In this document: piece by piece, positions 1-64,000 of the stretch
Position numbering within the stretch: the stretch's first letter is position 1
How the letters are laid out: each line of letters starts with the position of its first letter
NCBI GenBank assembly: GCA_030648265.1
Contig: JAUSHX010000028.1
Coordinates: 249 to 64,248, forward strand
Direction: 5' to 3'
Source of the DNA: a bacterium
Lineage (GTDB): Bacteria > Patescibacteriota > Minisyncoccia > Phycocordibacterales > UBA2100
Length of the DNA: 64,000 nucleotides
Made by a program: the position numbers and the translations under genes
The notes under the pieces: model-generated
Told to the model about the DNA's origin: nothing
The model's database searches: none
What the model saw: only the letters and a program-made list of their open reading frames with translations

Positions 1-68
1 GGGGGAATTCAGAACAGACGGCACTTCGTGCCGACCATATTTTTGCTTCCGAACCCGATTTCGTTTTT

Positions 69-159
69 TGGCGGAGGGGGTGGGATTTGAACCCACGGGG
101 CCTTTTAAAGGGCCCACGGCTTAGCAAGCCGCTCGTTTGAACCGCTCACGCACCCCTCC
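69..159 (-). tRNA. tRNA-Ser (anticodon GCT), class II long variable arm, CCA encoded
   Basis: Reverse complement reads GGAGGGGTG...GCGGC-TTGCTAA-GCCGT...GGGTTCAAATCCCACCCCCTCCGCCA. It has a 7-bp acceptor stem, GCT in a 7-nt loop, a canonical T-loop and a long extra arm. Confidence 0.85.
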
Positions 160-209
160 AACTGGTGCATCGTATCTTATGCTCGGTATCTTTCCAAATG
201 TTTTGATTG

Positions 210-875
210 CTATGCTCGCGCGAGGGCAAGCGCGGAGACTTCCGCCCCCGCTTTCTGAAGCGGCCTCGCGGCTTCCGCAAGCGTGGCGCCCGTGGTGGTA
301 ACGTCGTCTATAAGAAAAACGTGCGTGCCCTGCACCGCCTGAACATCCGGAACGGAAAACGCCCCCTTCACATTTTTCAGCCGTTCGGCGCGCGCGAGCC
401 GCGTTTGTTGTTTTGTTTCGCGCGAACGAATTAGTGCGTGCGGTGCGAATGTTGCAAACGTCCCGTCCAAGAATTCCTCCGGTAATCTTTTGAGCACGAT
501 TTCTATCTGATTAAATCCGCGCTCGCGTTCGCGGGTTTTGAAAAGGGGAACGGGCACGAGCAAAACCGGGCGCGGTGAAAAACTTTTGACTTGCGAAATT
601 TCCTCGCGAAGGTAATCCGCGAGTGTCTCGGAAAGCAGTTCCGCCGAACGGGAAGAGCCGTCGTACTTGAGCGCGCGGATGCAATCTTCAACCGCCGCGT
701 TTCTGTAATCCAAAATTGTTGTGAAGCGCATACCGCACGCCTCGTGTGTGTTTGGAGAAACCGCGAGGTCGTCAATCGCCCAATGCTCCGCGCGCATCGT
801 GCGTTCTTTGCGGGGAAGAATGATATCCAACGCAGAAATAAACAGTTCACGAATCTTTACGATGTTCACACGCAT
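210..875 (-). CDS. comFC: ComF-family phosphoribosyltransferase
   Basis: C-terminal PRTase motif VFLIDDVTTTGATL. Start set at MRVNIV (875) so that it does not overlap the divergent gene starting at 905. Confidence 0.7.
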   Translation of the reverse strand: MRVNIVKIRELFISALDIILPRKERTMRAEHWAIDDLAVSPNTHEACGMRFTTILDYRNAAVEDCIRALKYDGSSRSAELLSETLADYLREEISQVKSFSPRPVLLVPVPLFKTRERERGFNQIEIVLKRLPEEFLDGTFATFAPHALIRSRETKQQTRLARAERLKNVKGAFSVPDVQAVQGTHVFLIDDVTTTGATLAEAARPLQKAGAEVSALALARA

Positions 876-904
876 ACTATAGCGCAAGATGATATAATCC
901 AGGC

Positions 905-1232
905 CATGACCCTTGCCGACAAACACTGCGTTCCCTGCGAAGGAGGCGCGAAGCCGCTGACTGTCCAACAGGCAAAAGAATTATTGCGTCAGGTCGGCGG
1001 TTGGGCGCCCGGCGAGGACGGGAAATGGATTGTGAAGCAATTCAAGTTTGGTGATTTCGTAGAGGCAATGAATTTTGCAAACAAAATAACTCCCGTTGCC
1101 GAAAGGGAAGGCCATCACCCGGATGTGCATATCTCGTATGGCAAGGTAGTCGTGGAACTTTCCACGCACGCCATCAAAGGGCTTTCAGAAAACGATTTTA
1201 TTCTCGCATCCAAAATAGACGCATTGAATTAG
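905..1232 (+). CDS. phhB: pterin-4-alpha-carbinolamine dehydratase (PCD/DCoH)
   Basis: EREGHHPDVHISYGKV motif and about 109 aa. The longer ORF-track version (from 591) is antisense to comF. Confidence 0.75.
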
Positions 1233-1363
1233 CGAGGTTTCGAGGTCTATTTTTGGGTTATCCACTTTCACTGGAAGTTCACCGCGCGTTAGTGTATAAT
1301 TGTGTTTCTAACCCCACTGCCCCTGTAGCAATGCAAGGGCAGTTTTGGTTGTATACTTGTCCG

Positions 1364-1894
1364 ATGGCGGAGAAAGTGACTATCTTTATTGATGGCGGGA
1401 ATCTATATCGGAGATTAAAGGAGTGCGGGGTCTTTCCCGGAAAGAGGTTTGACTACACGAAACTCATTGACGTTCTGCTTCGCGGCCGTTCCTTGTCGTC
1501 AAAGCGATACTACATTGGAACAGTTCGCAATTATGACCAGACCAAAAGGAGTCAAGATATGGTTGAGGCTCAACAGAAATTTCTTAGCACGCTTGAGCTT
1601 CAAGGATTTCTTATCGAACGGGGAAGAATTGTATATGACCACAAAATCAGAGAAAAGGGCGTAGACGTTAAAATTGCCATCGACTTGGTTATAGGGGCGG
1701 TTGAAAATGAATATGATACAGCTGTAATAGTCAGTTCTGACACAGATTTAATTCCAGCAATAAAATACGTCATAAGCAGGGGAAAGAAAGTTGAGTATGC
1801 AGGTTTTGCGGAGCGGCCATCGCTTGGTTTAGCGCGCGAAAGTTCTTTAAGCGTTCTTTTGTTGCCGGATGATATACGCAAGATGGCAAGCTAA
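1364..1894 (+). CDS. NYN/LabA-like (DUF88) domain protein
   Basis: IFIDGGNLY ... VSSDTDLIPAIKY pattern. ATG at 1364 (MAEKV). Confidence 0.65.
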   Translation: MAEKVTIFIDGGNLYRRLKECGVFPGKRFDYTKLIDVLLRGRSLSSKRYYIGTVRNYDQTKRSQDMVEAQQKFLSTLELQGFLIERGRIVYDHKIREKGVDVKIAIDLVIGAVENEYDTAVIVSSDTDLIPAIKYVISRGKKVEYAGFAERPSLGLARESSLSVLLLPDDIRKMAS

Positions 1895-1925
1895 TCGGTG
1901 AAATATCTCGCAATGCGAAAACAAG

Positions 1926-1952
1926 AATGAAAGCAGTCTGACTGCCTTCATT
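1926..1952. repeat. AGCAGTCTGACTGC palindrome copy (terminator-like hairpin after the NYN gene)
   Basis: AATGAAAGCAGTC-T-GACTGCCTTCATT. The same core occurs at 13088-13126 and 47110-47131. Confidence 0.7.
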
Positions 1953-2048
1953 TCCGGTGTGAGATTGAGGATTGAGTTATCCCACAAGTTGTCTGACAGG
2001 AAGAGGAAGGGGGCTATTCTTGGCGCATATTCGTAATCAATTTATCCT

Positions 2049-2630
2049 GTGGCTGAAGAACTTAAATCGAATCACAAACCAGTGGATGAGGATAAATATC
2101 AAGGGTTGAGAAACAGACATCTCTCATCCAAGGCTGAGGATCTTGGGCTAAAAATGTCTGCAGGTGAACTTCAAGAAAGTGCAAATAAGGGAGATAAGAG
2201 GATTTTGGAGCCGATGCACGAAGACGCGCTTCTTTATGATGCCCGGAGAAAAGCAATAAAAGGTGCACCTGAACCCATACCCATATCAAATGAAAACTTG
2301 CAGAGGATATTGAGCCTGCGACTCGACACAGCAGGAGACCTTGTTCTAGATACAATTGACAGCACGATGACGATAGTGCCGTTGGTACCAATAAGAAAAC
2401 CGGAAGACGTTTTGAAGGAGGATATTTCTGTGAGAAATGTGATTAAGCTTCGTTCTAAAGTTGATAATGAGCGCCTACGTCTACGTCCAGGCGAGCAAAT
2501 CGAAATGGACACACCCATGAAGGATGAGTTCCTTAAACAATTTCCCGTGGGCGAGCTGTACAGAGCTTTTCGAGCCGCCGATGAAGAGTTGAAACAGTCC
2601 GGAATCAAGAAAATCGTCAGCGAACTTTGA
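2049..2630 (+). CDS. hypothetical protein (GTG start)
   Basis: 193-aa ORF with no motif that I recognise. Confidence 0.4.
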   Translation: MAEELKSNHKPVDEDKYQGLRNRHLSSKAEDLGLKMSAGELQESANKGDKRILEPMHEDALLYDARRKAIKGAPEPIPISNENLQRILSLRLDTAGDLVLDTIDSTMTIVPLVPIRKPEDVLKEDISVRNVIKLRSKVDNERLRLRPGEQIEMDTPMKDEFLKQFPVGELYRAFRAADEELKQSGIKKIVSEL

Positions 2631-2719
2631 TGAGTTAATACTGTCAACATTTTCCCCGCGCCATCGTATGTGGCCATTCTGCGTGTTTTTCCATGCTACA
2701 ATTTAAGCATGCTGTATTT

Positions 2720-2747
2720 CTCTACGTTCTACGTTCTACGTTCTACG
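2720..2747. repeat. tandem heptamer TTCTACG x4 just upstream of pilM
   Basis: tctacgttctacgttctacgttctacg ends 12 nt before the pilM ATG. Confidence 0.8.
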
Positions 2748-2759
2748 CACTAGTCCCCT

Positions 2760-3911
2760 ATGTCTTTCTCCCTCGGCGGTATTTCAAAATTCTTCAAGTC
2801 CTCATTCGGAGGAAGTTCCGAGGGGAGCATTATCGGCATTGACATCGGTGCGTCGTCCGCGAAAATTGTCCAGTTGCGCGCGTCCCGCGGGACGGCGATT
2901 CTTGAAACGTACGGAGAAATCGCTCTCGGGCCCTACGGAGGCCAGGCAATCGGCAAAGCGGTGAAACTGACTCCGGAAAAAATTGCCGAGGCGCTCAGCG
3001 ATCTCATGCGCGAGGCAAATGTGACCGCCCGTACTGGCGGGCTCTCCATACCCTTTTCTGCGAGTCTCGTGTCGGTGCTTGAAATGCCGAAAGTGGACAA
3101 AGATTCTCTAAAGAGAATGGTTCCGATAGAGGCGCGCAAATATATTCCGCTTCCCGTATCGGAAGTCACTCTTGATTGGTTCGTCATACCGCATGAGGAG
3201 CAGGGGGAGAGCGCGTTTGACCAGGTGGAGGCGCCCAAACCCGTTCACGCGAGAATGCAGGAAATCCTCCTCGTCGCCATACATAATGAAATCCTCCGGG
3301 ACTATCAGAAGATATCAGAGGCAACCGGGCTCAACGTGAGTTTCTACGAGATTGAGATTTTCAGCGCGACTCGTTCCTCAATGGGGCATGGCGCGGCGCC
3401 TGTCTTGGTTGTTGATTTGGGCGCGGCGACGACGAAGATGTATATTGTGGAGCGCGGGATTGTGCGCCTTACCCACCTGCTCACATCCGGCGGACAAAAC
3501 ATGACGGATACGCTGGCGCGCTCGCTCTCATGGGAATTTGAAAAAGCGGAGCGCGTGAAGAGGGAAATCGGACTTGTCAGTTCAACCGCGTACAGCACGG
3601 ATGAGAACGACCGGATAAAGACGGCATTGTTATCAACACTCTCCCGTGTGTTTTCTGAGATAGACCGAGTATTATTAAGCTACGGGCAGCGATATAACAA
3701 AAACGTGTCGAATGTCCTCTTGACTGGAGGAGGGGCATCGCTACCCGGCCTTGCGGAACATGCCAAGGGGTCGTTGCACGCGGAAGTTCTGATTGCGGAT
3801 CCTTTTTCGCGCTCGGAGGCGCCCGCATTTCTCCGAGATGTTCTGCGGCAGATTGGTCCGGGGTTTTCCGTTGCGGTGGGTCTTGCGTTGCGGAATTTGA
3901 AGCAAGGATAA
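2760..3911 (+). CDS. pilM: type IV pilus assembly protein PilM (actin-like ATPase fold)
   Basis: IGIDIGASSAKIVQL N-terminus, 383 aa, first gene of the pilus operon. Confidence 0.8.
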   Translation: MSFSLGGISKFFKSSFGGSSEGSIIGIDIGASSAKIVQLRASRGTAILETYGEIALGPYGGQAIGKAVKLTPEKIAEALSDLMREANVTARTGGLSIPFSASLVSVLEMPKVDKDSLKRMVPIEARKYIPLPVSEVTLDWFVIPHEEQGESAFDQVEAPKPVHARMQEILLVAIHNEILRDYQKISEATGLNVSFYEIEIFSATRSSMGHGAAPVLVVDLGAATTKMYIVERGIVRLTHLLTSGGQNMTDTLARSLSWEFEKAERVKREIGLVSSTAYSTDENDRIKTALLSTLSRVFSEIDRVLLSYGQRYNKNVSNVLLTGGGASLPGLAEHAKGSLHAEVLIADPFSRSEAPAFLRDVLRQIGPGFSVAVGLALRNLKQG

Positions 3912-4022
3912 ATATGTTCCAATCTACGAATCATCCGAATACTACAAATATCTACAAATTCAGGCATTTTTTATTCGTAGACATTCGTTGATTGGCATTC
4001 ATTTGCAGATTGGTACACACAT

Positions 4023-4733
4023 ATGGAAACGGGAATACAAAATACTTTTATACCGCACGATGTCTCGCAACCTGCGCAACGAGAGCGCGCGCGGGAGGGC
4101 GGTATCATGGATCTCGTGATGCTCGTGTCTATTGTTCTCCTGGTTGCGTCTTTGGCTCTTGCGGCAGGGGTTTTTCTGTACCAGCAATATCTGGATACGA
4201 GCAGTAAAAGCAAAATTAATCAACTCAATATTGCCAAGGCGCAGTTTGACCCGGTGCTCATTCAGGAATTTTCACGCTTAGATGACAGGATGCGGGACGC
4301 GGATTTGATTTTGGGCAACCACATCGCCCCGTCCGTATTCTTCCATATGCTGGAGGCAAATACCCTGACCACGGTATCATTTCGTTCCCTTGATTTTCAG
4401 GCGGGAAGCGATGAGGGTATGTCTATAAAAATGGGAGGAATCGCTAAGAGCGTGAATTCCATAGCGCTGCAGGCCGACTTTTTCAGCAAAGTAGGCATTA
4501 TAACGAGCCCGATTTTTTCCAACATTGACCGTCAACTGGACGGGGTGCATTTCAGTTTTTCTGCGCTCGTAAATCCATCCGCAATACGCTACGCGCAATT
4601 GGCGGCAGCGGGAAATGGAGGAAATGCCGTGCCAACGCTTTCTGTGCCCACAGCGCCTTCGGCGGCCCCAACCCCAACCCCGGCTCCCGAATCAGGATTA
4701 TTTCCTTCGCAGCCGGCGAACCAGCAACAATAA
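4023..4733 (+). CDS. PilN-like bitopic membrane protein with Pro/Ala/Thr-rich C-terminus
   Basis: Single N-terminal TM segment (LVMLVSIVLLVASLALAAGVFLY) and position between pilM and pilO. Alternative start at 4107. Confidence 0.45.
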   Translation: METGIQNTFIPHDVSQPAQRERAREGGIMDLVMLVSIVLLVASLALAAGVFLYQQYLDTSSKSKINQLNIAKAQFDPVLIQEFSRLDDRMRDADLILGNHIAPSVFFHMLEANTLTTVSFRSLDFQAGSDEGMSIKMGGIAKSVNSIALQADFFSKVGIITSPIFSNIDRQLDGVHFSFSALVNPSAIRYAQLAAAGNGGNAVPTLSVPTAPSAAPTPTPAPESGLFPSQPANQQQ

Positions 4734-4753
4734 TAAATGAATAGTACAATCCA

Positions 4754-4949
4754 TCCCAGCCCCACTTTTGCAAAACACATTTAGAAAATTATGACAAAAT
4801 TACGCAAGCAGGCATATATATCGGCAACGCGCTCCGCCCAGCAAGGGGAGTCCTATTCGGACACGCACGTTGCATGTAACGTATCGGCAAAAGTGGAGTG
4901 GGACGTAAGAGTTTCTAAGCTCGCTTCGCTCACTAACAAACTCTAACGT
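4754..4949 (+). repeat. hairpin element copy A (central IR plus right-arm hairpin abutting the pilO ATG)
   Basis: IR TCCCAGCCCCACTTTTGC (4754-4771) pairs with GCAAAAGTGGAGTGGGA (4887-4903). Right arm: CGTAAGAGTTTCTAAGCTCGCTTCGCTCACTAACAAACTCTAACGT-ATG. Confidence 0.8.
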
Positions 4950-5549
4950 ATGATTAAAATAATTATTTCCATAGTCAGTCTTGCGATTGCCGGCGGAGTG
5001 TTTTTCATATACACAGAATCTGCCTACAGCAACACGCAACTTCTCCAAACGAATATTGACCGGCATAACCAGGCGTTAGATAAGGCGGCGGAACTTAAGA
5101 AACTGCAGGAGACATTACTCTCGCGGTTCAATGCTTTCAACAAGGACGAAGTTGATAGGTTGCATAAGCTTCTGCCGGACCACGTGGACAATGTGCGCCT
5201 GATACTTGACCTTGACCATCTGGCAAGCACGTTCGGGATGGCGCTTCAGAATGTTGTCATAAGCAGTCCCGCAAGCGAAAGCGCGGGCACGACCGTCATA
5301 GGGTCTATTGGGGCAGGAAAGGAGAAGTATGATTCGCTGACGCTGAGATTTTCCACGCACGGCACGTATGCAAACTTTGTCGCATTCATGGAGAGTCTGG
5401 AATCAAGCTTGCGCATTGTTGACCTCGTAGCTTTGTCTCTCTCTCCGGAAGCGCCGGGTAGCGCCGCTAAGGGAACGAATACGCCGGCGGCCGCGTCTGA
5501 ATCGTCCTACAAATATGACATCACGGTCAGGACGTACTGGCTCAGATGA
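4950..5549 (+). CDS. pilO: type IV pilus assembly protein PilO-like
   Basis: N-terminal TM segment, a coiled-coil, a C-terminal domain, and operon position. Confidence 0.55.
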   Translation: MIKIIISIVSLAIAGGVFFIYTESAYSNTQLLQTNIDRHNQALDKAAELKKLQETLLSRFNAFNKDEVDRLHKLLPDHVDNVRLILDLDHLASTFGMALQNVVISSPASESAGTTVIGSIGAGKEKYDSLTLRFSTHGTYANFVAFMESLESSLRIVDLVALSLSPEAPGSAAKGTNTPAAASESSYKYDITVRTYWLR

Positions 5550-5562
5550 TTTGTATAATTGT

Positions 5563-5940
5563 ATGATGGACATCTTCTCAAAAAATAAGCTTGTGGCGGC
5601 CGCCGCCGCTCTCATCATTGCCGGCGCTGTATGGTATGGGTTTTCCGGCGGCTCGCCGCCGGCGCTGCTCGGAACCGAAAACGCAAACGGCGTGGTGAAT
5701 TCTGAAGACCAGGACCTTGTCGCGACGCTTCTCAAACTTCGGTCCGTAACGCTGACGGGGACAATATTTCAATCGCAGGTATTTCTCGGATTAAAAGATT
5801 TCAGCACAGAGATTACGCAAGAGCCGGTCGGAAGGGTGGATCCATTTGCTCCGATTCCGGTCGGTGTTTCTCAATCTGCCGCTGTTTCTGGGGCAAATAA
5901 TACAGGCGGCGCCGGCCTTTTTAACAAGCCGCAACCGTAA
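5563..5940 (+). CDS. small membrane-anchored pilus-operon protein (function unknown)
   Basis: MMDIFSKNKLVAAAAALIIAGAVWY TM anchor. Start chosen at 5563 within the 5515 ORF. Confidence 0.4.
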   Translation: MMDIFSKNKLVAAAAALIIAGAVWYGFSGGSPPALLGTENANGVVNSEDQDLVATLLKLRSVTLTGTIFQSQVFLGLKDFSTEITQEPVGRVDPFAPIPVGVSQSAAVSGANNTGGAGLFNKPQP

Positions 5941-6095
5941 ATCTTTGCGGTTTTCGTCGTATGCCCAGACACTAAGTTTGTCGTCGCCTTCTTTATGAAT
6001 CAAATCACTGTGGATAATATTCTAACGACAAGTACAAATCTTGACATGTCTAGAATTGTTTCGGCACGAAATTACGGCAAACTTAGTGTACGGGT

Positions 6096-7811
6096 ATGAT
6101 AGATGTAACACAAGCGGGTAACGCCCCCCCTCTCGCCCCCATCCAAACGGCCGCGCCGAGTCGCGCGCTCGGAGACAAAAAAGTTGCCTACGATGTTTTG
6201 CGGCACATTCCCGAAGAATCGGCCGAACACTACAAGCTTGTGCCTCTCGCGGTGGAGGACGGAGTTTTGGAGGTCGGGATGCTGGACCCCGATAATCTGG
6301 ATGGAATAGACGCGCTTAACTTCATCGCCCGCAACACGGGTATGCCATTCAAGGTTTTCCAGGTGTCCGAAGAAGATTTCGGACGCGTCATGAAGATGTA
6401 TCGCGGACTGGGAGGCGAAGTGGACCGGGCAATTTCCGACCTTGAGAGCGAGCAGAGAACGCACACCTCTCAAAATCAGGCAGAGATGTCCAGTTTGGAT
6501 ATTGAGAACCCATCAATACGTGCCGGGGGGAGCAATTTGGAGTCCCTCAACATTCAGGAGGATGCGCCGACAATAAAGATAGTATCCACGATTCTGCGGT
6601 ACGCGATAGACGGGCATGCGAGCGACGTGCACATAGAACCTTTGCCCGCGGGGGTGCGCGTGCGGTACCGCGTGGATGGCGAACTGCACACGAGCGTAAT
6701 CTTGCCCGCCGCCGCCCAGCGCGCGCTCGTGGCGCGCGTTAAGGTTCTCGCATCTATCCGTTTGGACGAACAGAGAAAACCCCAAGACGGGCGCTTCTCC
6801 GCATCCATTGACGGACGGCAAATCGACTTCCGCGTATCAACTTTTCCCTCGTACTACGGCGAGAAAGTGGTGTTGCGAATCTTAGACCGCGACCAGGGAT
6901 TTATCGCTCTTGATAAAATCGGGTTCACGCCGCGCAATCTTGAGCTCATCCGTAGGGCGATTAAGAAACCGCACGGGCTCGTGCTAATTTCAGGCCCCAC
7001 CGGTTCGGGAAAATCAACCACGCTTTATTCCATGCTCGGAGAAATAGACAGAGAGCATAAGAACGTTCTCTCGCTTGAGGATCCGATAGAATATTTCGTT
7101 GATGGCGTAACACAGTCACAAGTGCGCCCGGAGATTGGTTACACATTCGCAAACGGCCTGCGCACGACTCTCCGTCAGGACCCAGACGTCATCATGGTAG
7201 GCGAGATACGCGATGCCGAAACAGCGAAGCTTGCGTTTCAGGCCGCACTCACCGGCCACCTTGTGCTCTCTACGATACACACGAATGATGCGGTGGGGAC
7301 AATTCCGCGCCTTATAGACATGGGAGTAGAGCCGTATCTCATTCCGCCGGTTCTCGTTCTCTCAATGGCGCAACGTCTTGTGCGCACGCTCTGTTCGGAC
7401 GGCGGGAAAGAATCCGAAATTACGGCGAGCGACAGGAAGAACATAGAAACGCAAATTACCACACTGCCGAAACAGTACCGGTTTAAGGTACCGAACATAG
7501 TGTATGAAGCGACGCGGACCCCGACGTGCCCTACCGGCATGCGCGGGAGAATGGCGGTGTTTGAGGCCCTGGAAATGTCCAGCGATATAGAACGCATCAT
7601 TCTGGATAATCCGGTTGAGTCGCGCCTCTGGGCATCGGCGCGCTCGCAGGGAATGCTCACCATGCGCGAGGATGCTATGATGAAGGCGTTCAACAAGCTC
7701 ATTCCTTTTTCTGAAGTCAACACGCTAAGCTCTCTCTTACTCGCGGGGGATGAAGAAGTGAAACCGGTTCTCCCGAAAGGAGAAACGGAAAAAAGCGCAG
7801 TTGCAGAGTAA
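6096..7811 (+). CDS. pilB: type IV pilus assembly ATPase PilB (GspE family)
   Basis: T2SSE N-terminal domain, Walker A GPTGSGKST, 571 aa. Confidence 0.9.
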   Translation: MIDVTQAGNAPPLAPIQTAAPSRALGDKKVAYDVLRHIPEESAEHYKLVPLAVEDGVLEVGMLDPDNLDGIDALNFIARNTGMPFKVFQVSEEDFGRVMKMYRGLGGEVDRAISDLESEQRTHTSQNQAEMSSLDIENPSIRAGGSNLESLNIQEDAPTIKIVSTILRYAIDGHASDVHIEPLPAGVRVRYRVDGELHTSVILPAAAQRALVARVKVLASIRLDEQRKPQDGRFSASIDGRQIDFRVSTFPSYYGEKVVLRILDRDQGFIALDKIGFTPRNLELIRRAIKKPHGLVLISGPTGSGKSTTLYSMLGEIDREHKNVLSLEDPIEYFVDGVTQSQVRPEIGYTFANGLRTTLRQDPDVIMVGEIRDAETAKLAFQAALTGHLVLSTIHTNDAVGTIPRLIDMGVEPYLIPPVLVLSMAQRLVRTLCSDGGKESEITASDRKNIETQITTLPKQYRFKVPNIVYEATRTPTCPTGMRGRMAVFEALEMSSDIERIILDNPVESRLWASARSQGMLTMREDAMMKAFNKLIPFSEVNTLSSLLLAGDEEVKPVLPKGETEKSAVAE

Positions 7812-7813
7812 AT

Positions 7814-8218
7814 ATGTCAGATAACAGCGAAAAACTAAGCATTCTACTGGTAGACGATGACAAGTTCCTCGTGGATATGTACAGCATGAAATTCACGGCT
7901 AAGGGCTACAATGTGAATGCATGCTTGTCGGCCGCGGATGCGCTTCAAGTGCTTCGCGACGGCTTTCTGCCGCAGGCAATAGTTTTTGATTTGGTTATGC
8001 CGGAGCACGACGGATTTTACTTTTTAAAAGCTCTCATTACCGAAAATCTAAAGCGCGGCGCATCGCTCATAGCGTTAACGAACGAGAGCAATGATGATAC
8101 AAAAGCAAAGATTACCGAACTTGGAGCGGACAGGGTCATTGTCAAGGCGACCATGATTCCGTCGGAAGTTGTGGGCACCGTGGAGGAGGAGATTGTCAAG
8201 AAGAAAAAGGAGCGCTAG
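7814..8218 (+). CDS. single-domain response regulator (REC, CheY/PilH-like)
   Basis: ILLVDDDKF ... FDLVMPEHDG receiver motifs. Confidence 0.75.
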   Translation: MSDNSEKLSILLVDDDKFLVDMYSMKFTAKGYNVNACLSAADALQVLRDGFLPQAIVFDLVMPEHDGFYFLKALITENLKRGASLIALTNESNDDTKAKITELGADRVIVKATMIPSEVVGTVEEEIVKKKKER

Positions 8219-8374
8219 CGACTATTTTCGCTTGACCCAGCACCTTTGGCTGGGTGTTGAAAAGTAAGCGTGTATGGGAATGCATAGGGTATACTTATAA
8301 ACGATATGTCGTATGTTGAACAAAAGGTGCTGGGCATAAGAATTTCTAACTCGCTCCGCTCATAACAAATTCTT
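8201..8374 (+). repeat. triple-hairpin intergenic element copy B
   Basis: The left arm overlaps the stop codon. Central IR ACCCAGCACCTTT (8235-8247) pairs with AAAGGTGCTGGG (8323-8334). The right arm, with AGAATTT/AAATTCT stem, ends at the pilT ATG. Confidence 0.8.
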
Positions 8375-9436
8375 ATGGACTATAGCGCCCAACTAAAAAA
8401 GTACATCAACGTGTTAGTGCACGAAGGCGCCTCGGACGCTCATTTCTCCGTCGGCGTGCACCCGACTATCCGCGTTGCGGGGAATCTCTCTCCCATGCTC
8501 AAAGAGCCGGTGTTGACAAAGGAAGACACTCTCGGTTTCTTGACTGCACTCACCACGCCACTGAATCAAAAGCGGTTTTTTTCAGAGCAGGAAATTGATT
8601 TTGCATACGAAACAGAGGACAAAGTCCGTTTTCGCGGGAATGCATTTTACCAGCGCGGCTCGGTGAGCATTGCACTCCGCCTAATCCCCCGAAAAATCAG
8701 CACTATCGCTGAATTGAACCTGCCGGAGATTCTTACGACTTTCGCCCGAAAGTCGCAAGGATTTTTTATCGTTGTCGGACCAGTTGGCCAAGGGAAAACG
8801 ACGACTCTGGCCTCTATGATAGAGCTCATCAACACCGAAAGAATGGAGCACATCGTCACCATTGAAGACCCGATAGAGTATGTTTTTGAGCCGAAGCTGT
8901 CGCTCGTGGAACAGCGCGAAGTACGCATAGACACGAAAGATTTTCCTTCCGCACTTGCCAGCGCGTTCCGCGAGGATATTGATGTGCTCATGGTTGGCGA
9001 GATGAGGGGGCCGGAGACCATGGCAGCCGCTGTCACAGCCGCCGAAACAGGGCACCTGGTTTTCTCTACGCTCCATACGAATGATGCCGCACAAACGATT
9101 GACCGCATTATTGATACATTTCCGGCTTCCCAGCAGGACCAGATACGGCTCCAGCTCGCGTCCTCCATGGCCGGTATTTTTTCGCAACGTCTAATCCCGC
9201 GCATTTCCGGGGGTCTTATTCCTGCGTTTGAACTTCTCATCAACAACAAAGCGGTATCAAACCTGATCCGCGAGAAGCGCACGCATGAATTAAATACGGT
9301 GATAGAGACCAACTCCGAAGAGGGAATGATTGATATGAACCGCTCGCTTGCGGAATTGGTGGCGCGCGGCGAAATCACGGTTGAGAGCGCATACCAGTAT
9401 TCTCTCAATCCGAATATGCTCCAAAAATTGTTATGA
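8375..9436 (+). CDS. pilT: twitching-motility retraction ATPase PilT
   Basis: 353 aa, Walker A GPVGQGKTTT, PilT-type C-terminus. Confidence 0.9.
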   Translation: MDYSAQLKKYINVLVHEGASDAHFSVGVHPTIRVAGNLSPMLKEPVLTKEDTLGFLTALTTPLNQKRFFSEQEIDFAYETEDKVRFRGNAFYQRGSVSIALRLIPRKISTIAELNLPEILTTFARKSQGFFIVVGPVGQGKTTTLASMIELINTERMEHIVTIEDPIEYVFEPKLSLVEQREVRIDTKDFPSALASAFREDIDVLMVGEMRGPETMAAAVTAAETGHLVFSTLHTNDAAQTIDRIIDTFPASQQDQIRLQLASSMAGIFSQRLIPRISGGLIPAFELLINNKAVSNLIREKRTHELNTVIETNSEEGMIDMNRSLAELVARGEITVESAYQYSLNPNMLQKLL

Positions 9437-9627
9437 AAAATAAGGAGCAGAGCGACTATATTTTTCTAACCCCCCACCACTTTAGTATCCCACAACCTTA
9501 TCTTAGATTTGATACTATGTTGAGACGGTCTCGACGAAATCACAAGATTAGAATATGAGAACGGATACTAAAGTGGTGGGGGGTGTAAGATTTTCTAAGC
9601 TCGCTCCGCTCGCTAACAAAATCTAAC
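9437..9627 (+). repeat. triple-hairpin intergenic element copy C
   Basis: Left-arm hairpin AAAAATA..GAGCAGAGCGA..TATTTTT. Central IR CCCCCCACCACTTTAGTATCC (9470-9490) pairs with GGATACTAAAGTGGTGGGGGG (9563-9583). Right arm: TGTAAGATTTTCTAAGCTCGCTCCGCTCGCTAACAAAATCTAAC-ATG. Confidence 0.85.
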
Positions 9628-10839
9628 ATGTCCGTCTTCACCTACACAGCAATGGATGCCGAGGGAAACGAAAGAGCCGGCACCATTGATGCGGTAAACC
9701 TGGATCTTGCCATTATTGCGATACAGCGGCGCGGGCTCGTCATATCCAACATTGAAAGCGCCGATAAACCAGCGTCTAAATTCGGGGGGCGCATTGCATT
9801 TTTTGACCGCGTAAAGAACAGCGATATTGTTATTCTTTCCCGCCAGATTACGACTCTTTTTGAAGCGCAAGTTTCAGCGCTCCGCGCTTTTCAGCTTTTG
9901 GCGTCTGAAGCGCGCACGCCAAAGCTTGCGGAGAAATTAAGCGCTATCGCAAGCGACATACAGAGCGGCAGTACGATATCCACCGCGCTCTCGCATCACC
10001 CGGATGTGTTCACGCCGTTTTACGTGAACATGGTGCGGGCGGGCGAAGAATCGGGGAAACTGGATGAGACGTTTTCCTTTCTTGCCGATTACATGGACAG
10101 AAATTATGAAATCACCCAAAAGGCGAAGAACGCGCTTATCTATCCGGCGTTCGTAATGTCCACATTTATTATCGTGATGATGCTCATGATGACTCTCGTA
10201 GTCCCGAACTTGGCAAGCATGCTTGCCGATGTCGGGCAGAGCGTCCCGATCTACACCAAGGTTGTCATCGCCATGAGTTCATTTGTGTCCAGATACATCC
10301 TGCTTATCATTATTTTGCTCGTTTTTCTGGTTGTATTTTTGGTGCGTTACTCGCAGACCGAGGCCGGGGAGAGGGCGTTATCAAAAGCGCGGATGCAGAT
10401 TCCCTACATCGGGTCCGTGTATCAGAAACTTTTTCTTTCGCGCCTTGCCGACAACCTCTCCACGATGCTCCGTAGCGGTATCCAGATTTTGCGCGGCATT
10501 GAAATAACCGGAACGGTGGTGGGCGACCACGTCTATGAAGATATTCTCAAAGCAGTTTCGTCCGATGTGAAAGGCGGCATGCCGGTTTCGGAAGCATTCA
10601 GGCGGCATCCGGAAATTCCGGGAATCGTCGTCGCAATGATAAAAATCGGCGAGGAGACGGGAAACATGGGAAGCATTCTTGATACAATGGCGAAGTTTTA
10701 CAGACGGGAGGTGAACAGCTCAATTGATACACTCGTCAGTTTGATAGAGCCGTTTATGATAGTCATGCTTGCGGTCGGCGTTGGCGTGCTCCTGTCCGCG
10801 GTTCTTATTCCTATATACAATATAGCTTCTAGCTTCTAA
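9628..10839 (+). CDS. pilC: type IV pilus platform protein PilC (GspF family)
   Basis: 403 aa with two T2SSF repeats and three TM regions. Confidence 0.9.
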   Translation: MSVFTYTAMDAEGNERAGTIDAVNLDLAIIAIQRRGLVISNIESADKPASKFGGRIAFFDRVKNSDIVILSRQITTLFEAQVSALRAFQLLASEARTPKLAEKLSAIASDIQSGSTISTALSHHPDVFTPFYVNMVRAGEESGKLDETFSFLADYMDRNYEITQKAKNALIYPAFVMSTFIIVMMLMMTLVVPNLASMLADVGQSVPIYTKVVIAMSSFVSRYILLIIILLVFLVVFLVRYSQTEAGERALSKARMQIPYIGSVYQKLFLSRLADNLSTMLRSGIQILRGIEITGTVVGDHVYEDILKAVSSDVKGGMPVSEAFRRHPEIPGIVVAMIKIGEETGNMGSILDTMAKFYRREVNSSIDTLVSLIEPFMIVMLAVGVGVLLSAVLIPIYNIASSF

Positions 10840-10953
10840 CCCCTTACCACTTTGATATCCCTCAACACTCTTCAGAACCGATACTTAGTTGAAACGGTCT
10901 CTGCGATGTATTGGATTTGATGTTTCAGGAACGGATGTCAAAGTGGTAAGGGG
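10840..10953 (+). repeat. central-hairpin element copy D (no conserved right arm)
   Basis: CCCCTTACCACTTTGATATCC (10840-10860) pairs with GGATGTCAAAGTGGTAAGGGG (10933-10953). The loop is homologous to the loop of copy C. Confidence 0.8.
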
Positions 10954-11045
10954 TTGTCCACACCCTCTCGTTGAGATGCCGGAAAGAGGTATACAATTGA
11001 GCCACGCGCTTCAAAGTGCCGATTAAAGGTTAATAACGATTAAAC

Positions 11046-11540
11046 ATGAAAGCACGCAGGATGCCCGCTTTGATGGCAGTCAGACTAAAAGGATTCACGC
11101 TCATAGAGCTCTTGGTGGTCATTGCCATCATCGGTATCTTGTCGTCAGTGGTTCTCGCATCACTGAATACTGCGCGGCAGAAGGGCCGCGACTCTCGGCG
11201 CGTTTCCGATTTGAGGCAAATGTCCAACGCAGTCGCACTCCTCGGAGAGACGACCGCGTTTGTCGGTTGTACAACAAGCGGTGTTCTCGCTAGCACATGC
11301 ACCACCCCGGATATTTCGGGGTATACCGATCCATCTTCCTCCACTGTATGCGGGACAGGCGCGCTTTCCGCGGTCTGTAACTATCGCGTGGCCAAAAGAA
11401 GCGCGAGCGGTGCGCCGGCCGCGAACGACTGGCAGGTCTGCGCTTATCTGGAAGTTGGCGCCGGCACGCTTACCTCCGGGGCGGTTCACGTCGGTAGTGA
11501 CACAAGTTATGCGGTAGCGCAAGGCCCTTGCACTTTCTAG
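11046..11540 (+). CDS. type IV pilin (prepilin with class III signal)
   Basis: [36 protein letters not shown]-terminus. Alternative start at 11073 gives a 7-aa leader. Confidence 0.85.
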
Positions 11541-11581
11541 CTGTGTGATATTATTAGGTATTAATTAATAATAATTTAGTT

Positions 11582-12064
11582 ATGAATATGATTAGAATGA
11601 AGAACAAAGGATTCACGCTCATAGAGCTCTTGGTGGTCATTGCCATCATCGGGATTTTGTCGTCAGTGGTTCTCGCATCACTGAATACTGCACGGCAGAA
11701 GGGTCGTGATGCGCGCCGGATTTCCGACGTGAAGCAGATTCAGCTTGCTCTTGAGCTTTATTACGATTCCAACCAGTTCTATCCTCTCACAATAGGAACC
11801 ACGGCAAGCAGTGTCCTGATAACGGGCAGTTACATTTCCAGTATTCCCGTAGACCCGGTGTCTAACGTTACCTATTCATATGCGCCTCTGGCGACGGCTG
11901 GCGCTACCACCGCGGCTACGGCATGTTCCTCATCGTCTGTATGTGCGAGTTACGTTCTACTTGCGACTCTTGAGAATACCACTAACACGGTTCTTAGCTC
12001 TGACGTTGATACCGGTCTCGGGGCTCTTACCTGTACTGACCCCGCATACTGCGTAACTCCGTAG
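11582..12064 (+). CDS. type IV pilin paralog 2
   Basis: [19 protein letters not shown]. The 5' ~130 nt are nearly identical to the neighbouring pilin genes. Confidence 0.85.
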   Translation: MNMIRMKNKGFTLIELLVVIAIIGILSSVVLASLNTARQKGRDARRISDVKQIQLALELYYDSNQFYPLTIGTTASSVLITGSYISSIPVDPVSNVTYSYAPLATAGATTAATACSSSSVCASYVLLATLENTTNTVLSSDVDTGLGALTCTDPAYCVTP

Positions 12065-12110
12065 ATCGGGATTTTATCAGGCATTAATTAGTAATAATTT
12101 AATCATTAGT

Positions 12111-12590
12111 ATGATTCGAATGAAAAGTAAGGGCTTTACGCTCATAGAGCTTTTGGTGGTCATTGCCATCATCGGAATCTTGTCGTCAGTCGTTCTCGCG
12201 TCTCTCAACACCGCCAGGCAAAAGGGCCGTGATGCGCGCCGGATTTCGGATATCAAGCAAATACGAACTGCCATGGACTTGTATTACGATTCTGCGCAGA
12301 CATATCCGCTATCAATCGGCACCGCTTCCAGCAGCGTTCTGGTAACCGGCGGTTACATATCAACGATCCCTACGGACCCTACATCGCTCGCTTCATATTC
12401 GTACGCACCGCTTGAAACTGCCGGAGATGCCCTCGCATCCTCCGCATGTGATTCAACGACTCCGTGCGCAAGTTATGTCATTGCTGCGACCTTGGAAAAT
12501 ACCAGTAACACAGTTCTTTCCTCCGACTCTGACGCAAATACGATTGGGGGACTAAATTGTACGGACCCATTGTACTGTGTGACCCAGTAG
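12111..12590 (+). CDS. type IV pilin paralog 3
   Basis: [17 protein letters not shown]. The C-terminal CTDP-YCVT motif is shared with paralog 2. Confidence 0.85.
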   Translation: MIRMKSKGFTLIELLVVIAIIGILSSVVLASLNTARQKGRDARRISDIKQIRTAMDLYYDSAQTYPLSIGTASSSVLVTGGYISTIPTDPTSLASYSYAPLETAGDALASSACDSTTPCASYVIAATLENTSNTVLSSDSDANTIGGLNCTDPLYCVTQ

Positions 12591-12611
12591 GAAGAGTGAA
12601 TAATCGCACAA

Positions 12612-12659
12612 CCCACCCCACCACTTTTGCCTCTTTAGCGTGGCAAAAGTGGTGGGGGG
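12612..12659 (+). repeat. central-hairpin element copy E (short loop, terminator-like)
   Basis: CCCACCCCACCACTTTTGCC ... GGCAAAAGTGGTGGGGGG. Confidence 0.75.
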
Positions 12660-12676
12660 TGCGATAATACACGCAC

Positions 12677-13501
12677 ATGCTTGCTGTAATGTACGGTTTG
12701 TTCGGTCTTATAATCGGCAGTTTCGTAAATGTTGTTGTATTGCGCTCCGGAGTGCTTTCACTTTCCGGCAAAAGCGGATGTATGTCGTGCGGCGCAAAAA
12801 TCAAATGGTATGACCTTATTCCGGTTCTTTCTTGGCTTGCACTCCGCGGAAGATGCCGCGCGTGCGGAAGCCGCATTTCCGTGCAATATCCAGCGGTGGA
12901 ACTTGGAACGGGGGTTTCTTTCGCGCTTATCGGCGGGGCCTCTTTGCCGCCTCTCGCGACACTCCTCGGGTTGCTTATATGCTCGGTTCTTATCGCAATT
13001 GCAGTCTATGACCTCCGGCATACCATTATTCCGGATGCGTGGGTGTGGAGCTTCAATGCACTAGCTCTTATCTCTATCTTTCTTCCTGAAAGCAGTCTGA
13101 CTGCCTTTAGCAGTCAGACTGCTTTCGATACCATCGCAGGTCCCATTGTCGCCGCTCCGCTTTTCGTTCTATGGCTCGTGTCACGCGGAAAATGGATTGG
13201 ATTGGGTGATTCCAAACTCGCTCTGGGGATCGGCTGGCTTCTAGGTTCGCTTGCAGGCATTAAAGCGGTACTCTTGGCTTTCATTCTCGGAGCGATAATC
13301 GGGCTTGCGCTGATTTTCTTTTCATCTGCCTTGTGGAATAGGATTGTGAAGCAATTTATCCAGCACCACTCATGGCACATGAGTGGTGCTGGGATTACAA
13401 TGAAGAGTGAAATTCCATTCGGACCGTTTTTAATCGCGGCTTGTCTGTTCGTATGGATATCACAGATATATCACATCCCGATTCCTTTTTTATGGCAGTA
13501 A
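12677..13501 (+). CDS. pilD: prepilin peptidase / N-methyltransferase PilD (A24 family)
   Basis: N-terminal CxxC..CxxC domain (CMSCGAKI ... CRACGSRI). Catalytic Asp motifs AVYDL and GLGDSKL. Confidence 0.85.
   Translation: MLAVMYGLFGLIIGSFVNVVVLRSGVLSLSGKSGCMSCGAKIKWYDLIPVLSWLALRGRCRACGSRISVQYPAVELGTGVSFALIGGASLPPLATLLGLLICSVLIAIAVYDLRHTIIPDAWVWSFNALALISIFLPESSLTAFSSQTAFDTIAGPIVAAPLFVLWLVSRGKWIGLGDSKLALGIGWLLGSLAGIKAVLLAFILGAIIGLALIFFSSALWNRIVKQFIQHHSWHMSGAGITMKSEIPFGPFLIAACLFVWISQIYHIPIPFLWQ
13088..13126. repeat. 39-nt perfect inverted repeat inside the pilD CDS, in frame
   Basis: GAAAGCAGTCTGACTGC-CTTTA-GCAGTCAGACTGCTTTC encodes ESSLTAFSSQTAF in a loop between TM segments. Confidence 0.85.
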
Positions 13502-14343
13502 CCCCTTACCACTTTTCCTATGTCTACATTCTGAACAGTATGCGGTTTCCACGACGAATATATATTGGTTTTACAAACAATCTTAGAAAACGCTTCGGTC
13601 AACACAACGACGGGGAAGTAATCTCGACAAAGCAATATGCACCATGGGAATTACTTTATTATGAAGCGTTTTCTAAGGAGCGATTCGCGCGCCAACGTGA
13701 GTTGCATCTCAAGAATAATGGCAACCCTATGCGCGAGTTGAAAAAACGTATCGGCTTTGATTCCGTTAGGAAAAGTGGTAAGGGGGGCTTCACCCTCATG
13801 GAGCTTATTGTTGTCACTGGTATCATTGTTGTCATCACATCCGTTGTCCTTGCAAACAATAACAGATACGGCGGGTCGGTTCTTCTGCAAAACCTGGCGT
13901 ATGACATCGCACTTTCAATACGGCAGGCGCAAGTATACGGAATATCGGTGCGCGGTCTCGGTGCGAGCAATTTCAGCATTGGATACGGAATGCATTTTGC
14001 AATGAACGACTCTACGCACTATGAGCTTTTTTCGGATGCGGACAACAACGGATTATTCAGTGATGCTTCCGAAAATGTCTCTCCATCGCCGTATGTAATC
14101 GGTCGCAATTATTACATCGCGAAGCTTTGCGCGCCCGCCGGCACAAAATTATCTGACAATTCCTATGAATGTACTTCCGTCACCCAGCTTGATGTGCTGT
14201 ACAAACGCCCCGAACCGGATGCAGCCATTCGCATTCCCGGGACATCATCCTTGCAGGACAGCGCACGCATTATAGTTGAATCCCCGCGCGGGGATATTTT
14301 GAGCATCGTCGTTGATGCAACAGGGCAGATATCGGTACAGTAG
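13492..14343 (+). CDS. continuous ORF: GIY-YIG nuclease domain fused in frame to a minor (pseudo)pilin
   Basis: MAVTPYHFSYVYILNS..RIYIGFTNNLRKRFGQH..LLYYEAF (GIY, YIG, R and E all present) runs without a stop into RKSGKGG-FTLMELIVV. An internal ATG at 13729 would give an ordinary 20-aa prepilin leader. The ATG at 13492 overlaps the pilD stop. Confidence 0.7.
   Translation: MAVTPYHFSYVYILNSMRFPRRIYIGFTNNLRKRFGQHNDGEVISTKQYAPWELLYYEAFSKERFARQRELHLKNNGNPMRELKKRIGFDSVRKSGKGGFTLMELIVVTGIIVVITSVVLANNNRYGGSVLLQNLAYDIALSIRQAQVYGISVRGLGASNFSIGYGMHFAMNDSTHYELFSDADNNGLFSDASENVSPSPYVIGRNYYIAKLCAPAGTKLSDNSYECTSVTQLDVLYKRPEPDAAIRIPGTSSLQDSARIIVESPRGDILSIVVDATGQISVQ
13501..13787 (+). mobile_element. hairpin-bounded GIY-YIG module (full-length copy F)
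   Basis: IR ACCCCTTACCACTTTT (13501-13516) pairs with AAAAGTGGTAAGGGG (13771-13787) around the GIY-YIG coding region. The IR core is the same as in copy D. Confidence 0.6.
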
Positions 14344-14345
14344 TT

Positions 14346-15020
14346 ATGACCCCTTACCACTTTTTTCATGAACGTGAGCTGAATCTCAAAAACAGCGCTA
14401 ACCTCGTGCAAAAGTCGCAAAGACGCAGTAGTCACGATTCCGTTAGGAAAAGTGGTAAGGGGGGCTTCACCCTCGTTGAATTGATTGTCTCGGTTGGGCT
14501 TTTTGCTATCGTCATGCTTATTTCGGTCGGCGCTCTCCTGGCTCTTACGGGAGCCAATCGTAAAGCGCAGGCGCTCCAATCTGTTATGAACAATCTGAAT
14601 ATCGCTTTAGACGGCATGGTGCGTTCTATCCGCATGGGAAGCAATTTTCATTGCGGGTCGGGCGTATTTAACGGCACAAACAATCTTGACGACTGTCCGA
14701 ACGGCAATACGGTGCTCGTATTTAAACCGTTCGGAGGGAATCTGAATCAGCGGGGTTATCTGTTTGATACCGGCGGTACATACTGCGGCCAAAATCGGAT
14801 TTGCAAATCTGCAGATGGCGGGGCGCATTATGTCGCTCTCACGTCTCCGGAGGTGACGATAGACAGCATGAAATTTTATGTACAAGGGAGTACGCCGGGC
14901 GATACGGAACAACCGAAGGTCGTCATTACCGTAGAGGGCACGGCGGGTGCGGCAAATATGAAAACAAAGACGACGTTCAGCATTCAGGCGACGGCCGTAC
15001 AACGGCTCTTAGACCTATGA
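14346..15020 (+). CDS. minor (pseudo)pilin with 40-aa element-derived leader
   Basis: MTPYHFFHERELNLKN...RKSGKGG-FTLVELIV. Alternative GTG start at 14406. Confidence 0.75.
   Translation: MTPYHFFHERELNLKNSANLVQKSQRRSSHDSVRKSGKGGFTLVELIVSVGLFAIVMLISVGALLALTGANRKAQALQSVMNNLNIALDGMVRSIRMGSNFHCGSGVFNGTNNLDDCPNGNTVLVFKPFGGNLNQRGYLFDTGGTYCGQNRICKSADGGAHYVALTSPEVTIDSMKFYVQGSTPGDTEQPKVVITVEGTAGAANMKTKTTFSIQATAVQRLLDL
14349..14464 (+). mobile_element. internally deleted GIY-YIG module (copy G)
   Basis: Same IRs (14349-14364 and 14448-14464). It retains only the PYHF and ERELNLKN ends of the GIY-YIG ORF. Confidence 0.6.
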
Positions 15021-15658
15021 CCCCTTACCACTTTTTCCATGAACGTGAGCTGAATCTCAAAAACGGTGCTAATCTCATGCAAAAGTCGCAAAGATGCAGT
15101 AGTCACGATTCCATTAGAAAAAGTGGTAAGGGGGGCTTTACTCTTGTGGAAACGCTGGTAGCGATTTCGTTGCTCACAATCGCGATTGTTGCTCCGATGA
15201 CTCTTACGACACAAAGTCTTGGAAGCGCCTATTATGCCCGCGACCAAATAACGGCTTTCCACATCGCGCAGGAGGCGATTGAGTCCGTACGGCATGCGAG
15301 AGACCGTAACGTCCTGAAAAATGCGCTCGGTACAACAGTGAATCTGCTTGATGGTTTTCCCGCTTTGAACGGCGACCCATTTACGGTTGATACGACCAAC
15401 GGTGACGCCATGGAACTGTGCTCCGGTACGTGTCAAGCTTTGAGAAAAAGCAACGAAGGGCTGTATGGCTATAATCCCGCATGGAATAAGACTTATTTTA
15501 CTCGTACCGTCAACGCAACATTCGTACCCGAAAGCAATAATGATGAGGTTAATGTTTCCGTAACAGTTTCCTGGCAGACAGGAAGTTTCAACAGCCGCTC
15601 TTTCACGATTTCGGACAATCTTTTCAGGTGGGTGAACGACGGAAGCGCGTCGCAATAA
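15017..15658 (+). CDS. minor (pseudo)pilin with 40-aa element-derived leader
   Basis: ATGA overlap with the previous gene. MTPYHFFHERELNLKN...RKSGKGG-FTLVETLVA. Alternative ATG at 15077. Confidence 0.75.
   Translation: MTPYHFFHERELNLKNGANLMQKSQRCSSHDSIRKSGKGGFTLVETLVAISLLTIAIVAPMTLTTQSLGSAYYARDQITAFHIAQEAIESVRHARDRNVLKNALGTTVNLLDGFPALNGDPFTVDTTNGDAMELCSGTCQALRKSNEGLYGYNPAWNKTYFTRTVNATFVPESNNDEVNVSVTVSWQTGSFNSRSFTISDNLFRWVNDGSASQ
15020..15135 (+). mobile_element. internally deleted GIY-YIG module (copy H)
   Basis: About 93 percent identical to copy G over 122 nt by manual alignment. Identity collapses right after GGGGGGCTT. Confidence 0.6.
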
Positions 15659-15665
15659 AAATACT

Positions 15666-16240
15666 ATGAAAAAGTTTACAGTTTACAGTTTACAGTTTAC
15701 GGAATGGACGCGGCGAGTATTCCGCTGTCAACTGTCAACTGTCAACTGTCAACCGCGCGAGCGCGGTTTTACCCTTCTCCTTGCCGCGCTTGTTTCTTCC
15801 GTCGTCCTTGCCCTTGGCGTTTCAATATTTGAAATTGCTCTAAAACAAGTTAGTCTTTCGTCCATGGGGCGCGAATCGCAGTTCGCTTTTTATGCCGCCG
15901 ACACCGGCGCAGAATGCGCTCTCTATTGGGATGTTCGATGGAATTATTTTGCTACGACGACGCCGTCAAGCGTTGTGCCGCCGCAACCGAAATGCGCCAC
16001 GCAATCACTCAATGCGCTCGGACGCCCGACATCCCCCACGGACCCGTATACGATGACTTTCCAGTTTGACCCGAGCAACAAGTGCGCGCAAGTCAGTATT
16101 AAGAAATGCGCTGCCGTTGGTCTCTGCGATCCGGAGAACCCGCAAATTCATACGGTCATTCATGCCGACGGCTTCAATACATCCTGTGCGACTATAAGCA
16201 CGAGCGCACGTGCGCTTCAGCGTTCTGTGGAAATACAATA

Positions 16241-16244
<4 letters not shown>
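15666..16244 (+). CDS. minor (pseudo)pilin with heptamer-repeat-encoded leader
   Basis: ...CQPRERG-FTLLLAALVSSVVLAL. There is no in-frame ATG, GTG or TTG between the repeat and GFTLL. Confidence 0.65.
15674..15753 (+). repeat. heptamer-array inverted repeat (GTTTACA)n / (CTGTCAA)n
   Basis: Left arm 15674-15702 and right arm 15722-15753. Each 7-nt register has 6 complementary positions and 1 mismatch. Confidence 0.8.
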
Positions 16245-18700
<2,456 letters not shown>

Positions 18701-18719
18701 GGTATAGCCATTAGAATAT

Positions 18720-20144
18720 ATGGATTTAAAATCATTGACAATTAAAGAGGCGCGCAAATCGCTTGATGCAAAAGAGTATTCCGCGCTTGAACTTACTGAT
18801 GCATATTTGAAAGCGATTCACGAGCGCGATGGGGAAATACACGCCTATCTGGAAGTGTGGGAAAAAACAGCGCGAGAGGAAGCAAAAGAAGCCGACGAAA
18901 TGATTGCACGCGGAGAATCGCAATCTCTCACTGGCATTCCGATTGCGGTCAAGGATAATATTTTGATTGATGGCCGCATTGCGAGCGCCGGTTCAAAAAT
19001 GCTTGAGAACTACACGGCTTCATACGACGCGACTGTCATAACAAAACTGAAGAGCCAAGGCGCGGTTTTTCTCGGACGCACGAACATGGATGAATTCGCG
19101 ATGGGAAGTTCCACCGAGAATTCTGCATTTGGCCCGAGTAAGAATCCCATAGATATTAAACGTGTTCCCGGGGGGTCATCCGGCGGGTCTGCCGCAGCTG
19201 TCGCCGGTGACTTGGCCCTCGCCGCTTTGGGCAGTGATACCGGCGGCTCTATCCGACAGCCGGCGTCTTTAACAGGCCTTGTTGGGCTTAAGCCGACATA
19301 TGGTGCAGTCTCCCGATACGGCTTGATTGCGATGGGCTCATCATTGGATCAAATTGGCCCGCTTACGAAGACCATTGACGATGCAAGAATTATCTTTGAC
19401 GCCATATGTGGCAACGACAAAAATGACAGCACATCATTGCCAAATTCTCCAAGGTCCGACCTTGGGAATTCAAAAGGTCGGACCTTGAAAATCGGAGTTC
19501 CGCGCGTCTTTCTAGCAAGTGGAGTGAATTCTGACGTCTTGGCAAATTTCGAGAAGACACTTTCGCGTTTAGAAAAGAATGGGCACAAGATTAAAGATGT
19601 TGATTTGCCAAGCCTTCCATCTGCGCTTGCTGTCTACTACATAGTTATGCCCGCAGAAAGTTCTACCAATCTCGCGCGATTTGATGGAATTCGTTACGGC
19701 CTTTCAGTTCCTGCTCTTAATATTCAAGAAGTGTATGCAAAAACGCGCGGACAAGGGTTTGGCCCTGAAGTACGGCGCAGAATTCTTCTCGGCACCTTTG
19801 TGCTTTCATCCGGCTACGCAGATGCATACTATCGTAAAGCTCTCGCAGTGCGGGAGATAATTCGGGCGGACTTTGCACGCGTCCTTGGTTCAGTTGATGC
19901 GATAGTCACGCCCACAACGCCGGGGCCTGCATTTAAATTTGGAGAGAAGTCCGACCCGCTTGCGATGTATCTTGAAGATATTTTTACTGTTCCCGTGAAT
20001 CTTGCAGGCGTGCCGGCGCTGTCCGTTCCTATGGGCACTGTCGCGCGCGAAGGGAAAGATTTGCCGGTAGGATTCCAGATAATCGGTCCACACGGCAATG
20101 AAGAAATGTTGTTCCAAATAGGTAACGATATTGAGAGGGAATAG
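18720..20144 (+). CDS. gatA: Asp/Glu-tRNA amidotransferase subunit A (amidase)
   Basis: Amidase signature GGSSGGSAAAVA, 474 aa. Confidence 0.9.
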   Translation: MDLKSLTIKEARKSLDAKEYSALELTDAYLKAIHERDGEIHAYLEVWEKTAREEAKEADEMIARGESQSLTGIPIAVKDNILIDGRIASAGSKMLENYTASYDATVITKLKSQGAVFLGRTNMDEFAMGSSTENSAFGPSKNPIDIKRVPGGSSGGSAAAVAGDLALAALGSDTGGSIRQPASLTGLVGLKPTYGAVSRYGLIAMGSSLDQIGPLTKTIDDARIIFDAICGNDKNDSTSLPNSPRSDLGNSKGRTLKIGVPRVFLASGVNSDVLANFEKTLSRLEKNGHKIKDVDLPSLPSALAVYYIVMPAESSTNLARFDGIRYGLSVPALNIQEVYAKTRGQGFGPEVRRRILLGTFVLSSGYADAYYRKALAVREIIRADFARVLGSVDAIVTPTTPGPAFKFGEKSDPLAMYLEDIFTVPVNLAGVPALSVPMGTVAREGKDLPVGFQIIGPHGNEEMLFQIGNDIERE

Positions 20145-20271
20145 CAAGCCCCGAGATGACAGGACCATTTTTCGGGCCCCGCCTCCAAGATAAATCCTAA
20201 ACAAGTCTATTTACGGGGCGAGCCCCGTGGAGAACCGATGCGCGGTTCTCTTTACGGGGTATAATCTCCCC

Positions 20272-20979
20272 ATGGACGGAGGAGCTTCATTCAGCACGGT
20301 ATTTTCAAATATATTCTGGTTTATCGGCGAGGTCGCGTTCAAACTCGTGCCGGCTACTGTCGCCACGATTACCGGGGCTGAAAGTTCAGGCACTGGTCCG
20401 ATTTCGGCGGGATTTACTCCCATCACACAACCAGTGACCGCTGGCAGCATAGTTTCTTTTTTGGAGCAGATATCTTCACCGGAGGAATTCAGCTCTTTTG
20501 TTCACCGGTGGGATGTATTCGTCGCGATTTCAATGACCATCTGCCTCATTCTGGCAACGGGCATCATCTACTGTGTCATCCGCATCAGGCAGGTTAGGCA
20601 TCTTGAGCGCATGAAATTCCAGGCCGCGGAACATTCTGTCACTGCAGAAGATGTGCCGCGCACGCAATTGCGCTGGAGCAAAGTTCTTGAGCAGGTGAAT
20701 TCCGATTCCGAACAACACTGGCGTCTCGCCATCCTTGAAGCGGATATCATGCTGAATGAATTACTGGATCTTAGAGGCTACAAGGGAGACACCATGGCTG
20801 ATAAAATGAAACAAGTTGAGCGGGCGGATTTCAACTCAATTGATGAGGCGTGGGAGGCGCATAAAGTTCGTAATCTAATTGCGCACGAAGGTGCATCCTA
20901 CCAAATCAACAATCGCGAAGCCCGCCGGATTATCAGTTTGTACGAAAAAGTATTCAGGGAGTGCAAAGTCATTGAATAA
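20272..20979 (+). CDS. hypothetical membrane protein
   Basis: One central TM segment. The C-terminal domain ends ..AWEAHKVRNLIAHEG. The ORF track opens at GTG 20227. Confidence 0.45.
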   Translation: MDGGASFSTVFSNIFWFIGEVAFKLVPATVATITGAESSGTGPISAGFTPITQPVTAGSIVSFLEQISSPEEFSSFVHRWDVFVAISMTICLILATGIIYCVIRIRQVRHLERMKFQAAEHSVTAEDVPRTQLRWSKVLEQVNSDSEQHWRLAILEADIMLNELLDLRGYKGDTMADKMKQVERADFNSIDEAWEAHKVRNLIAHEGASYQINNREARRIISLYEKVFRECKVIE

Positions 20980-21104
20980 TCTGCCTTGAGATTTTATCGC
21001 GTCGTTTTTCCCGCGCATAGCCACGTGACAAAATGACGCCAACGCAAGCGCTACTTTGTTTTTACGTGGTTGCGAGAGTTGGAAATTTGCAGTATATTCA
21101 CGCG

Positions 21105-21179
21105 AGCGGGGTGGAGCAGTAGTAGCTCGCAAGGCTCATAACCTTGAGGTCGCAGGTGCAATTCCTGTCCCCGCAACCA
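21105..21179 (+). tRNA. initiator tRNA-Met (CAT), CCA encoded
   Basis: AGCGGGGTGGAGCAG...GGCTCATAACC...CCCCGCAACCA. There is a 1:72 mismatch and three G-C pairs in the anticodon stem, as in bacterial tRNA-fMet. Confidence 0.85.
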
Positions 21180-21188
21180 CGTAAAACG

Positions 21189-21213
21189 AAAACCCCGCCA
21201 TTGGCGGGGTTTT
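21189..21213 (+). terminator. rho-independent terminator after tRNA-fMet
   Basis: AAAACCCCGCC-ATTG-GCGGGGTTTT. Confidence 0.7.
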
Positions 21214-21327
21214 CGTCACGTGGCTTGCGCCAGCAGGACATGTGTGAGCGAAGCGATTTACGTGGTTGAGCCGCGTGGTGAACGGAGTGAGCTTTACGCG
21301 GCAACTTATTCACGTAAGAATGTGTAC

Positions 21328-21591
21328 ATGTACCATGTTTACCTTTTAGAAAACCAAGACGACAAAAGTTGGTATATCGGCTACAGCGCCAATCTCAAAC
21401 AACGAATCGAGCGGCATCAAAAGGGTGATGGCGCTCGCACAACAAGTAGAAAGGAAAACTGGGATTTGATTTACTATGAAGCCTACAAAAACGAACAAGA
21501 TGCAAAAGGACGCGAGCGCTTCCTTAAAAGCGGGTCTGGCAGAAAGTTCCTAAAAAAACAGCTCGCACACTATTTGGTTAGTGAATTGTGA
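21328..21591 (+). CDS. stand-alone GIY-YIG nuclease (YhbQ/UPF0213-like)
   Basis: MYHVYLLEN..SWYIGYSANLKQRIERH..LIYYEAY..RERFLKSGSG. Confidence 0.75.
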   Translation: MYHVYLLENQDDKSWYIGYSANLKQRIERHQKGDGARTTSRKENWDLIYYEAYKNEQDAKGRERFLKSGSGRKFLKKQLAHYLVSEL

Positions 21592-21843
21592 CGCCATTTC
21601 CTGCCCCTGCAACACGGTTGTGACGCCAGGGAACCACATTCCCACAGGCGTCGAAAGTGCAAGAAGTCGGTACGGTACCGACTCCCATGGTCGGCTATAA
21701 AAGCGCATGAAACCACGCGAGTGGTTTTTGCGCATGCAATGTTCTCAACGTATTTTTGGTGCAATTCCAATTCTCGTGCAAATCAGTGATGTGTGTTGAA
21801 ATCGTGAAAATAGGCGTATTTCCTAAGTAATTCACGATTATGC

Positions 21844-21871
21844 TTGACTAAATCGTGAAAATCAATATACT
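21844..21871 (+). promoter_or_regulatory. sigma70-like promoter of fic with repeated AAATCGTGAAAAT boxes
   Basis: TTGACT-16 nt-TATACT. The box lies in the spacer (21850-21862), again at 21799-21811, and inverted at 21829-21840. Confidence 0.45.
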
Positions 21872-21898
21872 TTAGCGGACACAGAGAACAAATCGTAT

Positions 21899-22771
21899 AT
21901 GACAAAGACTCCTCAAACACTCAGCCAGATTAAATTGCTCCGCGAGCGCTACTATAAGGCGCTGCCGGGCAAAGAGTTGCTCATCAAGATTATCAATGAG
22001 TCGGAAATTCCCGAGCACGTTTATAATTCAAACGCTATAGAAAATAGCACGCTCACCCTAGAGGAGACCGAAAAAATTCTCCTCCAGATTGATCTTGGCC
22101 GATATGTAAACGAGCGGGAAATTTTTGAAGCGAGGAATCTCGCGCGCGTTGTTGAATATATAGAAACGAAAGCAAAAGAAGCCGAGCTCTCTTTGTCCGG
22201 CATATGCCTGCTTCATAAAATGCTTATTGCCAATATCCGCGACGATGTCGCCGGCAGGTTCCGTCAGACTGGCGAGTGGGTGCGCGTCGGCGCACACATG
22301 GGAGCAGACCCGAAAGACATTGAGCATCTTCTGACAAAAATGCTCACGACATACCACGCAAGCTCGCACGAGCATATTGTGAAGCGCATTGCCTGTCTTC
22401 ATCTCGCCATTGAACACATTCATCCATTTGTTGACGGCAACGGGCGAATCGGCCGCGTCATTAACAACTATGCACTCATTAGGGAGGGGTACGTGCCGAT
22501 TAATATCGCGTTCGTGAATCGCGCCCGCTATTATGATGCGTTCAAAGAGTCTGATGCGAGCGGCGCAACCTCGATTATGGAAGAGGTCGTTGGCCGTGCG
22601 CTTGCCACGAGCTACCACAAGCGCTTGGCATATCTTGAAGGCAAACACATCATCACTCTTGCCGAGTATGGCAAACAAAAAAAACTTTCTCACTCAAATC
22701 TCATTAACAAAGCTCACCGCCAGACCATCCCTGCCTTTCTTGAGAAAGGTGTATGGAAAATCGGAGTGTAG
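21899..22771 (+). CDS. Fic/DOC family protein
   Basis: Fic motif HPFVDGNGRIGR. Confidence 0.85.
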   Translation: MTKTPQTLSQIKLLRERYYKALPGKELLIKIINESEIPEHVYNSNAIENSTLTLEETEKILLQIDLGRYVNEREIFEARNLARVVEYIETKAKEAELSLSGICLLHKMLIANIRDDVAGRFRQTGEWVRVGAHMGADPKDIEHLLTKMLTTYHASSHEHIVKRIACLHLAIEHIHPFVDGNGRIGRVINNYALIREGYVPINIAFVNRARYYDAFKESDASGATSIMEEVVGRALATSYHKRLAYLEGKHIITLAEYGKQKKLSHSNLINKAHRQTIPAFLEKGVWKIGV

Positions 22772-23014
22772 TATTCGTGTAGTAAATACCCTCATAAACC
22801 CTTGCGTTCATCATATAAGCTTGTAGTTAGCTGTTAATCTACAAGCACAAGGAATGACGCAACCCCCGCTGTGAGCCCCGAGGCGAGCAGAGCGAGCTTT
22901 TCGGGGTGAGTCCAGACCTGTTCCGACGCCCCTAGTTGATAAGAAAATCCTTTAAAATAGAGCACGTAATATCGGCAGTATCAAAAAATTAAGATTTGTG
23001 GGATGATTTGATTG

Positions 23015-23677
23015 ATGAAGATTAAAGCACTTCCTGCGCACGAGAGGCCGCGAGAAAAACTCATGGAGAAAGGTGCGGAGAATCTGACCGATGTTGAGTT
23101 ACTCGCAATTCTTTTGCGCACTGGTCGCGCAGGAAAGAGCGCGCTTGATATTGCGGAAAGTATTCTCACAAAGTACTCAAAGAAAAGAATATTAGATATT
23201 ACGTTAGCCGACCTTAGAGCGATCAAAGGCATTGATGCGGGCAAGGCATGCACCTTGCTTGCGGCATTTGAGTTCACAAAACGTGCGACGGGCGCGCATA
23301 AAAATGGAAGGCCAATTATACAAAGCACTGAAGACGCACTGGCACAACTGCATGATGTTCGCTCGCATAAAAAAGAGCATTTCGTTGCGCTTTACTTAAA
23401 TGCTCGCAACGAGCTTGTGCATCGCGAAGATATTTCAGTTGGAACAGTAAACGCAAGCATCGTACATCCGCGCGATGTATTTGCCCCTGCGCTTGAGCAT
23501 AATGCTACGGTCGTCATAGTCGCTCACAATCACCCCTCCGGCAGTCCTGACCCATCGCCAGAAGATTACGATGTTACTGCTCGCCTTAAAGACGCGGGGA
23601 AGCTTATCGGGGTCCAGCTTCTCTACCACCTTATCCTCACCAAAGACGGTCATGCGACGATTCATCAGAACCCGTAA
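23015..23677 (+). CDS. radC: RadC-like JAB/MPN domain protein
   Basis: HNHPSGSPDPSPED JAMM motif and an N-terminal HhH region. Confidence 0.8.
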   Translation: MKIKALPAHERPREKLMEKGAENLTDVELLAILLRTGRAGKSALDIAESILTKYSKKRILDITLADLRAIKGIDAGKACTLLAAFEFTKRATGAHKNGRPIIQSTEDALAQLHDVRSHKKEHFVALYLNARNELVHREDISVGTVNASIVHPRDVFAPALEHNATVVIVAHNHPSGSPDPSPEDYDVTARLKDAGKLIGVQLLYHLILTKDGHATIHQNP

Positions 23678-23880
23678 TGCTAACTTTGTTTAGTTTCACT
23701 CCTCGAATGTGAAAAAACTAGGCTAGTTTGTTTAATGAGAAGCCCGCAATTATCACCCACTCAATTACTTAAGAATTGGTTAAATATCACTTAAGTTTAA
23801 GTAATCTGCATATTTGGGCTAGGAATTTCCACATGCAGTATTGACAAGTATTTCACATATGATACACTATTGTCATAGTT

Positions 23881-24501
23881 ATGAAAAGCGCTAAGAATCT
23901 ACTCGAGCAGCTCAAATCCTTGCCTTATTTCACCAAGGAGTCTGTTTTGCAGCTTAGCAGACCGTACGGCCTTGCAAAAACAACGGTTGACACATACATC
24001 AGCCGCTCCATGAAGCGCAAAGACATCCTTTCGCTAAGGAGGGGGCTATATGTATCTGCCGACTTTTACAACAAGAACAAGAGTGACACCTCGTATCTTT
24101 TCTTCCTTGCAAATGTTATCCGCAAGCCTTCCTATGTAAGTTCGTGGGCGGCGTTGCAGTACTATGGTCTTGCGACGGAAGCAATCCACACCATTACGTC
24201 CGTTACTTCCAAGGTGACGCGTACATACGTTACAAAGGCAGGCAACTTTGTCTACTCGTCGATAAAGGACGAACTATTTTCTGATTCAGTCTTGATAAAA
24301 GGAAAGTTCGACTTCTTTATCGCCACTCCGGCAAAGGCTTTGTTTGACCTGTTGTATGCTAAGACTCGTCAGTTTCAGGGAGTTGCGTTCGAGCATATTC
24401 CAAGACTCGTCGAAGAGCTACGCATCGATATTGATGAAATGGACAAATCAGAAAGAGAGAAATTTTATATGATGGTAAAGAAATATACGCACCATGGATA
24501 A
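23881..24501 (+). CDS. AbiEi-like antitoxin / transcriptional regulator
   Basis: wHTH-type N-terminus, SYVSSWAALQYYGL motif, 8-nt overlap with the downstream NTase gene. Confidence 0.5.
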   Translation: MKSAKNLLEQLKSLPYFTKESVLQLSRPYGLAKTTVDTYISRSMKRKDILSLRRGLYVSADFYNKNKSDTSYLFFLANVIRKPSYVSSWAALQYYGLATEAIHTITSVTSKVTRTYVTKAGNFVYSSIKDELFSDSVLIKGKFDFFIATPAKALFDLLYAKTRQFQGVAFEHIPRLVEELRIDIDEMDKSEREKFYMMVKKYTHHG

Positions 24502-25780
24502 TCAGATTCTCAGCGTGCTTAAGCAGAGACTCCAGGAAGTTGTCGCGTTGGGCGTTGCCGATGCCGAAACACAGCGCAATGCACTGAAAGAGGAGCTTCA
24601 GTACTATGTACTCGATTTTATCTATCACCACCAGGAATACAAAAGATGGGTGATGTACGGCGGTTCCGCGTTGCGTATTTGTCACGGCTTGGACCGAATG
24701 TCTGTCGACCTTGACTTCGAGGTTGAACATCCCATTACTGATGCATTTCTCACAGACCTACAGAATGAAATCGGAGAGCATTTTTCAAGCGCTTACAATG
24801 TTGGTTCGGAATCGTTGACGGTAAAAACCAATCATGGCCGTGGACTAACGCTCCGCTTTATCATCGGCGACGAACTGGGGTTTGGCCACACATCCAATCA
24901 GGTACATGTGAAGATAGACCTCAATAATTTCATGGCCCCCAAGACGGTTATCGAGCGCCGGCCAATCAACCACAACCAGCTTTCATTCGTTATCGTGACC
25001 TACAATATGTCAGCGCTCATGGCGAGCAAGATTGCCGCCATATTCTTGTGCGGTCGGCGGGGTATCGGAGAAGCGGTGTATGAAGAGAAAGGCAGAGACA
25101 TCTACGATTTACTCTGGTACATGGGCAAGAAGACTGTGCCTGACCTTGATTATCTGAACGCAAAGAAAGTTGAAGAAGCTAAAGACATCCGCACGCTTTT
25201 CACTAAGCTCACGATACAGATGAACAAAGTGAACAATGAAAATCTGAAGCAGGATCTCACGCCGCTTTTCACCAACCAGGGATTCATCACTCACTGGCTT
25301 GAAAACTGGCGCGAGAGTTTTTTCCACTTCATGGATGCTTATAAGATTCGTACCGTAACAAAGCTTGAAGGTGTGCGGGTGTTTGAGGATTTCAACTCCG
25401 ACGTATTTTCATTTGTGTACGCATACTCCACGGCAGAGGGAGATTCGGTGCGGGTTGCGTACCTCATCAGTGACTACTGGATGGACTTCAAGGACGGCGA
25501 TATCCCGACGGTCATAGATAACTTTGTAGACGAGCATATCGAATTTGCCGCAAATGGCGTATCAAGTCGACCCGCATCACAGAAAAAGCTCAAACAGTAC
25601 GCAACTATGTTTTATGCTAAAACCGAAGCGTATTTCAAAAAGACCGGACGCATCATGATAGGCGATACTATCGCGACAAAGCTCATCCGCATGACTGCCG
25701 ATAAACTGAACCAGAAAGAGCAGATTGTGCTCAACAAATCCGCCTTGTTGTCATGCGAGCTTGACGACCTGCTAAGATAG
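24494..25780 (+). CDS. AbiEii/AbiGii-family nucleotidyltransferase toxin with long C-terminal extension
   Basis: GGSALRICHGLDRMSVDLDFEV NTase motif. At 428 aa it is longer than the size I recall as typical for this family. Confidence 0.6.
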   Translation: MDNQILSVLKQRLQEVVALGVADAETQRNALKEELQYYVLDFIYHHQEYKRWVMYGGSALRICHGLDRMSVDLDFEVEHPITDAFLTDLQNEIGEHFSSAYNVGSESLTVKTNHGRGLTLRFIIGDELGFGHTSNQVHVKIDLNNFMAPKTVIERRPINHNQLSFVIVTYNMSALMASKIAAIFLCGRRGIGEAVYEEKGRDIYDLLWYMGKKTVPDLDYLNAKKVEEAKDIRTLFTKLTIQMNKVNNENLKQDLTPLFTNQGFITHWLENWRESFFHFMDAYKIRTVTKLEGVRVFEDFNSDVFSFVYAYSTAEGDSVRVAYLISDYWMDFKDGDIPTVIDNFVDEHIEFAANGVSSRPASQKKLKQYATMFYAKTEAYFKKTGRIMIGDTIATKLIRMTADKLNQKEQIVLNKSALLSCELDDLLR

Positions 25781-25785
25781 AAGGT

Positions 25786-25887
25786 ATGCGCTACACACTT
25801 TTTGAACAACTGAAGAAGGTCTTGGAAAAGGACGAGCGATTGGTGGCCGAGGGGGAATTAAATCGAGCGACATTCTCACATTCTTGA
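25786..25887 (+). pseudogene. 33-codon ORF stub truncated by the first palindrome
   Basis: MRYTLFEQLKKVLEKDERLVAEGELNR.. then a stop inside hairpin 1. The resemblance to N-termini of some RM-type proteins comes from memory only. Confidence 0.25.
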
Positions 25888-26006
25888 GAATGTGAGAATG
25901 TCGTGGGAGGGGGAGAATCTATTCTAGTATTTTGCAAAATACTAGAATAGATTGGGAAGGGCGACGGGGCGGGTCATTTCAATGTTTTGCAAAACATTAG
26001 AATGAC
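25869..26006. repeat. array of three AT-rich palindromes separated by G-tracts
   Basis: Hairpin 1 at 25869-25902 (15-bp stem), hairpin 2 at 25916-25953 (perfect 38-nt palindrome), hairpin 3 at 25973-26006 (2 mismatches). The linkers include GGGAAGGGCGACGGGGCGGG. Confidence 0.85.
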
Positions 26007-26057
26007 GGGGGATAGAAAATAACGGGGGGGAGGGATAGGGAAAAAGGAACATTATTA

Positions 26058-26421
26058 CGCTTAATAATCGTTTGACACCTGTTTCTGTGCCTGTTGCCCG
26101 ACTACGCTGGAGCTCCGCTGGACCGTCTACAGGTGCCTATCATGACCGATAGGCCTGCGATTTGTATCCACGCTACGCGCGGACAAATCGGGAGCCTGAC
26201 ACCTGGTGTTTGTTTACGTCGAAACGGTACCGTCTACAGGCGAATTAACAAATTCGTGGCTCGGCCATAAACTTTGCTGACCGATAGACTCCATTTCGAC
26301 GCGATCTTTACTGGCGACGTAGAGCGAGTGTGATGCGGAAGCGCAGCTTCCGCATCACCGAGCCGAGGAGTCAGAAACCGTCAGCCGGTTTTCGCTTAAT
26401 AATCGCCTACCACCTGCTTCT
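26058..26421 (+). repeat. non-coding segment bounded by 29-nt imperfect direct repeats with internal repeated boxes
   Basis: CGCTTAATAATCG..ACCTG.TTCT occurs at 26058-26086 and 26393-26421. Inside, TGACACCTG, CCGTCTACAGG and TGACCGATAG each occur twice. Confidence 0.6.
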
Positions 26422-26478
26422 TTTGAGGAGTACAATGAGCCCTAACGTTTTTGAGTACTGAATTTATAAACGCAGAAT

Positions 26479-27072
26479 ATGAATCAAATTGTCTACATCT
26501 TAATAAATGAGTCTATGCCTGAATTTGTGAAGATAGGCTTTACTCATGGTGATGTAAACGAAAGAATCAGGCAGTTAGATCGGACAGGCGTACCTCTTCC
26601 GTTTGAAGTTTACTACGCTGCAACAGTGGAAGACGCAGAAAAAGAAGAAAAATGGTTGCATTCTATTTTTGCTGATCGTCGGGCACGGGATAGCCGAGAA
26701 TTTTTCAAGATGAATCCTGAATATGCGGCGCTTGCATTAAAACGAGTAGAAATTAGAGAAACTAAGATTTATAGCGTACTGACCCCAGAACAGGAAAAGG
26801 AAGTCGATCAAGTAAAAGAAAGACGCTCAAGATTTCATTTCGCACAGTACGGAATTCCAGTCGGATCTAAACTTACTTTTACGAGAGATTCGGATATTGT
26901 TGCCGAAGTAGTAGAAAACGACAAAATAAAGATTGGAGACAAGGTTGATTTTCTATCAAATGTGGCCCGTGATTTATTGGGATACAGGCGAAGACCTCAA
27001 GGCACTTTGTATTTTGAATTTGAGGGCGAGATCTTAGATGATAGACGCAGAAGAATGGAGGAAGAAGATTAG
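26479..27072 (+). CDS. T5orf172 / GIY-YIG-like domain protein
   Basis: VYILINESMPEFVKIGFT...ERIRQL...PLPFEVYY...EKWLHSIF...REFF pattern. Confidence 0.65.
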   Translation: MNQIVYILINESMPEFVKIGFTHGDVNERIRQLDRTGVPLPFEVYYAATVEDAEKEEKWLHSIFADRRARDSREFFKMNPEYAALALKRVEIRETKIYSVLTPEQEKEVDQVKERRSRFHFAQYGIPVGSKLTFTRDSDIVAEVVENDKIKIGDKVDFLSNVARDLLGYRRRPQGTLYFEFEGEILDDRRRRMEEED

Positions 27073-27173
27073 ACAGGAGGCGGCGGCGCGGCAGGTTTCC
27101 CGGAAATGAGGATTTGTGGGATGATGTTCTGGCGATGGTAAACAATGGACTGGATGTTGCAACAAGGATTCAG

Positions 27174-28055
27174 TTATCTGTAATAATTCAGTAGGACTTC
27201 GAGGGTCAGGTCTACGCCTCTTGTGCGGAGTTCTTTAATTACTTTTCCAGTGTAAAGCTTTTTAAGCATTTCACTTTTTGACGCATCTTCCGCATTGTGT
27301 ATTTTTCTGTGACAATTTGGACATAAAGGCACAATGTTTACTGGAACATCAATACTGTGCGGGAAGTCTTCCTGATTAGAGATGGGTATTATATGATGCA
27401 TTTCAACGTATTGCCCCTCGAGTGTGGGGCTAAAAAAGGTCTTGTGCGATGGATCATAAGTACAGAGGTTGCCAGATAAAATAAGTGCGAGTTTAGCTAT
27501 CCTTGGGTTGCCCCGATACCCAGTAGATGAATTTTTTGTCTGTTTTCTAGGCTTTGCGATTGGTCCCTCCGGCAATGGTTCAATCGGATCCGCGATGCGC
27601 ACTGCAGTCTGGAACATCTCATCAGTTGTGTCTATGACGGACTCCCCCCTTTCTATTGCGGAGATGATTCGCTGAGCCTCCTCAATGGTGACTGTGTCTG
27701 ACGCTGCAAGACCGGAGAGGTCTTTCAGCCTGTATTCGTGACCAGTGCCGTTAGGAGATTCGAATACACGATGTGCCAATCTGCCATCCCCCTGGTTAAG
27801 CTCACTCCGATATTGCGCTGTCCAGTTACTGCCGTGATGAAACTCGTGCCTCCAAAGTTCTGAAAAGGGGTTGGATCTGAAATTCTCGATAGGTAAGTAT
27901 TTCCCAGGTTTTGCGATGGACAATGCCGAAAGAATTATTGCAAATGAGAGGCGGGTGCTATCTTTATATTGGAAAACCTCGGCTAACTCACTGGCGGTCA
28001 TTTCAGAAATCATAGCTGTATAGTTATACACATCCGAAAATAAGTAAAGCACCAA
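27174..28055 (-). CDS. HNH endonuclease (candidate restriction nuclease)
   Basis: C-terminal YVEMHHIIPIS...NIVPLCPNCHRKIHN. Divergently transcribed from the methyltransferase fusion. Confidence 0.7.
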   Translation of the reverse strand: MVLYLFSDVYNYTAMISEMTASELAEVFQYKDSTRLSFAIILSALSIAKPGKYLPIENFRSNPFSELWRHEFHHGSNWTAQYRSELNQGDGRLAHRVFESPNGTGHEYRLKDLSGLAASDTVTIEEAQRIISAIERGESVIDTTDEMFQTAVRIADPIEPLPEGPIAKPRKQTKNSSTGYRGNPRIAKLALILSGNLCTYDPSHKTFFSPTLEGQYVEMHHIIPISNQEDFPHSIDVPVNIVPLCPNCHRKIHNAEDASKSEMLKKLYTGKVIKELRTRGVDLTLEVLLNYYR

Positions 28056-28130
28056 TCTTAGTGCATAATATGCATGTTACTGCTCGTATTGGTTGATTAA
28101 TTTACCACCTACACTCAATTGGTCGAATTC

Positions 28131-31031
28131 ATGGTCTATATATCAACGAAAAAAGCCTCAGATATTTTGGGAGTATCTCCAACAACCATGAGACGATATG
28201 CGGATGCTGGGAGTTTGCCCGTTGTTCGCTTGTCGCAATCGAGGCACCGCCGTTTTGCCGTATCTGACGTTAGTAAGTTGTTGACGGACCTTTCAGTAAG
28301 AGGCGATGAGAATGGGTTCCACAAGAAGAATAGTCCATCTTTCGCCAAACCGCATCCTTCTCACTATCTATTACATAAATATTGGGGCAGAAAGGCCCAT
28401 AATATTGTCGAGAACTATGTTAAGCGATACACCCGAAAAGGAGATGTGGTACTTGATCCGTTCATGGGGAGTGGCGTTGTATTAATTGAATCGGCGAAAG
28501 CACATCGTAAGGCTATTGGAATCGACATTAACCCTTTGTCGAAGTTCATTGTTGACGGTACTACGCAGAAAGTTAACCCCGAGGAACTCGCCGAGGTCTT
28601 TGGAAACATTCTGTCTCAGTTGGAGGCAGCATTTGAATACTACAATATGACAAAATGTTTGCACTGTAGACTCGATTCAACCATAGAAACTACGGTATGG
28701 AATGAGACGGAGCCAGCAGTCATCAGATTCCGCTGCCCCGTTCACGGCGTCGGTGTTAAAGTCCCGTCCCAAAGTGATAAGAGGGTTATTAGAGAGGCAC
28801 GCACTCTGTTTGAAGATCTTGAGGCGGCACACGAATTACAATACCCCAAGGATGAGATTTTAAAATATGTAAAAAGAAGTGGAGTATCGACTATAGATGC
28901 GCTCTTTACATCCCGGGCGTTAGTGCAGTTGTCCCACCTGCTTATCCTAATAGAAAAAGTGGAAGTCCAGTCTGTCCGCGACACTTTAAAATTAATATTT
29001 AGTTCAATGTTACCGAACGTCTCGAAGATGATACCTGGCGATATTGAAAAAGGAACGTATAAGTCTGGTTGGGTCATCAGCAAATTTTGGGTTCCCAAAA
29101 TACATACGGAACGCTCCGTGTTGCATTGCTTGAAACTCCGATTCCAATCTGTTTTCAAAGGGAAAAAAGAGTTAAAAGATTTAGACGAGAGCTTAATTCA
29201 ATCGCACATAGCAGATAGTAAGAAACTGGCTCTCGATGATAATTCAGTCGATTATATTTTTACTGACCCGCCTTATGGAGAGAGTATTGCATACCTCGCC
29301 TTGAGTCATTTTTACAATGCCTGGTTTAAAATGCTACCTGAATATTCTAATGAGATTATTATCGATCCATATAGAAAGATTTCGAAAGAAGATTTTGCAA
29401 GAAATATCCAAAAATGTTTTGGAGAGATGTATAGGGTTCTTAAACCAAATAGGTTTCTATCCTTCACCTTTCACAATAGGAATTTGGATGTGTGGAAGAC
29501 TATCCTAGAGGCATGCCTAAAGTCGGGATTTACACTTAAGGACATTGTCTTTCAGCCACAGGCAGTTTCGTCGGGAACACAGGGTATCAACAGAAAGAAT
29601 ACCTTATACGGGGATTTCATCTATACATTTCAAAAACCTAAGAAAAAGAAGATTCATGAGGGGTTCAAATACTTCGATAACGCCTACGGTTTTCTGGTTA
29701 ATACAATAAATTCTCTATTAGTATCAAAAGGGCAGGTTTCTACGGCTGAATTGTATGAGCATATAATACCTATTATTGTGAAGAATCACGCATATCTGGA
29801 TAAGGATGGGAAAATTATCGATTTGGAGACATTGATCAGTAATAATTTTGAGTATAAGAAGACAGAGAAAGGTGATCGGTGGCGTGCCCTTTCCAGAGTT
29901 GCCAACACATCACGTTTCACGGTCGTGGACTTATTTGCGGGGGCGGGCGGTTTTTCTGAGGGATTTAAACACGCGGGGTTTGACATTGCTGTTGCGGTTG
30001 AAAATGACTCACGTCATAGCGAAACGTATGTGCACAATCACCCAAATACTAGATTGATAGTGGACGGAGTTGAAAACATCTCAACATCAAAGAGGCGGGG
30101 GAGGTTCTCAATTTCAGAGTTTCTAAGGGAGAATCATAAATCTTGCAACATCATCATTGGAGGTCCTCCATGTCAGGGATTCAGCATGGCAGGTTCGCGA
30201 ATTAGAAGAAAAAGAAGATTCTTATCGGATAGACGAAATACCCTGTTTCTTGAATACGTAAATTTGGTTGAAGATTTAAATCCAGAAGTATTTATACTGG
30301 AAAATGTACCGGGAATACTCAACTATGATAACGGAGCCGTAAAAGAAGAGATCATATCGAAATTCGCAGAGCTTGGATATGATGTGCATGCTGAAATCTT
30401 AGACGCAAGTAAGTATGGTATTCCTCAATCTAGAAAGCGGGCTTTTTTCATTGGGAACAGATTGGGCATTCCGTCGAAAACTCTATTTCCGAATTCACAA
30501 TGTGATAACGAAACTGTGTCAGTATGGGATGCGATTAGTGACCTTCCTCAAATTATGAGCGGTGAAGGAGGTCAGGTTATAAAAAACAATATGATGGTAC
30601 CTCAGTCACATTATCAGCAAATAATGCGATTGGAAAACGAGGACTGTATTTTCAATCATGAAGCGCCAACGCATAGTCAGGCCACTCTAGATGTTATGAA
30701 ACTCATAAAACCAGGTAAGGGATTGAAGGATCTACCTAAGGAATTTCACACAAGATCGGTTCATAGTGGTGCATATGGTCGAATGGAAAAGGATAGGCCA
30801 GCGTTCACCTTAACGACTCGTCTAAACACTCCATCGGTTGGAAGAATTACGCACCCAGTACTGCATAGAACGATCACGCCTCGAGAGGCTGCCAGGTTAC
30901 AGAGTTTCTCTGATTCGTATCGATTCTTCGGTGACGTGACAACTCAGGGAATTCAAATTGGCAACGCAGTACCTCCACTCCTGGCTGAATTAATTGCCAA
31001 AGAGATTATGAAAAAAGCTTTTGATCGGTAG
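28131..31031 (+). CDS. fusion protein: excisionase-type HTH + N4/N6 DNA methyltransferase + C5 cytosine methyltransferase
   Basis: HTH: ASDILGVSPTTMRRYA. N4/N6 domain: motif I VLDPFMGSGV, then about 270 aa later motif IV FTDPPYG. C5 domain: DLFAGAGGFSEGF, GGPPCQGFS, ENVPG, QSRKR, GNAVPP. Confidence 0.8.
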   Translation: MVYISTKKASDILGVSPTTMRRYADAGSLPVVRLSQSRHRRFAVSDVSKLLTDLSVRGDENGFHKKNSPSFAKPHPSHYLLHKYWGRKAHNIVENYVKRYTRKGDVVLDPFMGSGVVLIESAKAHRKAIGIDINPLSKFIVDGTTQKVNPEELAEVFGNILSQLEAAFEYYNMTKCLHCRLDSTIETTVWNETEPAVIRFRCPVHGVGVKVPSQSDKRVIREARTLFEDLEAAHELQYPKDEILKYVKRSGVSTIDALFTSRALVQLSHLLILIEKVEVQSVRDTLKLIFSSMLPNVSKMIPGDIEKGTYKSGWVISKFWVPKIHTERSVLHCLKLRFQSVFKGKKELKDLDESLIQSHIADSKKLALDDNSVDYIFTDPPYGESIAYLALSHFYNAWFKMLPEYSNEIIIDPYRKISKEDFARNIQKCFGEMYRVLKPNRFLSFTFHNRNLDVWKTILEACLKSGFTLKDIVFQPQAVSSGTQGINRKNTLYGDFIYTFQKPKKKKIHEGFKYFDNAYGFLVNTINSLLVSKGQVSTAELYEHIIPIIVKNHAYLDKDGKIIDLETLISNNFEYKKTEKGDRWRALSRVANTSRFTVVDLFAGAGGFSEGFKHAGFDIAVAVENDSRHSETYVHNHPNTRLIVDGVENISTSKRRGRFSISEFLRENHKSCNIIIGGPPCQGFSMAGSRIRRKRRFLSDRRNTLFLEYVNLVEDLNPEVFILENVPGILNYDNGAVKEEIISKFAELGYDVHAEILDASKYGIPQSRKRAFFIGNRLGIPSKTLFPNSQCDNETVSVWDAISDLPQIMSGEGGQVIKNNMMVPQSHYQQIMRLENEDCIFNHEAPTHSQATLDVMKLIKPGKGLKDLPKEFHTRSVHSGAYGRMEKDRPAFTLTTRLNTPSVGRITHPVLHRTITPREAARLQSFSDSYRFFGDVTTQGIQIGNAVPPLLAELIAKEIMKKAFDR

Positions 31032-31078
31032 TATGGGGAATAGGGTGTCAGGTGCCATTTTTGCGTTAGAATTGGAAC

Positions 31079-31405
31079 ATGCCCGACGAAACCCAGGCCC
31101 CTGCGACCGAGCCAGAAACACTGAATGAGCCAGTGGCTAGTAGCCAGCAGCCCGTAGCAATACCAGAAACAGACGTATCAAGTCCTGCGGGCGATATTTC
31201 AAGCACCGAAACCCCGCCTGCGCCCCAAAACGGCCCTGGGGACATCGCGACCCCGGTTCCTGTTAAAGATGCAAATTCGGAGCCGAATTTGGCTGAGAGC
31301 AGTGGCGAAAATACGGAAAAACAGCCTGAAATCGGAGCCGCGGGAGCGGCCGCTACTGCGGTTGCTCCCGCGGCTTCATCCCCCTCGTTTATCGGCGATT
31401 TTTGA
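31079..31405 (+). CDS. low-complexity Pro/Ala/Glu-rich ORF (doubtful)
   Basis: 108 aa with no fold-like segment. Its stop overlaps the TTG of the next ORF. Confidence 0.25.
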   Translation: MPDETQAPATEPETLNEPVASSQQPVAIPETDVSSPAGDISSTETPPAPQNGPGDIATPVPVKDANSEPNLAESSGENTEKQPEIGAAGAAATAVAPAASSPSFIGDF

Positions 31406-32310
31406 AAGATAACGGTCTCGCTGTTGGCCAACCAGGAAGATTTGAATTAACAAAAGCGGGCGTGTTGTTGTTTGGTAAAAATCCTTCCATTGCACTTAAA
31501 AATAAGTGTGGAATTAAAATCTCTCATTATTATGGAACAAAACCGAGCCATACCGGAAAACCAAATTTCGTTACTCGTCCGTTTACGGTTGAAGGGCCTT
31601 TGTTGAAGCAGATTGAGCAGGCAATTGAGTACTTCAGGAATATTGTAAAGAATTCGCCACCAAAACTTAGCGGTGCGTCTTTTAACCCTACTTTTTTGGT
31701 TCCGGAATGGGCATTCCAAGAAGCCATAACAAATGCGGTTATCCACAGAAACTATTTTGTCCAAGACGATATACAAGTCAGGTTTTTTGACGATCGCGTT
31801 GAAATCGAAAGCCCCGGAACATATCCAGGCCATATTACTGTTGAAAATATCAGGACCGAACGGTTTGCGAGAAATCCGCTGATTTTGCGAACTCTCAATC
31901 GTTTTCAAATTGCCCCTAACTTGGATATTGGCGAGGGCGTAGATCGCATGTTTAAAGTTATGAAAGAGCAAAACCTGTATGAACCACTTTTCTTTCCGCC
32001 CACGATACGTCCCAATTCTGTTTTATTGTTTTTGCTTAATATTCAGAAAGTTGAGTATTGGGACACTGTCGGTAAGTATTTAGATAAAAATTATCGCATC
32101 TCTAACAAAAGAGCGCGCGAGATAACCAGTGTGCAAGATATTTTGAAAATGTCTCGACTGTTACATAATTGGGTTGAAAAAGGATTATTGGAGAAAATGG
32201 GCAAAGCCAAGAAGGACTGCTATTACCGTAAACCAGGACAGGAAATCCCCAAGGGTTTATTTTCAATGGGGGGTGATAATAAAACCGGCAAAGGGAATTT
32301 ACACCCTTAA
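31402..32310 (+). pseudogene. 5'-truncated AlbA_2/HATPase_c_4-type putative DNA-binding protein
   Basis: It begins near the end of the AlbA_2 domain (LTKAGVLLFGKNP), then QEAITNAVIHRNY ... IESPGTYPG ... RNPLI ... IGEGVDRMF. It opens with TTG and lacks the N-terminal ~100 aa. Confidence 0.5.
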
Positions 32311-32364
32311 AATAGGCATATTTTGGTAGGCCTTATTCTCACAGACACATTAAAGGAAGAAATT

Positions 32365-34158
32365 ATGTCAACGCCGCAATCTGAAAATTCATATATTGCC
32401 AATGAAATCTTGCCTCTCTTGGCAAGTGGTTTTGGCTATCCGATTCACGATTCTGTCAGGGTAAAAATCAACGATGTCCCGATTTTCCGGCCGAGTGGTG
32501 GTCGAGCAGGCACTATGGATATTGTCTACTATCACAATGGTGAGCCAGTACTACTCGTAGAAGCTAAGAGAAAACACAAATCGCATGATGCGGCATTGCA
32601 AGAGGCCCTTAAATATTTACTTAATTTTCCCGTTAAACGTGAAGAGTTCGCTCCATCCGGCATACCCCCGAAATTTTTGGCAACAACTGTCGGCAAAGAA
32701 ATAAAGTTTTATAAATGGTCGTACGATTATTCTCATCAGATACCGGATTTTTTGACAGAAGAAGTTGAGATTCTGTCGTTTAATAGACTTCTTGAGTATT
32801 ACGGTTTAAACGAAAAGTATCAGGCACGTATTTTGGATGTGAGAGGATTTAAGACAGATTTTTTTGACGAATTAGTAGCAATTTTTAAAACAGATGCGAA
32901 GGAGGAAAGAATCACCGCAGATATTATCAAGAAGGTTTCACTGCAGATTCTTAATTTTTTGGCTTATGGAGATAAGTTTGCCGGTCAGCTGCCCTATACC
33001 GGTTTGTCTATACAGGGACAAAAGGCAGTGCGTGACTTGTTTGACCGCTTTAATCTAACATCCTCGCTTGGACCGGAAGCCGCCAGAGAGTTCCGCAGAG
33101 CAATTCTACGCTCCTTTCAGGGTGGCGGATTTAACCAGTATCTTACAGAACAGTGCGTGATTGCTTTCATGGTCGGTCTAGTAGGGGGTTTTAGACCGGA
33201 AACCACGGTGCTTGATTTCGAGTGCGGAAGCGGTGGATTCTTAGCAGCCGCTGTTGAGCTTGGCGTCGGTTTGGAAAATATACGCGGCATAGATATCGAG
33301 GAATTACCTTGTATTGTTGCCAAGACCTATTTAGCTCTATATTTCAAGAAAACGGGTGAATGGATTGATGCTCTACCAGTGAAAAAAGATAACGGCCTGC
33401 TCGACCAAGGGAGTAATTGGGATGTTGTAATCGGCAATCCAGCTGGTGGGAATAAATACGAGCACGGAGGTTTAGTAAAAATTGGAAGTCACCTTGACCG
33501 AGACTTGGATAGAAACGGTCGGCTGGACGACAATCTTTCCGAGTATAACCTTTCCATTCAGCAGGCCGTGATGAGTACAAAGATTGGCGGAAAAATCTGC
33601 CTGATTTTGCCGGAAGGATTTTTTTCGAACTCACAGGATGAGTTTCTGCGCAAATTTGTGGCCAAGCATTGTAAAGTGTTGGCGATTGTTAGTCTGCCGC
33701 GCGGTGTCTTCAAGAAAGGGACCTCAACGCGTCGACTAAGGGGTGGTGCGCAAACCGCCTCTATGAAAATGTCTATTTTTTGTGCAGAGAAAGTGAAAGA
33801 GATTGATAAGGAAGATCTGATTGGCACCGACGATTCTTCTACCGTGAGTTATCCAGTATTTCTTGTGAGCGTAAACGAACCAACATCAACAAGCGGGTCG
33901 GTTTGTGACTGGCTTGAACCGCGCCTCGTTGCCGTATTAGAGCAGTGGGAAGTATGGCGCAGCAGCGAGCATCTTGAAGCAAAGCCGATTACCAAAATCG
34001 CCGCATTAGTAAGTGAAAAGAGAAAGAAACATTTGCCCGCCGTGCCGTTACCTTTCGCACAAAGTCCAGATGCCGATACCAAGTCGGCGCGCAAACGAGC
34101 ACAGCCGAAGACGCAGACCAAGGTCAACAAAGATTTGGACGATATTTTCTCGCAATAA
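32365..34158 (+). CDS. PD-(D/E)xK nuclease-like N-terminus fused to an N6-adenine-MTase-like domain with atypical motif IV
   Basis: MDIVYYHNGEPVLLVEAK (D...EAK), motif I LDFECGSGGFL, and VIGNPAGG where NPP[FYW] is expected. SD AAGGAAG lies upstream of the ATG. Confidence 0.6.
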   Translation: MSTPQSENSYIANEILPLLASGFGYPIHDSVRVKINDVPIFRPSGGRAGTMDIVYYHNGEPVLLVEAKRKHKSHDAALQEALKYLLNFPVKREEFAPSGIPPKFLATTVGKEIKFYKWSYDYSHQIPDFLTEEVEILSFNRLLEYYGLNEKYQARILDVRGFKTDFFDELVAIFKTDAKEERITADIIKKVSLQILNFLAYGDKFAGQLPYTGLSIQGQKAVRDLFDRFNLTSSLGPEAAREFRRAILRSFQGGGFNQYLTEQCVIAFMVGLVGGFRPETTVLDFECGSGGFLAAAVELGVGLENIRGIDIEELPCIVAKTYLALYFKKTGEWIDALPVKKDNGLLDQGSNWDVVIGNPAGGNKYEHGGLVKIGSHLDRDLDRNGRLDDNLSEYNLSIQQAVMSTKIGGKICLILPEGFFSNSQDEFLRKFVAKHCKVLAIVSLPRGVFKKGTSTRRLRGGAQTASMKMSIFCAEKVKEIDKEDLIGTDDSSTVSYPVFLVSVNEPTSTSGSVCDWLEPRLVAVLEQWEVWRSSEHLEAKPITKIAALVSEKRKKHLPAVPLPFAQSPDADTKSARKRAQPKTQTKVNKDLDDIFSQ

Positions 34159-34173
34159 ATTGCAGGTACTGTC

Positions 34174-34305
34174 ATGGACGAGGAACTCTTCGAACTCGCA
34201 AAAGATAACGACCTAACGCTTGATGAGGCCCAGGAGGTTCAGGATTTGGCTGATGAGACGGGTCTGGATCTCAACGAAGCATTGGAAATTTGGCAGGCAC
34301 AATAA
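34174..34305 (+). CDS. 43-aa highly acidic small ORF
   Basis: MDEELFELAKDNDLTLDEAQEVQDLADETGLDLNEALEIWQAQ. It is absent from the ORF track because it is shorter than 60 aa. Confidence 0.3.
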   Translation: MDEELFELAKDNDLTLDEAQEVQDLADETGLDLNEALEIWQAQ

Positions 34306-34672
34306 TAGCAGCCCTGAAACCAGCTGTTGGTAACTCGCTTCGCAACTCGCTAATACTAAGCTAGGGTGCTCAACGATAGCCAAAAGTGCTATCATGTTCT
34401 GTACACCACCAATATCGGCTCGAAAGAGCGTCGACCTAAACTATTCGCAAGAGTGGCATGGTCGAGAAGACCCAATCACGATACTGAACCCGCCTGTTTG
34501 GGCTGTCCCCACTTCTTGCGAATTTCATCTTGACCATGTATACTGCTACGCATAAACACCTTGTCGTAGCTTCGGTTACGGTAAGTCAACGAAAGGGGGC
34601 TTAGGCCCCCTTTTGTTATGTATGGTATTCTTGAATCCATGGTATTCTGAACTTCAGATTCACACTTTCTAT

Positions 34673-35173
34673 ATGGCAACGAAAATAAACCAAGCAAAGT
34701 ATCGCAACGCCATCCTGTTTTTTGCGAGTAGGATTCAAAATGGCACGCTCGGCAAGTTGAAGCTAATGAAGCTTCTCTACTATTTCGATTTCGATTTCTT
34801 CGAGAAATATGGGCGCTCGGTTACAGGTGATAAATACCTACGTTTCGAGAATGGTCCCGTGCCACGTATGGCAGAGAAGATTATAAAGCAGATGGATGGC
34901 AAAGAAATCAAGATTTCGAGGCGAAAGGTAGCTGATGGCTATAAAGACCAGATGCATATAGAAGCTCTTGTGGCCTTTGATATTAGTGTTTTCGAAAAAG
35001 AAGAAATCCTTCTTCTCGAGGAACTTGCGTCCAAATGGGAACGCTTTAGCGGTGCCGAAATGAAAAGTGCGACTCATGGTGAAGCACCATGGATTGCCAC
35101 CGAAGCGAATGGCGTCATCGATTACAATCTCGCCTATTATCGAGACACATACGGCGAAATGGCAAAGGTCTAG
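34673..35173 (+). CDS. DUF4065 (Panacea/SocA-like) antitoxin-type protein
   Basis: LGKLKLMKLLYYFDFDFFEKYGRSVTGDKYLRFENGPVP pattern. Confidence 0.65.
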   Translation: MATKINQAKYRNAILFFASRIQNGTLGKLKLMKLLYYFDFDFFEKYGRSVTGDKYLRFENGPVPRMAEKIIKQMDGKEIKISRRKVADGYKDQMHIEALVAFDISVFEKEEILLLEELASKWERFSGAEMKSATHGEAPWIATEANGVIDYNLAYYRDTYGEMAKV

Positions 35174-35184
35174 CGGAGAACCTC

Positions 35185-35523
35185 ATGGATCTTTGTCGTC
35201 ACGAAGATATCGAGAAAGATTTTCATGCGCTGAAACGCTTTGCTGCGCCACAAGCTTCACTTGAAGCGTGGGAGCGACTCTTTTCACTCAAAGGTCTCAA
35301 AGAAACACCGGGAATTGATGCGTTTCCTGGTTTTGGGGGTGCGAAGATATATAAAGGTCGCGTGGTTCCTCTCAAAGAGAATGTTGGTAAGTCAAAGGGT
35401 TACCGGGTGATTTTTGAATTGCAGGAAGAACAGCGCTATCGCATCGTAGTTTTCTCACGACATGGGATTTATCATGACGAACAAGATTTGATAAATCTTG
35501 TCAGGATCAGACTCAAGCGTTGA
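35185..35523 (+). CDS. RelE/ParE-superfamily-like toxin
   Basis: KIYKGRV...GKSKGYRVIFEL...YRIVVFSRH pattern, 112 aa, 11 nt after the DUF4065 gene. Confidence 0.5.
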   Translation: MDLCRHEDIEKDFHALKRFAAPQASLEAWERLFSLKGLKETPGIDAFPGFGGAKIYKGRVVPLKENVGKSKGYRVIFELQEEQRYRIVVFSRHGIYHDEQDLINLVRIRLKR

Positions 35524-35599
35524 TTTCCGGTACGGTACCGCTCGGCCTCTTCGGCCTTCGAAATGCGCCGAAAGTCGTCGAATACTCTTTGAACTGACC

Positions 35600-35721
35600 C
35601 ATACCGACAGGCATCGCTCGGGCGTACTATAGAGAGGTGAAAGAACCTTTGGTTTGCTTACTGGGTGGGGTAGGGTACCGCCAAGGGCAACAGAAAAACC
35701 GCCCGTATGGCGGTTTTTCTG
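35600..35721 (+). promoter_or_regulatory. possible T-box-like leader plus terminator upstream of ilvD
   Basis: AGAGAGGTGAAAG (35631-35643) and CTGGGTGGGGTAGGGTACCGCC (35661-35682, compare the T-box GGGTGGTACCGCG). The terminator CAGAAAAACCGCC-CGTAT-GGCGGTTTTTCTG (35691-35721) has a 3' strand that can alternatively pair with ACCGCC of the box. Confidence 0.3.
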
Positions 35722-35772
35722 TTGGAGGATTGAACTTATTATCCAACGCGGGTATACTTCCACCACGTATAT

Positions 35773-37467
35773 ATGGCCAAGTCTGTTAATCTAAAGCCCC
35801 GCAGTTCGGTGATGACGGAAGGTGATGGGCGCGCTCCAAATCGTGCCATGCTTCGCGCGACCGGATTTACCGATGCGGATTTCAAGAAGCCGATAATCGG
35901 CATAGCGAGCACGTGGAGCGAGGTGACGCCGTGCAACATGCATATCAACAAGCTTGCCGAGCACGTGCACGCGGGTTGCCGCACGGCCGGCCTCGTCCCA
36001 CAGACATTCGGCACAATCACCGTAAGCGACGGCATCTCAATGGGACATGAGGGCATGAAATATTCTCTGGTGAGCAGGGAAGTCATCGCCGACTCCATAG
36101 AAGTTGTCGCCGGAGCGGAGAGATTTGACGGCCTTATAACAATCGGCGGGTGCGATAAGAATATGCCCGGCTGTATGATGGCGATTTCGCGCGTGAACAC
36201 GCCGAGTATTTTTATCTACGGCGGCACAATTATGCCAGGCAAGTTGCACGGCAAAAACATTGACATCGTGAGTATTTTTGAAGCGGTGGGGCAATTTCAG
36301 GCAAACAAAATTAGTGCGAAAGAACTGAAGGCAGTTGAGTGCAATGCGTGTCCGGGTCCCGGTTCATGCGGTGGCATGTACACGGCCAACACAATGTCTG
36401 CCGCGATAGAAGCGATTGGAATGTCACTCCCGTATGGCGCGACGACTCCGGCAATCAGCAAGCAAAAAGCCGACGAGTGCGAAGTGGCAGGTCGTCAAAT
36501 AAAAAATTTGTTGAAGCTCCGACTGCGCCCGAGCGATATCATGACTCGGAGCGCATTTCTGAATGCGATTACGGTCGTTATGGCTGTGGGCGGCTCCACC
36601 AATGCAGTGCTCCATCTTCTCGCTATGGCAAAGGCGGCGAATGTAAATTTGACGATGAAAGATTTCAACACGATTTCCGACCGCACGCCTTTACTTGTGG
36701 ATATGAAACCGGGCGGTAAATATGTGACGGTGAATTTGCATAACGCGGGAGGAATTCCCGGAGTTATGAAAGAGCTTTTGGATGCCGGGCTTCTGAACGG
36801 CGATTGCATGACAATAACAGGGCGTACTGTCGCGGAGAATTTGAAAGGCGTGAAAAGAAAGAACTCGCTCCATCCTGTCATTCACACGGTTAAATCTCCG
36901 GTGAAGAGTCGCGGGCAAATCGTCATCCTCCATGGAAATCTTGCGCCCGAGGGCGGTGTTGCGAAGATTAAGGGCATCAAATCTCTGAAGCACAAAGGGC
37001 CTGCAAAGGTCTTTGAAGACGAGGAAGAGGTTTTCACCGCGCTCAAAAAAGGTTCAATAGTCGCGGGCGACACTATCGTCATCCGCAACGAAGGCCCCAA
37101 GGGAGGCCCAGGTATGCGGGAAATGCTTTCAGTAACCTCGGCTATCATAGGACAAGGGCTCGGCGATTCCGTGGCACTTATAACGGATGGACGATTTTCA
37201 GGAGGCACATACGGATTGGTTGTGGGACACGTTGCACCGGAGGCGTACGTGGGCGGCCCCATAGCGCTCGTCAAGAATGGCGATATCATTACGCTTGATG
37301 TGGAAAAAAAGACGATGTCTGTTGCTGTTTCGGATGCCGAATTCAAGCGCAGGCGAGGCGTATGGAAACAGCCGAAGCCCAGATACAAGAGCGGGGTGTT
37401 GCGAAAATACATAGAGTTGGTTTCATCGGCGAGCCAAGGCGCAGTAACAGATAATTTTGATTTATGA
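35773..37467 (+). CDS. ilvD: dihydroxy-acid dehydratase
   Basis: 564 aa, IlvD/Edd family motifs ([21 protein letters not shown]). Confidence 0.9.
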
Positions 37468-37787
37468 AACTTGGAATTGTCCTGCAATCAAATGGAGCAG
37501 AACGTGCGTGGAATACACTCCGCCTTGGAATTACTTCGCTTAAGGCGGGTCATAAAGTGGATATCTTTTTAATGAGCGAGGGATCAGAACTTGACGCTAT
37601 TCCCGACAGCGAGAATTTTGATATCTCCGCGAAGGTGAAAGAATTCAAAGGGCTGAACGGAGACATCTATGCGTGCGGCACTTGTCTTAAAGTGCGCGGC
37701 AAGCAGGAAAGCAAGGTATGCCCTGTTTCCACAATGGCAGATTTGCTGAAAATGGTTGAGGGTTCGGATAAATTACTAGTTTTTTGA
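37464..37787 (+). CDS. DsrE/DsrF-like family protein
   Basis: [22 protein letters not shown], 107 aa, 4-nt overlap with ilvD. Confidence 0.55.
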
Positions 37788-37901
37788 TAAAGAAGTTGTT
37801 ATGAGCGAAGCGAATTACAAATTCTTTACCCAGCACCTTTCGCGAAAGGTGCTGGGTGTAAGATTTACTAAACTCATTATCATTCGTTAAGAAAATCTAA
37901 C
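37785..37901 (+). repeat. triple-hairpin intergenic element copy J
   Basis: Left arm ..ATGAGCGAAGCGAATTACAAATTCTTT. Central perfect 30-nt palindrome ACCCAGCACCTTTCGCGAAAGGTGCTGGGT (37828-37857). The right arm ends at the ilvC ATG. Confidence 0.85.
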
Positions 37902-38960
37902 ATGGCAAAAATTAATTTCGGCGGAGTGGTAGAAGATGTGATAACGCGCGAAGAATTCTCGCTAGATAAAGCGCGGGAGGTTTTAAAGAACGAAGTCGTA
38001 GCCGTCTTGGGCTACGGCGTACAGGGTCCTGCACAGTCCTTGAACATGCGCGACAACGGCATCAACGTTATCATCGGCCAGAAATCCGGAAGCTCTTCGT
38101 ACGATAAAGCAGTTAAGGACGGGTGGGTTCCCGGCAAGACGCTTTTCTCGCTTGAGGAAGCCGCGGAGAAGGGCACCATCATCCAGTATCTCGTTTCGGA
38201 TGCGGGACAAATGATGATATGGCCGAAAATAAAACCGCATCTCACGAAGGGCAAAGCACTGTATTTTTCTCACGGTTTTGGAATGGTGTTCAACGACCAG
38301 ACCGGCATTGTGCCGCCGAAAGATATTGACGTGATACTGGTGGCGCCGAAAGGTTCCGGCCGGAGCGTGCGCATCAATTTTCTCAATGGCAGCGGAATCA
38401 ACGCGAGCTACGCTATAGAACAGGATGCGACAGGGCACGCGCGTGAACGCGCAATTGCTCTCGGCATCGCGCTCGGCGCCGGCTACCTTTTCCCCACGAC
38501 ATTCGCCAACGAAGTAAACAGCGACCTCACCGGTGAACGCGGGATTCTCATGGGCGCACTCGCAGGCGTCATGGAAGCGCAATACAACGAACTGCGCAAA
38601 CATGGCCACTCTCCCAGTGAGGCGTTTAACGAAACAGTAGAGGAGCTCACGCAGAGTCTTATCCGCCTTGTCGGCGAAAACGGCATGGATTGGATGTACG
38701 CCAACTGTTCAACGACCGCCCAGCGGGGTGCCTTGGACTGGAAGCCCCGTTTCAGAAAGGCGGTAGAACCTGTTTTCAAAGATTTGTACGAAAGCGTGAA
38801 AACGGGAAATGAGGCGCGCATCACGCTCAAGGCCAACAGCCAGCCGGATTACAAAGAGAAACTTGCGGTGGAACTCGCGGAAATCCACGATTCTGAAATG
38901 TGGCAGACAGGCGCGGCGGTTCGTTCGTTACGACCGGAGAATTGGAAGAGAAATGCCTAA
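37902..38960 (+). CDS. ilvC: ketol-acid reductoisomerase (class I)
   Basis: VLGYGVQGPAQSLNMRDNG Rossmann motif, 352 aa. Confidence 0.9.
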   Translation: MAKINFGGVVEDVITREEFSLDKAREVLKNEVVAVLGYGVQGPAQSLNMRDNGINVIIGQKSGSSSYDKAVKDGWVPGKTLFSLEEAAEKGTIIQYLVSDAGQMMIWPKIKPHLTKGKALYFSHGFGMVFNDQTGIVPPKDIDVILVAPKGSGRSVRINFLNGSGINASYAIEQDATGHARERAIALGIALGAGYLFPTTFANEVNSDLTGERGILMGALAGVMEAQYNELRKHGHSPSEAFNETVEELTQSLIRLVGENGMDWMYANCSTTAQRGALDWKPRFRKAVEPVFKDLYESVKTGNEARITLKANSQPDYKEKLAVELAEIHDSEMWQTGAAVRSLRPENWKRNA

Positions 38961-38962
38961 AC

Positions 38963-40447
38963 GTGCATACGTCAAAGCCATTTATAACCCTTGAAGACGC
39001 AACCGTCCGATTGGACGGACACATTCTATTCAAGAATCTTAACTGGGAAATACGCAACGACCAGCAGTTGGCAGTTATTGGGCCAAATGGCTCGGGGAAA
39101 TCCGCGCTCATGAAAGTGCTGGCTGGCATTTTGCCTGCGGTCGGGGGTCGCATCGCCTATCATTTTTTGGATAAAGGGGAAGTGCCGCATGAACACATCA
39201 CATACGTGTCATTTGAGGAGCAGAGGGAGGCGCTTGGCCCCGAGGCATATCTTCAAGACCGTTGGAATGTGGGATTAAGTGAAGAAGCGCCGACTGTTTC
39301 TGATTTACTTTCGGAAAGTGGCGTAAAACACATGAACCCATTCGTTGTCGCACATGAAAAAGCGGATGCGACATTCTCCGGACGCAGACAAAAAATCATG
39401 CGGCAACTCGGTTTGAAACCGCTCTTGAAACGCACGCTCATGCAACTTTCCAACGGTGAGCGGCGCAAAGTTACTATCGCGCGGGCGCTTCTCAAAAATC
39501 CGTGTCTTCTCATTTTGGACAATCCGTTTGAGGGATTGGACGTGAGCTTCCGCGCGACACTGAAGAAGAATCTTGAAATCCTAATGAAAGGCGATATGCG
39601 CTTGATTATCGTGGGAACCGGCCGCGAAGAAATACCCGCGGGAATTACACACGTTCTGTGCATTAACGAAAATCATGAGGTTGCAACGGGAACGCGGAGA
39701 GAAATGCTGGAAAAGTTAAACATCGAAGGCAAGGAAAATATATCAAAGAAAGGTGCGCTGAAAAACATAAAGAAGAAAACGCGCCCGATATTGGTGCAGA
39801 TGAAAAATGTGAACATTACGTACAATCAAGTGCCAATTCTGCGAAAACTAAACTGGACGATACATGAGGGGGAGAGGTGGGCGCTCTTCGGCCCGAACGG
39901 CGCGGGGAAGACCACGCTTCTCTCTCTCATTCTCGGAGACAATCCGCAGGCATACGCCAACGACATAACGCTCTTCGGCAAGAAACGCGGGAGCGGCGAA
40001 AGCATCTGGGAAATCAAAAGAAAAATCGGTTGGGTTTCACCGGAGTTGCAATTGTATTATCCACCGGACGCGACATGTTTTGATGTGGTGTGCTCCGGAT
40101 TCTTTGACACAATCGGATTGTATAAAAGATGCACATCATCGCAACAAAAAACTGCGCGCTCGTGGCTCAAAGAACTTGTCCTCGGCGAGCTCGAAAAGAT
40201 TCCGTTCAAAGATATCTCGGAGGGAGAGGAACGGCTCGTGCTTCTCGCGCGCGCACTTGTAAAGAATCCCGCGCTTCTCGTCTTGGATGAACCGTGTCAG
40301 GGGCTTGATGCTGGAAACCGCGACCGCGTTCTTACGGCGGTTGATTTGGCGTGCAAAGATGTAACGGCGACGATGATTTATGTAACGCACCGCACCGACG
40401 AACTCCCGAAAGGCATCACCAACAAACTAGTCTTAAAGAAACGGTGA
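38963..40447 (+). CDS. ABC transporter ATP-binding protein with two NBDs (ModF-like)
   Basis: Two Walker A motifs (GPNGSGKS, GPNGAGKT) and two signature motifs (LSNGERRK, ISEGEERL). GTG 38963 is chosen to avoid overlap with ilvC. The ORF track opens at 38900. Confidence 0.75.
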   Translation: MHTSKPFITLEDATVRLDGHILFKNLNWEIRNDQQLAVIGPNGSGKSALMKVLAGILPAVGGRIAYHFLDKGEVPHEHITYVSFEEQREALGPEAYLQDRWNVGLSEEAPTVSDLLSESGVKHMNPFVVAHEKADATFSGRRQKIMRQLGLKPLLKRTLMQLSNGERRKVTIARALLKNPCLLILDNPFEGLDVSFRATLKKNLEILMKGDMRLIIVGTGREEIPAGITHVLCINENHEVATGTRREMLEKLNIEGKENISKKGALKNIKKKTRPILVQMKNVNITYNQVPILRKLNWTIHEGERWALFGPNGAGKTTLLSLILGDNPQAYANDITLFGKKRGSGESIWEIKRKIGWVSPELQLYYPPDATCFDVVCSGFFDTIGLYKRCTSSQQKTARSWLKELVLGELEKIPFKDISEGEERLVLLARALVKNPALLVLDEPCQGLDAGNRDRVLTAVDLACKDVTATMIYVTHRTDELPKGITNKLVLKKR

Positions 40448-40568
40448 AAAACCGCGAAAGCAAACAGGAAAGCGCAATCTCACGTCCCAAAATTAGTGCC
40501 CCATCATGCAATTAAGTATACCACCATGGATTGCGTGCCGCTAAAGAACGGTGTGTATATCTCGATAG

Positions 40569-40658
40569 CTATCCCATTACGACCTGTAACGTCTATGACG
40601 CTAGCTTATGCGGCCGCACTAGCTAGCGTTATATGTTGAATAGATAATGATGGGATAG
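40569..40658. repeat. 90-nt nested palindrome upstream of the ATP-grasp gene
   Basis: Outer stem CTATCCCAT/ATGGGATAG. Inner stem ACGCTAGCTTATGCGGCCGCACTAGCTAGCGT. Confidence 0.7.
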
Positions 40659-40703
40659 GTCTACACATCTCTCTATATGGTGTAGCATTAAGCGCACTTC
40701 ATC

Positions 40704-41888
40704 ATGAAAAAACAATGCCCGCACTGCGGCAACAACCCTGTTTCGCACTTTGCCGCTTGGGTGAACAACTCTTTCAGTGTTCCGGCGAACCGTTTCTACC
40801 TTGCTGTGTTCGGAAAGCTAGAACAGAAATTTGCCGGTTACCTGGTCAAACATGCATTTAATATATTCATCGCCACATTCCGCTTTTTCGGATTGATTAA
40901 GACTTACGACGACCCCCTCAAAGCTGGCACGACCCGCGGGAGAGTTTTGTGGGAAGAAGCACGGCGCCGCGGCATAGACATGAGAGGCCTCCTTTTCTTA
41001 GGACATCAAACCGATTCGTACATCGCGCGGGTGGCGGGACGAAAAATTTATTTTTCCGGCCTTCCGCGACCTGTTTACACGCGCTCCGGTTCCGATTGGT
41101 GGTTGGACGACAAAGCGATGCTGAAGGAGAAACTCGCGAGTGCTGGCATACCGGTGCCGGCAGGCGGAAGTTACTCGAGATACGATGCGCTCACTGCTAA
41201 ATTTGACGAGCTGAAAAAGCCGGTCGTCGTAAAACCGCAGCTCGGTTCTCGCGGAAGGCACACAACAACGCACATCTATACCAAAGAACAGTTGCGCACG
41301 ACATTCAATATTGCCAAGCAAATTTGTTTCTGGGTCGTCACGGAAGAGCATTTAGGAGGGAGCGTGTATCGGGCGACAATGATAGGAGGAAAACTCATCG
41401 GCGTGTTGCGCGGCGACCCGCCGCGCGTGAGAGGGGACGGCGTCCGCACCATCTCTCAGCTGGTGGAGGAGAAGAATAAAATACGGCATGAGAAAGTCTC
41501 TGAAATCGTTTTAGACGAGCGGCATCAGGATTTTCTCGCCCGTACCGGGCGCGACATTACAACGGTCCCTGCTTCCGGCGAAATCGTTGACCTTCTTGCA
41601 TCCATCGGCGTCGGCTATGGCGGACATAGCGCGGAAGTGACAGCAAAGACCAACGCCGAAACGAAAAAGATCTTGGAAATGGCGGCGGATGTCGTAGTGG
41701 ACCCGATGATCGGGTTTGATTTTATTATTCCCGATATTCAGGGTTCGCCCTCGGGGCAGCGCTGGGGAATCATTGAATGCAATTCAACGCCGTTCATCAA
41801 CCTGCATCACGACCCGGTAGAAGGGGAGCCAATCAACATCGCCAAGTATGTGTGGGATTATGTGGAAGGGAATCTTGATCGATATTAG
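40704..41888 (+). CDS. ATP-grasp enzyme (cyanophycin-synthetase/RimK-like) with N-terminal CxxC and hydrophobic region
   Basis: CPHCGNNP N-terminus. The VVVKPQLGSRGRHTT ATP-grasp pattern runs through to a C-terminal IECNSTP. Confidence 0.55.
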   Translation: MKKQCPHCGNNPVSHFAAWVNNSFSVPANRFYLAVFGKLEQKFAGYLVKHAFNIFIATFRFFGLIKTYDDPLKAGTTRGRVLWEEARRRGIDMRGLLFLGHQTDSYIARVAGRKIYFSGLPRPVYTRSGSDWWLDDKAMLKEKLASAGIPVPAGGSYSRYDALTAKFDELKKPVVVKPQLGSRGRHTTTHIYTKEQLRTTFNIAKQICFWVVTEEHLGGSVYRATMIGGKLIGVLRGDPPRVRGDGVRTISQLVEEKNKIRHEKVSEIVLDERHQDFLARTGRDITTVPASGEIVDLLASIGVGYGGHSAEVTAKTNAETKKILEMAADVVVDPMIGFDFIIPDIQGSPSGQRWGIIECNSTPFINLHHDPVEGEPINIAKYVWDYVEGNLDRY

Positions 41889-41922
41889 GATTCGGAGATT
41901 GTTTCGGTGGTATAGTAATTCC

Positions 41923-42927
41923 ATGGCGTTACGCACAGTGGGGCTCATTCCGGTTGTGTCGGCGATTGTCGGCAACGCTTTAGTCACGTTCATAAAAACG
42001 GGCGCAGCTCTCGTCAGTGGTTCAAGCGTCATGTTTTCCGAGGCGATACACAGTCTTGCCGACACGCTTAACCAGCTTTTTCTTCTTATTGGAGTCAAAC
42101 GTTCGTATAAAAAGTCTGATGATGCCTTTGGATACGGATATGGGCAAGAACGTTTTTTCTGGTCGCTTCTCTCGGCGTGCGGTATTTTTTTCGTTGGTGC
42201 TGGCGTCACTCTCTACAGCGGAATCGCTTCACTTATTCATCCTGAACCGATTGAAATACACCCGCTGGTTTTTTTTGTGCTTGCCGCATCGTTTGTAATT
42301 GAATCTTTGACGTTATGGATAGCGGCGCGCGGGCTGAAGAATTCGTACCCAAATGCAGCTTGGCGCGAACGGCTCGTACTTGCCGACCCCTCAACGCTCG
42401 CGGTTTATCTTGAAGATGGAGTCGCTCTCTTGGGTGTCGGCGTCGCGGCTTTGAGCATCGGCGCGTCCTACTATACGGGCAATGTTTTTTGGGATGGACT
42501 CGGTTCTATTCTCATCGGCATTCTTCTGGCCGCAACCGCAGTTATACTTATAAGGAAAAATCGCTCGTATATTCTAGGCCGTTCAATTCCCGAAGAGGAT
42601 CGCGAAGAAATAATCGCGGCGCTTGTAGCGGAGCCGTCTATAGAACGCGTACTTGATTTCAAATCAACAGTGCTCGGCATCGGCGTGTACCGCATTAAGT
42701 GCGAAGTAGAATTTAACGGCCCCGCACTCTTCAAAGAGGCATACCAGCGCAAATATCTGAAAGAGCAGTACGAAGAGGTGAAAAATGATTACGAAGCGTT
42801 CAAGCGCTTTTGCGTTGATTATGCCGACCGGATTCCGCGTCTCATGGGAAAGAAAATAGATGAGATTGAAATAATGCTCAAGAAACGTTTTCCTTCAGTA
42901 CGCCACATAGACATTGAGATTAATTGA
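41923..42927 (+). CDS. cation diffusion facilitator (CDF) transporter
   Basis: SSVMFSEAIHSLADTLNQ motif, six TM segments, and a C-terminal cytoplasmic domain. Confidence 0.75.
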   Translation: MALRTVGLIPVVSAIVGNALVTFIKTGAALVSGSSVMFSEAIHSLADTLNQLFLLIGVKRSYKKSDDAFGYGYGQERFFWSLLSACGIFFVGAGVTLYSGIASLIHPEPIEIHPLVFFVLAASFVIESLTLWIAARGLKNSYPNAAWRERLVLADPSTLAVYLEDGVALLGVGVAALSIGASYYTGNVFWDGLGSILIGILLAATAVILIRKNRSYILGRSIPEEDREEIIAALVAEPSIERVLDFKSTVLGIGVYRIKCEVEFNGPALFKEAYQRKYLKEQYEEVKNDYEAFKRFCVDYADRIPRLMGKKIDEIEIMLKKRFPSVRHIDIEIN

Positions 42928-42947
42928 AGTAGAATTTTCATATCCAC

Positions 42948-43352
42948 ATGTTCATCTTAAATCTTTTGACAATTCTTTTTGCGGGAATAATTTCCGCCCT
43001 CATAGGTTTTGTGTGGTATCACCCGCGTGTTTTCGGAGGTGCTTGGATGCGGTTGTCCAGTCTGACGCCGGAAGTGGTTGAGCGGGGGAAGCGTCGTATG
43101 CACGCGGATGAAATTCTGGCGCTGCTCGCTAGTATTCTTGCTGCGTTTGTATTGTTTTCGCTTGAGACAAAGCTCGGCATATACGATGCGAGAGGTGCCG
43201 TACAGCTCGGATTATTGGCGTGGGCCGGATTTGTTGTCCCGGCTCTTTCAGGGACGGTCTTATGGGAGCAAAGACCGATATCACTGTACATCATCAATGT
43301 TGGCTATTGGCTTGTTGCGTTCGTAACTATGGCTGTTATTGTAATCCTATAG
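42948..43352 (+). CDS. DUF1761-like membrane protein
   Basis: FVWYHPRVFGGAWMRL pattern, four TM segments. Confidence 0.55.
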   Translation: MFILNLLTILFAGIISALIGFVWYHPRVFGGAWMRLSSLTPEVVERGKRRMHADEILALLASILAAFVLFSLETKLGIYDARGAVQLGLLAWAGFVVPALSGTVLWEQRPISLYIINVGYWLVAFVTMAVIVIL

Positions 43353-43419
43353 AGATAGAGATGAAAATTGCAAATTTACCCTACTCCGCTAAAGCTACAG
43401 AAGGGCACGGTGCAGAATC

Positions 43420-43887
43420 ATGAATTGGAAACATACATTTCAGACGGTTCTCGTCCTCGCGGCGGCTGTAGTCATTATCGCGTCCATTTCACCGCACAAC
43501 GTCATTCCGGTTCCCGTGCCATCCGCAGAAACCGGCGCACGGATCATAAGGCTCGCGGGACAAGACGTTCGCGTATCGGTGGTTTCAACTCCTGAAGCGA
43601 GAACAAAGGGTCTTAGCGGACGAACGGGACTTGCAAGAGGCGAAGGAATGCTATTCATATTTAACTTGGACGCGAAATACGGGTTCTGGATGAAGGACAT
43701 GCTCTTCCCAATAGACATTCTATGGCTTTCCTCTGAAGGAAGGGTCGTGGATATGAGAGAGAGCGTCTCTCCGGCGACATATCCGGCTGTTTTCACCCCA
43801 AACTTGGGCGCGCGTTATGTTTTGGAGCTTTTTGCAGGGTTCGCCAGTGCTCATAATGTAAAAATAGGTGATTTTGTAGACCTATAA
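43420..43887 (+). CDS. DUF192-like secreted protein
   Basis: RTKGLSGR..GMLFIF...FWMKDMLFPIDILWL pattern with a signal anchor. Confidence 0.6.
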   Translation: MNWKHTFQTVLVLAAAVVIIASISPHNVIPVPVPSAETGARIIRLAGQDVRVSVVSTPEARTKGLSGRTGLARGEGMLFIFNLDAKYGFWMKDMLFPIDILWLSSEGRVVDMRESVSPATYPAVFTPNLGARYVLELFAGFASAHNVKIGDFVDL

Positions 43888-44009
43888 TCGCATACGGGAT
43901 CACCTTTTGGGTTTCTTGGTTGTGAGTCAGGAGTTGTCCACAGTTGTTGCTGGAAACATGGCCGCGGGATGCGCGATACAATTAACTTCTCTAACAAAAC
44001 GGATTCATT

Positions 44010-46391
44010 ATGCGCATGACGAATCAAAAAACGACAGTAAGAGTTGCAAGAAATGCGACTCGGGTTTCTATTTCTGCGAAAGCGGGAGCGGGCGGAGGAG
44101 CGGCTCTTCGCGTGTATAAAAAATATCTTCCTAACGTTCAAAAAAGAGACGGCCGTATCGTGCCGTTTGAATTTGACAAGGTGGTAAATGCTATTTACAA
44201 GGCGATGCTTGCGACGAATGAGGGCTCGGAAGACGAAGCAGTAGTGGTGGCGCACAAAGTTGCGGGCGAAATGATGCGGATTGCCAAAACGTATAAGAAC
44301 TTCCTGCCTACGGTTGAAGGATGCCAAGACGAAGTTGAACGCCAGCTCATTCTTGCCGACTACGCCGCCGCGGCGAAAGCATATATTCTCTATCGCGCGG
44401 AGAGAGCCAAGGTTCGCAAAGAGCAGGGAGCGGTGCCGGAGCATGTCCGTGCGCTCGCTGCAGAAAGCAAAAAGTATTTCAAGAATAATCCGCTCGGAGA
44501 ATTCGTGTATCTGCGTACGTACGCTCGTTGGATTGAAAGCGAGCAGAGGCGCGAGACGTGGATAGAGACAGTGGACAGATACGTCGGATTCATGAAAGAA
44601 AATCTCGGCGATAAACTCACGAAAAAAGAATATGCGGAAATCCGCGAGGCGATATTGAAACAGGAAGTCATGCCGTCAATGCGCGCGATGCAATTCGCCG
44701 GCGCTCCGGCGAAGAAGTGCAACACGTGTTTCTATAATTGTTCCTTCACTGCCCCTGTGAAATTGGAAGATTTCTCAGAAATAATGTATCTCTCAATGCA
44801 GGGATGTGGCGTGGGCTATGCAGTGGAAAGCCAGAATATTCAGCAGCTTCCGCAGATAGAAAAACAGACCGGAGAGAAGCTTGCGACCCACATTGTCGCC
44901 GACAACAAAGAGGGCTGGTGCGACTCGCTCACGCTCGGGCTCCGCACATGGTATTCGGGAAAGGACGTTGATTTTGATTTCTCTGTGATCCGTCCTGCGG
45001 GCTCGCGCCTGAAGACAATGGGCGGGAAAGCTTCCGGTCCGGAGCCGCTTCGCTCGTTGCTCGCATTTGCGCGCGAGCGGATATTAAGACGCCAAGGGCG
45101 ACGGCTTCGCAACATAGATGCGCACGACATCATTTGCAAAATCGGAGAGTGCGTAGTTGCCGGGGGCGTACGCAGAACCGCCATGATTTCTCTGTCGGAT
45201 TTGGATGACGTGGAGATTCGAGACGCTAAAAAAGGCCAGTTTTTCCTCACGGATCCGTACCGTTCAGTCGCCAACAACTCCGCCGTCTATGAGGTGAAGC
45301 CATCAAATGCGGAGCTCATGGATGAATGGGTGGCTCTGATGAAGAGCGGGACGGGAGAGCGCGGGATTTTCAATCGCGGCTCGCTTGAGAAAACGATGCC
45401 GGAACGCCGACAGAAGTTATTGCACAAAAAATACGGGAAACGTGGGAATTCTATCGGACAAGTCGGTACGAATCCTTGCGGAGAAATAATTCTGCAGTCC
45501 AAACAGTTCTGCAATCTATCGGAAGTTATTGCCCGCGCTGACGACACGGAAAAGACGCTTCTTCGCAAGGCGCGCCTCGCTACACTTCTCGGAACCTATC
45601 AGTCAACGCTCACAAATTTCAATTACATTTCCAAAGATTGGCAGAACAATTGTGAGGCGGAAAGGCTTCTCGGCGTATCAATCACGGGCCAGTGGGATTC
45701 TCCGGTGGTTCGCGATGCAAAAGTAATGCGCAAGATGCGTGCAGTTTCAATTAGGACGAATGCAACATACGCGAAGCGCTTCGGTATCAATGCTTCAACG
45801 TCTATCACGTGCGTGAAGCCTTCGGGTACTGTCTCGCAGACATTTAACTGCTCGTCGGGCATTCATCCGCGACACTCGCAGTACTACATTCGCCGTGTCC
45901 GCATCTCGGCGACCGATTCGCTCTACAAGATGATGCGTGACCAGGGCGTGCAAGCTTTCCCTGAAGTAGGGCAGAATGCGAATGAAGCGACGACGTTTGT
46001 TTTGGAATTTCCGGTTAAAGCCCCCAACGGTTCTCTCTACAAGAACGACCTAACGGCGATGGAACAGTTGGAGTATTGGAAAATGGTGAAATTGAATTTT
46101 ACCGAGCACAATCCCTCGGCAACGATTTCAGTAGGGGACGAGGAATGGGTTGCGGTCGTCGCGTGGATTTCCGACAACTGGGACATCATCGGCGGACTCT
46201 CATTCCTACCGCGCGAGAATCACGTGTATCGCCTCGCTCCGTACGAAACGATTGACAAGAAAACCTACGAAGCGCTCGCATCGAAATTCCCCGTCATTGA
46301 TTATTCAAAATTGATTATCTACGAGCGGACAGACGAGACCGAACAGGCGAAGGAATTGGCATGTGCCGGAGGGACGTGCGAGATTGTTTAG
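44010..46391 (+). CDS. nrdJ: adenosylcobalamin-dependent (class II) ribonucleotide reductase with ATP-cone
   Basis: ATP-cone VQKRDGRIVPFEFDKV, catalytic TNPCGEI, 793 aa. Confidence 0.8.
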   Translation: MRMTNQKTTVRVARNATRVSISAKAGAGGGAALRVYKKYLPNVQKRDGRIVPFEFDKVVNAIYKAMLATNEGSEDEAVVVAHKVAGEMMRIAKTYKNFLPTVEGCQDEVERQLILADYAAAAKAYILYRAERAKVRKEQGAVPEHVRALAAESKKYFKNNPLGEFVYLRTYARWIESEQRRETWIETVDRYVGFMKENLGDKLTKKEYAEIREAILKQEVMPSMRAMQFAGAPAKKCNTCFYNCSFTAPVKLEDFSEIMYLSMQGCGVGYAVESQNIQQLPQIEKQTGEKLATHIVADNKEGWCDSLTLGLRTWYSGKDVDFDFSVIRPAGSRLKTMGGKASGPEPLRSLLAFARERILRRQGRRLRNIDAHDIICKIGECVVAGGVRRTAMISLSDLDDVEIRDAKKGQFFLTDPYRSVANNSAVYEVKPSNAELMDEWVALMKSGTGERGIFNRGSLEKTMPERRQKLLHKKYGKRGNSIGQVGTNPCGEIILQSKQFCNLSEVIARADDTEKTLLRKARLATLLGTYQSTLTNFNYISKDWQNNCEAERLLGVSITGQWDSPVVRDAKVMRKMRAVSIRTNATYAKRFGINASTSITCVKPSGTVSQTFNCSSGIHPRHSQYYIRRVRISATDSLYKMMRDQGVQAFPEVGQNANEATTFVLEFPVKAPNGSLYKNDLTAMEQLEYWKMVKLNFTEHNPSATISVGDEEWVAVVAWISDNWDIIGGLSFLPRENHVYRLAPYETIDKKTYEALASKFPVIDYSKLIIYERTDETEQAKELACAGGTCEIV

Positions 46392-46586
46392 CATTTGCCC
46401 GCGCGTAAGCGCGGATGCAAATACTTAACCCGTTCACCATTTTCAGCGTGCGAACAGATTCAGAACGCCCACTGCCGATTGCGGTTTCTTAGACCAATAT
46501 TTATCAGCAAGATAGAAAGTGAGGAAATGGTGTCGGGTTTAAACAGGTTGTGGGGAATAGCTTCTAGCTGCTAGGAGGAAATACGA

Positions 46587-46634
46587 AAAGAGAAAGCCCG
46601 GTGAACCGAGTCTTTTTTCTCTCGATTCCTCCCG
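46587..46634. terminator. cassette terminator repeat, copy 1
   Basis: AAAGAGAAAGCCCGGTGAACCGAGTCTTTTTTCTCTCG. It is about 96 percent identical to 47165-47214. It lies directly 3' of the minus-strand ORF at 46640-46924. Confidence 0.6.
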
Positions 46635-46639
46635 GGCAG

Positions 46640-46924
46640 TCAGGGTAGAAGGTGCGAATAACCACCAACCCACCATGATGATCCGCGCATTGAATGTTCG
46701 CCGTCATCGATAATCAACAGAGTGTCACGACTCCGCAGTTTGCGGCCGCCGTCTTTTTCGCGGTCCATACGAGTACCATTCACGAATACCCGCAATGCCC
46801 TCGTCAAGCCAGTCCCCTTCTTTTTGAGGATCTCGTTAACCACTTTTCCCAATGTCCATGGAGCTTTCCGCTGGAAGCTGATGCTACCACCTTCTTGCGG
46901 CACGAACGTTGTGTTCTCTCTCAT
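46640..46924 (-). CDS. cassette ORF A, 94 aa, unknown function
   Basis: SD GGAGA lies 8 nt upstream of the ATG. It is flanked by the shared promoter/5'UTR and the shared terminator. Its tail ...SSWWVGG-YSHLLP is noted. Confidence 0.45.
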   Translation of the reverse strand: MRENTTFVPQEGGSISFQRKAPWTLGKVVNEILKKKGTGLTRALRVFVNGTRMDREKDGGRKLRSRDTLLIIDDGEHSMRGSSWWVGGYSHLLP

Positions 46925-46981
46925 GATTTTTATCTCCTGTGCGAAATAGCTCGACTAACCAGATGGTCTAGCCGTGTCGGC

Positions 46982-47010
46982 GCTATCTCAAAACGCAGAG
47001 AGAAAGTCAA
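46982..47010 (-). promoter_or_regulatory. cassette promoter A (TTGACT-17-GATAGC)
   Basis: The promoter plus ~60-nt 5'UTR is about 75 percent identical to the 47440-47468 region. Confidence 0.5.
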
Positions 47011-47104
47011 TCAAAAGAAAAAAGAGCCCTTTGGGGGCTCTTTTTTCATGTTCTGCGCAATAAGCCGGATTCTGTCGGGGACAGTCATTTATCTGGGATG
47101 ATTG
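47010..47104 (-). repeat. inverted duplicate of the rnpB 3' end (47061-47104) plus its terminator (47010-47057)
   Basis: Reverse complement CAATCATCCCAGATAAATGACTGTCCCCGACAGAATCCGGCTTA matches 47876-47919 with 1 mismatch. GCGCAGAACATGAAAAAAGAGCCCCCAAAGGGCTCTTTTTTCTTTT matches 48024-48069. Confidence 0.85.
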
Positions 47105-47109
47105 TAAAT

Positions 47110-47131
47110 TCTAGCAGTCTGACTGCTAAGA
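47110..47131. repeat. AGCAGTCTGACTGC palindrome copy
   Basis: TCTAGCAGTC-T-GACTGCTAAGA. Confidence 0.7.
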
Positions 47132-47164
47132 TTCCATTGTATCAAACCTTAGAAAGAAAAGGGA

Positions 47165-47214
47165 AAAAGAGAAAGCCCGGTGAACCGAGTCTTTTTTCTC
47201 TCGTTTCCTTCCGG
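47165..47214. terminator. cassette terminator repeat, copy 2
   Basis: See 46587-46634. It lies directly 3' of the minus-strand ORF at 47229-47390. Confidence 0.6.
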
Positions 47215-47228
47215 ACTTTTTTGCACCG

Positions 47229-47390
47229 TCATTTTTTCTTCGCAGGCGGACGCCGCCGCCGCGAAAAGATGCGGGACATCTCCCTCACCGTCTCGATTGA
47301 GGGGGGTGGAAGCGCTTTTGCATCTCGCATGGCCTCTTCCAGATCAACAGCATCAACGGCGGGTAACCGCCTTGGTTTGTTACGCTTCAT
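47229..47390 (-). CDS. cassette ORF B, 53 aa basic protein, unknown function
   Basis: MKRNKPRRLPAVDAVDLEEAMRDAK...RRRRPPAKKK. SD GAGGAG lies upstream. The ORF-track version (to 47468) runs into the promoter. Confidence 0.4.
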   Translation of the reverse strand: MKRNKPRRLPAVDAVDLEEAMRDAKALPPPSIETVREMSRIFSRRRRPPAKKK

Positions 47391-47439
47391 CGCAATCTCC
47401 TCAAATAACTCGACCAACCGATTGATTGACCGTGTCGGC

Positions 47440-47468
47440 AGTATCGCAAGTTGCAGAGAGAGAGTCAA
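47440..47468 (-). promoter_or_regulatory. cassette promoter B (TTGACT-17-GATACT)
   Basis: Paralogous to 46982-47010. Confidence 0.5.
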
Positions 47469-47538
47469 TCAAATGAAAAAGTACCGCAGCAGAACCCACG
47501 AGGTTTCACCTCGTGGGTTCTCAGACATCCAGACACAC

Positions 47539-47567
47539 TTGATATATTTGTCAACCTTTGATACACT
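47539..47567 (+). promoter_or_regulatory. candidate rnpB promoter (TTGATA-17-TACACT)
   Basis: The -10 hexamer ends 6 nt before the predicted P1 5' strand. Confidence 0.45.
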
Positions 47568-47573
47568 ACATAC

Positions 47574-47928
47574 CTGCGTTAGGCAGTCGCTGGTCCGCAA
47601 GGGCTAGAGGAAAGTCCGGACACGCCCACGTTTCGTAAGATATGTGGAGCACGGTAGCGGGTAACGCCCGCCGGGGTAATCCTAGGGATGCGAACAGAGA
47701 CGGTTTTTTGCGAGAGCAAAAAACCGCCCCGTGAAATCGCGAAAGCATATTTCACTGGGGCGAGATTGAGCAGTTAAAGGCTCAAGGTGCAACGGCAAAA
47801 ATCCTACCTGCGTGCAAGGTCGTATCAAATCGTGCCATCGGTACGGTTAGAAGAACCGCTTGAGGTGATTGGCAACAATCATCCCAGATAAATGACTGTC
47901 CTCGACAGAATCCGGCTTACAAATGCAG
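47574..47928 (+). ncRNA. rnpB: RNase P RNA (bacterial type A)
   Basis: GAGGAAAGTCCGGAC (P4 5' strand), GGTAACGCC, ACAGAATCCGGCTTA (P4 3' strand), P2 GGCAGTC/GACTGTC, P1 CTGCGTT/AAATGCAG. Ends accurate to within about 5 nt. Confidence 0.85.
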
Positions 47929-48035
47929 CGAAATGAGCGGAGCGAAAAAGCTTCGCTTTTTCGTTTCCGAATGAGAAAATTTGCACGAAGTTGGGCGCAG
48001 TGCAGCCGAGCGCAGCGAGTACTGCACAGAACATG

Positions 48036-48069
48036 AAAAAAGAGCCCCAAAAGAGCTCTTTTTTCTTTT
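48036..48069 (+). terminator. terminator downstream of rnpB
   Basis: AAAAAAGAGC-CCCAAAAGA-GCTCTTTTTT followed by CTTTT. Confidence 0.65.
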
Positions 48070-48160
48070 CTTCAATACCCCCAAATCCACACCCATCCCT
48101 TGCGGTACTTGCGCACTTCGTATGCTACACTTCCAACATATTAGTCAGATAAATATTATT

Positions 48161-50524
48161 ATGGAAAACAGCATATCAAAGCTAGATCGGATTGCACAGT
48201 GGTGCATGGTGCTTCTCATCGGACTTCTTCCGATTTTCTTCATACCTATACTATGGATAACAACCGTACAAGTTAAAGCATTTCTTGTCGCGGTTCTTCT
48301 TATAATCGCGACGGTGACGTGGGCCATCGCGCGGTTCAAAGAGGGCAGCATAAGAGTGCCCAATAATTTAATTCTTGCGGCGGGACTCCTCATGCCGCTT
48401 GTGTACGCAATTTCGGTTGCGATATCAGGCTTGAGCCAGGTCTCTCTGGTCGGTACCGGAGTTGAACAGGACACCCTTGCGTTCACATGTATCTTGTATG
48501 CGGCCCTCGTTCTATCCGCTCTTATATTCTCCGGCCCGCCTGCGGAGGCCCCCGCCTACGCCGAAGCTTCGGCGGGCAGGTCGGCGCAAGCAGGCGCATC
48601 ACGCAAAAGCATTACGGCAATACGGGGTCTTTTTGTCGGCGGCTTTGCGCTCATCTTTCTTGAGATTGTTCATTTTGTGTTTCCAGGTTTGAGTTTGGGC
48701 GGCGTTCTTGCCGGACAAACAGGAAATGCGTTTGGCAACTGGAATGAATTTGCGATTTTGCTGGGACTTTTCGTTGTTCTTGGAATTGCCCTTAGGCATA
48801 CCGAGGTAGCCCAAGGAAAGTGGAAATACCTTCTTGACGCGGTAGCTCTGATATCCGCACTTCTTTTGATTATCGCGAATTTCTTTGATGTGTGGACGGC
48901 GGTAGGAATTGCAGGCCTTATCGCGCTTCTCGTGCAACATTTCGCATCGCGAGCGCAATCAGGAGATTCCGCCCCTCAACTGGGCACAAAACGTGTTTGG
49001 ATAACCCTTGTTATCATCGCACTTTTCTTTATGCTCTTTGGCGCTTTGGTAAACAACGTACTGTCTGCGCGAATACGTGTGGCGAATATAGAAGCGCGTC
49101 CCTCGCTCCAGGGAACGATTGCAATCGGGCAACAGGCTCTCACACAGCCGGCGTCTCTCTTCTTCGGCGTTGGTCCGAATACGTTCAGTCATGAGTGGGG
49201 ACTCTATAAACCAACGACCATAAATCAATCCGCCTATTGGAATACAGACTTTACCTCCGGAGTCGGAACCATTCCGACGTCGTTCGTAACGACCGGAATT
49301 TTCGGCATCATTGCATGGATTTTGTTCGCCATCGCGCTCGTATTGACTGTTATACGCGCGCTTGTGCGATATGGAAAAGGGGAACAGGGGAATCTCTATG
49401 CCTCCTCTTTTGGCATCGCTTCGGTTTTCTTGCTCTCATTCTACTTGCTCTATGTTCCAGGGCCCGCGCTAAGTACACTTGTATTTCTCTGTATAGGATT
49501 GCTCGTGGCGTTTTCTGCACAGGCGGGGTTCACCGGCACGCATAACGTTATTTTACGCGGGAACGGATGGAAGGGCATGGCTTCAGTAGCCGGGCTGGTG
49601 TTCTTTGCAGTTGTGACGGTGGTATCTTCCATAGGCATATCGCGCGTACTTTTGGCAGAAATGATTTTAAACCGTGGAGTTGTCACGTATAATAATACGC
49701 AGGACATAGGAGCCGCCACTGGTTATATCTCGTCCTCGCTCGCCGTATATCCATCAAATGCCAGAGCGCATCGTGTTGGAATTCAGCTCGGTCTTGCCCA
49801 GTTACAACAGTTGATAGCCAAAGCTGACCCGAAGGATGAAAAAGCACGCGCGGAATTGCAGGATGTTTTGAAACAGACCATCCAGCACGGCCTAGATGCG
49901 GTCGCAATAAACGGGACTGATTATCAGAATTGGCTTGAACTGGCCGGGCTTTATCAGCAACTTGCCGGTGTGAAGGTGGCTGGTGCGTTTGAAAATGCAC
50001 GCGCCGCCTACGAGCGTGCTCGCAAGGAAAATCCATTGAGTCCTCTGCCGCTCCTGCAATTGGCACAGCTTGAGGTTATTCAGGGCAACACCGATGTTGC
50101 ACTGCAGGATCTTGCTGCCGCAGTTCAGCTGAAACCCGACCTTGCCGCCGCCTATTACATGGCGTCGCAGATTTACGCCTCCAAGAAGGACTTTAAAAAT
50201 GCGATTCCCGCAGCCACGCAGGCGGCACAATATGGGCAGAATGATCCTTTGGGTTGGTACAACCTTGGGGCGATTTCCTATGCCGGAACTGATTACACAA
50301 CTGCCGCCGCTGCGGAAGAGCGGGCACTCACACTGAATTCGCAGTACGCCAACGCAATGTATATTCTTGGTCTCTCGTACTATGAACTTAAGCGTCCGGA
50401 CGATTCGTTAAAAGTATTTAACGCGCTTAACCAGCTTTCTCCCGGTCAGCAAGTGGTCGCGGATATTCTCGCGAACCTGAACGCAGGTAAACCGCCGCTC
50501 TCAACGACATCTGCGGGCAGATAG
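48161..50524 (+). CDS. polytopic membrane protein (O-antigen ligase/Wzy-like) with C-terminal TPR repeats
   Basis: More than 10 predicted TM segments, then TPR-like repeats (AAYYMASQIYASKKDFKNAI..., AMYILGLSYYELKRPDDSL). ATG at 48161 (MENSISK). Confidence 0.5.
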   Translation: MENSISKLDRIAQWCMVLLIGLLPIFFIPILWITTVQVKAFLVAVLLIIATVTWAIARFKEGSIRVPNNLILAAGLLMPLVYAISVAISGLSQVSLVGTGVEQDTLAFTCILYAALVLSALIFSGPPAEAPAYAEASAGRSAQAGASRKSITAIRGLFVGGFALIFLEIVHFVFPGLSLGGVLAGQTGNAFGNWNEFAILLGLFVVLGIALRHTEVAQGKWKYLLDAVALISALLLIIANFFDVWTAVGIAGLIALLVQHFASRAQSGDSAPQLGTKRVWITLVIIALFFMLFGALVNNVLSARIRVANIEARPSLQGTIAIGQQALTQPASLFFGVGPNTFSHEWGLYKPTTINQSAYWNTDFTSGVGTIPTSFVTTGIFGIIAWILFAIALVLTVIRALVRYGKGEQGNLYASSFGIASVFLLSFYLLYVPGPALSTLVFLCIGLLVAFSAQAGFTGTHNVILRGNGWKGMASVAGLVFFAVVTVVSSIGISRVLLAEMILNRGVVTYNNTQDIGAATGYISSSLAVYPSNARAHRVGIQLGLAQLQQLIAKADPKDEKARAELQDVLKQTIQHGLDAVAINGTDYQNWLELAGLYQQLAGVKVAGAFENARAAYERARKENPLSPLPLLQLAQLEVIQGNTDVALQDLAAAVQLKPDLAAAYYMASQIYASKKDFKNAIPAATQAAQYGQNDPLGWYNLGAISYAGTDYTTAAAAEERALTLNSQYANAMYILGLSYYELKRPDDSLKVFNALNQLSPGQQVVADILANLNAGKPPLSTTSAGR

Positions 50525-50533
50525 TGTGCGGGT

Positions 50534-52237
50534 ATGATGAATCGCGTACTACGACGGCTCCTCTCTTTTGAGGTGCGCGGAATTCAATCTGCCGTGTACG
50601 TGCTGGCCGCGTTTGCATTATTGTCCTCTCTTCTTGCGCTTTTTCGCGACCGGCTCTTGGCGGGTGAATTTGGAGCGGGTACCGAACTGGACCTCTATTA
50701 TGCGGCGTTTCGAATACCCGACTTCGTCTTTGTGGCATTGGGAGCACTTGTCTCGGTGTATGTTCTTATTCCGGAGCTTGCGCGCCGCGACACAAGTGCA
50801 CAAAGAAATTACATAGACACCGTGGTTTTAGGATTCTCGGCTCTCGCGATTTGCGCAGGCTCTGTCACGGCGCTTTTTGCACCGCGATTGCTGTCATATC
50901 TTTTTCCACAATTTGTTGAAGCAGGATTTCTGCCTGTCCTTGTTTCACTGACCCGCATAATGCTGCTTCAGCCCATTTTGCTTGGATTCTCCAACATCTT
51001 TGCCGCAATTACGCAGACAAAATACAGATACATGCTCTACGCGTCATCACCATTATTCTATAACTTCGGAATAATTCTTGGAATTGTTGTTTTATATCCC
51101 ATATGGGGCATGCCCGGCCTTGCATGGGGAGTTGTTATAGGTGCCTCACTTCATGCCGGCATACAAATTCCCTCAATTATAAGTGACGGATTTTTCAGGA
51201 AATTACCGCGCCTTGGAGATATCCGTGTGCTGTTTCGTACGGCGGCAGTGTCCGTGCCGCGCGCCCTCGCCTTGTCTATGAATCAGGTGACGTTCATCGG
51301 CCTTACCGCACTCGCAGGCACGCTCGCAGTCGGTTCAATATCCGTATTCATGTTTGCTTTTAATCTCTACAGCGTGCCTCTCGCTATAATCGGCGCATCG
51401 TACTCCGTCGCAGCGTTTCCGGTACTCGCACTTTCCCTGGCAAAAGGCAGGCAATCGGAATTTATAGAAAATATTGCAAATGCCGCACGGCACATATTTT
51501 TCTGGTCATTGCCGGCCACTGCTCTCATTATAGTATTGCGCGCGCATATCGTCCGGGTTGTTTTGGGAAGCGGCTCTTTTGACTGGACAGACACGCGCCT
51601 TACGGCCGCATCGCTCGCGGTGCTCTCGCTTGCGCTCGTCGGGCAGGGTCTCATGCTGCTCTTGGTGCGCGGATATTACGCCGCAGGGCGGACTTTTACG
51701 CCGTTTCTTGTGTCATGCGGCATTGCTTTGGGCACAATCGGATTGGGCGCAATTCTCATCCGCATTATGGAGAATGCGGCGACCCTTTCCTTCATTCAGG
51801 TGCTGTTGCGCGTGGAAGATATACAGGGAAGCAACATGCTCGCGCTTGCAATCGCCTACGCTCTCTCAACGCTTATAGGCACGGCGTTTCTGGCGGTTTA
51901 TTTTGAACTCCGTTTCAGGGGCTTTTTTACACGCATCGGAAGGTCTTTTGCAGAAGGAACGGTGGCGGCATTCACCGGAGGGGTATCTGCATACGCGACG
52001 CTTGCAATAATAGGCCCGCTTACGCTCTCCTCCACGTTAGCGTCCGTTTTAATCAAAGGATTTGTAGCGGGTGCGGCGGGAATTATAGTTGCGGGGCTCG
52101 TATATGCGTTTCTGGGAAACCGCGAATTTTTAGAGACAGTTGCGGAAATTCGCGGGAGGTTGTGGCGCGGCTTTATAAAGGAAGAGGGCGGTACGGAGAT
52201 TGTTGTGTCGGCGGAGGAAGCGGCGGAACTTAAGTAG
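50534..52237 (+). CDS. murJ: lipid II flippase MurJ (MviN family)
   Basis: FRDRLLAGEFGAGTELDLYYAAFRIPDF N-terminal pattern, 14 TM-type profile, 567 aa. Confidence 0.8.
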   Translation: MMNRVLRRLLSFEVRGIQSAVYVLAAFALLSSLLALFRDRLLAGEFGAGTELDLYYAAFRIPDFVFVALGALVSVYVLIPELARRDTSAQRNYIDTVVLGFSALAICAGSVTALFAPRLLSYLFPQFVEAGFLPVLVSLTRIMLLQPILLGFSNIFAAITQTKYRYMLYASSPLFYNFGIILGIVVLYPIWGMPGLAWGVVIGASLHAGIQIPSIISDGFFRKLPRLGDIRVLFRTAAVSVPRALALSMNQVTFIGLTALAGTLAVGSISVFMFAFNLYSVPLAIIGASYSVAAFPVLALSLAKGRQSEFIENIANAARHIFFWSLPATALIIVLRAHIVRVVLGSGSFDWTDTRLTAASLAVLSLALVGQGLMLLLVRGYYAAGRTFTPFLVSCGIALGTIGLGAILIRIMENAATLSFIQVLLRVEDIQGSNMLALAIAYALSTLIGTAFLAVYFELRFRGFFTRIGRSFAEGTVAAFTGGVSAYATLAIIGPLTLSSTLASVLIKGFVAGAAGIIVAGLVYAFLGNREFLETVAEIRGRLWRGFIKEEGGTEIVVSAEEAAELK

Positions 52238-52250
52238 GGGGGAACGGTTC

Positions 52251-52339
52251 ACAGTCTACAGTTTACAGTGCACAGAAAGTCGTTAGAAATTTCGGTTTGT
52301 GATTTTCTCTGTCAACTGTAAACTGTCCACTGTCTACTA
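52251..52339. repeat. heptamer-array inverted repeat, intergenic copy (murJ-lepA)
   Basis: CACAGTCTACAGTTTACAGTGCACAG ... CTGTCAACTGTAAACTGTCCACTGTCTACT. Same ACAGT/ACTGT register as 15674-15753. Confidence 0.8.
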
Positions 52340-52357
52340 ACGGCACCATTGACCACT

Positions 52358-54142
52358 ATGTCCTCCAACATACGAAACTTCAGTATCATTGCCCACATAG
52401 ACCATGGCAAGAGTACCTTGGCGGACCGTATGCTTGAGATGACGGGTACCATAGAGGCGCGGGATATGCAGGAGCAGGTTCTAGACAGAATGGACCTGGA
52501 ACGCGAACGCGGAATCACCATAAAAATGGCCCCCGTCCGCATGAACTACACGCTAAACGCTACTCGCTATACGCTCAATCTAATTGACACTCCCGGCCAC
52601 GTAGATTTTGCCTATGAAGTATCGCGCGCGCTATCCGCCGTGGAGGGAGTCATTCTTCTTGTAGATTCCACGCAGGGCGTAGAGGCGCAGACACTTTCGG
52701 TTCTCGGAGTTGCAAAGAGTCTTGGGCTCGTCATCATTCCCGTAGTTTCCAAGATAGATTCGCCGAACGCGAGAATCGCGGACATTACAAGCGAACTTGC
52801 CCTATTGCTCGGGTGCCCCGAGTCGGATGTTCTTCCTGCTTCCGGGAAAACGGGAGATGGCGTGAAAGAGATATTGAATGCTGTCGTTGCAAGGATCCCG
52901 GCTCCGAAAGCTTCCGGCGGTAATCTGCAGGCGCTTGTGTTTGATTTCGGATATTCCGACCACCGCGGCGTCATCGTGTACGCGCGTATATTCGGCGGAC
53001 ACATCGCAAAGGGTGACAACCTGCGTCTGGTCGCCGCTCACGCCGATTTTATTGCTCTTGAGGTGGGAGTGATGAAGCCTGGCGAAACCCCGGTGGATAC
53101 CCTGAACGAAGGGGAAATCGGCTACATTGTTACAGGCATCAAGAAGCCCGGGCTGGCGTCTGTCGGCGATACCGTGACGACAGTACGCAATCCGGCACCC
53201 GCGCTACACGGGTATCGCTCACCCGCGCCGGTTATTTGGGCGAGCGTATATCCGGAGAATCAGGACAACTTGGTGCTTCTCCGTCAATCGCTTGCGCGCC
53301 TGCATCTGTCGGATTCATCGCTCTCGTATGAGGAAGAATCGTCCGGTGTTATGGGGAAAGGCTTCCGGTGCGGATTCCTTGGCATGCTTCACTTGGAGAT
53401 TATTATTGAGCGCCTGCGGCGCGAATTTGCGCTTAATCTTGTGGTGACGATGCCGACGACGGTGTATGAAGTAACGTACCAAAACGGAAAAGTTGAAGAG
53501 ATTTATGCGCCCGCCCGACTGCCCGACGATGGCACCGCAAAGCGCCTGCGCGAGCAGTGGTCGGAAGTTTCCGTCATATCTCCGCCGGAGTACCTCGGCG
53601 TCATTTCACAGTTGCTCTATGATCACGAAGCGATAATAGGGGATACGGAAACATTGCCCGACGGCAAGGCAAAACTCTCTTCGCAGATGCCTCTGCGCGA
53701 ACTCATGCGGGGGTTCTTTGATAAGTTGAAGAGCGTCTCATCGGGTTTTGCGTCGCTCTCCTATGAAATAATCGGCCTGCGCGATGCGGATGTGGTGCGT
53801 CTTGATGTGCTCGTCGCGGAGGAAATTATGCCGGCATTTTCTAGAATTGTCAGCCGCAGGCGCGTGCGGACTGAAGCTGAAGCGATTGTAGAAAAATTGG
53901 AAAAGATTTTACCCCGCCAGCAGTTCGTTTTAAAAATTCAGGCAAAAGCGATGGGAAATATCATAGCAGCTCGCCGTGTCTCTGCCCTGCGCAAAGATGT
54001 AACTGGCTATCTCTACGGCGGAGACATCACCCGAAAAATGAAACTATTGGAGAAACAGAAGAGGGGAAAGAAGAAAATGCTCGCGCGCGGGAAAGTTGAT
54101 ATCCCGCACGATGTTTTCTTGAAGGTCATTCGTGATAGCTAG
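52358..54142 (+). CDS. lepA: translation elongation factor 4
   Basis: IRNFSIIAHIDHGKSTLADR G1 motif, DTPGHVDF, LepA C-terminal domain. The ORF track opens at TTG 52349. Confidence 0.9.
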   Translation: MSSNIRNFSIIAHIDHGKSTLADRMLEMTGTIEARDMQEQVLDRMDLERERGITIKMAPVRMNYTLNATRYTLNLIDTPGHVDFAYEVSRALSAVEGVILLVDSTQGVEAQTLSVLGVAKSLGLVIIPVVSKIDSPNARIADITSELALLLGCPESDVLPASGKTGDGVKEILNAVVARIPAPKASGGNLQALVFDFGYSDHRGVIVYARIFGGHIAKGDNLRLVAAHADFIALEVGVMKPGETPVDTLNEGEIGYIVTGIKKPGLASVGDTVTTVRNPAPALHGYRSPAPVIWASVYPENQDNLVLLRQSLARLHLSDSSLSYEEESSGVMGKGFRCGFLGMLHLEIIIERLRREFALNLVVTMPTTVYEVTYQNGKVEEIYAPARLPDDGTAKRLREQWSEVSVISPPEYLGVISQLLYDHEAIIGDTETLPDGKAKLSSQMPLRELMRGFFDKLKSVSSGFASLSYEIIGLRDADVVRLDVLVAEEIMPAFSRIVSRRRVRTEAEAIVEKLEKILPRQQFVLKIQAKAMGNIIAARRVSALRKDVTGYLYGGDITRKMKLLEKQKRGKKKMLARGKVDIPHDVFLKVIRDS

Positions 54143-54251
54143 AAATCACCTGTATTTGAGCCATTTATCAAAGTTTGACATAGATTGCAACGCCATGAGC
54201 AGGAAGCAAATGTTCCTGTCTGGGTGGCGTTGTTCTTAACAGGAGACGAAG

Positions 54252-54437
54252 ATGGCCCACAAGCCTGAGCTAGAGAGAAAAATGTCCGAATTCATCCGCA
54301 GAGTGGATGACAGGGCAGTGATTTTTTCTCGGCAAATTGATGATGCTGCGAGAGCCCTCGGGATTGAATCCGTTGAACTCAAGCGAATCGTCAAACCGTT
54401 GCTGCAAGCACTGTTGGATAAACACCTCGGTGAATAA
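54252..54437 (+). CDS. hypothetical 61-aa protein
   Basis: SD AGGAGA lies 7 nt upstream. Hairpin terminators lie downstream. Confidence 0.4.
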   Translation: MAHKPELERKMSEFIRRVDDRAVIFSRQIDDAARALGIESVELKRIVKPLLQALLDKHLGE

Positions 54438-54623
54438 CAGCAGGCAATCGTAGAGACCTGGCAGGGTCTAAATCTTCCCGACTGTTTATGGTTCCGTCGT
54501 TAATTGAACCTGTCTTTTTCCAATCACACTATTGGAAAAACAAGTTTTCATTTCTAAAACTCAATTTTAGAAATGAGAACTAACCGGTAGCGCCTATGCG
54601 TTGCCGGTTTTCTCTTTTTAATT

Positions 54624-54758
54624 TTAATAGTTTCCCGAAAGCATGGCAACAAGCCCCGGTGCGAAGAACAGCACCATACTGATGATAACGAGGACGGCCA
54701 CGACGCCCCAAAAATACTTGAGGGCTTTTTTCGTGTTGCGGTGGAAAAGGAAAGACAT
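54624..54758 (-). CDS. 44-aa small membrane protein (not in ORF track)
   Basis: MSFLFHRNTKKALKYFWGVVAVLVIISMVLFFAPGLVAMLSGNY. Its ATG is directly preceded by a right-arm hairpin of the element family. Confidence 0.45.
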   Translation of the reverse strand: MSFLFHRNTKKALKYFWGVVAVLVIISMVLFFAPGLVAMLSGNY

Positions 54759-54893
54759 GTTAGATTTTGTTAGAGAATGAAATGAGCTTAGAAAATCTTA
54801 CACCCTGTTAAATGCGACTCCGTCGCCCCGCCTACGGCGGGATTTAACAGGGTCAAGAATCTGTAATTCGCTGCGCTCATAACAATATTCTAG
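54759..54893 (-). repeat. triple-hairpin intergenic element copy K (minus orientation)
   Basis: Reverse complement: left arm TTGTTATGAGCGCAGCGAATTACAGATTCTT, central ACCCTGTTAAAT...ATTTAACAGGGT with two inner hairpins, right arm GTAAGATTTTCTAAGCTCATTTCATTCTCTAACAAAATCTAAC-ATG. Confidence 0.8.
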
Positions 54894-54911
54894 ATGCTAA
54901 GATTATAGCGT

Positions 54912-55286
54912 ATGAGTACATTTGAGCAACGTCGGGACCCCCTGCACCTGTTCGGCAAACGTCTGTTTCTCGCCTTACTCGTCCTGCTTATTGCCGTGGC
55001 GATATCGGGGGTGTGGAAAGCCTATCGCAAAGAGCAGGAGTCCCTCTCACTCCGCCGGGAGGCGGAAGTTCAGCTTGCAGACCTCGCAAAGAGGAAAGCC
55101 CAACTGGAAACCGATATCTCAAAATTGAACACTCCACGCGGAATGGAAGACGCTCTGCGCGAGCAGTATCTTCTTGCAAGAAGTGGAGAGAATCTCATAA
55201 TAATTGTAGATTCTCCGACTCCAACGCCCATAGAAGCGACCTCATCAATGATGCAATGGTTCCAAAAGACGTTTTGGAGCTGGTAG
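54912..55286 (+). CDS. ftsB: septum formation initiator (FtsB/DivIC family)
   Basis: N-terminal TM segment plus coiled-coil ..LADLAKRKAQLETDISKLNTPRGMEDALREQY. Confidence 0.7.
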   Translation: MSTFEQRRDPLHLFGKRLFLALLVLLIAVAISGVWKAYRKEQESLSLRREAEVQLADLAKRKAQLETDISKLNTPRGMEDALREQYLLARSGENLIIIVDSPTPTPIEATSSMMQWFQKTFWSW

Positions 55287-55410
55287 TCACTACTGATGTA
55301 TTCAAGATGGCCCGAGTCAAGGAGCTCCTAGCGTTTCCTTATAGGCTAATTCGCACGAATTGGCCTATAAGGATTTGTTGAGATAGTGAAATAATTACAA
55401 AACCTTTGTT

Positions 55411-55484
55411 GGTGCGGATACGGAGAATCGAACTCCGATCTAATGCTTGGGAAGCACTCGTTTTACCACTAAACTATATCCGCA
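55411..55484 (-). tRNA. tRNA-Gly (CCC), CCA encoded
   Basis: Reverse complement GCGGATATAGTTTAGTGGTAAAACGAGTGCTTCCCAAGCATTAGATCGGAGTTCGATTCTCCGTATCCGCACCA. Confidence 0.85.
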
Positions 55485-55532
55485 GGTATGGCATGAGAAT
55501 ACCCTATATTTTCCGATATAACAAAAACCGTT

Positions 55533-55886
55533 TCAGAGATATTTCTTTCCGTAAGCGCGCATTGCGTTGATTACTCCCCGCAGGGCGGCGCCTTTTTTGG
55601 TCAATGTATATTCCACACGCGGGGGCTCGCTCAATTCTTTTCGCCGTACCAACATCTCACCCTCAAGCAGTTTCAGTTTATTGGAAAGGGTGCGCGTGCT
55701 GATGCCCGAAAGGGAGTTCTGCAGGTCGCAAAATCGCCGCGGCTTCAGAAGCAGGTCGCGCAGAACAAGAAGGGAGCAGGAATCACCCAAAAGGTCCGCC
55801 ACGCGGGCGACGGGGCAGGAACTGCAGAGAGTTTTTCGCTGTTGCGCTGTCCGTAGCATCATGGTGTACAGTGTAGCATCCCGCAA
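55533..55886 (-). CDS. HxlR-family transcriptional regulator
   Basis: CPVARVADLLGDSCSLLVLRDL...FCDLQNSLSGISTRTLSNKLKLLE. Confidence 0.8.
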   Translation of the reverse strand: MRDATLYTMMLRTAQQRKTLCSSCPVARVADLLGDSCSLLVLRDLLLKPRRFCDLQNSLSGISTRTLSNKLKLLEGEMLVRRKELSEPPRVEYTLTKKGAALRGVINAMRAYGKKYL

Positions 55887-55918
55887 AACACTTTACAATG
55901 TAAAGCATCGGCTCTATA

Positions 55919-56545
55919 ATGAACACATTAAAAATAACTATAAAACACATGACTGATGCAAATGTTCTGAAGGTCAAAATTATTCTGGGAAGCACGCGCC
56001 CAACTCGTTTTAGCGAATATGCGGGAGGTTGGATATTAGAACAAGCAAAGAAAATTACAGGGATTGAGCCCGAAATATTGGACTTGCGGGATTACGTGAT
56101 GCCGTTTTTCAACGAGCCGGTGAGTCCGTCGTACAAGCAAGAGCCGTATAAAAATGAAGCGGTCGCGCGCTTTACTTCAAAAATCGCGGAAGGGGACGCC
56201 TTTATCATTATTACGCCGGAGTACAATCACGCGACATCCGGAGTGCTCAAAAACGCGCTGGATTGGGTTTATCAGGAATGGAACAACAGGCCTGTTGGCT
56301 TTGTCGCATACGGCAGTGTTGGAGGAGCTCGCGCGGTTGAACAATTACGATTAGTAGCTGTTGAACTTCGAATGGTGCCCGTCAGAAATGCGGTTCATAT
56401 TAACTCGCACTGGATGCTTCTTGATGAGAAAGGCGTTCTCAAAACCGGTGCGCTTGATTCCTACCAAGGCGCAGCCGAGGGGTTACTGACCCAGTTGGTA
56501 TGGTGGGCAAAGGCGCTCCAAGCGGCACGCAGTACACAGGCCTAG
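55919..56545 (+). CDS. NAD(P)H-dependent FMN reductase
   Basis: ILGSTRPTR ... FIIITPEYNHATSGVLKNALDW. Divergent from the hxlR-family gene. Alternative start at 55949. Confidence 0.75.
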   Translation: MNTLKITIKHMTDANVLKVKIILGSTRPTRFSEYAGGWILEQAKKITGIEPEILDLRDYVMPFFNEPVSPSYKQEPYKNEAVARFTSKIAEGDAFIIITPEYNHATSGVLKNALDWVYQEWNNRPVGFVAYGSVGGARAVEQLRLVAVELRMVPVRNAVHINSHWMLLDEKGVLKTGALDSYQGAAEGLLTQLVWWAKALQAARSTQA

Positions 56546-56600
56546 ATTGATTATGGTATACTCTCAAAAATAATTATAAAGAAATAATTGATAGTACTGT

Positions 56601-56843
56601 ATGGCTGCACAAGCAAAGGTAACAATTTACTCAACGCCGACCTGTCATTTTTGCCACGCGGCAAAGGATTTCTTCACGGCAAATAATGTAAAGTTCACCG
56701 ATTACAATGTAGCAACAGACCTAGCCAAAAGGAAGGAAATGATTGAGAAAAGCGGGCAGATGGGCGTTCCTGTAATATACGTCGGCGATGAAGTGATAGT
56801 CGGCTTTGACGAGGCGCAGCTACGCACTCTACTGAAGGTTTAG
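56601..56843 (+). CDS. glutaredoxin-like protein (NrdH/YruB type)
   Basis: VTIYSTPTCHFCHAAKDFF CxxC motif, 80 aa. Confidence 0.75.
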   Translation: MAAQAKVTIYSTPTCHFCHAAKDFFTANNVKFTDYNVATDLAKRKEMIEKSGQMGVPVIYVGDEVIVGFDEAQLRTLLKV

Positions 56844-56955
56844 GTACCGGCGTTTTTTCCGCCAAGGGGCGCATATGCTAAAGTGCATATGCGCCCCCGT
56901 AGTTTCCTCCCAAGGAGGATCCGCCTTGGGCGGACAATGGGCACTGTACTTTTAA

Positions 56956-57027
56956 GCTCTCGTAGTTCAACGGATAGAACTTCGCACTCCTAACGCGAGA
57001 ATCCAAGTCCGACTCTTGGCGAGGGCA
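56956..57027 (+). tRNA. tRNA-Arg (CCT), no encoded CCA, atypical T-loop
   Basis: GCTCTCG-TA-GTTC..GAAC-T-TCGCA-CTCCTAA-CGCGA..CCAAG-TCCGACT-CTTGG-CGAGGGC-A. There is one A-C mismatch closing the anticodon stem and C at T-loop position 55. Confidence 0.55.
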
Positions 57028-57180
57028 CATAGTGAATGCAATGAACGGCGTGCCCTCGCCAGGGGAAGGGGCCGGGAAACGGGAGTTTCCCGCGGAGGAA
57101 GGAATGGGAAAACCGTGGGTTTCCCAGGCGGCGAAGGGCACAGATGGTATAATGCGTTTGTGATAGAAGCAGACCGCCAA

Positions 57181-57471
57181 ATGCAGGAAGAAATCCTTCG
57201 CCTTGAAAAGGATAATAATCGCATGCTTCATAGCATGCGTCGCACCGCATTCTGGGGCGGCGTATTTAAGCTCATCCTATGGGCTGGCCTTATTGCGGCG
57301 CCAATCTGGCTCTATGCAACATACCTCGCGCCAATCGTTCAAAGTGTTCAGCAGACGGTGAATCAGGTTCAGAACACAGGCACAAATGCGCAGGCACAGG
57401 TGAACGGTTTTGGGGACGCGCTCCAGCAATTTGAAACAAAATTTATGTCCATGTTCCAGGGGAAGAAGTGA
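57181..57471 (+). CDS. hypothetical small membrane protein
   Basis: MQEEILRLEKDNN.. plus one TM segment. The upstream part of the ORF-track entry (57016) overlaps tRNA-Arg. Confidence 0.4.
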   Translation: MQEEILRLEKDNNRMLHSMRRTAFWGGVFKLILWAGLIAAPIWLYATYLAPIVQSVQQTVNQVQNTGTNAQAQVNGFGDALQQFETKFMSMFQGKK

Positions 57472-57505
57472 AAAATTAGTTCTAATATGGTAGATTGTCC
57501 AGACT

Positions 57506-57581
57506 GCTTGGGTAGCTCAGTTGGTAGAGCGCGGCCCTGAAGAGGCTGAGGTCCCCGGTTCGATCCCGGGCCCAAGCACCA
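57506..57581 (+). tRNA. tRNA-Phe (GAA), CCA encoded
   Basis: GCTTGGGTAGCTCAGTTGGTAGAGCGCGGCCCTGAAGAGGCTGAGGTCCCCGGTTCGATCCCGGGCCCAAGCACCA. Confidence 0.9.
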
Positions 57582-57586
57582 AAATT

Positions 57587-58168
57587 TCAGAACCCAAGCG
57601 TGTAGGTGAGAGCGCTTCCGTTTCCTTTTAGCCACTTTGAAGTGTCTAACTTTACTTCGCGCACTTTGCCCAGTTCGCTGTACCTTACGTGTCCGTTCGC
57701 CAGCGCGTAATCAAATAATTCTCGCGTAATCTCCACATCCTTCAGACAGTATTTCCGGACTTTATCAACTTCGCCTGCCCGCCACCATTTAAGCGATTGC
57801 GCGCCGTCTGCAGACTTCTTCTTTCCCAAAGTTCCGTCAGCAATCGCATCCAGCCGCAGACGGCGTCCCACGACGTCCTGAACTTCTTTCATGATGTCCA
57901 GGCTCCGTATGCGGGTCAAATCGCCCGGATAATATTTGTTGAGGAGGGGAATGTCAAAATGGTCGGAATTATAACCCACAAGAAGGTCGGTACGCTCCAG
58001 TATTTTCCACAGCTGCGGCAATTCCGGCTCAAGAAAGCTTTTGTACTCGCCGGTTTCGGAATCGTGAATACACACGAGTGCAATGGTGAGGTCCGCGGGT
58101 TGGGAGGTACCGACATCCGACATCCAGTTCGCCGTTTCAATGTCAAAAGTAATGATGCGCATGCTCAA
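57587..58168 (-). CDS. DEDD-type 3'-5' exonuclease (RNase H-like fold)
   Basis: IITFDIET ... GYNSDHFDIPLL ... YCLKDVEIT. Confidence 0.65.
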   Translation of the reverse strand: MSMRIITFDIETANWMSDVGTSQPADLTIALVCIHDSETGEYKSFLEPELPQLWKILERTDLLVGYNSDHFDIPLLNKYYPGDLTRIRSLDIMKEVQDVVGRRLRLDAIADGTLGKKKSADGAQSLKWWRAGEVDKVRKYCLKDVEITRELFDYALANGHVRYSELGKVREVKLDTSKWLKGNGSALTYTLGF

Positions 58169-58238
58169 GGTGACAGGTGTCAGGTGATAGGTTATAGAAG
58201 ATCCTTATAATTTGCGTTGTGCCTGGCACCTGAAACCT

Positions 58239-59549
58239 CTAACCTAATGAGCTGAACAAATGTTCTGCAATTCTGTCAGATGGCAGGGTGAGCTCGTTGC
58301 CGGTGGCGAGATTCTTTATCGTGTAGCGCCCGGATTCTCTCTCTTGCGCTCCAATAGCGATAACGAACGGCACCTTCATTTTATCGGCTTGGCGTATCTG
58401 GTCGCCGATGCGTTTTCCGGAGAAGTTCACGGCGACATTTACATCTTCTCTCCGCAGTTCTTGGGCGAGGCGCATAGCGTGCGGGAGGGCCGCGGTATCT
58501 ACAACGCACAACATGAGTTCTGTCGCCGGAGCATACACGGGTAACAGGTTATGCGCCTCAAGGAAATCGCGCGCGGTGACATCGCCCATTCCAAAACCGA
58601 CGGCCGGAATAGAAGAGCCACCTCCGCCAGAGGCGGATCCTCCTCCGGAGGAGAAGAGCGAAAGCAGGTTGTCGTATCGCCCTCCGCCGAAAATTGACCT
58701 CCTGTTATTTTCGTCGGTGTCATAAACCTCAAACACCATGCCCGTGTAGTAGTCAAATCCGCGCGTTATTTTCGTGTCTACAACCATGTTGTGCACGCCC
58801 ATCGATTCAAGCTGCGTGCGCAATTCTTCCAGATATGCCGTGCTCGTCGTGCGCTCCAAAAGTTCCAATAGTTGTTCTGCTTTCTTGTTGCCCACCAGTG
58901 CCGGAAGTTTCTTATTAAAATCGGGACTTTTCCCGCGCGTGTCCAGGAGCCGCGTCAGTTGAGCACGAATCTCCGCATCAATCTCCACAGAATCATAAAT
59001 TGAATCAATAATCCGGCGGTCGGAAACGCGTATCTCAAAATTCCGCTCATCGGCTCCGAGCGAACGCATAACGCTGTGCGCGAGCGTGATGATTTCCGCA
59101 TCCGCTTCAACGCCGGAGGCACCCACTATATCGGCGTTCAACTGCCAGTGTTCGCGCAGGCGCCCGCGCTGCGGCCGTTCATAGCGGAACATGTTTGCGA
59201 TTGAGTACCACCGGGCTGGAAGTGATATTTCCCGCGCCTTGCTTGCCACCATGCGTGCGAATGTCGGAGTCATTTCAGGCCTCAGGGTTACCTCGCGGTC
59301 GCCGCGGTCTTTAAATGTATACGTCTGGTCATTGACTATTTCCTCGGAAGTCTTGCCACGATAGAGCTCACTCGGTTCCAATACGGAAGCGCTGTACTCC
59401 TCATAGCCAAAAAGCTCGCAGACGCGCTCCATGTGTTCAAAGAGGTAGCGTAAAACAAATTGGTCTTCGGGGTAAAAATCGCGGACGCCCTTGTATGGTT
59501 CAGAAGAAAGTTTCTCACCTCGTTTAGCCATTGGCATATTATGCACCAA
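58239..59549 (-). CDS. hisS: histidyl-tRNA synthetase (with Gly/Ser-rich insertion)
   Basis: GVRDFYPED, class II aaRS motifs, RYERPQRGR, a GGGSASGGGGSS insert and a C-terminal anticodon-binding domain. Confidence 0.9.
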   Translation of the reverse strand: MVHNMPMAKRGEKLSSEPYKGVRDFYPEDQFVLRYLFEHMERVCELFGYEEYSASVLEPSELYRGKTSEEIVNDQTYTFKDRGDREVTLRPEMTPTFARMVASKAREISLPARWYSIANMFRYERPQRGRLREHWQLNADIVGASGVEADAEIITLAHSVMRSLGADERNFEIRVSDRRIIDSIYDSVEIDAEIRAQLTRLLDTRGKSPDFNKKLPALVGNKKAEQLLELLERTTSTAYLEELRTQLESMGVHNMVVDTKITRGFDYYTGMVFEVYDTDENNRRSIFGGGRYDNLLSLFSSGGGSASGGGGSSIPAVGFGMGDVTARDFLEAHNLLPVYAPATELMLCVVDTAALPHAMRLAQELRREDVNVAVNFSGKRIGDQIRQADKMKVPFVIAIGAQERESGRYTIKNLATGNELTLPSDRIAEHLFSSLG

Positions 59550-59701
59550 AAATGCGTACGGGGAAGTGTAATGGACAATAGCAATTTGTTTTCGTCGAAA
59601 ATCTCCTGATTTTCGACGCGATTTTTGCTCCTTGGATTACCAAGGAAAAAATCGTTTGCAAAATGGCTTTAATACGATATAGTCTTGGGCACAAACCAGA
59701 T

Positions 59702-59809
59702 ATGTCGCAGGATCAACTTTTTAAACTCGCGTGTGCAAAGTGCGGCTGTATTAATGCCGACGTTACAGTCGGCACCCCGACCGCAGAGCGCGTCGGGGCT
59801 ATTGGCTAA
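59702..59809 (+). pseudogene. duplicated 5' fragment of rpmG (first 18 codons) followed by two hairpins
   Basis: MSQDQLFKLACAKCGCIN.. against the genuine MSQDQLFKLACTKCGRIN. Then GCCGAC-GTTACA-GTCGGC and CCCCGAC-N10-GTCGGGG. Confidence 0.55.
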
Positions 59810-59819
59810 CTTTTATCGT

Positions 59820-59978
59820 ATGTCTCAAGATCAACTTTTCAAATTAGCCTGCACAAAGTGTGGAAGAATAAATTATTGGTCGCGCAAAAACCGCAAGCTT
59901 GTCACGCGCAAAATTGAACTGAAGAAGTACTGCAAATGGTGTCGCGCTCATATTAAGCACAAGGAGGCGAAAAAGTAG
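59820..59978 (+). CDS. rpmG: 50S ribosomal protein L33 (Zn-ribbon form)
   Basis: 52 aa, CTKCG...CKWC. Confidence 0.85.
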   Translation: MSQDQLFKLACTKCGRINYWSRKNRKLVTRKIELKKYCKWCRAHIKHKEAKK

Positions 59979-60115
59979 CTTCTAGCGACTAGGGGCTAGG
60001 TGATAGGAGAAAGAAGGTATGTTCCTTGGTTTGCCCAAAAAGGTAACCCGGTTGTGGACAACTGACCGTGTTAGTCCAACGATAAGGTATAATGTAACCG
60101 TAGATGTAGGTTCGT

Positions 60116-60784
60116 ATGCTCGCCAAAACATCGGAGAAGGAAAAAGCCATAAAGTTGCGGTCACGGGGTCATTCTTTGAATGAGATTTCTGATTTGCTCA
60201 AAATCTCGAAATCATCGGCCTCACTTTGGTTACGCGACGTACCTTTGTCCGAACAAGCAAGGAAAATAATCTTCCAGAAGCGCGAGCACGCTCGACTCAA
60301 ATCTGCACTAACGCACCACGCCCAGTTGCGGAAGCGACTTGATGAAGCTGAAGCATTTGCAGACGAGACTGTATCAACAATAAAGTTGGACAAGGCAATG
60401 TCTCGGGTAATGTGTTCGATATTGTATTGGTGCGAGGGCGAAAAAACCAACACGGACAAAACTCTAACATTTGCCAACTCTGACCCTAAACTTATTGCAA
60501 CATTCCTGGCTATGTTAAGGAAAGGTTTCGAGATTAACGAGAAAAAGCTTAGGGTGTGCCTGCATCTCCATGATTATCATGACGAAAAGCGGCAAATCGC
60601 ATTCTGGTCACGGATAACTGGTATACCGGCTACTCAATTCTCGAAAACGTATAACAAGCCACATACGGGCAAACGTACAAAGGAAGGATATGCAGGATGT
60701 GCAAGTATACGGTATTATGACACTCGAATCGCTCGGCAGGTGCAAGCCACGGCGCGAGCGTTTCTAAGGAAAACGGGCCTATAG
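60116..60784 (+). CDS. HTH protein with possible LAGLIDADG-like homing-endonuclease core
   Basis: N-terminal HTH (GHSLNEISDLLKISKSSASLWLRD), then ILYWCEGEK ... FANSDPKLIATFLAMLRKGF ... IAFWSRITGIP. The family assignment is from memory and unverified. Confidence 0.35.
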   Translation: MLAKTSEKEKAIKLRSRGHSLNEISDLLKISKSSASLWLRDVPLSEQARKIIFQKREHARLKSALTHHAQLRKRLDEAEAFADETVSTIKLDKAMSRVMCSILYWCEGEKTNTDKTLTFANSDPKLIATFLAMLRKGFEINEKKLRVCLHLHDYHDEKRQIAFWSRITGIPATQFSKTYNKPHTGKRTKEGYAGCASIRYYDTRIARQVQATARAFLRKTGL

Positions 60785-60846
60785 TTCAATGGCTAGAATT
60801 TCTCTCTCCAAAAGAGAAGATCAAGGTTCGAATCCTTGTGGGCCCG
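60775..60846 (+). tRNA. tRNA-Trp (CCA anticodon), no encoded CCA tail
   Basis: GGGCCTATAGTTCAATGGCTAGAATTTCTCTCTCCAAAAGAGAAGATCAAGGTTCGAATCCTTGTGGGCCCG. The first 10 nt overlap the end of the preceding CDS. Confidence 0.8.
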
Positions 60847-60850
60847 CAAT

Positions 60851-61453
60851 ATGAATGAAAAAGAATATTGGAAAAATCGCTGGGTTACAGGTGAGAGGAA
60901 TCCCCCTAATCCTTTTGCGAAAAAGGCTTATGCCCTAATAAGAAAAAGGAATTATATAACCTTGCTTGATATTGGCTGTGGTGATGGCAGAGATTCACTA
61001 TATTTTGCGGAAAAAGGTCTAAGGGTTAGCGCGCTCGATTTCTCGAAAAACGGCGTTACAAACCTCAAGTCACTGAATTCGAATATCAAAACGTATGTTG
61101 GCGATATCAGAAAAATGCCATTCGGGCAAAACTCATTCGATATTGTTTATGCACATCTGAGTTTGCATTATTTCGATGACAAGGAGACTGATAAAATATT
61201 TGAGAATCTTTATCGTATTCTGAAGAAGGGCGGATTGATTTTTGTGAAATGCAAATCTACGGACGATGCGCTGTATGGTAAGGGAGAGAAACGCGGTCCC
61301 GACATGTATCGCGATGGACATTTGCGGCATTTTTTCTCAAAAGAGTACATGGCCAGTAAGATGAAGAAGTTCAAGATACTTAAACTCCGTAAGACATCGT
61401 CTGTTTACGACCTTTATAAGTCGTCCTTTATTGAGGCGATTGCTACAAAGTAA
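60851..61453 (+). CDS. class I SAM-dependent methyltransferase
   Basis: LLDIGCGDGRDSLYFAEKGLRVSALDFS motif I/II. Confidence 0.75.
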   Translation: MNEKEYWKNRWVTGERNPPNPFAKKAYALIRKRNYITLLDIGCGDGRDSLYFAEKGLRVSALDFSKNGVTNLKSLNSNIKTYVGDIRKMPFGQNSFDIVYAHLSLHYFDDKETDKIFENLYRILKKGGLIFVKCKSTDDALYGKGEKRGPDMYRDGHLRHFFSKEYMASKMKKFKILKLRKTSSVYDLYKSSFIEAIATK

Positions 61454-61508
61454 CATTTCAACGTCATAGCATCCAACTTGCTAGACTTATACCTTATAAT
61501 GCAAGGCG

Positions 61509-61832
61509 ATGCTTCACCTTCATTTACGCAAACGACTGATGGGTGCTATTGAGCCGTACCCCGCGCGTACTTTCGGGAAAAGGTTTCTTGATATCGCAGT
61601 ATATGTTGCCGGCATATTGGGTCCGGTCATGTCCCTGCCGCAAGTTATCCTCGTGTATGTCGGTCAGGATGTGGCGGGTATTTCAGTCATTTCCTGGCTT
61701 GGGTGGGCAATGCTTGATGTCCCATTCATTATCTACGGCTTTGCACATAAGGAGCGCCCGATAATAATTACGTATACGCTCTGGATGCTGATTAATTTCT
61801 CCGTGGCAATCGGGGCTGTTATTTACGGATAA
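61509..61832 (+). CDS. three-TM PQ-loop (SemiSWEET-like) membrane protein
   Basis: About 100 aa, LPQ motif in TM1 (GPVMSLPQVILVY). Confidence 0.4.
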   Translation: MLHLHLRKRLMGAIEPYPARTFGKRFLDIAVYVAGILGPVMSLPQVILVYVGQDVAGISVISWLGWAMLDVPFIIYGFAHKERPIIITYTLWMLINFSVAIGAVIYG

Positions 61833-61866
61833 ATATCTGCAGCCTTAAACCTACCGAAAACATTCT

Positions 61867-61904
61867 CATATTCTTAAGAATATGAGAATGTTTTTAGACC
61901 AAAT
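61867..61904. repeat. perfect 38-nt palindrome related to hairpin 1 of the 25.9-kb array
   Basis: AAAACATTCTCATATTCTT/AAGAATATGAGAATGTTTT compared with GACATTCTCACATTC..GAATGTGAGAATGTC. Confidence 0.85.
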
Positions 61905-61936
61905 GCGCAATTCAATGGAGGGCGTATAATGTTTGG

Positions 61937-62653
61937 ATGAAGCGGGTACTGGTTGTCGGCGGGTCTGAAGAGTATTCGGGGGCTGTATTCCTTGTTGGAA
62001 TTGCCGCCCTACGCTCGGGCGCCGAATCGGTGGTTGTGATGGCGCCGAAAAAAGTCGCCTGGGCACTGAACGCACTTTCGCCGGATTTGGTAACCCGGAA
62101 ATTGAAGGGGGAATATCTTTCGCTTTCGCACAAAATGCAGATTCTTCGCCAGCTCAAAACAGCAGATGTGCTCGTGATAGGGAACGGTACTACGACTCGG
62201 CCGGCTACAGCCGCTTTGATGCGCGCTCTGTGCGCGTGGCCCGGGAAGAAGGTGATTGACGCGGATGCGCTCAAAGTGCTTCGCGGAAACAAGACTTCAA
62301 ATGCGATTCTTACGCCCAATGCGGGCGAATGGAAATTACTGGAGAAGAACCGTGATATCAAGAAACTTCTCGCACAGAACATTGTCATTATAAAAAAGGG
62401 AATGCCGACGAAGATTATTTCCAAAACACAAACGTTTCGGCAGAAGCAAACGAACCGTGGATTGGATAAGGCCGGCACCGGCGACGTGCTTGCCGGCCTG
62501 TGCGCCGGATATCTGGCGCTGGGGCTTTCCTTATGGGATGCAGCAAAGCAGGCTTGCGAGACAGGAAATACGATTGCAGAACTTCTTACAAAGAAAAAGA
62601 AAGGGTACTATTTCCTCGCTAGCGATATTGTGCAGGAATTAAAGAAGAGTTAA
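61937..62653 (+). CDS. nnrD: ADP-dependent NAD(P)H-hydrate dehydratase (YjeF C-terminal type)
   Basis: VLVVGGSEEYSGAVFL ... GTGDVLAGL. Confidence 0.75.
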   Translation: MKRVLVVGGSEEYSGAVFLVGIAALRSGAESVVVMAPKKVAWALNALSPDLVTRKLKGEYLSLSHKMQILRQLKTADVLVIGNGTTTRPATAALMRALCAWPGKKVIDADALKVLRGNKTSNAILTPNAGEWKLLEKNRDIKKLLAQNIVIIKKGMPTKIISKTQTFRQKQTNRGLDKAGTGDVLAGLCAGYLALGLSLWDAAKQACETGNTIAELLTKKKKGYYFLASDIVQELKKS

Positions 62654-62670
62654 ACGTTCTCCCAATTTCT

Positions 62671-62712
62671 AATATTCCATATCCTACGCCATGGCGTAGG
62701 ATATGGAATATT
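62671..62712. terminator. 42-nt perfect palindrome, bidirectional terminator between convergent genes
   Basis: AATATTCCATATCCTACGCCA/TGGCGTAGGATATGGAATATT. Confidence 0.7.
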
Positions 62713-63613
62713 ATTTTTGTAGCCAATTGATTACTCGGCCAGAAATTCTATTCGTTTCCTTCGGATTTAACCATTTAATTGCTTTATTACGTCGCCAGTA
62801 AGTAATTTGCCTCTTTGCATAACGCATGCTCTCGCGCACCAACATTTCGTCAAATTCTTTGCGCGAGATTTTCTTCTGCAAAAGGAGGGCTAGAAATTTG
62901 TAATCAAGACCTAGAGATTCCATTTTTTTGTACGACAGACCTTTTTTGTGCAGAGACCTTGCCTCCGCTATCATACCTAGTCTAATTCGCGCGAATAAGC
63001 GAATAGTGATTCTCTCTTCCAATTTTTTCATAGGTAGCGCGATACCTATCCACAGCACATCATACCAAGGACCGTCCTTGGTATTGGATACATGGATATA
63101 GCCCAAAGCGGAGGCAATTTCAAGAGCACGGACAAGACGCCGTTTGTTGTGCCTGTCTATTTCTTTGGCTCGCCGGGGGTCGCGTTTTTTCAGGAGCGCG
63201 AATAATTTCTCCGCAGTCATTTTCTCAAGCTGTTCCCGAAGCTTGATGTTCATGGGTACATTTGGCAGAGCAATCCGGCCAAGCAAGGCGTCAATATAGA
63301 ATCCCGTGCCTCCGGCAACTATGGGTAATTTACCCCTACACGCAACTCGGACGGCCGTCCGAGTTGCGTGTGTTACGAAATCATGAGCAGTGAATATCCG
63401 TTTTGGAGAGACAACATCTAACAAGTGATGAGGGACGCCCCTCATTTCTTGTTTTGTTATTTTTCCCGTTCCTAAGTCCAGTCCTTTGTATACTTGCCGC
63501 GAATCTGCGGAAATGATTTCGCCCCCGAATTTGCGAGCGAGCTCAACAGCCAAGGCGCTTTTGCCGGATGCCGTAGGGCCGACAATAACAAGCACCTTTT
63601 GCCTCTTTTGCAT
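62711..63613 (-). CDS. miaA: tRNA dimethylallyltransferase
   Basis: VIVGPTASGKSALAVELA P-loop, 300 aa. Confidence 0.9.
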   Translation of the reverse strand: MQKRQKVLVIVGPTASGKSALAVELARKFGGEIISADSRQVYKGLDLGTGKITKQEMRGVPHHLLDVVSPKRIFTAHDFVTHATRTAVRVACRGKLPIVAGGTGFYIDALLGRIALPNVPMNIKLREQLEKMTAEKLFALLKKRDPRRAKEIDRHNKRRLVRALEIASALGYIHVSNTKDGPWYDVLWIGIALPMKKLEERITIRLFARIRLGMIAEARSLHKKGLSYKKMESLGLDYKFLALLLQKKISRKEFDEMLVRESMRYAKRQITYWRRNKAIKWLNPKETNRISGRVINWLQK

Positions 63614-63731
63614 GGGCTCTACAGTACAGGAACGGACAGATAAGTGCCAATATCCTGCGCAGTTGGTGGCTTGCGTATGGTTAAGCGCACCATATAATTA
63701 GATTTAATCTTAATAATTTAGAAATAACCGC

Positions 63732-64000
63732 ATGGCGTCACCAGAAAGACCAACAAGACGAGATTTTCTCAAGGGTGCTAGCGCTCTTGTGCTTGGGGCA
63801 ATAGTTCCCAAGGGAGCAAAAAGTGCAGAATCTGAACCCAAGCAAACAGAGCATAAAGAAAGTCCAGAACAGTTGAAAGACAGAAATACAACAATTGGAC
63901 TTGAGATAGGCATACTCAATTCGTTTGATGAAACTGACATAGAGCTTCTTATAAAGGAGGGGAAGTTGCCGGTTGACAAGATATTTCAATTTACCAAGGG
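63732..64000 (+). CDS. partial CDS (3' end outside window) with twin-arginine signal peptide
   Basis: MASPERPTRRDFLKGASALVLGAIVP. It is open to the end of the window and is not in the ORF track because it has no stop. Confidence 0.55.
   Translation, partial: MASPERPTRRDFLKGASALVLGAIVPKGAKSAESEPKQTEHKESPEQLKDRNTTIGLEIGILNSFDETDIELLIKEGKLPVDKIFQFTK

Follow-up and report, generated by a model that had tools for sequence, protein, structure and literature searches.

A modular family of intergenic hairpins flush with start codons in Kaiserbacteria, and its possible role as RNA punctuation

Six copies of a modular element occupy stop-to-start gaps

The window analyzed here, 64,000 nucleotides of contig JAUSHX010000028.1 (assembly GCA_030648265.1), contains six genes that are each preceded by a copy of a structured intergenic element: pilO, a PilT-type ATPase gene, pilC, ligA, ilvC and an ORF of 44 amino acids. 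The products of the first five have Pfam matches (PilO, T2SSE for the PilT-type ATPase, T2SSF for PilC, LigA domains, and KARI for IlvC), and the 44-aa ORF (54758 down to 54624) is conserved in locus L068. All six copies (A, B, C, I, J, and K) described in the original prediction are present where it had placed them, and the covariance model R1 found six right arms in the window and no more. The proposal that the element is modular and fills the gap between stop and start is likewise supported, with a right hairpin (R), a left arm (L), and separate central repeat modules laid out as follows.

4755..4904, plus strand: copy A central palindrome, arms 4755-4771 (CCCAGCCCCACTTTTGC) and 4887-4904, loop of ~115 nt; the upstream ORF has its stop at 4733
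4905..4947, plus strand: copy A R hairpin, R1 score 67.5 bits, followed by GT and then the pilO ATG (4950)
8201..8234, plus strand: copy B L arm; the stop TAG of the upstream response-regulator ORF (8216-8218) lies within the mini-hairpin GAGCGCTAGCGA
8235..8335, plus strand: copy B central palindrome, ACCCAGCACCTTT ... AAAGGTGCTGGGC
8336..8374 (R1 match 8336-8374/6), plus strand: copy B degenerate R, R1 score 37.9 bits, adjoining the PilT-type ATPase ATG (8375)
9434..9468, plus strand: copy C L arm, starting on the pilT stop TGA (9434-9436)
9469..9584, plus strand: copy C central module, 116 nt, with perfect 22-bp basal arms; repeats I4 and I5
9585..9627, plus strand: copy C R hairpin, R1 score 67.5 bits, flush with the pilC ATG (9628)
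16243..16277, plus strand: copy I L arm, overlapping the upstream stop TAA (16242-16244) by 2 nt
16278..16318, plus strand: copy I central hairpin of the ACCCAGCACCTTTG type, 41 nt; repeat I16
16319..16361, plus strand: copy I R hairpin, R1 score 64.1 bits, AT-type mini-stem, flush with the ligA ATG (16362)
37789..37827, plus strand: copy J L arm, beginning 1 nt past the TGA stop (37785-37787) of a DsrE-like ORF
37828..37857, plus strand: copy J central perfect palindrome without a loop; repeat I10
37858..37901, plus strand: copy J R hairpin, 44 nt, R1 score 62.8 bits, flush with the ilvC ATG (37902)
54895..54907, minus strand: copy K -10 box TATAAT plus 7 bases, ~3 nt upstream of the copy K L arm
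54856..54891, minus strand: copy K L arm
54802..54853, minus strand: copy K central hairpin of the ACCCTGTTAAAT type
54759..54801, minus strand: copy K R hairpin, R1 score 61.9 bits, flush with the ATG of the 44-aa ORF

In copies C, I, J, and K, no nucleotide separates R from the ATG (0 nt), and in copy A the gap is 2 nt; the R of copy B is shortened and runs into the ATG. A left-arm hairpin had been ascribed to every copy, and is present in B, C, I, J, and K, with the copy C arm folding as RNA at -8.5 kcal/mol (z = -3.3), whereas copy A lacks an L arm, its sole GAGCGNAGCGA being the minus-strand reading of its own R arm. Counts of the repeat motifs in the window exceed chance: 17 matches to GAGCGNAGCGA against 5.8 expected, 8 to ACCCAGCACCTTT against 1.1, and 5 exact matches to the R-motif 18-mer against 1.26, the last expectation being calculated at a 3-mismatch search tolerance.

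Pairing in the right hairpin is under selection

Strong compensatory variation marks the 43-nt hairpin R. Across 88 sequences, 88.9% of the cells were paired, compared with 76.5% in shuffles, and double changes occupied 165 cells compared with 55; none of 500 shuffles reached the observed score, and compensatory changes were found in 7 of the 14 pairs. When 125 distinct sequences were considered, both sides had changed in 12 of 16 pairs. Within the window, the outer-stem variants are as originally described, as is the GC-to-AT swap in the inner mini-stem, which separates copies A, B, and C from I, J, and K. Selection on right-arm pairing is thus supported against shuffles. The broader claim of selection on folding stands for this pairing, but covariation does not prove a fold in the mRNA sense, because the non-canonical positions favor the opposite strand. 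On the mRNA strand, R is a weak hairpin (mean, -5.9 kcal/mol; window z scores, -0.3 to -2.5), and the complementary strand gives the better fold in all 56 elements compared. The conserved mismatches are A.A and UC/UC, with A.C commoner than G.U; read on the template strand, they become stable motifs, namely, U.U, tandem G.A, a GNA loop, and G.U. A likeness of GCUCGCUAACAA to boxA (NusB/NusE) was set aside because its positions covary as stem partners. Pairing of the R apex with GAGCGGAGCGA, which follows the RNase P RNA, was also rejected, being perfect in copies B and C but not in most R variants.

Right hairpins lie flush with the starts of mRNAs, tRNAs, and tmRNA

A census with an R pattern blind to ATG identified 97 R modules; these come from 39 species-level genomes, almost entirely Kaiserbacteria/Paceibacterota, so that the observation is far broader than the window. 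An ATG follows at 0 nt in 74 modules and at +2 in 10, and a GTG follows at 0 nt in 1, against a chance expectation of ~1.5 per offset; overall, 76% of cases have no nucleotide between R and the start. Divergent R modules, detected with an HMM or a covariance model, are likewise flush. At the other end of the element, 22 of 37 co-directional cases have the upstream stop codon within the opening bases of L. About 1 gene in 10 in this sample has a start-flush conserved hairpin.

The three grounds on which the original prediction might have fallen were all examined, and none went against it. The preference for the stop-to-ATG position was kept in the added copies (ATG at 0 nt in 74 of 97), covariation persisted, and the view that this is not a described repeat or RNA class was borne out, with no matching Rfam family. 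Rfam 15, run over the whole window at the gathering threshold, returned only RNase P RNA and six tRNAs; E-value searches with copy I, L080, and L099 brought up nothing beyond generic hairpin noise, and eight non-Kaiserbacteria loci yielded only flanking tRNAs and tmRNA. In the literature on leaderless, intergenic, and palindromic topics in CPR, Patescibacteria, and Kaiserbacteria, we found no description of the element. Among 2.9 million viral contigs, there were no matches to the R pattern, and a phage origin was rejected on that basis.

Outside the Kaiserbacteria, R modules occur without L and their 3' edge coincides with other boundaries. The R module stops exactly where mature tRNA-Ala begins in L050, L095, and L108 and where mature tRNA-Phe begins in L094, L097, L098, and L102, and exactly at tmRNA position 1 in L044 and L107. 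In L036, L080, L081, L086, and L106, it ends at a GGAGG or GAAGGGGG Shine-Dalgarno (SD) sequence; in these SD-using lineages, R adjoins the SD rather than the AUG, with a separate GGAGG 3' of R, and its 3' half is GC-rich (TAAGGCGTTCTAAC).

The genes served by R encode ribosomal proteins, RpoA/B, NusA, FtsZ, GroEL, ATP synthase, MetK, SSB, PilT/PilC, and LigA, and several internal genes of the S10/spc/alpha ribosomal-protein clusters each have an element of their own. This mostly translation, transcription, division, and chaperone repertoire, together with tRNA and tmRNA, would suit a binding site for a global RNA-binding regulator of a growth or translation regulon, comparable to 5'TOP/LARP1 in eukaryotes or to CsrA with its decoy RNAs. 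The A.A mismatches placed twice, one helical turn apart, and the CUC/UCG loop have the look of a recognition surface, and in L099, a promoter, hairpin, R, and terminator occur with no gene or ORF attached, an arrangement that fits a trans-acting RNA better than a processing signal; such free hairpin-plus-R RNAs could be decoys. Nevertheless, the presence of pilO, pilT, pilC, ilvC, ligA, and the 44-aa ORF among the served genes makes for an incoherent regulon, no candidate protein was found, and binding does not need 0-nt flushness. We therefore regard a regulator site as improbable.

Promoters lie upstream of the element

The original prediction had allowed for a promoter function of the element itself. 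R is not a sigma70 promoter: its -35 and -10 hexamers are inconsistent and the consensus is unmet, with the two common R variants offering weak NANNAT motifs at differing offsets and the SD-lineage modules TAAGGCGT, and a promoter scan on R produced only incidental matches with no enrichment. Instead, at least 11 loci have a canonical sigma70-type -10 box, in several with a matching -35, 1 to 9 nt before the first hairpin, and L004, L099, and L036 have one 15 to 27 nt upstream. Two of these promoters are conserved between species, that of copy K in L068 and that of FtsZ in L021, L060, and L077. Because L begins either on the upstream stop or 1 to 9 nt past a -10 box, the element is probably transcribed.

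None of the six served genes has an SD, as originally noted, but this does not single them out, since the genome, like the lineage as a whole, is SD-poor, and it is rich in leaderless-type starts. The last 14 nt of the Kaiserbacteria copies read TAA(C/G)AA..TCTAAC, with no GGAG-like motif. A TANNWT hexamer peak was found at -12 from ATG (35 versus a background of ~5), and SD-like tetramers are hardly enriched. AUG stringency, considered as a signature of leaderless initiation, was uninformative because ATG also dominates starts with 4-nt overlaps. No 16S rRNA sequence from which to read the anti-SD was present in the window or the loci.

The strand preference of R brings up a reading at the level of DNA, in which a template-strand hairpin or factor site would fix the transcription start at the 3' edge of R, in the manner of phage N4 hairpin promoters or single-strand initiation signals, with L and the central hairpin terminating the upstream unit. 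A promoter would keep a constant distance to the first nucleotide of mRNAs, tRNAs, and tmRNA, as is seen with R; ordinary -10 boxes in this lineage lie 6 to 9 nt from tRNA position +1 and from the ATG, R is stable on its template strand, and a conserved C.T mismatch in the commonest variant keeps a T that yields AAGAAT at -13. A GA-GC-GNA-GC-GA cap is carried on the sense strand of L and, in Kaiserbacteria R, on the template strand upstream of the start. In N4, the mini-hairpin lies ~11 nt from the start, whereas in the element, this spacing is ~22 nt and the cap is missing from non-Kaiserbacteria R, whose template strand has no GNA loop. We know of no cognate enzymes for such signals in these bacteria, nor of an RNA polymerase there that reads hairpins, which counts against the reading. 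The cap is shared with the GCGNAGC mini-hairpins of the phage G4 origin, RSF1010 ssiA, and the N4 vRNAP promoters and known from primase signals, and GCGNAGC is exceptionally stable as DNA but far less so as RNA (PMC13037366). Apart from the inconsistent hexamers and the unenriched promoter scan, the GC-rich 3' half of R in SD-using lineages and the redundancy with canonical promoters upstream of the hairpin and R in at least 14 loci argue against a DNA signal, to which we give a low probability.

Elements are gained, lost, and recombined from repeat modules

L aligns over its full length with the reverse complement of R (~60 to 65% identity, estimated by eye), and the whole element is thus a long imperfect palindrome in which L and R each fold as a hairpin. 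Pairing of L with R into a long alternative hairpin or switch was rejected, as arms taken from one element and arms combined from different elements give equal duplex energies (apical, -9.6 versus -9.8 kcal/mol; full length, -15.3 versus -16.2 kcal/mol). A mini-ORF starting at an ATG in type-1 L arms was likewise dismissed; it is unconserved, the ATG being missing from type-2 L arms.

The central palindromes form repeat modules in their own right and are also found without arms. Three stand-alone examples are found in the window.

10838..10955, plus strand: armless central-type module immediately 3' of the pilC stop; repeat I5; homologous to the copy C central module
12616..12657, plus strand: stand-alone CCCCACCACTTTTGCC palindrome; repeat I23
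15021..15133, plus strand: stand-alone CCCCTTACCACTTT palindrome module immediately 3' of a TGA stop; repeat I17

The second of these is followed by TGcGATAAT, 8 nt, and an ATG (12677), a leaderless-type promoter layout. Central modules fall into size classes of 41, 52 to 58, 95 to 109, and 116 nt, and their stems show no excess of G.U over A.C. A terminator function for the central hairpins was not upheld: they are not intrinsic-terminator-like because they lack a T tract, being followed by GTAAGA, and a terminator scan called none of them, its total being at chance level (19 versus 14.1 ± 5.1). A T run was seen only in an L-like module that follows tRNA-Leu in L094.

Comparison of orthologous sites, a point that the original prediction had not considered, indicates that elements are gained, lost, and swapped between related species. 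For example, the L003 site orthologous to copy A is empty (caaTAAcccATG, TAAcccATG). Copy A itself is flanked by TAA...TAAC, and a target-site duplication is not assignable there because the right TAAC belongs to the conserved paired end of R. At the copy B locus in L007, the L arm is near-identical and R is intact. L022 conserves the L arm of copy I but carries a central module of ~115 nt rather than 41 nt, closed by the same ACCCAGCACC stem, and the copy K ortholog in L068 has a central module of the ACCCAGCACC rather than the ACCCTGTTAAAT type. Conversely, the window and L007 have an unrelated spacer at a site where relatives have the element. Judged from these alignments, the element is dispensable at individual genes. 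R is nonetheless kept before the same genes in several species (FtsX, S7, MetK, FtsZ, S13, L20, SSB, and PilT).

Such turnover is what might be expected if the elements were selfish or near-neutral mosaic repeats, spread by transposition in trans or by recombination, with their flushness and built-in stops reflecting tolerance within the tiny gaps of a compact genome. Consistent with this explanation, the element is an inverted repeat, its central modules come in discrete size classes and also occur alone, the central module and R have been swapped en bloc, TAA lies on both sides of copy A and is present in R in all three reading frames, and the central stems lack an RNA-type G.U excess. By the usual criteria for MITEs, terminal inverted repeats are present (L versus the reverse complement of R), and both filled and empty orthologous sites were seen. 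However, a 0-nt distance in 76% of cases is far tighter than tolerance needs, R is flush with tRNAs and tmRNA as well, and it is preserved ahead of the same genes in several species, spans 39 species-level genomes, and turns up without L in distant lineages. The 76 distinct central segments measure 25 to 117 nt, except for one of 261 nt, too short to hold a transposase; neither an ORF-sized insert between arm pairs nor an autonomous, transposase-bearing relative between the same ends was found in the ~740 kb searched, no transposase was among the 10 window ORFs scanned against Pfam, and viral contigs gave no matches. A selfish or near-neutral origin is in our estimation unlikely, although less so than the two alternatives above.

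Two classes of known repeats come closest. REP/BIME sequences of enterobacteria are ~35- to 45-nt imperfect palindromes arranged as inverted pairs around linkers, extragenic, co-transcribed, and assembled as mosaics of a few module types, all features shared with the element; REPs also reportedly stabilize upstream mRNA as 3' hairpins. In contrast to the element, they are placed after genes with no fixed relation to start codons, carry a 5' GTAG and depend on a RAYT (Y1 transposase), where the element module starts with GTAAGA or, on the other strand, GTTAGA, and are confined to a species or genus. Correia elements insert at TA. These Neisseria repeats (CREE, NEMIS) resemble the element in their length of 100 to 155 bp, inverted-repeat ends, gene-adjacent position, and co-transcription; the hairpins in their transcripts are bound or cleaved by RNase III, their presence varies among strains, and they affect the expression of neighboring genes (PMC2649163, PMC2229807). 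They differ in that their ends create sigma70 promoters, they carry an IHF site, their distance to start codons varies, and they have neither covarying sub-hairpins nor a counterpart outside Neisseria. Integron attC sites (RYYYAAC ... GTTRRRY) were rejected: ATCTAAC fits RYYYAAC, but within the element it runs the wrong way around, and the neighbors are syntenic housekeeping genes.

The element as a possible RNA punctuation cassette

A large part of bacterial diversity belongs to the CPR/Patescibacteria, whose gene expression is almost unstudied. A hairpin family flush with starts suggests an undescribed way of marking the beginnings of gene RNAs in genomes that hardly use ribosome-binding sites. 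The reading we prefer, tentatively and at rather less than even probability, is that the element is a transcribed cassette that punctuates RNA: R would fix where the downstream RNA begins, probably through cleavage, for initiation independent of an SD, and L and the central hairpin would cap or process the ends. Such a cassette would separate functional RNAs in a lineage that rarely uses SDs and largely translates leaderless-type mRNAs. Its conserved core is a GC-based hairpin followed directly by the 43-nt R, whose 3' edge would be the first nucleotide of the downstream functional RNA.

In this scheme, whose processing steps and link to translation we infer, transcription would either begin at the base of the first hairpin, from a promoter of the cassette, or read through from the upstream cistron. 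A putative endonuclease, or self-cleavage, would then cut at or within 0 to 2 nt of the 3' base of R, leaving a downstream mRNA that would begin at the AUG and be translated as a leaderless message. The long perfect central stem could be an RNase III-type substrate, and the L hairpin with its GA/GNA cap could stop 3' exonucleases at the end of the upstream mRNA or, where a promoter is present, serve as a protective 5'-terminal hairpin. RNase III, RNase J, and PNPase are among the ribonucleases kept across CPR bacteria (PMC12641178), which is consistent with a double-stranded RNA cut combined with exonuclease-blocking hairpins.

A more specific version, possible but a little less probable still, is that the hairpin and R form a dedicated 5'-end-maturation signal, at which a nuclease or a self-cut acting exactly at the 3' base of R would release leaderless mRNAs and, elsewhere, mature tRNA or tmRNA 5' ends or SD-first mRNAs. 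This would be a bacterial counterpart of mitochondrial tRNA punctuation that evolved in SD-poor CPR bacteria. To our knowledge, flush cutting at the 3' base of an R-like hairpin is not established for any bacterial nuclease, and tRNA and tmRNA 5' ends are made by RNase P regardless. The better folding of R on the template strand is a point that the punctuation reading leaves unexplained. The weak mRNA-strand fold of R, the high stability of GCGNAGC as DNA, the lack of a G.U excess in the central stems, the dispensability of the element at individual genes, and the gene-less L099 locus also count against this reading.

In animal mitochondria, cutting at tRNA edges yields leaderless, AUG-first mRNAs in a system without SDs, and there, as in the element, the gap between cistrons is taken up by structured RNA that abuts the stop on its 5' side and the start on its 3' side. 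The element spacers, however, are not tRNAs: neither ARAGORN nor the Rfam tRNA model found a tRNA inside them, and a role for RNase P or RNase Z here is only an analogy. The intercistronic RNase III sites of T7 and stabilizer hairpins such as those of ompA, aprE, and ermC are likewise long, cistron-separating hairpins, and terminal hairpins of this class, flush with RNA ends, block exonucleases; they are, however, single and idiosyncratic and are followed by a normal SD, whereas the element is a dispersed, modular, start-flush family.

Alternatively, R might be an uncleaved structured leader. In that case, the cassette would stay on the mRNA, its terminal hairpins would protect against 5' and 3' exonucleases, and R would act as an insulator or present the start codon for SD-independent internal initiation, whether as a meltable AU- and pyrimidine-rich enhancer of the S1 type or as a helix docked at the usual place of the SD helix. 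In L100, structure fills the entire 5' untranslated region up to the AUG (TATAAT, 6 nt, hairpin, R, ATG), and L106 has the same layout before the SD of EF-Tu. R is weak enough to be melted, adjoins the SD rather than the AUG in SD-using lineages, and under this explanation would require no new nuclease. In Bacillus, RNase J is reportedly blocked by 5'-terminal hairpins. This 5'-to-3' exonuclease is conserved in CPR bacteria (PMC12641178). An uncleaved leader would not explain why R ends exactly at mature tRNA and tmRNA 5' ends, and a hairpin 0 to 3 nt from the AUG falls within the ribosome footprint; furthermore, the conservation of unpaired nucleotides in R points to specific recognition and not simply to bulk structure. 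We consider this possibility doubtful, if less so than a selfish repeat.

If R defines RNA 5' ends, it would represent a new answer to the standing question of internal-cistron translation in a leaderless-type system and would point to a new nuclease, ribozyme, or mode of ribosome docking. Even if the elements are selfish, they would be an unusual case of operons colonized by palindromic repeats, and they would aid annotation by marking true start codons and gene boundaries in Kaiserbacteria metagenome-assembled genomes.

Window copies and anatomy of the element

The original prediction described six stop-to-start "triple hairpin" spacers, each consisting of a left arm (L), a central palindrome and a right arm (R) beside the start codon, and all six were recovered in the window:

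4754-4949, copy A, before pilO
8201-8374, copy B, before pilT
9437-9627, copy C, before pilC
16241-16361, copy I, before ligA
37785-37901, copy J, before ilvC
54759-54893, minus strand, copy K, before a 44-aa ORF

Scanning the 64-kb window with a covariance model of R gave six strong matches and no others, apart from the L arms, which matched weakly on the opposite strand. The counts of element motifs exceeded the shuffled expectation. Pfam confirmed PilO, a PilT-type ATPase, PilC, LigA and IlvC as served proteins; the sixth served gene is the 44-aa ORF. The proposed three-part anatomy holds in general, except that copy A has no L arm and the R arm of copy B is degenerate. The stop-codon placement was also corrected for copy B, where the stop of the upstream gene lies inside the L-arm mini-hairpin.

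R is a 43- to 44-nt hairpin paired from G1 to C44, with the consensus 5'-GUAAGA-N4-CUAA-N-CUC-(2-bp mini-stem + 3-4-nt loop)-UC-G-N-UAA-N5-UCUAAC-3'. Its conserved features are a UC/UC internal loop and two A.A mismatches, at 3.42 and 13.32, which lie a helical turn from each other. L aligns to the reverse complement of R, which makes a long imperfect palindrome of the entire element. The sense strand of L mirrors the R features with a GNA triloop, a 2-bp stem and tandem G.A pairs (GA-GC-GNA-GC-GA). Hairpins unrelated to the element, at 21246, 22885, 47935 and 48008, carry this 11-mer as their cap, too. At 47935-47975, the 11-mer GAGCGGAGCGA starts on the base with which the RNase P RNA match (47571-47935) ends and is followed by a CGAAAAAGC-TTC-GCTTTTTCG hairpin and TTT.

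The central palindromes form discrete families, among them ACCCAGCACC, ACCCTGTTAAAT, ATCCAGCC and CCCC..ACCACTTT, in size classes of 41, 52-58, 95-109 and 116 nt. Stand-alone copies immediately downstream of stop codons were seen as well:

10838-10955, stand-alone central palindrome
12616-12657, stand-alone central palindrome
15021-15133, stand-alone central palindrome

Within the 116-nt module (9469-9584 and 10838-10955), the inner core ...GTATCC...TTGAGACGGTCTC...GGATAC... is conserved and turns up in other species, in L022 and in the FtsX loci L002, L032 and L033 (L numbers denote loci from other genomes that were compared with the window). In L022, the module lies inside the ACCCAGCACC stem, at a site where the window has only a short hairpin. 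It appears to be an independent, nested repeat.

The right arm is flush with start codons across species

R alone, with four variable stem positions left free and the ATG not included in the pattern, was scanned against one genome per species from GTDB (185,579 bacterial and archaeal species). The scan yielded 97 matches in 94 stretches from 39 genomes, nearly all of them Candidatus Kaiserbacteria, Parcubacteria or Paceibacterota MAGs. The terminal TCTAAC is followed by ATG at 0 nt in 74 of the 97 matches and at +2 nt in 10, against a chance expectation of ∼1.5 per offset; GTG follows at 0 nt once. Divergent R modules outside the pattern, identified as HMM or covariance-model matches, are likewise flush.

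The downstream genes, named by N-terminal sequence with a Pfam check of the six window genes only, are mostly core housekeeping genes. They encode ribosomal proteins (S7, L24, L6, L17, L36, S13, S11, S4, L20, L11, L15, L21, S19, S18, S14, L29, L23 and L22) as well as SecY, RpoA, RpoB, NusA, FtsZ, MetK, SSB, GlmS, ATP synthase b and gamma, GroEL, BipA, FtsX, PilT and LigA. In the S10/spc/alpha clusters, several genes each have their own element, and the same gene is preceded by the element in several species.

Element edges coincide with probable RNA boundaries

In other lineages, the 3' edge of the same hairpin-plus-R unit falls exactly at the 5' ends of mature RNAs or at Shine-Dalgarno (SD) sites. 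R ends at the mature 5' nucleotide of tRNA-Ala (L050, from Gribaldobacteria, L095 and L108) or tRNA-Phe (L094, L097, L098 and L102), at position 1 of the tmRNA model (L044 and L107), or at a GGAGG or GAAGGGGG SD (L036, L080, L081, L086 and L106, the last with EF-Tu). One unit in L099 (200-370), comprising a promoter, a long hairpin, R and a T-run terminator but no ORF, has the look of a small RNA gene. It is immediately followed, at 380-520, by a divergent R-like hairpin, GTAGAGG...CACTAAC, that is flush with the nusA ATG.

At the other edge, 22 of 37 co-directional cases have the upstream stop codon in the opening bases of L; otherwise, L or the first hairpin follows a T-run terminator or has a sigma70-type -10 box 1-9 nt upstream. 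TATAAT precedes copy K and is conserved in L068, FtsZ copies in three species have TATGAT or TACTAT, and such boxes also lie upstream of the first hairpin in L100, L106, L094 and L098. In L004, L099 and L036, the -10 box comes first and 15-27 nt separate it from the central hairpin. From these edges, we infer that the cassette is transcribed and that, where a promoter is present, the transcript would begin at the base of the first hairpin. The analysis shows a dispersed, modular spacer with a conserved 3' hairpin that directly abuts the first nucleotide of the functional RNA downstream and a 5' hairpin flush with the upstream stop codon or predicted transcription start. In L094, L-like modules (R in reverse orientation) were also observed 4-5 nt past the 3' ends of tRNA-Leu and tRNA-Val (2704-2745 and 3869-3911); a T run follows the former, resembling a terminator.

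The six window genes do lack an SD, as predicted, but this is not distinctive, because the whole lineage is SD-poor and rich in leaderless-type starts. Among 579 long ORFs of the loci, -10-like hexamers show a sharp maximum at position -12 relative to the ATG (35 versus a background of ∼5), SD-like tetramers are barely enriched, and tRNA genes in the window and loci have sigma70-type -10 boxes 6-9 nt before the mature 5' end (window 21055-21104; likewise L058, L089, L055 and L068). The example at 21105 reads TTGCGA-17-TATATT-cacgcg-A+1. Such tRNAs would be almost without a 5' leader; RNase P RNA is nevertheless encoded in the window. Many genes accordingly look leaderless, among them those at 12677, 61509, 61937 and 50534 in the window.

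We consider it fairly probable that the element acts as an RNA-level boundary element. Our preferred, still tentative, reading is punctuation: the 3' edge of R would be a processing site, leaving mRNAs that begin at AUG and are translated in the leaderless mode; an RNase III-type enzyme would have the perfect central stem as its substrate, and L and R would then block exonucleases. This fits the retention of RNase III, RNase J and PNPase across CPR bacteria (PMC12641178) and is similar in logic to mitochondrial tRNA punctuation. That the element represents a new mechanism for defining 5' ends is somewhat more doubtful. Less likely again is an uncleaved leader or insulator.

Covariation and strand asymmetry of the right arm

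The compensatory changes predicted for the R stem were borne out. Among 88 distinct R sequences, 88.9% of cells pair, versus 76.5% in column shuffles (0/500) and ≤46% once the partner column is slid, and 165 cells carry double changes versus 55 in shuffles. Pairs 7-38, 9-36, 10-35, 15-30, 19-26 and 20-25 each occur as 3-5 Watson-Crick types. Among 125 distinct covariance-model matches, 12 of 16 R pairs have both-sided changes, and none of 500 shuffles reached the observed value on all five measures. These figures come from related copies, with several columns fixed by the search pattern and the 125-sequence alignment fitted to the model. Between copy K and L068, an orthologous site, pair 7-38 changes from U-A to G-C; the central module was replaced along with it, so the change may reflect a swap and not point compensation.

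As a hairpin of the mRNA strand, R is weak (mean, -5.9 kcal/mol; window z, -0.3 to -2.5). All 56 of 56 elements have the more stable form of R on the complementary strand; for L, the sense strand is the more stable one in 45 of 56. Among the non-Watson-Crick cells in R, A.C outnumbers G.U (39 versus 6 overall; 19 versus 6 at pairs free of pattern constraint). No G.U excess was found in the central stems, nor any coevolution between L and R of one element. As DNA, GCGNAGC forms an extraordinarily stable mini-hairpin that is known from primase signals and N4 vRNAP promoters; as RNA, it is far less stable (PMC13037366). This strand puzzle leaves some room for a DNA-level hairpin or promoter signal, improbable as we consider it.

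Outside Kaiserbacteria, R modules are without the GNA complement, and the shared features are limited to the A.A mismatches and the CUC/UCG loop. This suggests that these unpaired bases serve in recognition and that L arose as a mirrored form of R. A global regulator's binding site, which we consider as improbable as the DNA-level signal, would be compatible with RNA-level models.

Turnover and relation to other repeats

Syntenic loci showed four kinds of change. The copy A site is empty in L003, reading caaTAAcccATG. A loss is seen before gene 4023, where L003, L049 and L025 carry an element and the window does not; the 5' half of L survives in the window within coding sequence. A second ATG-flush spacer family, unrelated to the element and with about three TTYGTAGATTGG-like units ending in ...GATTGGTACACACAT|ATG, replaces the element at window 3974-4022 and before pilC in L007; because it fills sites where relatives carry the triple-hairpin element, the two kinds of cassette are interchangeable. 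Finally, at copies I and K, the central module and R were exchanged as one block beside conserved L arms. Thus, the elements are conserved as a class, yet dispensable and exchangeable at single genes. A selfish MITE-, REP- or Correia-like repeat, tolerated only in stop-start gaps, might turn over in this way but is an unlikely account of a hairpin that ends at the first nucleotide of tRNAs and tmRNA. The element does resemble REP/BIME and Correia/NEMIS repeats in its palindromic mosaic structure, co-transcription with genes and likely interplay with RNase III (PMC2649163, PMC2229807).

The element failed the tested defining features of an Rfam family, intrinsic terminator, sigma70 promoter, SD site, tRNA-like element and attC site. 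No description of it was found in the literature; the family is real, widespread and undescribed in the literature found, and we rate it as belonging among structured intergenic repeats or leader elements.

Other long palindromes and inverted repeats, unrelated to the element, lie at window 25868-26006, 40569-40658, 52251-52333, 61857-61894 and 62670-62713; the unrelated repeats include ATTCTAGTATTTTGCAAAATACTAGAAT (twice) and ACAGT-rich repeats. At the ligA site of L026, an ACAGT/TGTAAAC-type repeat is found instead of the element. A tRNA and hairpins containing GAGCGAAGCGA are closely followed by a small ORF (∼21327-21591) that begins MYHVYLLENQDDKSWYIGYS and looks GIY-YIG nuclease-like by eye.

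Follow-up and report, generated by a model that had tools for sequence, protein, structure and literature searches.

Why does a perfect inverted repeat of 39 nt lie in frame within a prepilin peptidase gene, and did it arrive there as an inserted element? We addressed this question in a 64-kb stretch of DNA (64,000 nt, hereafter the window, meaning the whole of the stretch analysed) from a member of the Patescibacteriota, in which a sequence-only reading had proposed that a palindromic element with further copies in the window was inserted into a tolerant loop of PilD. The host ORF matches the peptidase profiles PF06750 (1.5e-28) and PF01478 (4.7e-10). The 39-mer, GAAAGCAGTCTGACTGC-CTTTA-GCAGTCAGACTGCTTTC, has two 17-nt arms around a 5-nt centre, and these are 100% complementary. 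It lies in phase 0 of the ORF and is translated as ESSLTAFSSQTAF, so that the description of a perfect, in-frame inverted repeat was accurate (Table 1). Each arm contains an inner palindrome, and the 39-mer is therefore composed of two 13-nt palindromes 18 nt apart. The doublet in orthologs is arranged as 18+3+18 nt, GAAGGCAGTCTGACTGCT-TTT-AGCAGTCAGACTGCCTTC, with unit 2 the exact reverse complement of unit 1, whilst one ortholog lineage has a 21-nt singlet that is a single 18-nt slippage step away from the doublet. Both the 21-nt unit and the 18-nt period are multiples of three and the frame used has no stop, in line with what had been remarked of the 39-mer as a whole. The 39-mer folds strongly: the RNA reaches -32.1 kcal/mol (z = -9.3) and the DNA -21.1 kcal/mol (z = -10); the singlet allele is a far weaker hairpin (-15 kcal/mol).

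Table 1. Coordinates of the pilD gene, its palindromes and the extragenic copies of the hairpin in the window.
Feature	Position (nt)	Strand	Description
pilD, prepilin peptidase family A24	12677..13501	+	Host gene of the palindrome; Pfam matches PF06750, PF01478
39-mer palindrome of pilD	13088..13126	+	Inverted doublet of an 18-nt hairpin unit, REPIN-like; in frame, PilD residues 138-150
Core 1	13092..13104		GCAGTC-T-GACTGC
Core 2	13110..13122		GCAGTC-A-GACTGC; reverse complement of unit 1, centre 18 nt from core 1
Second in-frame perfect palindrome of pilD	13360..13392	+	15+3+15 nt; QHHSWHMSGAG; residues 228-239
Extragenic copy, subfamily A	1926..1952		AATGAAAGCAGTC-T-GACTGCCTTCATT; 27-nt palindrome with one A.C mismatch
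Extragenic copy, subfamily B	47107..47133		AATTCTAGCAGTC-T-GACTGCTAAGATT; degenerate, weaker palindrome

An assembly or amplification artefact is excluded, since independent assemblies (JGI, ENA and NCBI) yield at least 11 pilD contigs with the identical 39-mer or with the 21-nt singlet. Moreover, the repeat is better conserved than the catalytic motifs of the enzyme. Between two of the related loci that we compared (denoted here by L numbers), L083 and L081, pilD is 67% identical at the DNA level and the longest stretch of identity coincides exactly with the 39-mer, followed by one of 17 nt; such identity would reflect either constraint or recent spread. Where the window has A4-T36 in the doublet, other lineages have G4-C36, a compensatory difference by which the long palindrome stays perfect.

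The encoded segment lies between the invariant pairs Y111-D112 and G177-D178, in the loop that joins TM4 to TM5. It had been placed there, between the membrane segment that follows the first catalytic Asp and the one preceding GLGDSKL. An AlphaFold2 model of PilD (mean pLDDT 79) has a low-confidence coil at residues 135-147 between helices 120-134 and 148-169; a search for a solved structure matching by sequence found none. We infer that this loop faces outward. It is hypervariable across 33 PilD orthologs and takes almost any sequence, which together with the low pLDDT upholds the suggestion that it is tolerant. The alternative loop cassettes are tandem arrays of 7 nt, such as CCATACT x5, ACCCTAT x4, CTACTAA/CTACTTA and GCTACCA x4, and cassette type conflicts with a gene tree built with the loops masked. 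The peptide (E/G)SLTAF(SSQTAF) is encoded by the palindrome in every ortholog with readable DNA, and none of these has the same 13 residues without the palindrome, the case that had been named as telling against an insertion.

Insertion into the loop, as it had been stated, was not supported. The comparison gave no empty site among the orthologs of the clade; every one has a repeat-derived filler, mostly a 7-nt array of similar length. The sole clean allele pair (L091/L086 vs L087/L096) tells against simple insertion as well. L091 and L087 are ~99.9% identical over 5 kb and differ at 6 SNP columns and in one 78-nt patch, which exchanges the palindrome for a heptamer array and includes ~13 codons of the next helix. 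From the alignment, the difference is one of short-patch recombination and not of simple insertion with target-site duplication, and the locus thus offers a clean natural case of an allele swap, the only such patch open to examination. Compared in 30-nt windows, pilD is a mosaic. Silent donor cassettes for gene conversion were rejected, as the 64-kb window holds no second copy of the pilD patch beyond the core.

The suggestion that the palindrome belongs to a dispersed element was borne out, in that hairpin repeats of the same family occur at other loci and in relatives. Allowing up to one mismatch, the 14-mer AGCAGTCTGACTGC has six matches at three loci of the window (1932, 13091/13109-13110 and 47113/47114) against 0.02 expected, and 0/100 shuffles reach six. 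The palindrome GCAGTC-N-GACTGC is the most recurrent of its 6-N-6 type in the window, with four copies, including those beyond pilD at 1933 and 47114; other such palindromes, and all shuffles, reach at most two. The core had been said to recur at two further sites, and both were found. The 13-nt core, RGCAGTCWGACTGCY, is exact in each of them; the claim does not extend further, since nothing beyond the core is exact in both and the copy at 47107-47133 represents a second subfamily. At full length the family hairpin has 27 nt, AAT-NNN-R-GCAGTC-W-GACTGC-Y-NNN-ATT, with an unvarying apex of 13 nt and a covarying lower stem. In an alignment of six copies as a helix of 13 bp, 92% of cells are paired and four pairs have changed on both sides, a covariation score reached by 0/500 shuffles.

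The subfamily A copy begins 32 nt past the stop of the NYN gene (ORF end 1894) and upstream of a promoter-like CTGACA-16-TATTCT. It has 21 nt in common with unit 1 of pilD, including an asymmetric A(-1)/C(+1) flank specific to the window, which suggests common descent of the two within one genome. Its position is conserved in L171, a different lineage, with surrounding intergenic DNA that is not alignable. The subfamily B copy lies in non-coding DNA, with a terminator hairpin (47017-47047) on one side and rnpB (47571-47935) on the other, and perfect copies of its subfamily occur at L083:16572-16602 and L175:20720. Extragenic copies in other lineages were located at L083:16581 and 18184, L171:5590 and L175:20720. 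The hairpin is intergenic in four diverged Kaiserbacteria-like lineages of groundwater CPR bacteria, namely that of the window and three others; L171/L092 and L175 have extragenic copies but a pilD without the palindrome. Six extragenic copies were located in the four lineages, most of them just after stop codons; four start 18-73 nt from the stop of an adjoining gene (copies considered: window 1926, L171:5583, L083:16572, L083:18184 and L175:20720). Copy density is low, with ~5 extragenic copies per ~177 kb of motif-bearing genomes, and a further 20.5 kb of the L083 genome (L174) contains no core.

Searches for a known identity of the hairpin gave little. At the gathering threshold Rfam assigned no RNA family to any copy, returning only rnpB and six tRNAs for the window. 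We found neither the doublet pattern nor the GAA..TTC singlet pattern in 2.9 million viral contigs, on which ground a phage origin was rejected, and a literature search for the 13-mer core returned nothing. The GCAGTC hairpins are not canonical intrinsic terminators, as they have no A-tract and T-tract, whereas the clear terminators of this genome combine an A-tract, a GC stem and a T-tract (e.g. 21186-21216 and 47017-47047). The window encodes MTase and type IIG genes, but a restriction-modification site was set aside because such sites are usually avoided, not enriched.

The closest likeness is to REP sequences and REPINs. As in those families (PMC3116915), the palindromes are of 20-40 nt, their sequence is kept across related species, and singlets occur along with inverted doublets that fold as one longer hairpin; a dispersed placement, mostly just downstream of genes, is suggested by the few copies located. 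The pilD 39-mer is an inverted doublet of this type, and we saw no other. The unit of 21-27 nt is short enough for a REP and has a stem of 10-13 bp, and doublet stems are of 17-18 bp. Moreover, related CPR loci (L175, L021, L044 and L121) have Y1_Tnp genes flanked by perfect hairpins of equal build, with 1-3-nt centres, and in L175 and L044 in-frame hairpin copies lie within the Y1_Tnp gene itself; the two in L175 each encode QLGGETSKL. The L175 gene (15826-16518) matches PF01797 at 7e-7 and the NCBIfam model REP_Tyr_transpos at 1e-3, under its cut-off. However, the likeness has its bounds. The pilD copy is translated in frame in a conserved gene, although the name REP denotes extragenic sequences; the GCAGTC unit is perfectly palindromic around a 1-nt centre; and copies are sparser than in classical REP families. 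A cognate RAYT flanked by its own hairpin was not found for the GCAGTC family: tblastn and partial Pfam annotation revealed no Y1/RAYT gene in the 64-kb window, no such gene is flanked by GCAGTC hairpins in the loci examined, and the RAYT-like gene of L175 is flanked by a different hairpin family (CTTGGAGGT..ACCTCCAAG). The GTAG-type head of enterobacterial and pseudomonad REPs is absent, the conserved parts being the apical GCAGTC-W-GACTGC and the outer AAT/ATT. A GTAG head is not known to be universal among REP families, and REPINs are typically longer than the whole 39-nt doublet seen here. REP-type hairpins, extragenic by definition, are hardly described in the Candidate Phyla Radiation; here one is translated within a conserved membrane protease, and the RAYT-like gene of a relative contains its own hairpins in frame. 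Therefore, tiny repeat DNA can write short peptides into the proteins of reduced genomes.

Such peptide-writing repeats recall the Rickettsia palindromic elements at about one fifth of their size. According to published accounts (PMC10969869, summarising Ogata 2000 and 2002; PMC1779305), they too are palindromic repeats in frame within conserved housekeeping genes, at surface positions neutral to the fold, and occur in non-coding DNA as well (PMC10969869). By the same summary they measure ~100-150 bp and encode 30-50 residues, against a unit of 21 nt (7 residues) and a doublet of 39 nt here. They are further described there as insertions relative to orthologs, whereas the pilD site is always filled with repeats whose alleles are exchanged by recombination. 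We therefore do not place the palindrome among them: it is in frame and palindromic, yet of only 21-39 nt, and its orthologs have fillers and no empty site. Nor is it a MITE, for the whole element is one hairpin, and flanking direct repeats accompany neither the pilD nor the extragenic copies. In mitochondrial genes of Nematomorpha (PMC6649704), perfect inverted repeats likewise lie in frame in conserved genes with both arms translated; these are organellar, reach up to 284 bp and affect many genes per genome, and they do not form a dispersed family with a constant core.

Short hairpins and heptamers meet in another group of organisms. Elhai and co-workers reportedly described cyanobacterial SDR 'nano-elements' of 21-27 nt together with heptameric STRR repeats. 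The SDRs are said to be dispersed hairpins with compensatory changes that seem to move although no enzyme is known for them; they frequently lie within tandem heptanucleotide repeats and were described mainly in intergenic DNA. Here, similarly, one site is occupied either by the hairpin or by a heptamer array, and two extragenic copies have heptamer repeats beside them (window 1961-1976; L083 ~18245-18285). Unlike the embedded SDRs, the pilD hairpin replaces the array, and both phylum and sequence differ.

The 39-mer is not the only palindrome in the coding DNA of the window. Stems of at least 8 bp number 17, compared with 5.3 +/- 2.2 in codon-shuffled genes, and stems of at least 10 bp number 4, compared with 0.38. 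A second perfect palindrome of pilD lies in a low-confidence and probably cytoplasmic loop of the model. Its hairpin RNA folds at -29 kcal/mol (z = -7.3), and its outer stem, CCAGCACC/GGTGCTGG, is also the stem of a dispersed intergenic element. The right arm (HMSGAG) is conserved in orthologs, the left arm is overwritten by its complement, and L089 retains a quasi-palindrome at the site. The palindromes of miaA are single-copy and are not insertions, as they substitute variable segments at constant length; at one of these sites the orthologs have another perfect palindrome, equal in length and sharing its centre and ends.

We lean towards the explanation that the 39-mer is a REP/REPIN-like hairpin tolerated in a loop that is unconstrained as protein, kept perfect at the DNA or RNA level and spread by short-patch recombination. 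The palindrome looks like tolerated repeat DNA and not a working part of the PilD enzyme, because in relatives the loop is filled with other DNA repeats that are swapped among strains by recombination. In this clade the TM4-TM5 loop would be free of amino-acid constraint and always occupied by DNA-level repeats, either the GCAGTC hairpin or 7-nt arrays. The ribosome would simply read through the hairpin, given a unit and period divisible by three and a frame without stops, and the encoded peptide would be functionally neutral. An agent acting on DNA or RNA, not on protein, would keep the hairpin constant, the likeliest being a Y1 (RAYT-type) transposase that is encoded elsewhere in the genome and recognises the sequence specifically, whilst hairpin-templated (template-switch) correction would keep the arms perfect and homologous recombination would carry the element between co-occurring strains. 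Against this REP-like reading, no extragenic copy shows a presence/absence polymorphism with clean boundaries, and a target-site duplication is not visible.

Only the 13-nt core is common to all copies, and a motif so short could also be a protein-binding site. We consider it unlikely, though deserving of attention, that the core is bound by a dimeric DNA-binding protein, as an operator or UAS of the pilus cluster or as a parS/matS/Noc-type site, with the pilD doublet representing two adjacent sites that are incidentally translated. Such sites are often intragenic, and a site of this kind would suit a 6-1-6 palindrome that is exact in all copies across lineages 62-67% identical in PilD, as well as conservation of the 39-mer beyond the catalytic motifs. 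The 6-1-6 architecture and a copy number of a few tens per Mb are compatible with parS, matS or NBS sites; a search allowing up to 3 mismatches found no canonical parS in the window or around parB in L168 and L170. The copy upstream of the first pilus-cluster gene, position-conserved between the window and L171, adjoins a conserved promoter-like TTGACA-16-TAT(T/C)CT, and this sole comparable extragenic copy fits a functional site equally well. However, the distance from palindrome to -35 differs by 14 nt between the two genomes and the elements are therefore not in helical phase. Furthermore, the flanks are palindromic yet differ by copy (GAAG/CTTC vs TTCTG/CAGAA), and such covariation fits a hairpin stem and is unneeded in a duplex site. 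Several copies lie promoterless between convergent 3' ends (L083:16581 and L175:20720), near-identical strains do without the pilD copy, and 16 kb around parB in a related lineage (L168) contains none. Of the eight loci with the core, five belong to the type IV pilus cluster or adjoin it, but this bias may be a sampling effect because most of the DNA compared came from around pilD. A role in the pilD mRNA is still harder to credit, whether as a translation pause at membrane insertion, an RNase III site or an internal termination setting the ratio of pilD to minor pilin, and we give it very little weight. The two hairpins of the gene are indeed very stable, both come after transmembrane helices and the compensatory change preserves the stem. 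But the hairpin is dispensable for pilD, because the alternative allele in the ~99.9% identical strains is unstructured (0 kcal/mol); in addition, the singlet is much weaker, a U-tract is absent and the identical core is also extragenic.

Could the palindrome be a purely local product of mutation in a loop free of protein constraint, perfected by intrastrand template switching and duplicated by slippage, with nothing recognising its sequence and the other copies coincidental or secondary? We think this quite improbable for the 39-mer. Template switching at quasi-palindromes (Ripley; Lovett laboratory) renders imperfect inverted repeats perfect, with both arms changing together. It accounts without a change in length for the second pilD palindrome, which with its retained HMSGAG arm, overwritten left arm and L089 quasi-palindrome fits exactly, and for the single-copy, constant-length replacements in miaA; the general surplus of coding palindromes and the paired A4/T36 to G4/C36 change, as arm-on-arm correction, are also in its favour. 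However, it is a mutational mechanism and not an element family, and it leaves unexplained why an identical sequence of 13-27 nt stands at unrelated loci in four diverged lineages, and why the subfamily A copy has 21 nt in common with pilD. An unrecognised, self-correcting palindrome should also drift, whereas the 39-mer is the longest identical run in a pilD that is otherwise 67% identical. As for a signal of the DUS/USS type, serving uptake or recombination in a CPR bacterium capable of natural transformation, by which the pilD patch would spread through biased uptake, we judge the chances to be slim indeed. In its favour are a motif that is exact, specific to the clade and strongly over-represented, the mosaic of short recombination patches in pilD, and a complete type IV pilus set encoded in the window along with ComFC-like and RadC proteins, DprA being present in a relative. 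Uptake sequences, too, are found at tolerated places within genes and as inverted pairs behind them; many Neisseria DUS pairs lie after genes as hairpins, as the copies here do. Known uptake sequences, however, are words of 9-12 nt that occur at ~1 per kb, in and between genes, and the core at ~1 per 16-35 kb: there are 4 cores in 64 kb, and most of the window lacks them, as do L174 (20.5 kb) and most loci. Lower-stem covariation is what a hairpin, more than a duplex word, would show, and only one recombination patch could be examined.

The 39-mer, read as a tolerated REP-like hairpin, leads on to the heptanucleotide repeats with which it alternates. Perfect heptanucleotide arrays are found in the leader-peptide coding regions of minor pilins as well as in the PilD TM4-TM5 loop. 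It is conceivable, although we hold it doubtful, that the loop of pilD acts together with the leader regions of the minor pilins as a programmed hypervariable (contingency) system for the type IV pilus of a Kaiserbacteria clade. Slippage by one or two heptamers would shift the frame and turn expression on or off, as happens at the opa genes of Neisseria. The REPIN-like palindrome would represent another allele, one able to change only in frame, by 18-nt steps; and alleles would be exchanged in populations by transformation-type short-patch recombination, possibly hairpin-stimulated. A 7-nt spacing of CAGT/ACTG that might link the palindrome to the heptamer arrays was not significant beyond the arrays themselves. 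Our literature search on heptanucleotide repeats or pilus phase variation in Patescibacteria found no report. If the heptamer repeats slip, CPR bacteria would have phase-variable pili, and pili are the organelle to which attachment to the host, uptake of DNA and adsorption of phages are attributed in these bacteria. For annotation, repeat-derived segments such as that of PilD should not be taken as conserved protein motifs. The heptanucleotide repeats of the pilin leader regions form a dense, previously unreported layer and are a more novel lead than the palindrome.

The 39-nt inverted repeat at 13088-13126, GAAAGCAGTCTGACTGC-CTTTA-GCAGTCAGACTGCTTTC, has perfect 17-nt arms and lies in phase 0 of a plus-strand ORF (12677-13501), where it is translated as ESSLTAFSSQTAF (residues 138-150). 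Matches to Peptidase A24 N-terminal (1.5e-28) and Peptidase_A24 (4.7e-10) identify its product as a prepilin peptidase, PilD. The sequence-only reading had described a perfect in-frame repeat in pilD whose core recurs twice elsewhere, and it was right on both counts: the exact core, GCAGTC-N-GACTGC, is also found at 1933-1945 and 47114-47126, against 0.02 matches expected by chance, and is the commonest recurring 6-N-6 palindrome of the window. The folding energy of the 39-mer is -32 kcal/mol for RNA and -21 kcal/mol for DNA (z near -10). The encoded segment falls between the invariant Y111-D112 and G177-D178. In an AlphaFold2 prediction from 34 sequences (mean pLDDT 79, transmembrane helices ~90) it occupies a low-confidence coil (135-147) flanked by helices 120-134 and 148-169. 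Positive charge is absent from this loop and present in both catalytic-Asp loops; from the positive-inside rule for membrane loops and the published PilD/TcpJ topology we infer that the loop faces outward.

Across 33 PilD orthologs this loop is hypervariable, with a limited repertoire of peptide motifs that reappear in a patchy pattern. Those not encoded by the palindrome are encoded by 7-nt tandem arrays (table), and on a loop-masked tree cassette type does not follow descent. PilD proteins P0005 (palindrome) and P0013 (heptamer) are near-identical outside the loop, their genes differing by one SNP and one patch of ~80 nt. Across 5 kb, loci L091 and L087 of related CPR bacteria differ by 6 SNP columns and by this same patch, measured at 78 nt, which covers the cassette and ~13 codons of the following helix. 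Since the codons of the next helix are replaced along with the cassette, the patch represents recombination and not insertion, and the earlier proposal that a palindromic element had inserted into the loop is not borne out as stated. Mosaicism is seen in several pairs when identity is taken in 30-nt windows; for example, L081 and L089 are 96-100% identical in all windows of pilD but those at nt 510-720. Between L083 and L081, where pilD is 67% identical, the longest stretch of identity coincides exactly with the 39-mer (the next is 17 nt), so the 39-mer is either constrained at the DNA level or of recent origin in one or both lineages.

In the close pilus loci no simple repeat other than the perfect heptanucleotide array is common: 54 such arrays occur in 151 kb, in which no perfect tandem repeats of periods 4-6 or 8-12 were found. 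Most are found where minor pilin genes encode the leader peptide, immediately ahead of the RGFTL[IV]E cleavage motif, as in (CTACGAA)x4.4, translated as LRTTNYELRTN, and every leader array checked in the assemblies has an in-frame start codon upstream. This arrangement resembles that of the phase-variable Neisseria opa genes. Direct evidence that the arrays are hypermutable comes from L092 (7855-7891) and L093 (6141-6163), which are 99.8% identical over 15.5 kb with 13 SNPs and whose only indel is two GCCAGTA units just after the pilC stop (5.3 copies versus 3.3). The homologous array at the pilC stop of the window is TAGCTTC x2.3 (10823-10838); the same unit reaches 6.3 copies upstream of pilD in L003 and elsewhere in the locus in L091. 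Among the 80 distinct perfect arrays of all loci, 45% of units contain TAC and 39% CTA (~11% expected), and units are G-poor (16%) on the pilD-carrying strand, so that the pilD heptamer allele has no secondary structure. No report of these arrays was found in the literature searched, and they constitute the most novel material at the locus. Further arrays were observed in the window: an inverted pair (four copies of xACAGTx, 31 nt, four of xACTGTx; 52247-52338) in the gap that separates a stop codon from the start of lepA, and a degenerate CTACACG CTAAACG CTACTCG CTATACG (52546-52575) inside lepA, translated as NYTLNATRYTLN.

The 39-mer is itself composite. As both arms hold a palindrome of their own, it consists of two 13-nt palindromes 18 nt apart, and because in the ortholog version, GAAGGCAGTCTGACTGCT-TTT-AGCAGTCAGACTGCCTTC, the two units are exact reverse complements of each other, it is an inverted doublet. 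One lineage (L084, L085, L094) carries a singlet, GAAGGCAGTC-T-GACTGCCTTC, exactly one 18-nt step from the doublet; therefore slippage between the internal direct repeats would interconvert the two with the frame kept. Moreover, A4/T36 in the window corresponds to G4/C36 in other lineages, a compensatory pair that leaves the long stem perfect.

The window organism is a Kaiserbacteria-like CPR bacterium (nearest named PilD 65% identical, from Candidatus Kaiserbacteria RIFCSPHIGHO2_02_FULL_49_16), and in the 2.3 Mb of loci examined the exact core is confined to this clade. Extragenic copies, among them members of two subfamilies, A and B, lie at six positions (table). An alignment of six copies gives a 13-bp helix with 92% of cells paired, and its score was attained by 0/500 shuffles; no change is seen in the apical 6 bp or the outer AAT/ATT, and four pairs of the lower stem have changes on both sides. 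With 99.8% identity, L171 falls in the L092/L001 lineage; the pilD loops of this lineage and of that of L175 are of the heptamer type, so the hairpin family is older and wider than its pilD copy. The L171 copy and that at 1926-1952 sit at the same position, upstream of the first pilus-cluster gene, in intergenic DNA that is unalignable except for a promoter-like TTGACA-16-TAT(T/C)CT. The copy at 1926-1952 and pilD unit 1 have 21 nt in common, including the asymmetric A(-1)/C(+1), which points to a common origin of the two, or to gene conversion, inside this genome. Two small arrays accompany extragenic copies: GATTGAG x2.3 (1961-1976), 9 nt after the copy at 1926-1952 and absent from L171, and a CCTATAA-like x4 (L083 ~18245-18285), ~50 nt after the copy at L083:18184 and beside a CTTGGAGGT hairpin.

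Positions of repeats, hairpins and transposase-like genes in the window and in loci of related CPR bacteria (L numbers)
Feature	Locus and position	Description
Leader array	window 15671-15755; L091, L087, L092, L081, L095, L097, L003, L002	~4.3 copies, ~30 nt
PilD loop array	L087, L096	CCATACT x5
PilD loop array	L095	ACCCTAT x4
PilD loop array	L097, L175	CTACTAA/CTACTTA
PilD loop array	L010	GCTACCA x4
PilD loop array	L001, L092	degenerate versions
Extragenic hairpin copy	window 1926-1952	subfamily A, one mismatch
Extragenic hairpin copy	window 47107-47133	subfamily B, degenerate
Extragenic hairpin copy	L083:16572-16602	AATTCTGGCAGTCAGACTGCCAGAATT
Extragenic hairpin copy	L083:18184	TGTGGCAGTCAGACTGCCAGGA
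Extragenic hairpin copy	L171:5583-5609	AATGAAGGCAGTCAGACTGCCTTCATT
Extragenic hairpin copy	L175:20720	subfamily B, perfect
Intergenic element, ~100 nt	window 8215-8375; 16236-16364; 37795-37905	stem ACCCAGCACCTTT/AAAGGTGCTGGGT, variable loop 0-76 nt
RAYT-like Y1 gene	L175:15826-16518; L021:900-1484; L044:1587-2000; L121:9156-9779; L054:8650-9318	related CPR loci

Y1 transposase-like genes occur in related CPR loci (PF01797 at 7e-7; match to REP_Tyr_transpos weak), flanked by matching perfect hairpins with centres of 1-3 nt. In-frame copies of the gene's own hairpin lie inside those of L175 (two, encoding QLGGETSKL) and L044 (one); no such gene was found in the 64-kb window. The pilD hairpin behaves like REP/REPIN elements, recalls the Rickettsia palindromic elements (RPEs) in its coding habit, and resembles the cyanobacterial SDR nano-elements in its small size and association with heptamer repeats. 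However, no cognate RAYT (the Y1 transposase linked to REP elements) was found in the loci examined and the GTAG head is absent, and in size and insertion it departs from RPEs. We therefore do not assign it to any named family.

Coding palindromes are over-represented in window genes, with 17 of stem >=8 bp versus 5.3 +/- 2.2 in codon-shuffled genes, and 4 versus 0.38 at >=10 bp. A second in-frame perfect palindrome of pilD (13360-13392) encodes QHHSWHMSGAG; its right arm is conserved among orthologs, L089 retains a quasi-palindrome, and the left arm has apparently been replaced by the complement, a combination that is the signature of template-switch correction. The 8-nt outer stem of this palindrome is also found in an element dispersed between genes, whose three copies in the window lie immediately upstream of pilT, of ligA and of the gene at 37903. 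The miaA gene (62711-63613, minus strand) has two further perfect palindromes in frame, at 63062-63084 and 63338-63371; neither changes length relative to orthologs or is an insertion. For one of these sites, ATATCGACCT-ACG-AGGTCGATAT was predicted from the ortholog peptide NIDLRGRY and found exactly in three orthologs (L168:10530, L169:756, L170:2662), identical despite synonymous differences in the flanks and matching the window's ATACCAAGGAC-G-GTCCTTGGTAT in length, centre and ends.

The best-supported reading, to which we give slightly better than even chances, is that the 39-mer is a REP/REPIN-like hairpin repeat residing in a loop without protein constraint and translated passively. Whatever preserves the perfection and constancy of such a hairpin would act at the level of DNA or RNA; likely candidates are an enzyme that recognises the hairpin specifically and correction of one arm on the other. 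The pilD element would change size by 18-nt slippage, and short-patch homologous recombination would carry it between strains that occur together. The main rival, that the core is a duplex binding site of a regulator or chromosome-organising protein, is unlikely but deserves consideration given the exactness of the core, its kept position upstream of the pilus cluster and its low copy number; against this stand the stem covariation, the copies located between genes that converge and the fact that pilD can do without its copy. An origin by local mutation alone accounts well for the other coding palindromes but leaves the identical dispersed copies unexplained, and we consider it rather improbable for the 39-mer. 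That the core is an uptake signal is highly improbable at so low a density of copies, and an mRNA-level role of the hairpin is equally hard to credit when the alternative, heptamer allele of pilD is entirely unstructured (0 kcal/mol).

The gene following pilD (13540-14343) encodes a GIY-YIG nuclease domain that precedes, in the same reading frame, a prepilin cleavage motif (..KSGKG|GFTLMELIVV), a fusion also present in a second lineage (L175:10795-11655). PilD cleavage would thus release the whole nuclease domain as a "leader". Canonical parS (up to 3 mismatches) was found neither in the window nor in the two parB loci of relatives (L168:7864-8853; L170:150-1109). There, no more than ~1.2 kb and one short gene separate parB from miaA, and thus the origin region may be near the window's right end. 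A defence and mobile-gene island (21000-35200) carries GIY-YIG, Fic, RadC, AbiEii, T5orf172, HNH and SocA genes, a 970-aa fused N6/N4 and C5 DNA methyltransferase, an Eco57I-like type IIG enzyme and, at 25868-26006, several long perfect intergenic palindromes.

Follow-up and report, generated by a model that had tools for sequence, protein, structure and literature searches.

The 64-kb window, i.e. the whole stretch of DNA analysed here, comes from an uncultured CPR bacterium and contains a small hairpin element, one copy of which bears a GIY-YIG nuclease gene, at the signal-cleavage codons of three neighbouring pilin genes, which lie directly behind the prepilin peptidase gene pilD (Table 1). 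The first of them is an ORF whose start ATG overlaps the pilD stop (TAA 13499-13501) and whose frame runs without a stop from a GIY-YIG nuclease into ..RKSGKGG|FTLMELIVV and the GspH/FimT-like body of minor pilin 1.

Table 1. Coordinates of the fusion gene, its neighbours and the palindromic elements of the window
Feature	Position	Strand	Basis or predicted fold
pilD, prepilin peptidase	12677..13501	+	Pfam A24_N_bact E 1.5e-28, Peptidase_A24 E 4.7e-10
Fusion ORF: GIY-YIG nuclease (aa 1-98), prepilin cleavage motif, minor pilin 1	13492..14343	+	ORF list
GIY-YIG catalytic domain; Y, Y-I-G, R, H-N, E conserved	13516..13731	+	Pfam, alignment, model
Left arm of full-length element (ACCCCTTACCACTTTTCCTA), encodes TPYHFS	13501..13520	+	inverted repeat, 19 nt, 100% complementary
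Right arm (TAGGAAAAGTGGTAAGGGG) plus GGC, encodes RKSGKGG	13767..13788	+	inverted repeat
Non-autonomous copy with internal deletion, at the head of minor pilin 2 (ORF 14346..15020)	14349..14464	+	same arms as full-length copy; ssDNA fold z -3.7
Second copy with internal deletion, at the head of minor pilin 3 (ORF 15017..15658)	15020..15135	+	same arms; ssDNA fold z -5.9
Different palindrome, (TTTACAG)x3 ... (CTGTCAA)x3, in leader of minor pilin 4 (ORF 15666..16244)	15673..15752	+	
Intergenic ORF-less element, same termini (AACCCCTTACCACTTT..AAAGTGGTAAGGGGTT)	10838..10955	+	inverted repeat 23 nt, 96% complementary, 72 nt between arms; ssDNA fold z -6.9
Intergenic ORF-less element, CC/GG arm variant	9469..9584	+	inverted repeat 22 nt, 100% complementary; ssDNA fold z -8.6
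Bare hairpin, same family, between third major pilin and pilD	12612..12660	+	inverted repeat; ssDNA fold z -5.8
ORF-less element, sister arm type (CCCAGCACCTTT..AAAGGTGCTGGG), upstream of pilus ATPase gene	8236..8334	+	
Bare hairpins of sister arm type	16278-16318 and 37819-37866		
In-frame bare palindrome inside pilD (CCAGCACCACTCATG gca CATGAGTGGTGCTGG, read QHHSWHMSGAG)	13360..13392	+	
Second in-frame palindrome in pilD	13088-13126		

A nuclease module between inverted repeats and its deleted copies

Profile search matched residues 9-80 of the fusion ORF to Pfam GIY-YIG (PF01541), with E 2e-14 for the whole ORF and 2.1e-15 for the 98-aa module alone (54-57 bits; cut-off 22.6). The catalytic-type residues Y10/Y12, Y24-I-G26, R32/R34, H38-N39 and E70 are present in the alignment, and the nearest folds of an AlphaFold model of the nuclease (pLDDT 81) are the GIY-YIG domains of Slx1 and UPF0213. 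A perfect 19-nt inverted repeat brackets the module (13502-13520 / 13767-13785, 246 nt between arms), and its right arm read together with GGC supplies the basic leader end and Gly(-1) of the prepilin, the Gly codon (13786-13788) being followed by that of Phe(+1) (13789-13791); PilD is the enzyme expected to cleave behind this Gly. Pfam N_methyl scored 27 and 24 bits on minor pilins 2 and 3 and 18 bits on the fusion ORF (aa 96-120), slightly below the 21.2 cut-off, a sub-threshold score that counts against the explanation favoured below.

Minor pilins 2 and 3 are each headed by a 116-nt copy that retains both arms, MTPYHF and then ~30 codons from the 3' end of the nuclease ORF, a remnant that tblastn matched to nuclease residues 65-98 (E 7e-8). 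The deletion end points are identical in the two, and the frame is open from the terminal ATG in spite of 8 substitutions. Identity between them is 111/119 (93.3%), versus 57% in the next 60 nt, ~50% beyond and 46% upstream; this near-identity could stem from local gene conversion rather than insertion. The initial annotation had described, from the letters alone, a complete GIY-YIG domain bounded by repeats, the overlapping ATG and the stop-free run into the pilin, a right repeat encoding the cleavage motif, a core shared with the hairpin upstream of pilD, two deleted copies with common end points, and pilin bodies diverging right behind the repeats, all of which were borne out; it had also put the short-copy identity at 114/122, of which the high identity stands and the count does not.

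The window contains 15 occurrences of the core CCACTTTT versus 2.2 expected, a number reached in 0 of 100 shuffles, and folding predicted an ssDNA hairpin in all copies (z -3.7 to -9.8). Ten of the 12 palindromic elements of the window fall in the 11.6-kb pilus locus. The element at 10838 begins on the pilC stop codon and is related in its interior to the one at 9469 (alignment), in which the arm changes are compensatory (TT>CC / AA>GG). The sister arm type seen at 8236 also flanks GIY-YIG genes in the related loci L009, L012 and L018. Within pilD, the palindrome at 13360 lies directly 5' of GGGATTACA and is missing from the L005 and L006 pilD orthologs. The unlike palindrome in minor pilin 4 occupies the same relative leader position, beginning directly behind AAG-TTT-AC; in L006 the leader of the ortholog is a plain 12 aa, and that of L005 has a TPYHF-type element at this site. 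The link proposed in the initial annotation between the nuclease and the palindromic repeats is supported, and ORF-less or internally deleted copies share the arms of the nuclease-bearing one.

Insertion site and variation among related genomes

Bare palindromes were found repeatedly in G|FT motifs, where they separate the Phe codon from that of Thr and the right arm re-creates K-G-F, and the original ATG..GGN-TTY is kept directly 5' of the left arm in L025, L011, L012, L113, L116 and L123. The three pilin copies of the window carry ATG or TAA on their left in place of a GGN-TTY remnant. The arm ends (ACCC/GGGT) resemble the target and the TTY codons at the flanks frequently vary, so that no target-site duplication is unambiguous. 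A palindrome sits at 29 of 66 prepilin motifs of the sampled sequences, with the right arm followed by Gly as in the window, L005 and L006, a frequency which, like the next two, is biased upward since the loci were fetched via nuclease or arm sequence. Flanking inverted repeats (score >= 12) were detected at 54 of 80 related GIY-YIG genes versus 2 of 400 control positions, with the arm consensus (A)CCC[CA]..AC, and 10 of the 80 genes (the window and 9 other loci) are in frame with G|FTLxE prepilins with no intervening stop. Such nuclease::prepilin fusions recur across CPR lineages, and pilin type does not predict nuclease similarity.

Between the window and the syntenic relative L005, the nuclease module is 96.3% identical in nucleotides and the block of high identity ends at the repeats, while pilD is 65% and the pilin bodies are 69-74% identical. 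Correspondingly, dS is 0.10 for the module versus 0.89 for pilin 1, 1.57 for ligA and 2.4 for pilD, which makes the module about 10 times younger than its flanks; its dN/dS is about 0.21. The modules of pilins 2 and 3 in L005 share 97.9% identity with each other versus ~50% in their flanks, yet in their interior they show no relation to the window copies. Identity is therefore far higher inside than outside the repeats both within and between genomes. The position of the nuclease also varies, a Kaiserbacteria genome having it at the head of pilin 3, not pilin 1: the carrier is pilin 1 in the window and in L005, and pilin 3 in L006, P0001 and P0002. L006 pilin 1 has a bare palindrome. Among the best 150 representative clusters, 128 are pilin-only orthologs with a median leader of ~17 aa, short leaders being the rule among pilin-1 orthologs, and in the other 22 the match spans from the nuclease through the cleavage site; the sequences retrieved for these contain fusions to at least 5 unrelated pilin types. 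An autonomous element with non-autonomous derivatives, spread or homogenised independently of its host genes, had been suggested by the initial annotation, and the profile, identity and presence/absence results support it.

Sister elements lie in 16S, 23S, RNase P RNA and tmRNA genes, and the inserts in rRNA genes replace or extend a hairpin. In 23S rRNA, nuclease relatives (56% identical) are located at about helix 25, with a deleted copy near helices 9/10 (L001). The 101-nt copy in L001 is an internal deletion of a nuclease-bearing one. In L007-L009 the nuclease adjoins a complete ORF-less palindrome.

Resemblance to known systems

The closest known system is Ssn/NTS, in which ~94-aa single-domain GIY-YIG enzymes cut ssDNA beside the hairpin repeats that flank their own genes, and whose authors note an IS-like NTS-ssnA-NTS layout and a parallel to REP/RAYT (Chenal et al. 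2025, Nat Commun, PMC11893778). Common to both are a single-domain nuclease of ~85-98 aa without a DNA-binding domain, its bracketing by repeats that form hairpins and have further copies in the genome, and the clustering of repeats around surface and pilus genes. In contrast to Ssn genes, which lie between two complete hairpins, the gene here is inside one split palindrome with an arm on each side; the nearest solved relatives of its product are Slx1 and UPF0213, and the window elements gave no match to the published SRM consensus. NTS repeats are rarely within genes (2%), whereas copies here are in frame within coding sequence, at prepilin cleavage codons and fused to pilin; Rickettsia is among the SRM-rich genera, and CPR/Patescibacteria, the host here, are unmentioned (PMC11893778). 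In CPR rRNA genes, GIY-YIG ORFs occur in non-intron insertions, seemingly 'outside the context of homing' (Tsurumaki et al. 2024, PMC11270868), in a text where neither 'inverted repeat' nor 'palindrom-' was found. The nuclease relatives in 23S and 16S rRNA, with a hairpin replaced or extended, resemble these insertions and 23S intervening sequences; the window copy differs by residing in a protein-coding leader, not an RNA gene. The G|F-T insertion point, the recurrent CPR fusions, the sister elements in structured RNAs and the Ssn/NTS analog published in 2025 go beyond the initial annotation.

REP/REPIN-RAYT systems likewise have an enzyme gene with a short palindromic repeat in inverted orientation on either side, many enzyme-less copies of that repeat, ssDNA hairpins, and an enzyme and repeat that differ together between lineages. 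They differ in that RAYT is an IS200/IS605-like HUH/Y1 transposase able to rejoin strands, whereas the enzyme here is a hydrolytic GIY-YIG nuclease, and in that REPs are extragenic while the present ones frequently interrupt genes in frame or lie in RNA genes. The Rickettsia palindromic elements (RPE), reportedly described by Ogata et al. in 2000 as inserted in frame in protein-coding genes, are similar as short palindromic repeats tolerated as stop-free ORF insertions. RPEs are scattered over many unrelated genes and remain in the mature protein, whereas a single motif is the target here and PilD would be expected to remove what the element encodes; RPE copies are not known to include the nuclease within the host ORF. 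Homing endonuclease genes of introns and inteins are also selfish nuclease genes at a conserved motif of a conserved host gene, and their insertion is neutral since the end product no longer contains it, as would be the case here. Rfam gave no intron at the fusion site and Pfam no intein domain in the fusion ORF; removal here would be by the host protease PilD, and the window nuclease has no DNA-binding domain of the I-TevI type. The pilin-leader niche, with PilD cleavage as the likely removal step, appears to be previously undescribed.

The element as a probable mobile hairpin, and the alternatives

Taken together, we consider it probable that these copies belong to a family of selfish palindromic (hairpin) DNA elements, of which the full-length member has a minimal GIY-YIG nuclease gene in its hairpin loop. 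This reading builds on observed features: the anatomy of the element, a nuclease that is intact, arms shared between copies, a defined insertion point, copies present in some genomes and absent from others, and a module much younger than the sequence around it. Elements of this CPR (Kaiserbacteria-like) lineage occupy junctions of type IV pilus genes and, in minor pilins, exactly the prepilin cleavage codons; as a general pattern, they enter GGN-TTY-ACN behind the Phe(+1) codon and ahead of that for Thr(+2). Read in frame, the ACCCC.. of the left arm then gives T-P-Y-H-F, and the ..AAGGGGT of the right arm restores K-G-F before an untouched mature pilin. We infer translation as a fusion and cleavage by PilD: in-frame read-through would, if the first ATG is used, give leaders of 40 aa on pilins 2 and 3 and of 99 aa on pilin 1, the N-terminal extension would remain on the cytoplasmic side of the membrane anchor, and PilD, encoded immediately upstream, would cut behind the last Gly. 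The full-length copy would also yield a free ~11-kDa nuclease, and since the mature pilin would be normal, the insertion is proposed to be phenotypically silent. The element is probably tolerated in pilin genes because the pilin-processing enzyme can cut the extra piece off, and leader removal would be the protein-level counterpart of hairpins inserted into rRNA, RNase P RNA and tmRNA.

The DNA chemistry of the spread is speculative. By analogy with Ssn, the nuclease may recognise its cognate hairpin in ssDNA and nick beside it, after which the repair or recombination machinery of the host, or exchange with transforming DNA that enters the cell, might copy or replace the element. The sites used would be those resembling its two ends when joined, GGGGT-TT-ACCCC, a sequence close to the G-F-T codons. 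The element encodes neither a recombinase nor a ligating activity, and a hydrolytic GIY-YIG nuclease alone cannot transpose, which counts against the favoured explanation. So do the lack of an unambiguous target-site duplication, the absence of a GGN-TTY remnant at the window's own pilin copies, the possible gene conversion of the short copies and the mismatch to the SRM consensus.

It is somewhat unlikely that the read-through is incidental in the window, namely that the pilins start at internal codons with 20-aa leaders, no long leader being made or cut, and the element-derived codons, nuclease included, are untranslated or separately translated. The M/V/M codons pointed out in the initial annotation are indeed present as in-frame ATG 13729, GTG 14406 and ATG 15077, aligned 20 codons before the cleavage site, and would allow ordinary short leaders in the window; most nuclease relatives are standalone with their own stop, and no Shine-Dalgarno-like sequence sets either start apart. 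However, the Met at 13729 falls on a position that is conserved in the C-terminal helix of the nuclease (alignment), and the fusions of L011, L012 and L025 contain no in-frame ATG, GTG or TTG between nuclease core and cleavage site. The missing stop in the window and nine other loci, the 22 clusters matching across the cleavage site and the open frame of the short copies likewise argue against it. This alternative concerns expression only and is compatible with the mobile-element reading.

That the nuclease-pilin fusion and clustered hairpins are host adaptations rather than active selfish elements, e.g. in control of DNA uptake and transformation by the type IV pilus machinery, as for NTS/SsnA in Neisseria, or as mRNA hairpins tuning minor-pilin translation, seems improbable to us. 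It would agree with the recurrence of fusions in distant CPR lineages, often on the first pilin after pilD, with the purifying selection on the nuclease, with the concentration of palindromes in the pilus locus, and with the modulation of natural transformation by SsnA and the clustering of NTS repeats around surface-protein genes (PMC11893778). Yet the fusion is missing in most orthologs, related genomes carry the nuclease on different, unrelated pilins, copies in the window decay to remnants, the module is so much younger than its surroundings, and the same family resides in genes for rRNA, RNase P and tmRNA, settings in which a pilus function would be meaningless.

Little credence is given, too, to the palindromes being the primary repeats, spreading by another route or merely recombination-prone, with the GIY-YIG gene a separate homing-type cassette that enters or is exchanged between palindrome loops via arm homology and does not mobilise ORF-less copies. 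Bare palindromes far outnumber nuclease-bearing ones at the same sites, identical arms surround different interiors, the nuclease stands beside a complete ORF-less palindrome in L007-L009, and the young block shared with L005 stops at the arms, as exchange through arms predicts. Against this, arms of 16-25 nt are short for RecA-type homing, arm sequence and nuclease covary between lineages, and the short copies of the window and the 101-nt L001 copy are deletions of nuclease-bearing copies, so that full copies must be the source of some ORF-less ones at least.

A hairpin-bounded nuclease module in the minor pilin genes

The fusion ORF of the first minor pilin starts at an ATG overlapping the pilD stop and runs, with no stop of its own, into ..RKSGKGG/FTLMELIVV (slashes in peptide sequences mark the prepilin cleavage site), and its residues 9-80 matched the GIY-YIG family PF01541 in the Pfam search (E 2e-14 for the whole ORF; E 2.1e-15 and 57 bits, cut-off 22.6, for the first 98 aa alone), in agreement with the initial annotation, which had recognized the nuclease domain in this prepilin ORF. 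Judged by the close-family alignment, the module keeps the invariant Y10, Y12, Y24, G26, R32, R34, H38, N39, E58 and E70, and its AlphaFold model displayed a GIY-YIG fold (pLDDT 81) with Slx1 and the UPF0213 protein BH0048 as the nearest solved structures, both of them also PDB neighbours at the sequence level; Foldseek matched the model to Slx1 (E 3e-4, TM 0.62-0.65) and to the UPF0213 entry 1zg2 as well. By domain, catalytic residues and predicted fold, the module is a member of the GIY-YIG nuclease superfamily. B. subtilis YazA was the named sequence neighbour (42.6% over 60 aa, E 3e-4), and yazA was the sole match to the nuclease in the plasmid collection by tblastn; NCBIfam gave no match for the window's module, its model grpIintron_endo hitting relatives only, not the window protein, at 20-24 bits versus a cut-off of 56. 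Relatives occur as standalone proteins, 81-94 aa long, and the 98-aa module makes up the N-terminus of a prepilin ORF of 283 aa; the window's nuclease would become a single-domain protein only once PilD had cleaved the fusion.

Perfect inverted repeats, here called arms, bound the module, and two internally deleted copies of 116 nt with the same arms stand at the starts of the ORFs of pilins 2 and 3. These short copies retain MTPYHF and the last ~30 nuclease codons (tblastn E 7e-8) with identical deletion end points, and are 93.3% alike (111/119) versus 57% over the next 60 nt and ~50% further out. The repeat-bounded module without a stop, the two deleted copies on the next pilins, and their near-identity ahead of diverging pilin bodies had all been claimed from the sequence alone; that observation was confirmed in every particular, and the interpretation attached to it was supported and extended. 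The three pilins carry the motifs ..GKGG/FTLMELIVV, ..GKGG/FTLVELIVS and ..GKGG/FTLVETLVA, and possess the class III signal-peptide features, i.e. Gly(-1), Phe(+1), Glu(+5), a hydrophobic helix and a peptidase gene nearby, with Pfam N_methyl scores of 27 bits in pilin 2, 24 bits in pilin 3 and a below-cut-off 18 bits in pilin 1. Counted from the first ATG, their leaders are 99, 40 and 40 aa, outside the usual prepilin range (under ~30 aa), and become 20 aa if internal start codons are used, the ortholog median being ~17 aa.

The arms of the full-length element are found again in six or more other elements of the window, so that an intact nuclease module bounded by hairpin-forming repeats is accompanied by ORF-less and deleted relatives sharing its arms. 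Every window copy was predicted to fold as an ssDNA hairpin far above shuffled sequence (z -3.7 to -9.8), the TT/AA to CC/GG change between arm variants is compensatory, and the 11.6-kb pilus locus holds 10 of the 12 palindromic elements of the window.

Positions of the module, its relatives and neighbouring genes (bare coordinates are window positions; L-numbers denote related loci in other genomes)
Feature	Position	Remarks
pilC	9628-10839	Type IV pilus locus (ORF list and Pfam)
Three major pilins	starts 11046, 11582, 12111	Between pilC and pilD
pilD	12677-13501	Directly upstream of the minor pilins (Pfam)
Minor pilins 1-4	13492-14343, 14346-15020, 15017-15658, 15666-16244	After pilD
Left arm / right arm, full-length element	13502-13520 / 13767-13785	Perfect 19-nt inverted repeat
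ORF-less intergenic elements	9469-9584, 10838-10955	~117 nt, same termini
Bare hairpin	12612-12660	Same termini
Degenerate copy	near 4756-4900	Same termini
Sister arm type	8236-8334, 16278-16318, 37819-37866, 13360-13392	ACCCAGCACC..; the last in frame inside pilD
Perfect in-frame palindromes in pilD	13088-13126, 13360-13392	Missing from the L005 and L006 orthologs
Intergenic palindromes in a larger conserved unit	8190-8378, 9437-9630, 16246-16364, 4903-4952
Heptamer palindromes	15673-15752, 52251-52333	(TTTACAG)n ... (CTGTCAA)n
Standalone GIY-YIG ORF	21337-21591 (+)	84 aa; 160 nt after a tRNA gene (21105-21176)
Pilin-2 and pilin-3 leader modules of L005	3336-3475, 4023-4162	Two tandem left ends first
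23S rRNA elements	L001/L014, L019 (5353-8185), L027	L001/L014 at ~helix 25; 101-nt internally deleted copy near helices 9/10
16S rRNA elements	L030, L039, L053 (5800-7849), L066, L077
RNase P RNA elements	L038 (5840-6544), L028, L033, L036, L041	L038 within the gene, the others at its 5' edge
tmRNA element	L060 (550-1245)

Four intergenic palindromes lie within a larger conserved unit, ..AAGGAGCnnAGCGACTATATTTTCTTA, palindrome, GTAAGATTTTCTAAGCTCGCTCCGCTCGCTAACAAAATCTAAC-ATG, whose downstream part has its own small stem directly 5' of the start codon of the next gene, and could be a promoter or 5'-UTR module either carried with the element or targeted by it. Another palindrome family consists of heptamers; its copy in minor pilin 4 begins directly after AAG-TTT-AC, with left repeats resembling a reiterated Phe-Thr target, and the family also occurs intergenically between a murJ-like gene and lepA and in the leader of a pilin-1 ortholog (protein P0010, MSEQFTVYSLQ..LSTVNGQLSTG/FTL). 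As for the palindromes inside pilD, the second one is of the ACCCAGCACCAC arm type and encodes ..SGAG directly before GGGATTACA, where L006 has GGGTTTACA; it is a G-F-T-like site within a non-pilin gene. The standalone GIY-YIG ORF shares 35% identity with the nuclease fused to the pilin (tblastn E 4.5e-10) and lies amid repeated ACGTGG/CACGTAA boxes, without ACCCC-type arms.

Exchange of the module between loci and its insertion point

A scan of one genome per species yielded 459 nuclease relatives, nearly all from CPR/Patescibacteria MAGs, of which 80 loci were retained; two of these were syntenic pilus loci, namely L005 (nuclease 95% aa identity) and L006 of Candidatus Kaiserbacteria (75%). 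Compared with L005, the DNA of the window's nuclease module is 96.3% identical in a block that ends at the arms, versus 65% in pilD and 69-74% in the pilin bodies outside it. Correspondingly, dS was 0.10 in the module versus 0.89 in the pilin-1 body, 1.57 in ligA and 2.4 in pilD, a comparison made without pilins 2 and 3 and with pilin 4 saturated, and dN/dS of the module was ~0.21. The module is ~10 times younger than its surroundings and under purifying selection, which supports the initial annotation's proposal that it had spread or been homogenised independently of its host genes. The short modules are similar within a genome and different between genomes: those on pilins 2 and 3 of L005 are 97.9% alike, and in their interior they show no relationship to the short copies of the window. 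Each L005 module begins with two tandem left ends, ATGACCCCTTACCACTTTTTTAAGGCAA then ATGACCCCTTAC.ACTTTTCC..., the first of which is not in frame and leads into a stop codon; in protein P0154, three to four nested or tandem elements lie within one leader.

Occupancy of orthologous pilins is polymorphic. Pilin 1 carries the full-length nuclease in the window and in L005 and a bare palindrome, i.e. arms without an ORF, in L006 (ACCCCTTACCACTTTTT/AAAAAGTGATAAGGGGT, reading through as TPYHFLKSDKG/FTL); pilin 3 carries short copies with different interiors in the window and L005 and the full-length nuclease in L006, as also in the fragments P0001/P0002; and pilin 4 has the heptamer-built palindrome in the window, a TPYHF-type element in L005 and a plain 12-aa leader in L006. 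This last one is an empty site of the kind that the initial annotation had proposed to look for in relatives. The outcome was in line with this when the fusion protein was run exhaustively by HMMER against 1.84 billion representative proteins: among the best 150 clusters, 128 comprised pilins alone, their median leader being ~17 aa (<=25 aa in 95), and in 22 the match spanned the nuclease through the cleavage site. The nuclease was found on at least 5 unrelated pilin types in the retrieved sequences (pilin-1-like, pilin-3-like, PilA-like, 498-aa and 895-aa proteins), and its similarity to the window copy does not track pilin type. We regard polymorphism, and recent exchange independent of the flanks, as shown by these comparisons. 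An assembly artefact was rejected, since the architecture is shared by assemblies made independently of one another (window, L005 and L006, together with many protein clusters).

The insertion point is specific: as a rule the element lies after the Phe(+1) codon and before the Thr(+2) codon, and the cleavage motif is regenerated. Several loci have kept the original start and leader directly 5' of the left arm: L025 reads ATG GAA CCT CAA AAA AAA GGC TTT AC/CCCCACTTTCT.., followed by the nuclease and by ..AGAAAGTGGGG/GG TTT ACT CTA ATT GAG; the bare palindrome of L113 reads MFSLNNQKGFT-PYHFRHESGKG/FTLIETL; and the same holds for L011, L012, L116, L123 and protein P0047 (MERGFT-PYHF..SDKG/FTFFEV). 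An 'empty' prepilin site would read GGGTTTACCC. Thr-Pro comes from the left arm, ACC CC., and Lys-Gly-Phe from the right arm, ..AAG GGG T, and the target GGGG-TTT-ACCC is itself a mini-palindrome resembling joined element ends. In a sample of 66 prepilin motifs, biased by how the loci were chosen, there were 29 in which the 13 nt that end at the Gly codon were repeated in inverted orientation no more than 750 nt upstream, and in most of these GGN-TTY precedes the left arm; the three pilin copies of the window have ATG or TAA at the left in place of this remnant. Although many copies have GGN-TTY(-AC) on both sides, the right-hand one is partly arm (..GGGGT) and the TTY codons often differ, and no clean target-site duplication is definable because the arm ends mimic the target. 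Metagenome matches to a 15-mer of the arm were counted only when the partner arm was present, the single exact matches without a partner, which form the majority, being probably due to chance.

Known systems and the proposed mode of spread

Searches of the available literature on GIY-YIG with pilin, Candidate Phyla Radiation, miniature inverted-repeat, REP and RAYT did not find this arrangement described. A group I intron and an intein were rejected, Rfam finding no such intron at the locus and Pfam no intein domain, and so was an I-TevI-type homing endonuclease, the 98-aa module having no second domain (Pfam) and the locus no intron (Rfam). Terminal inverted repeats common to long coding and internally deleted copies, in the window and in L001, are a trait of MITE-like derivatives; the element itself contains no transposase or recombinase, GIY-YIG being its sole domain by Pfam with no other ORF.

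The nearest described system is that of the Ssn nucleases, single-domain GIY-YIG enzymes of ~94 aa (CDD cd10448) that cleave ssDNA beside a hairpin repeat (NTS/SRM) and have no activity on dsDNA or RNA (Chenal et al. 2025, PMC11893778). The ssn genes are flanked by NTS/SRM repeats, which exist in hundreds of copies, cluster around surface-protein genes in Neisseria and are rarely intragenic; the authors pointed out the IS-like layout and the parallel to REP/RAYT, leaving mobility as a hypothesis, and their text mentions neither Patescibacteria, 'Candidatus' nor fusions (PMC11893778). Like Ssn, the window element couples a nuclease gene with hairpin-forming repeats on both sides that recur in the genome, a resemblance that appears strong at the level of function; unlike Ssn, with its two complete hairpins, it is one split palindrome, and its repeats do not fit the SRM consensus HGTCWYN(0-2)YYVSBRHN(0-5)WNVSBRGN(0-2)RNCYNB, which had a single match in the window (26605, minus strand), at chance level (resample mean 0.2), and none at the palindromic elements. 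The element is best filed as an Ssn-like nuclease/hairpin selfish module whose niche and route to neutrality appear undescribed.

Leaders of type IV prepilins stay cytoplasmic, and PilD cleaves after Gly(-1) given Phe(+1), Glu(+5) and a hydrophobic helix. By analogy with ordinary prepilins, the element-encoded leader extension would be cut off by PilD, a step to which we give about even chances when taken alone; the insertion would then be neutral, and the full-length copy would yield a free nuclease. This nuclease may nick ssDNA at its own hairpin, as Ssn does, an idea supported by the predicted folding of all the elements into stable ssDNA hairpins, and host repair, or recombination with incoming DNA via the short arms, might copy or swap the element. 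We favour this mobile-element reading as fairly probable. A bolder version, which we put forward tentatively and consider somewhat doubtful as a whole, is that the element integrates specifically at prepilin-peptidase cleavage codons and uses the host protease as 'splicing' machinery, the whole element being translated as an oversized cytoplasmic leader from which PilD frees both an intact pilin and an active ssDNA nuclease. If so, the G-F-T codons common to all pilin paralogs would constitute a multi-copy homing site, and, with the sister copies in hairpins of rRNA, RNase P RNA and tmRNA included, these would form a class of selfish elements confined to places where they are erased from the product by host processing or by structural slack, adding a third route to those taken by introns and inteins.

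The fusion would thereby offer a concrete case of a selfish nuclease gene expressed inside a secretion-type leader and removed by a host signal peptidase. Ssn-like nuclease/hairpin pairs are extended to the CPR radiation, and the movement of such modules, a hypothesis only in the Ssn paper, gains comparative evidence from the 10-fold younger module, the deleted derivatives and the filled and empty orthologous sites. CPR pilins annotated with 'long leaders' or as 'GIY-YIG-pilin fusions' should be regarded as insertion products, and for enzyme discovery the family offers many pairs of a nuclease and its cognate hairpin that differ in arm sequence.

Distribution of the family among CPR loci

Inverted repeats (score >= 12) flank the nuclease gene in 54 of the 80 related loci versus 2 of 400 control positions, with an arm consensus of (A)CCC[CA]..AC that varies in sequence between lineages. 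In-frame fusions to G/FTLxE pilins were found at 10 of the 80 loci, and an eleventh has a pilin 89 nt downstream; the fusions in L011, L012 and L025 have no in-frame ATG, GTG or TTG from the nuclease core to the cleavage site, so those pilins can be produced only as fusions. Other members of the family, bounded by inverted repeats, reside in structured-RNA genes of further CPR genomes, and in L001 the 302-nt and 101-nt copies share 25-nt arms. In a survey from 2024 of insertions in CPR rRNA genes, GIY-YIG ORFs were confined to the non-intron ones and were considered 'outside the context of homing'; the survey's text contains neither 'inverted repeat' nor 'palindrom-', and RNase P RNA and tmRNA sites are outside those covered (PMC11270868). 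Such GIY-YIG-containing rRNA insertions may be explicable as hairpin-bounded elements of the same family, and similar inserts are predicted in RNase P RNA and tmRNA genes.

Some twelve relatives without repeats, in other CPR loci, are located no more than ~100 nt from a tRNA gene (L049, L051, L059, L061, L064, L065, L067, L070, L071 and L074-L076), and the related protein P0005 is encoded in a restriction/defence-type island with no obvious arms. In distant CPR lineages (L007, L009 and L012, one deposited as Levyibacteriota), the pilin fused to the nuclease is again the first gene after pilD, a pattern that could mean either that this ortholog received its insertion long ago or that the pilin next to pilD is preferred.
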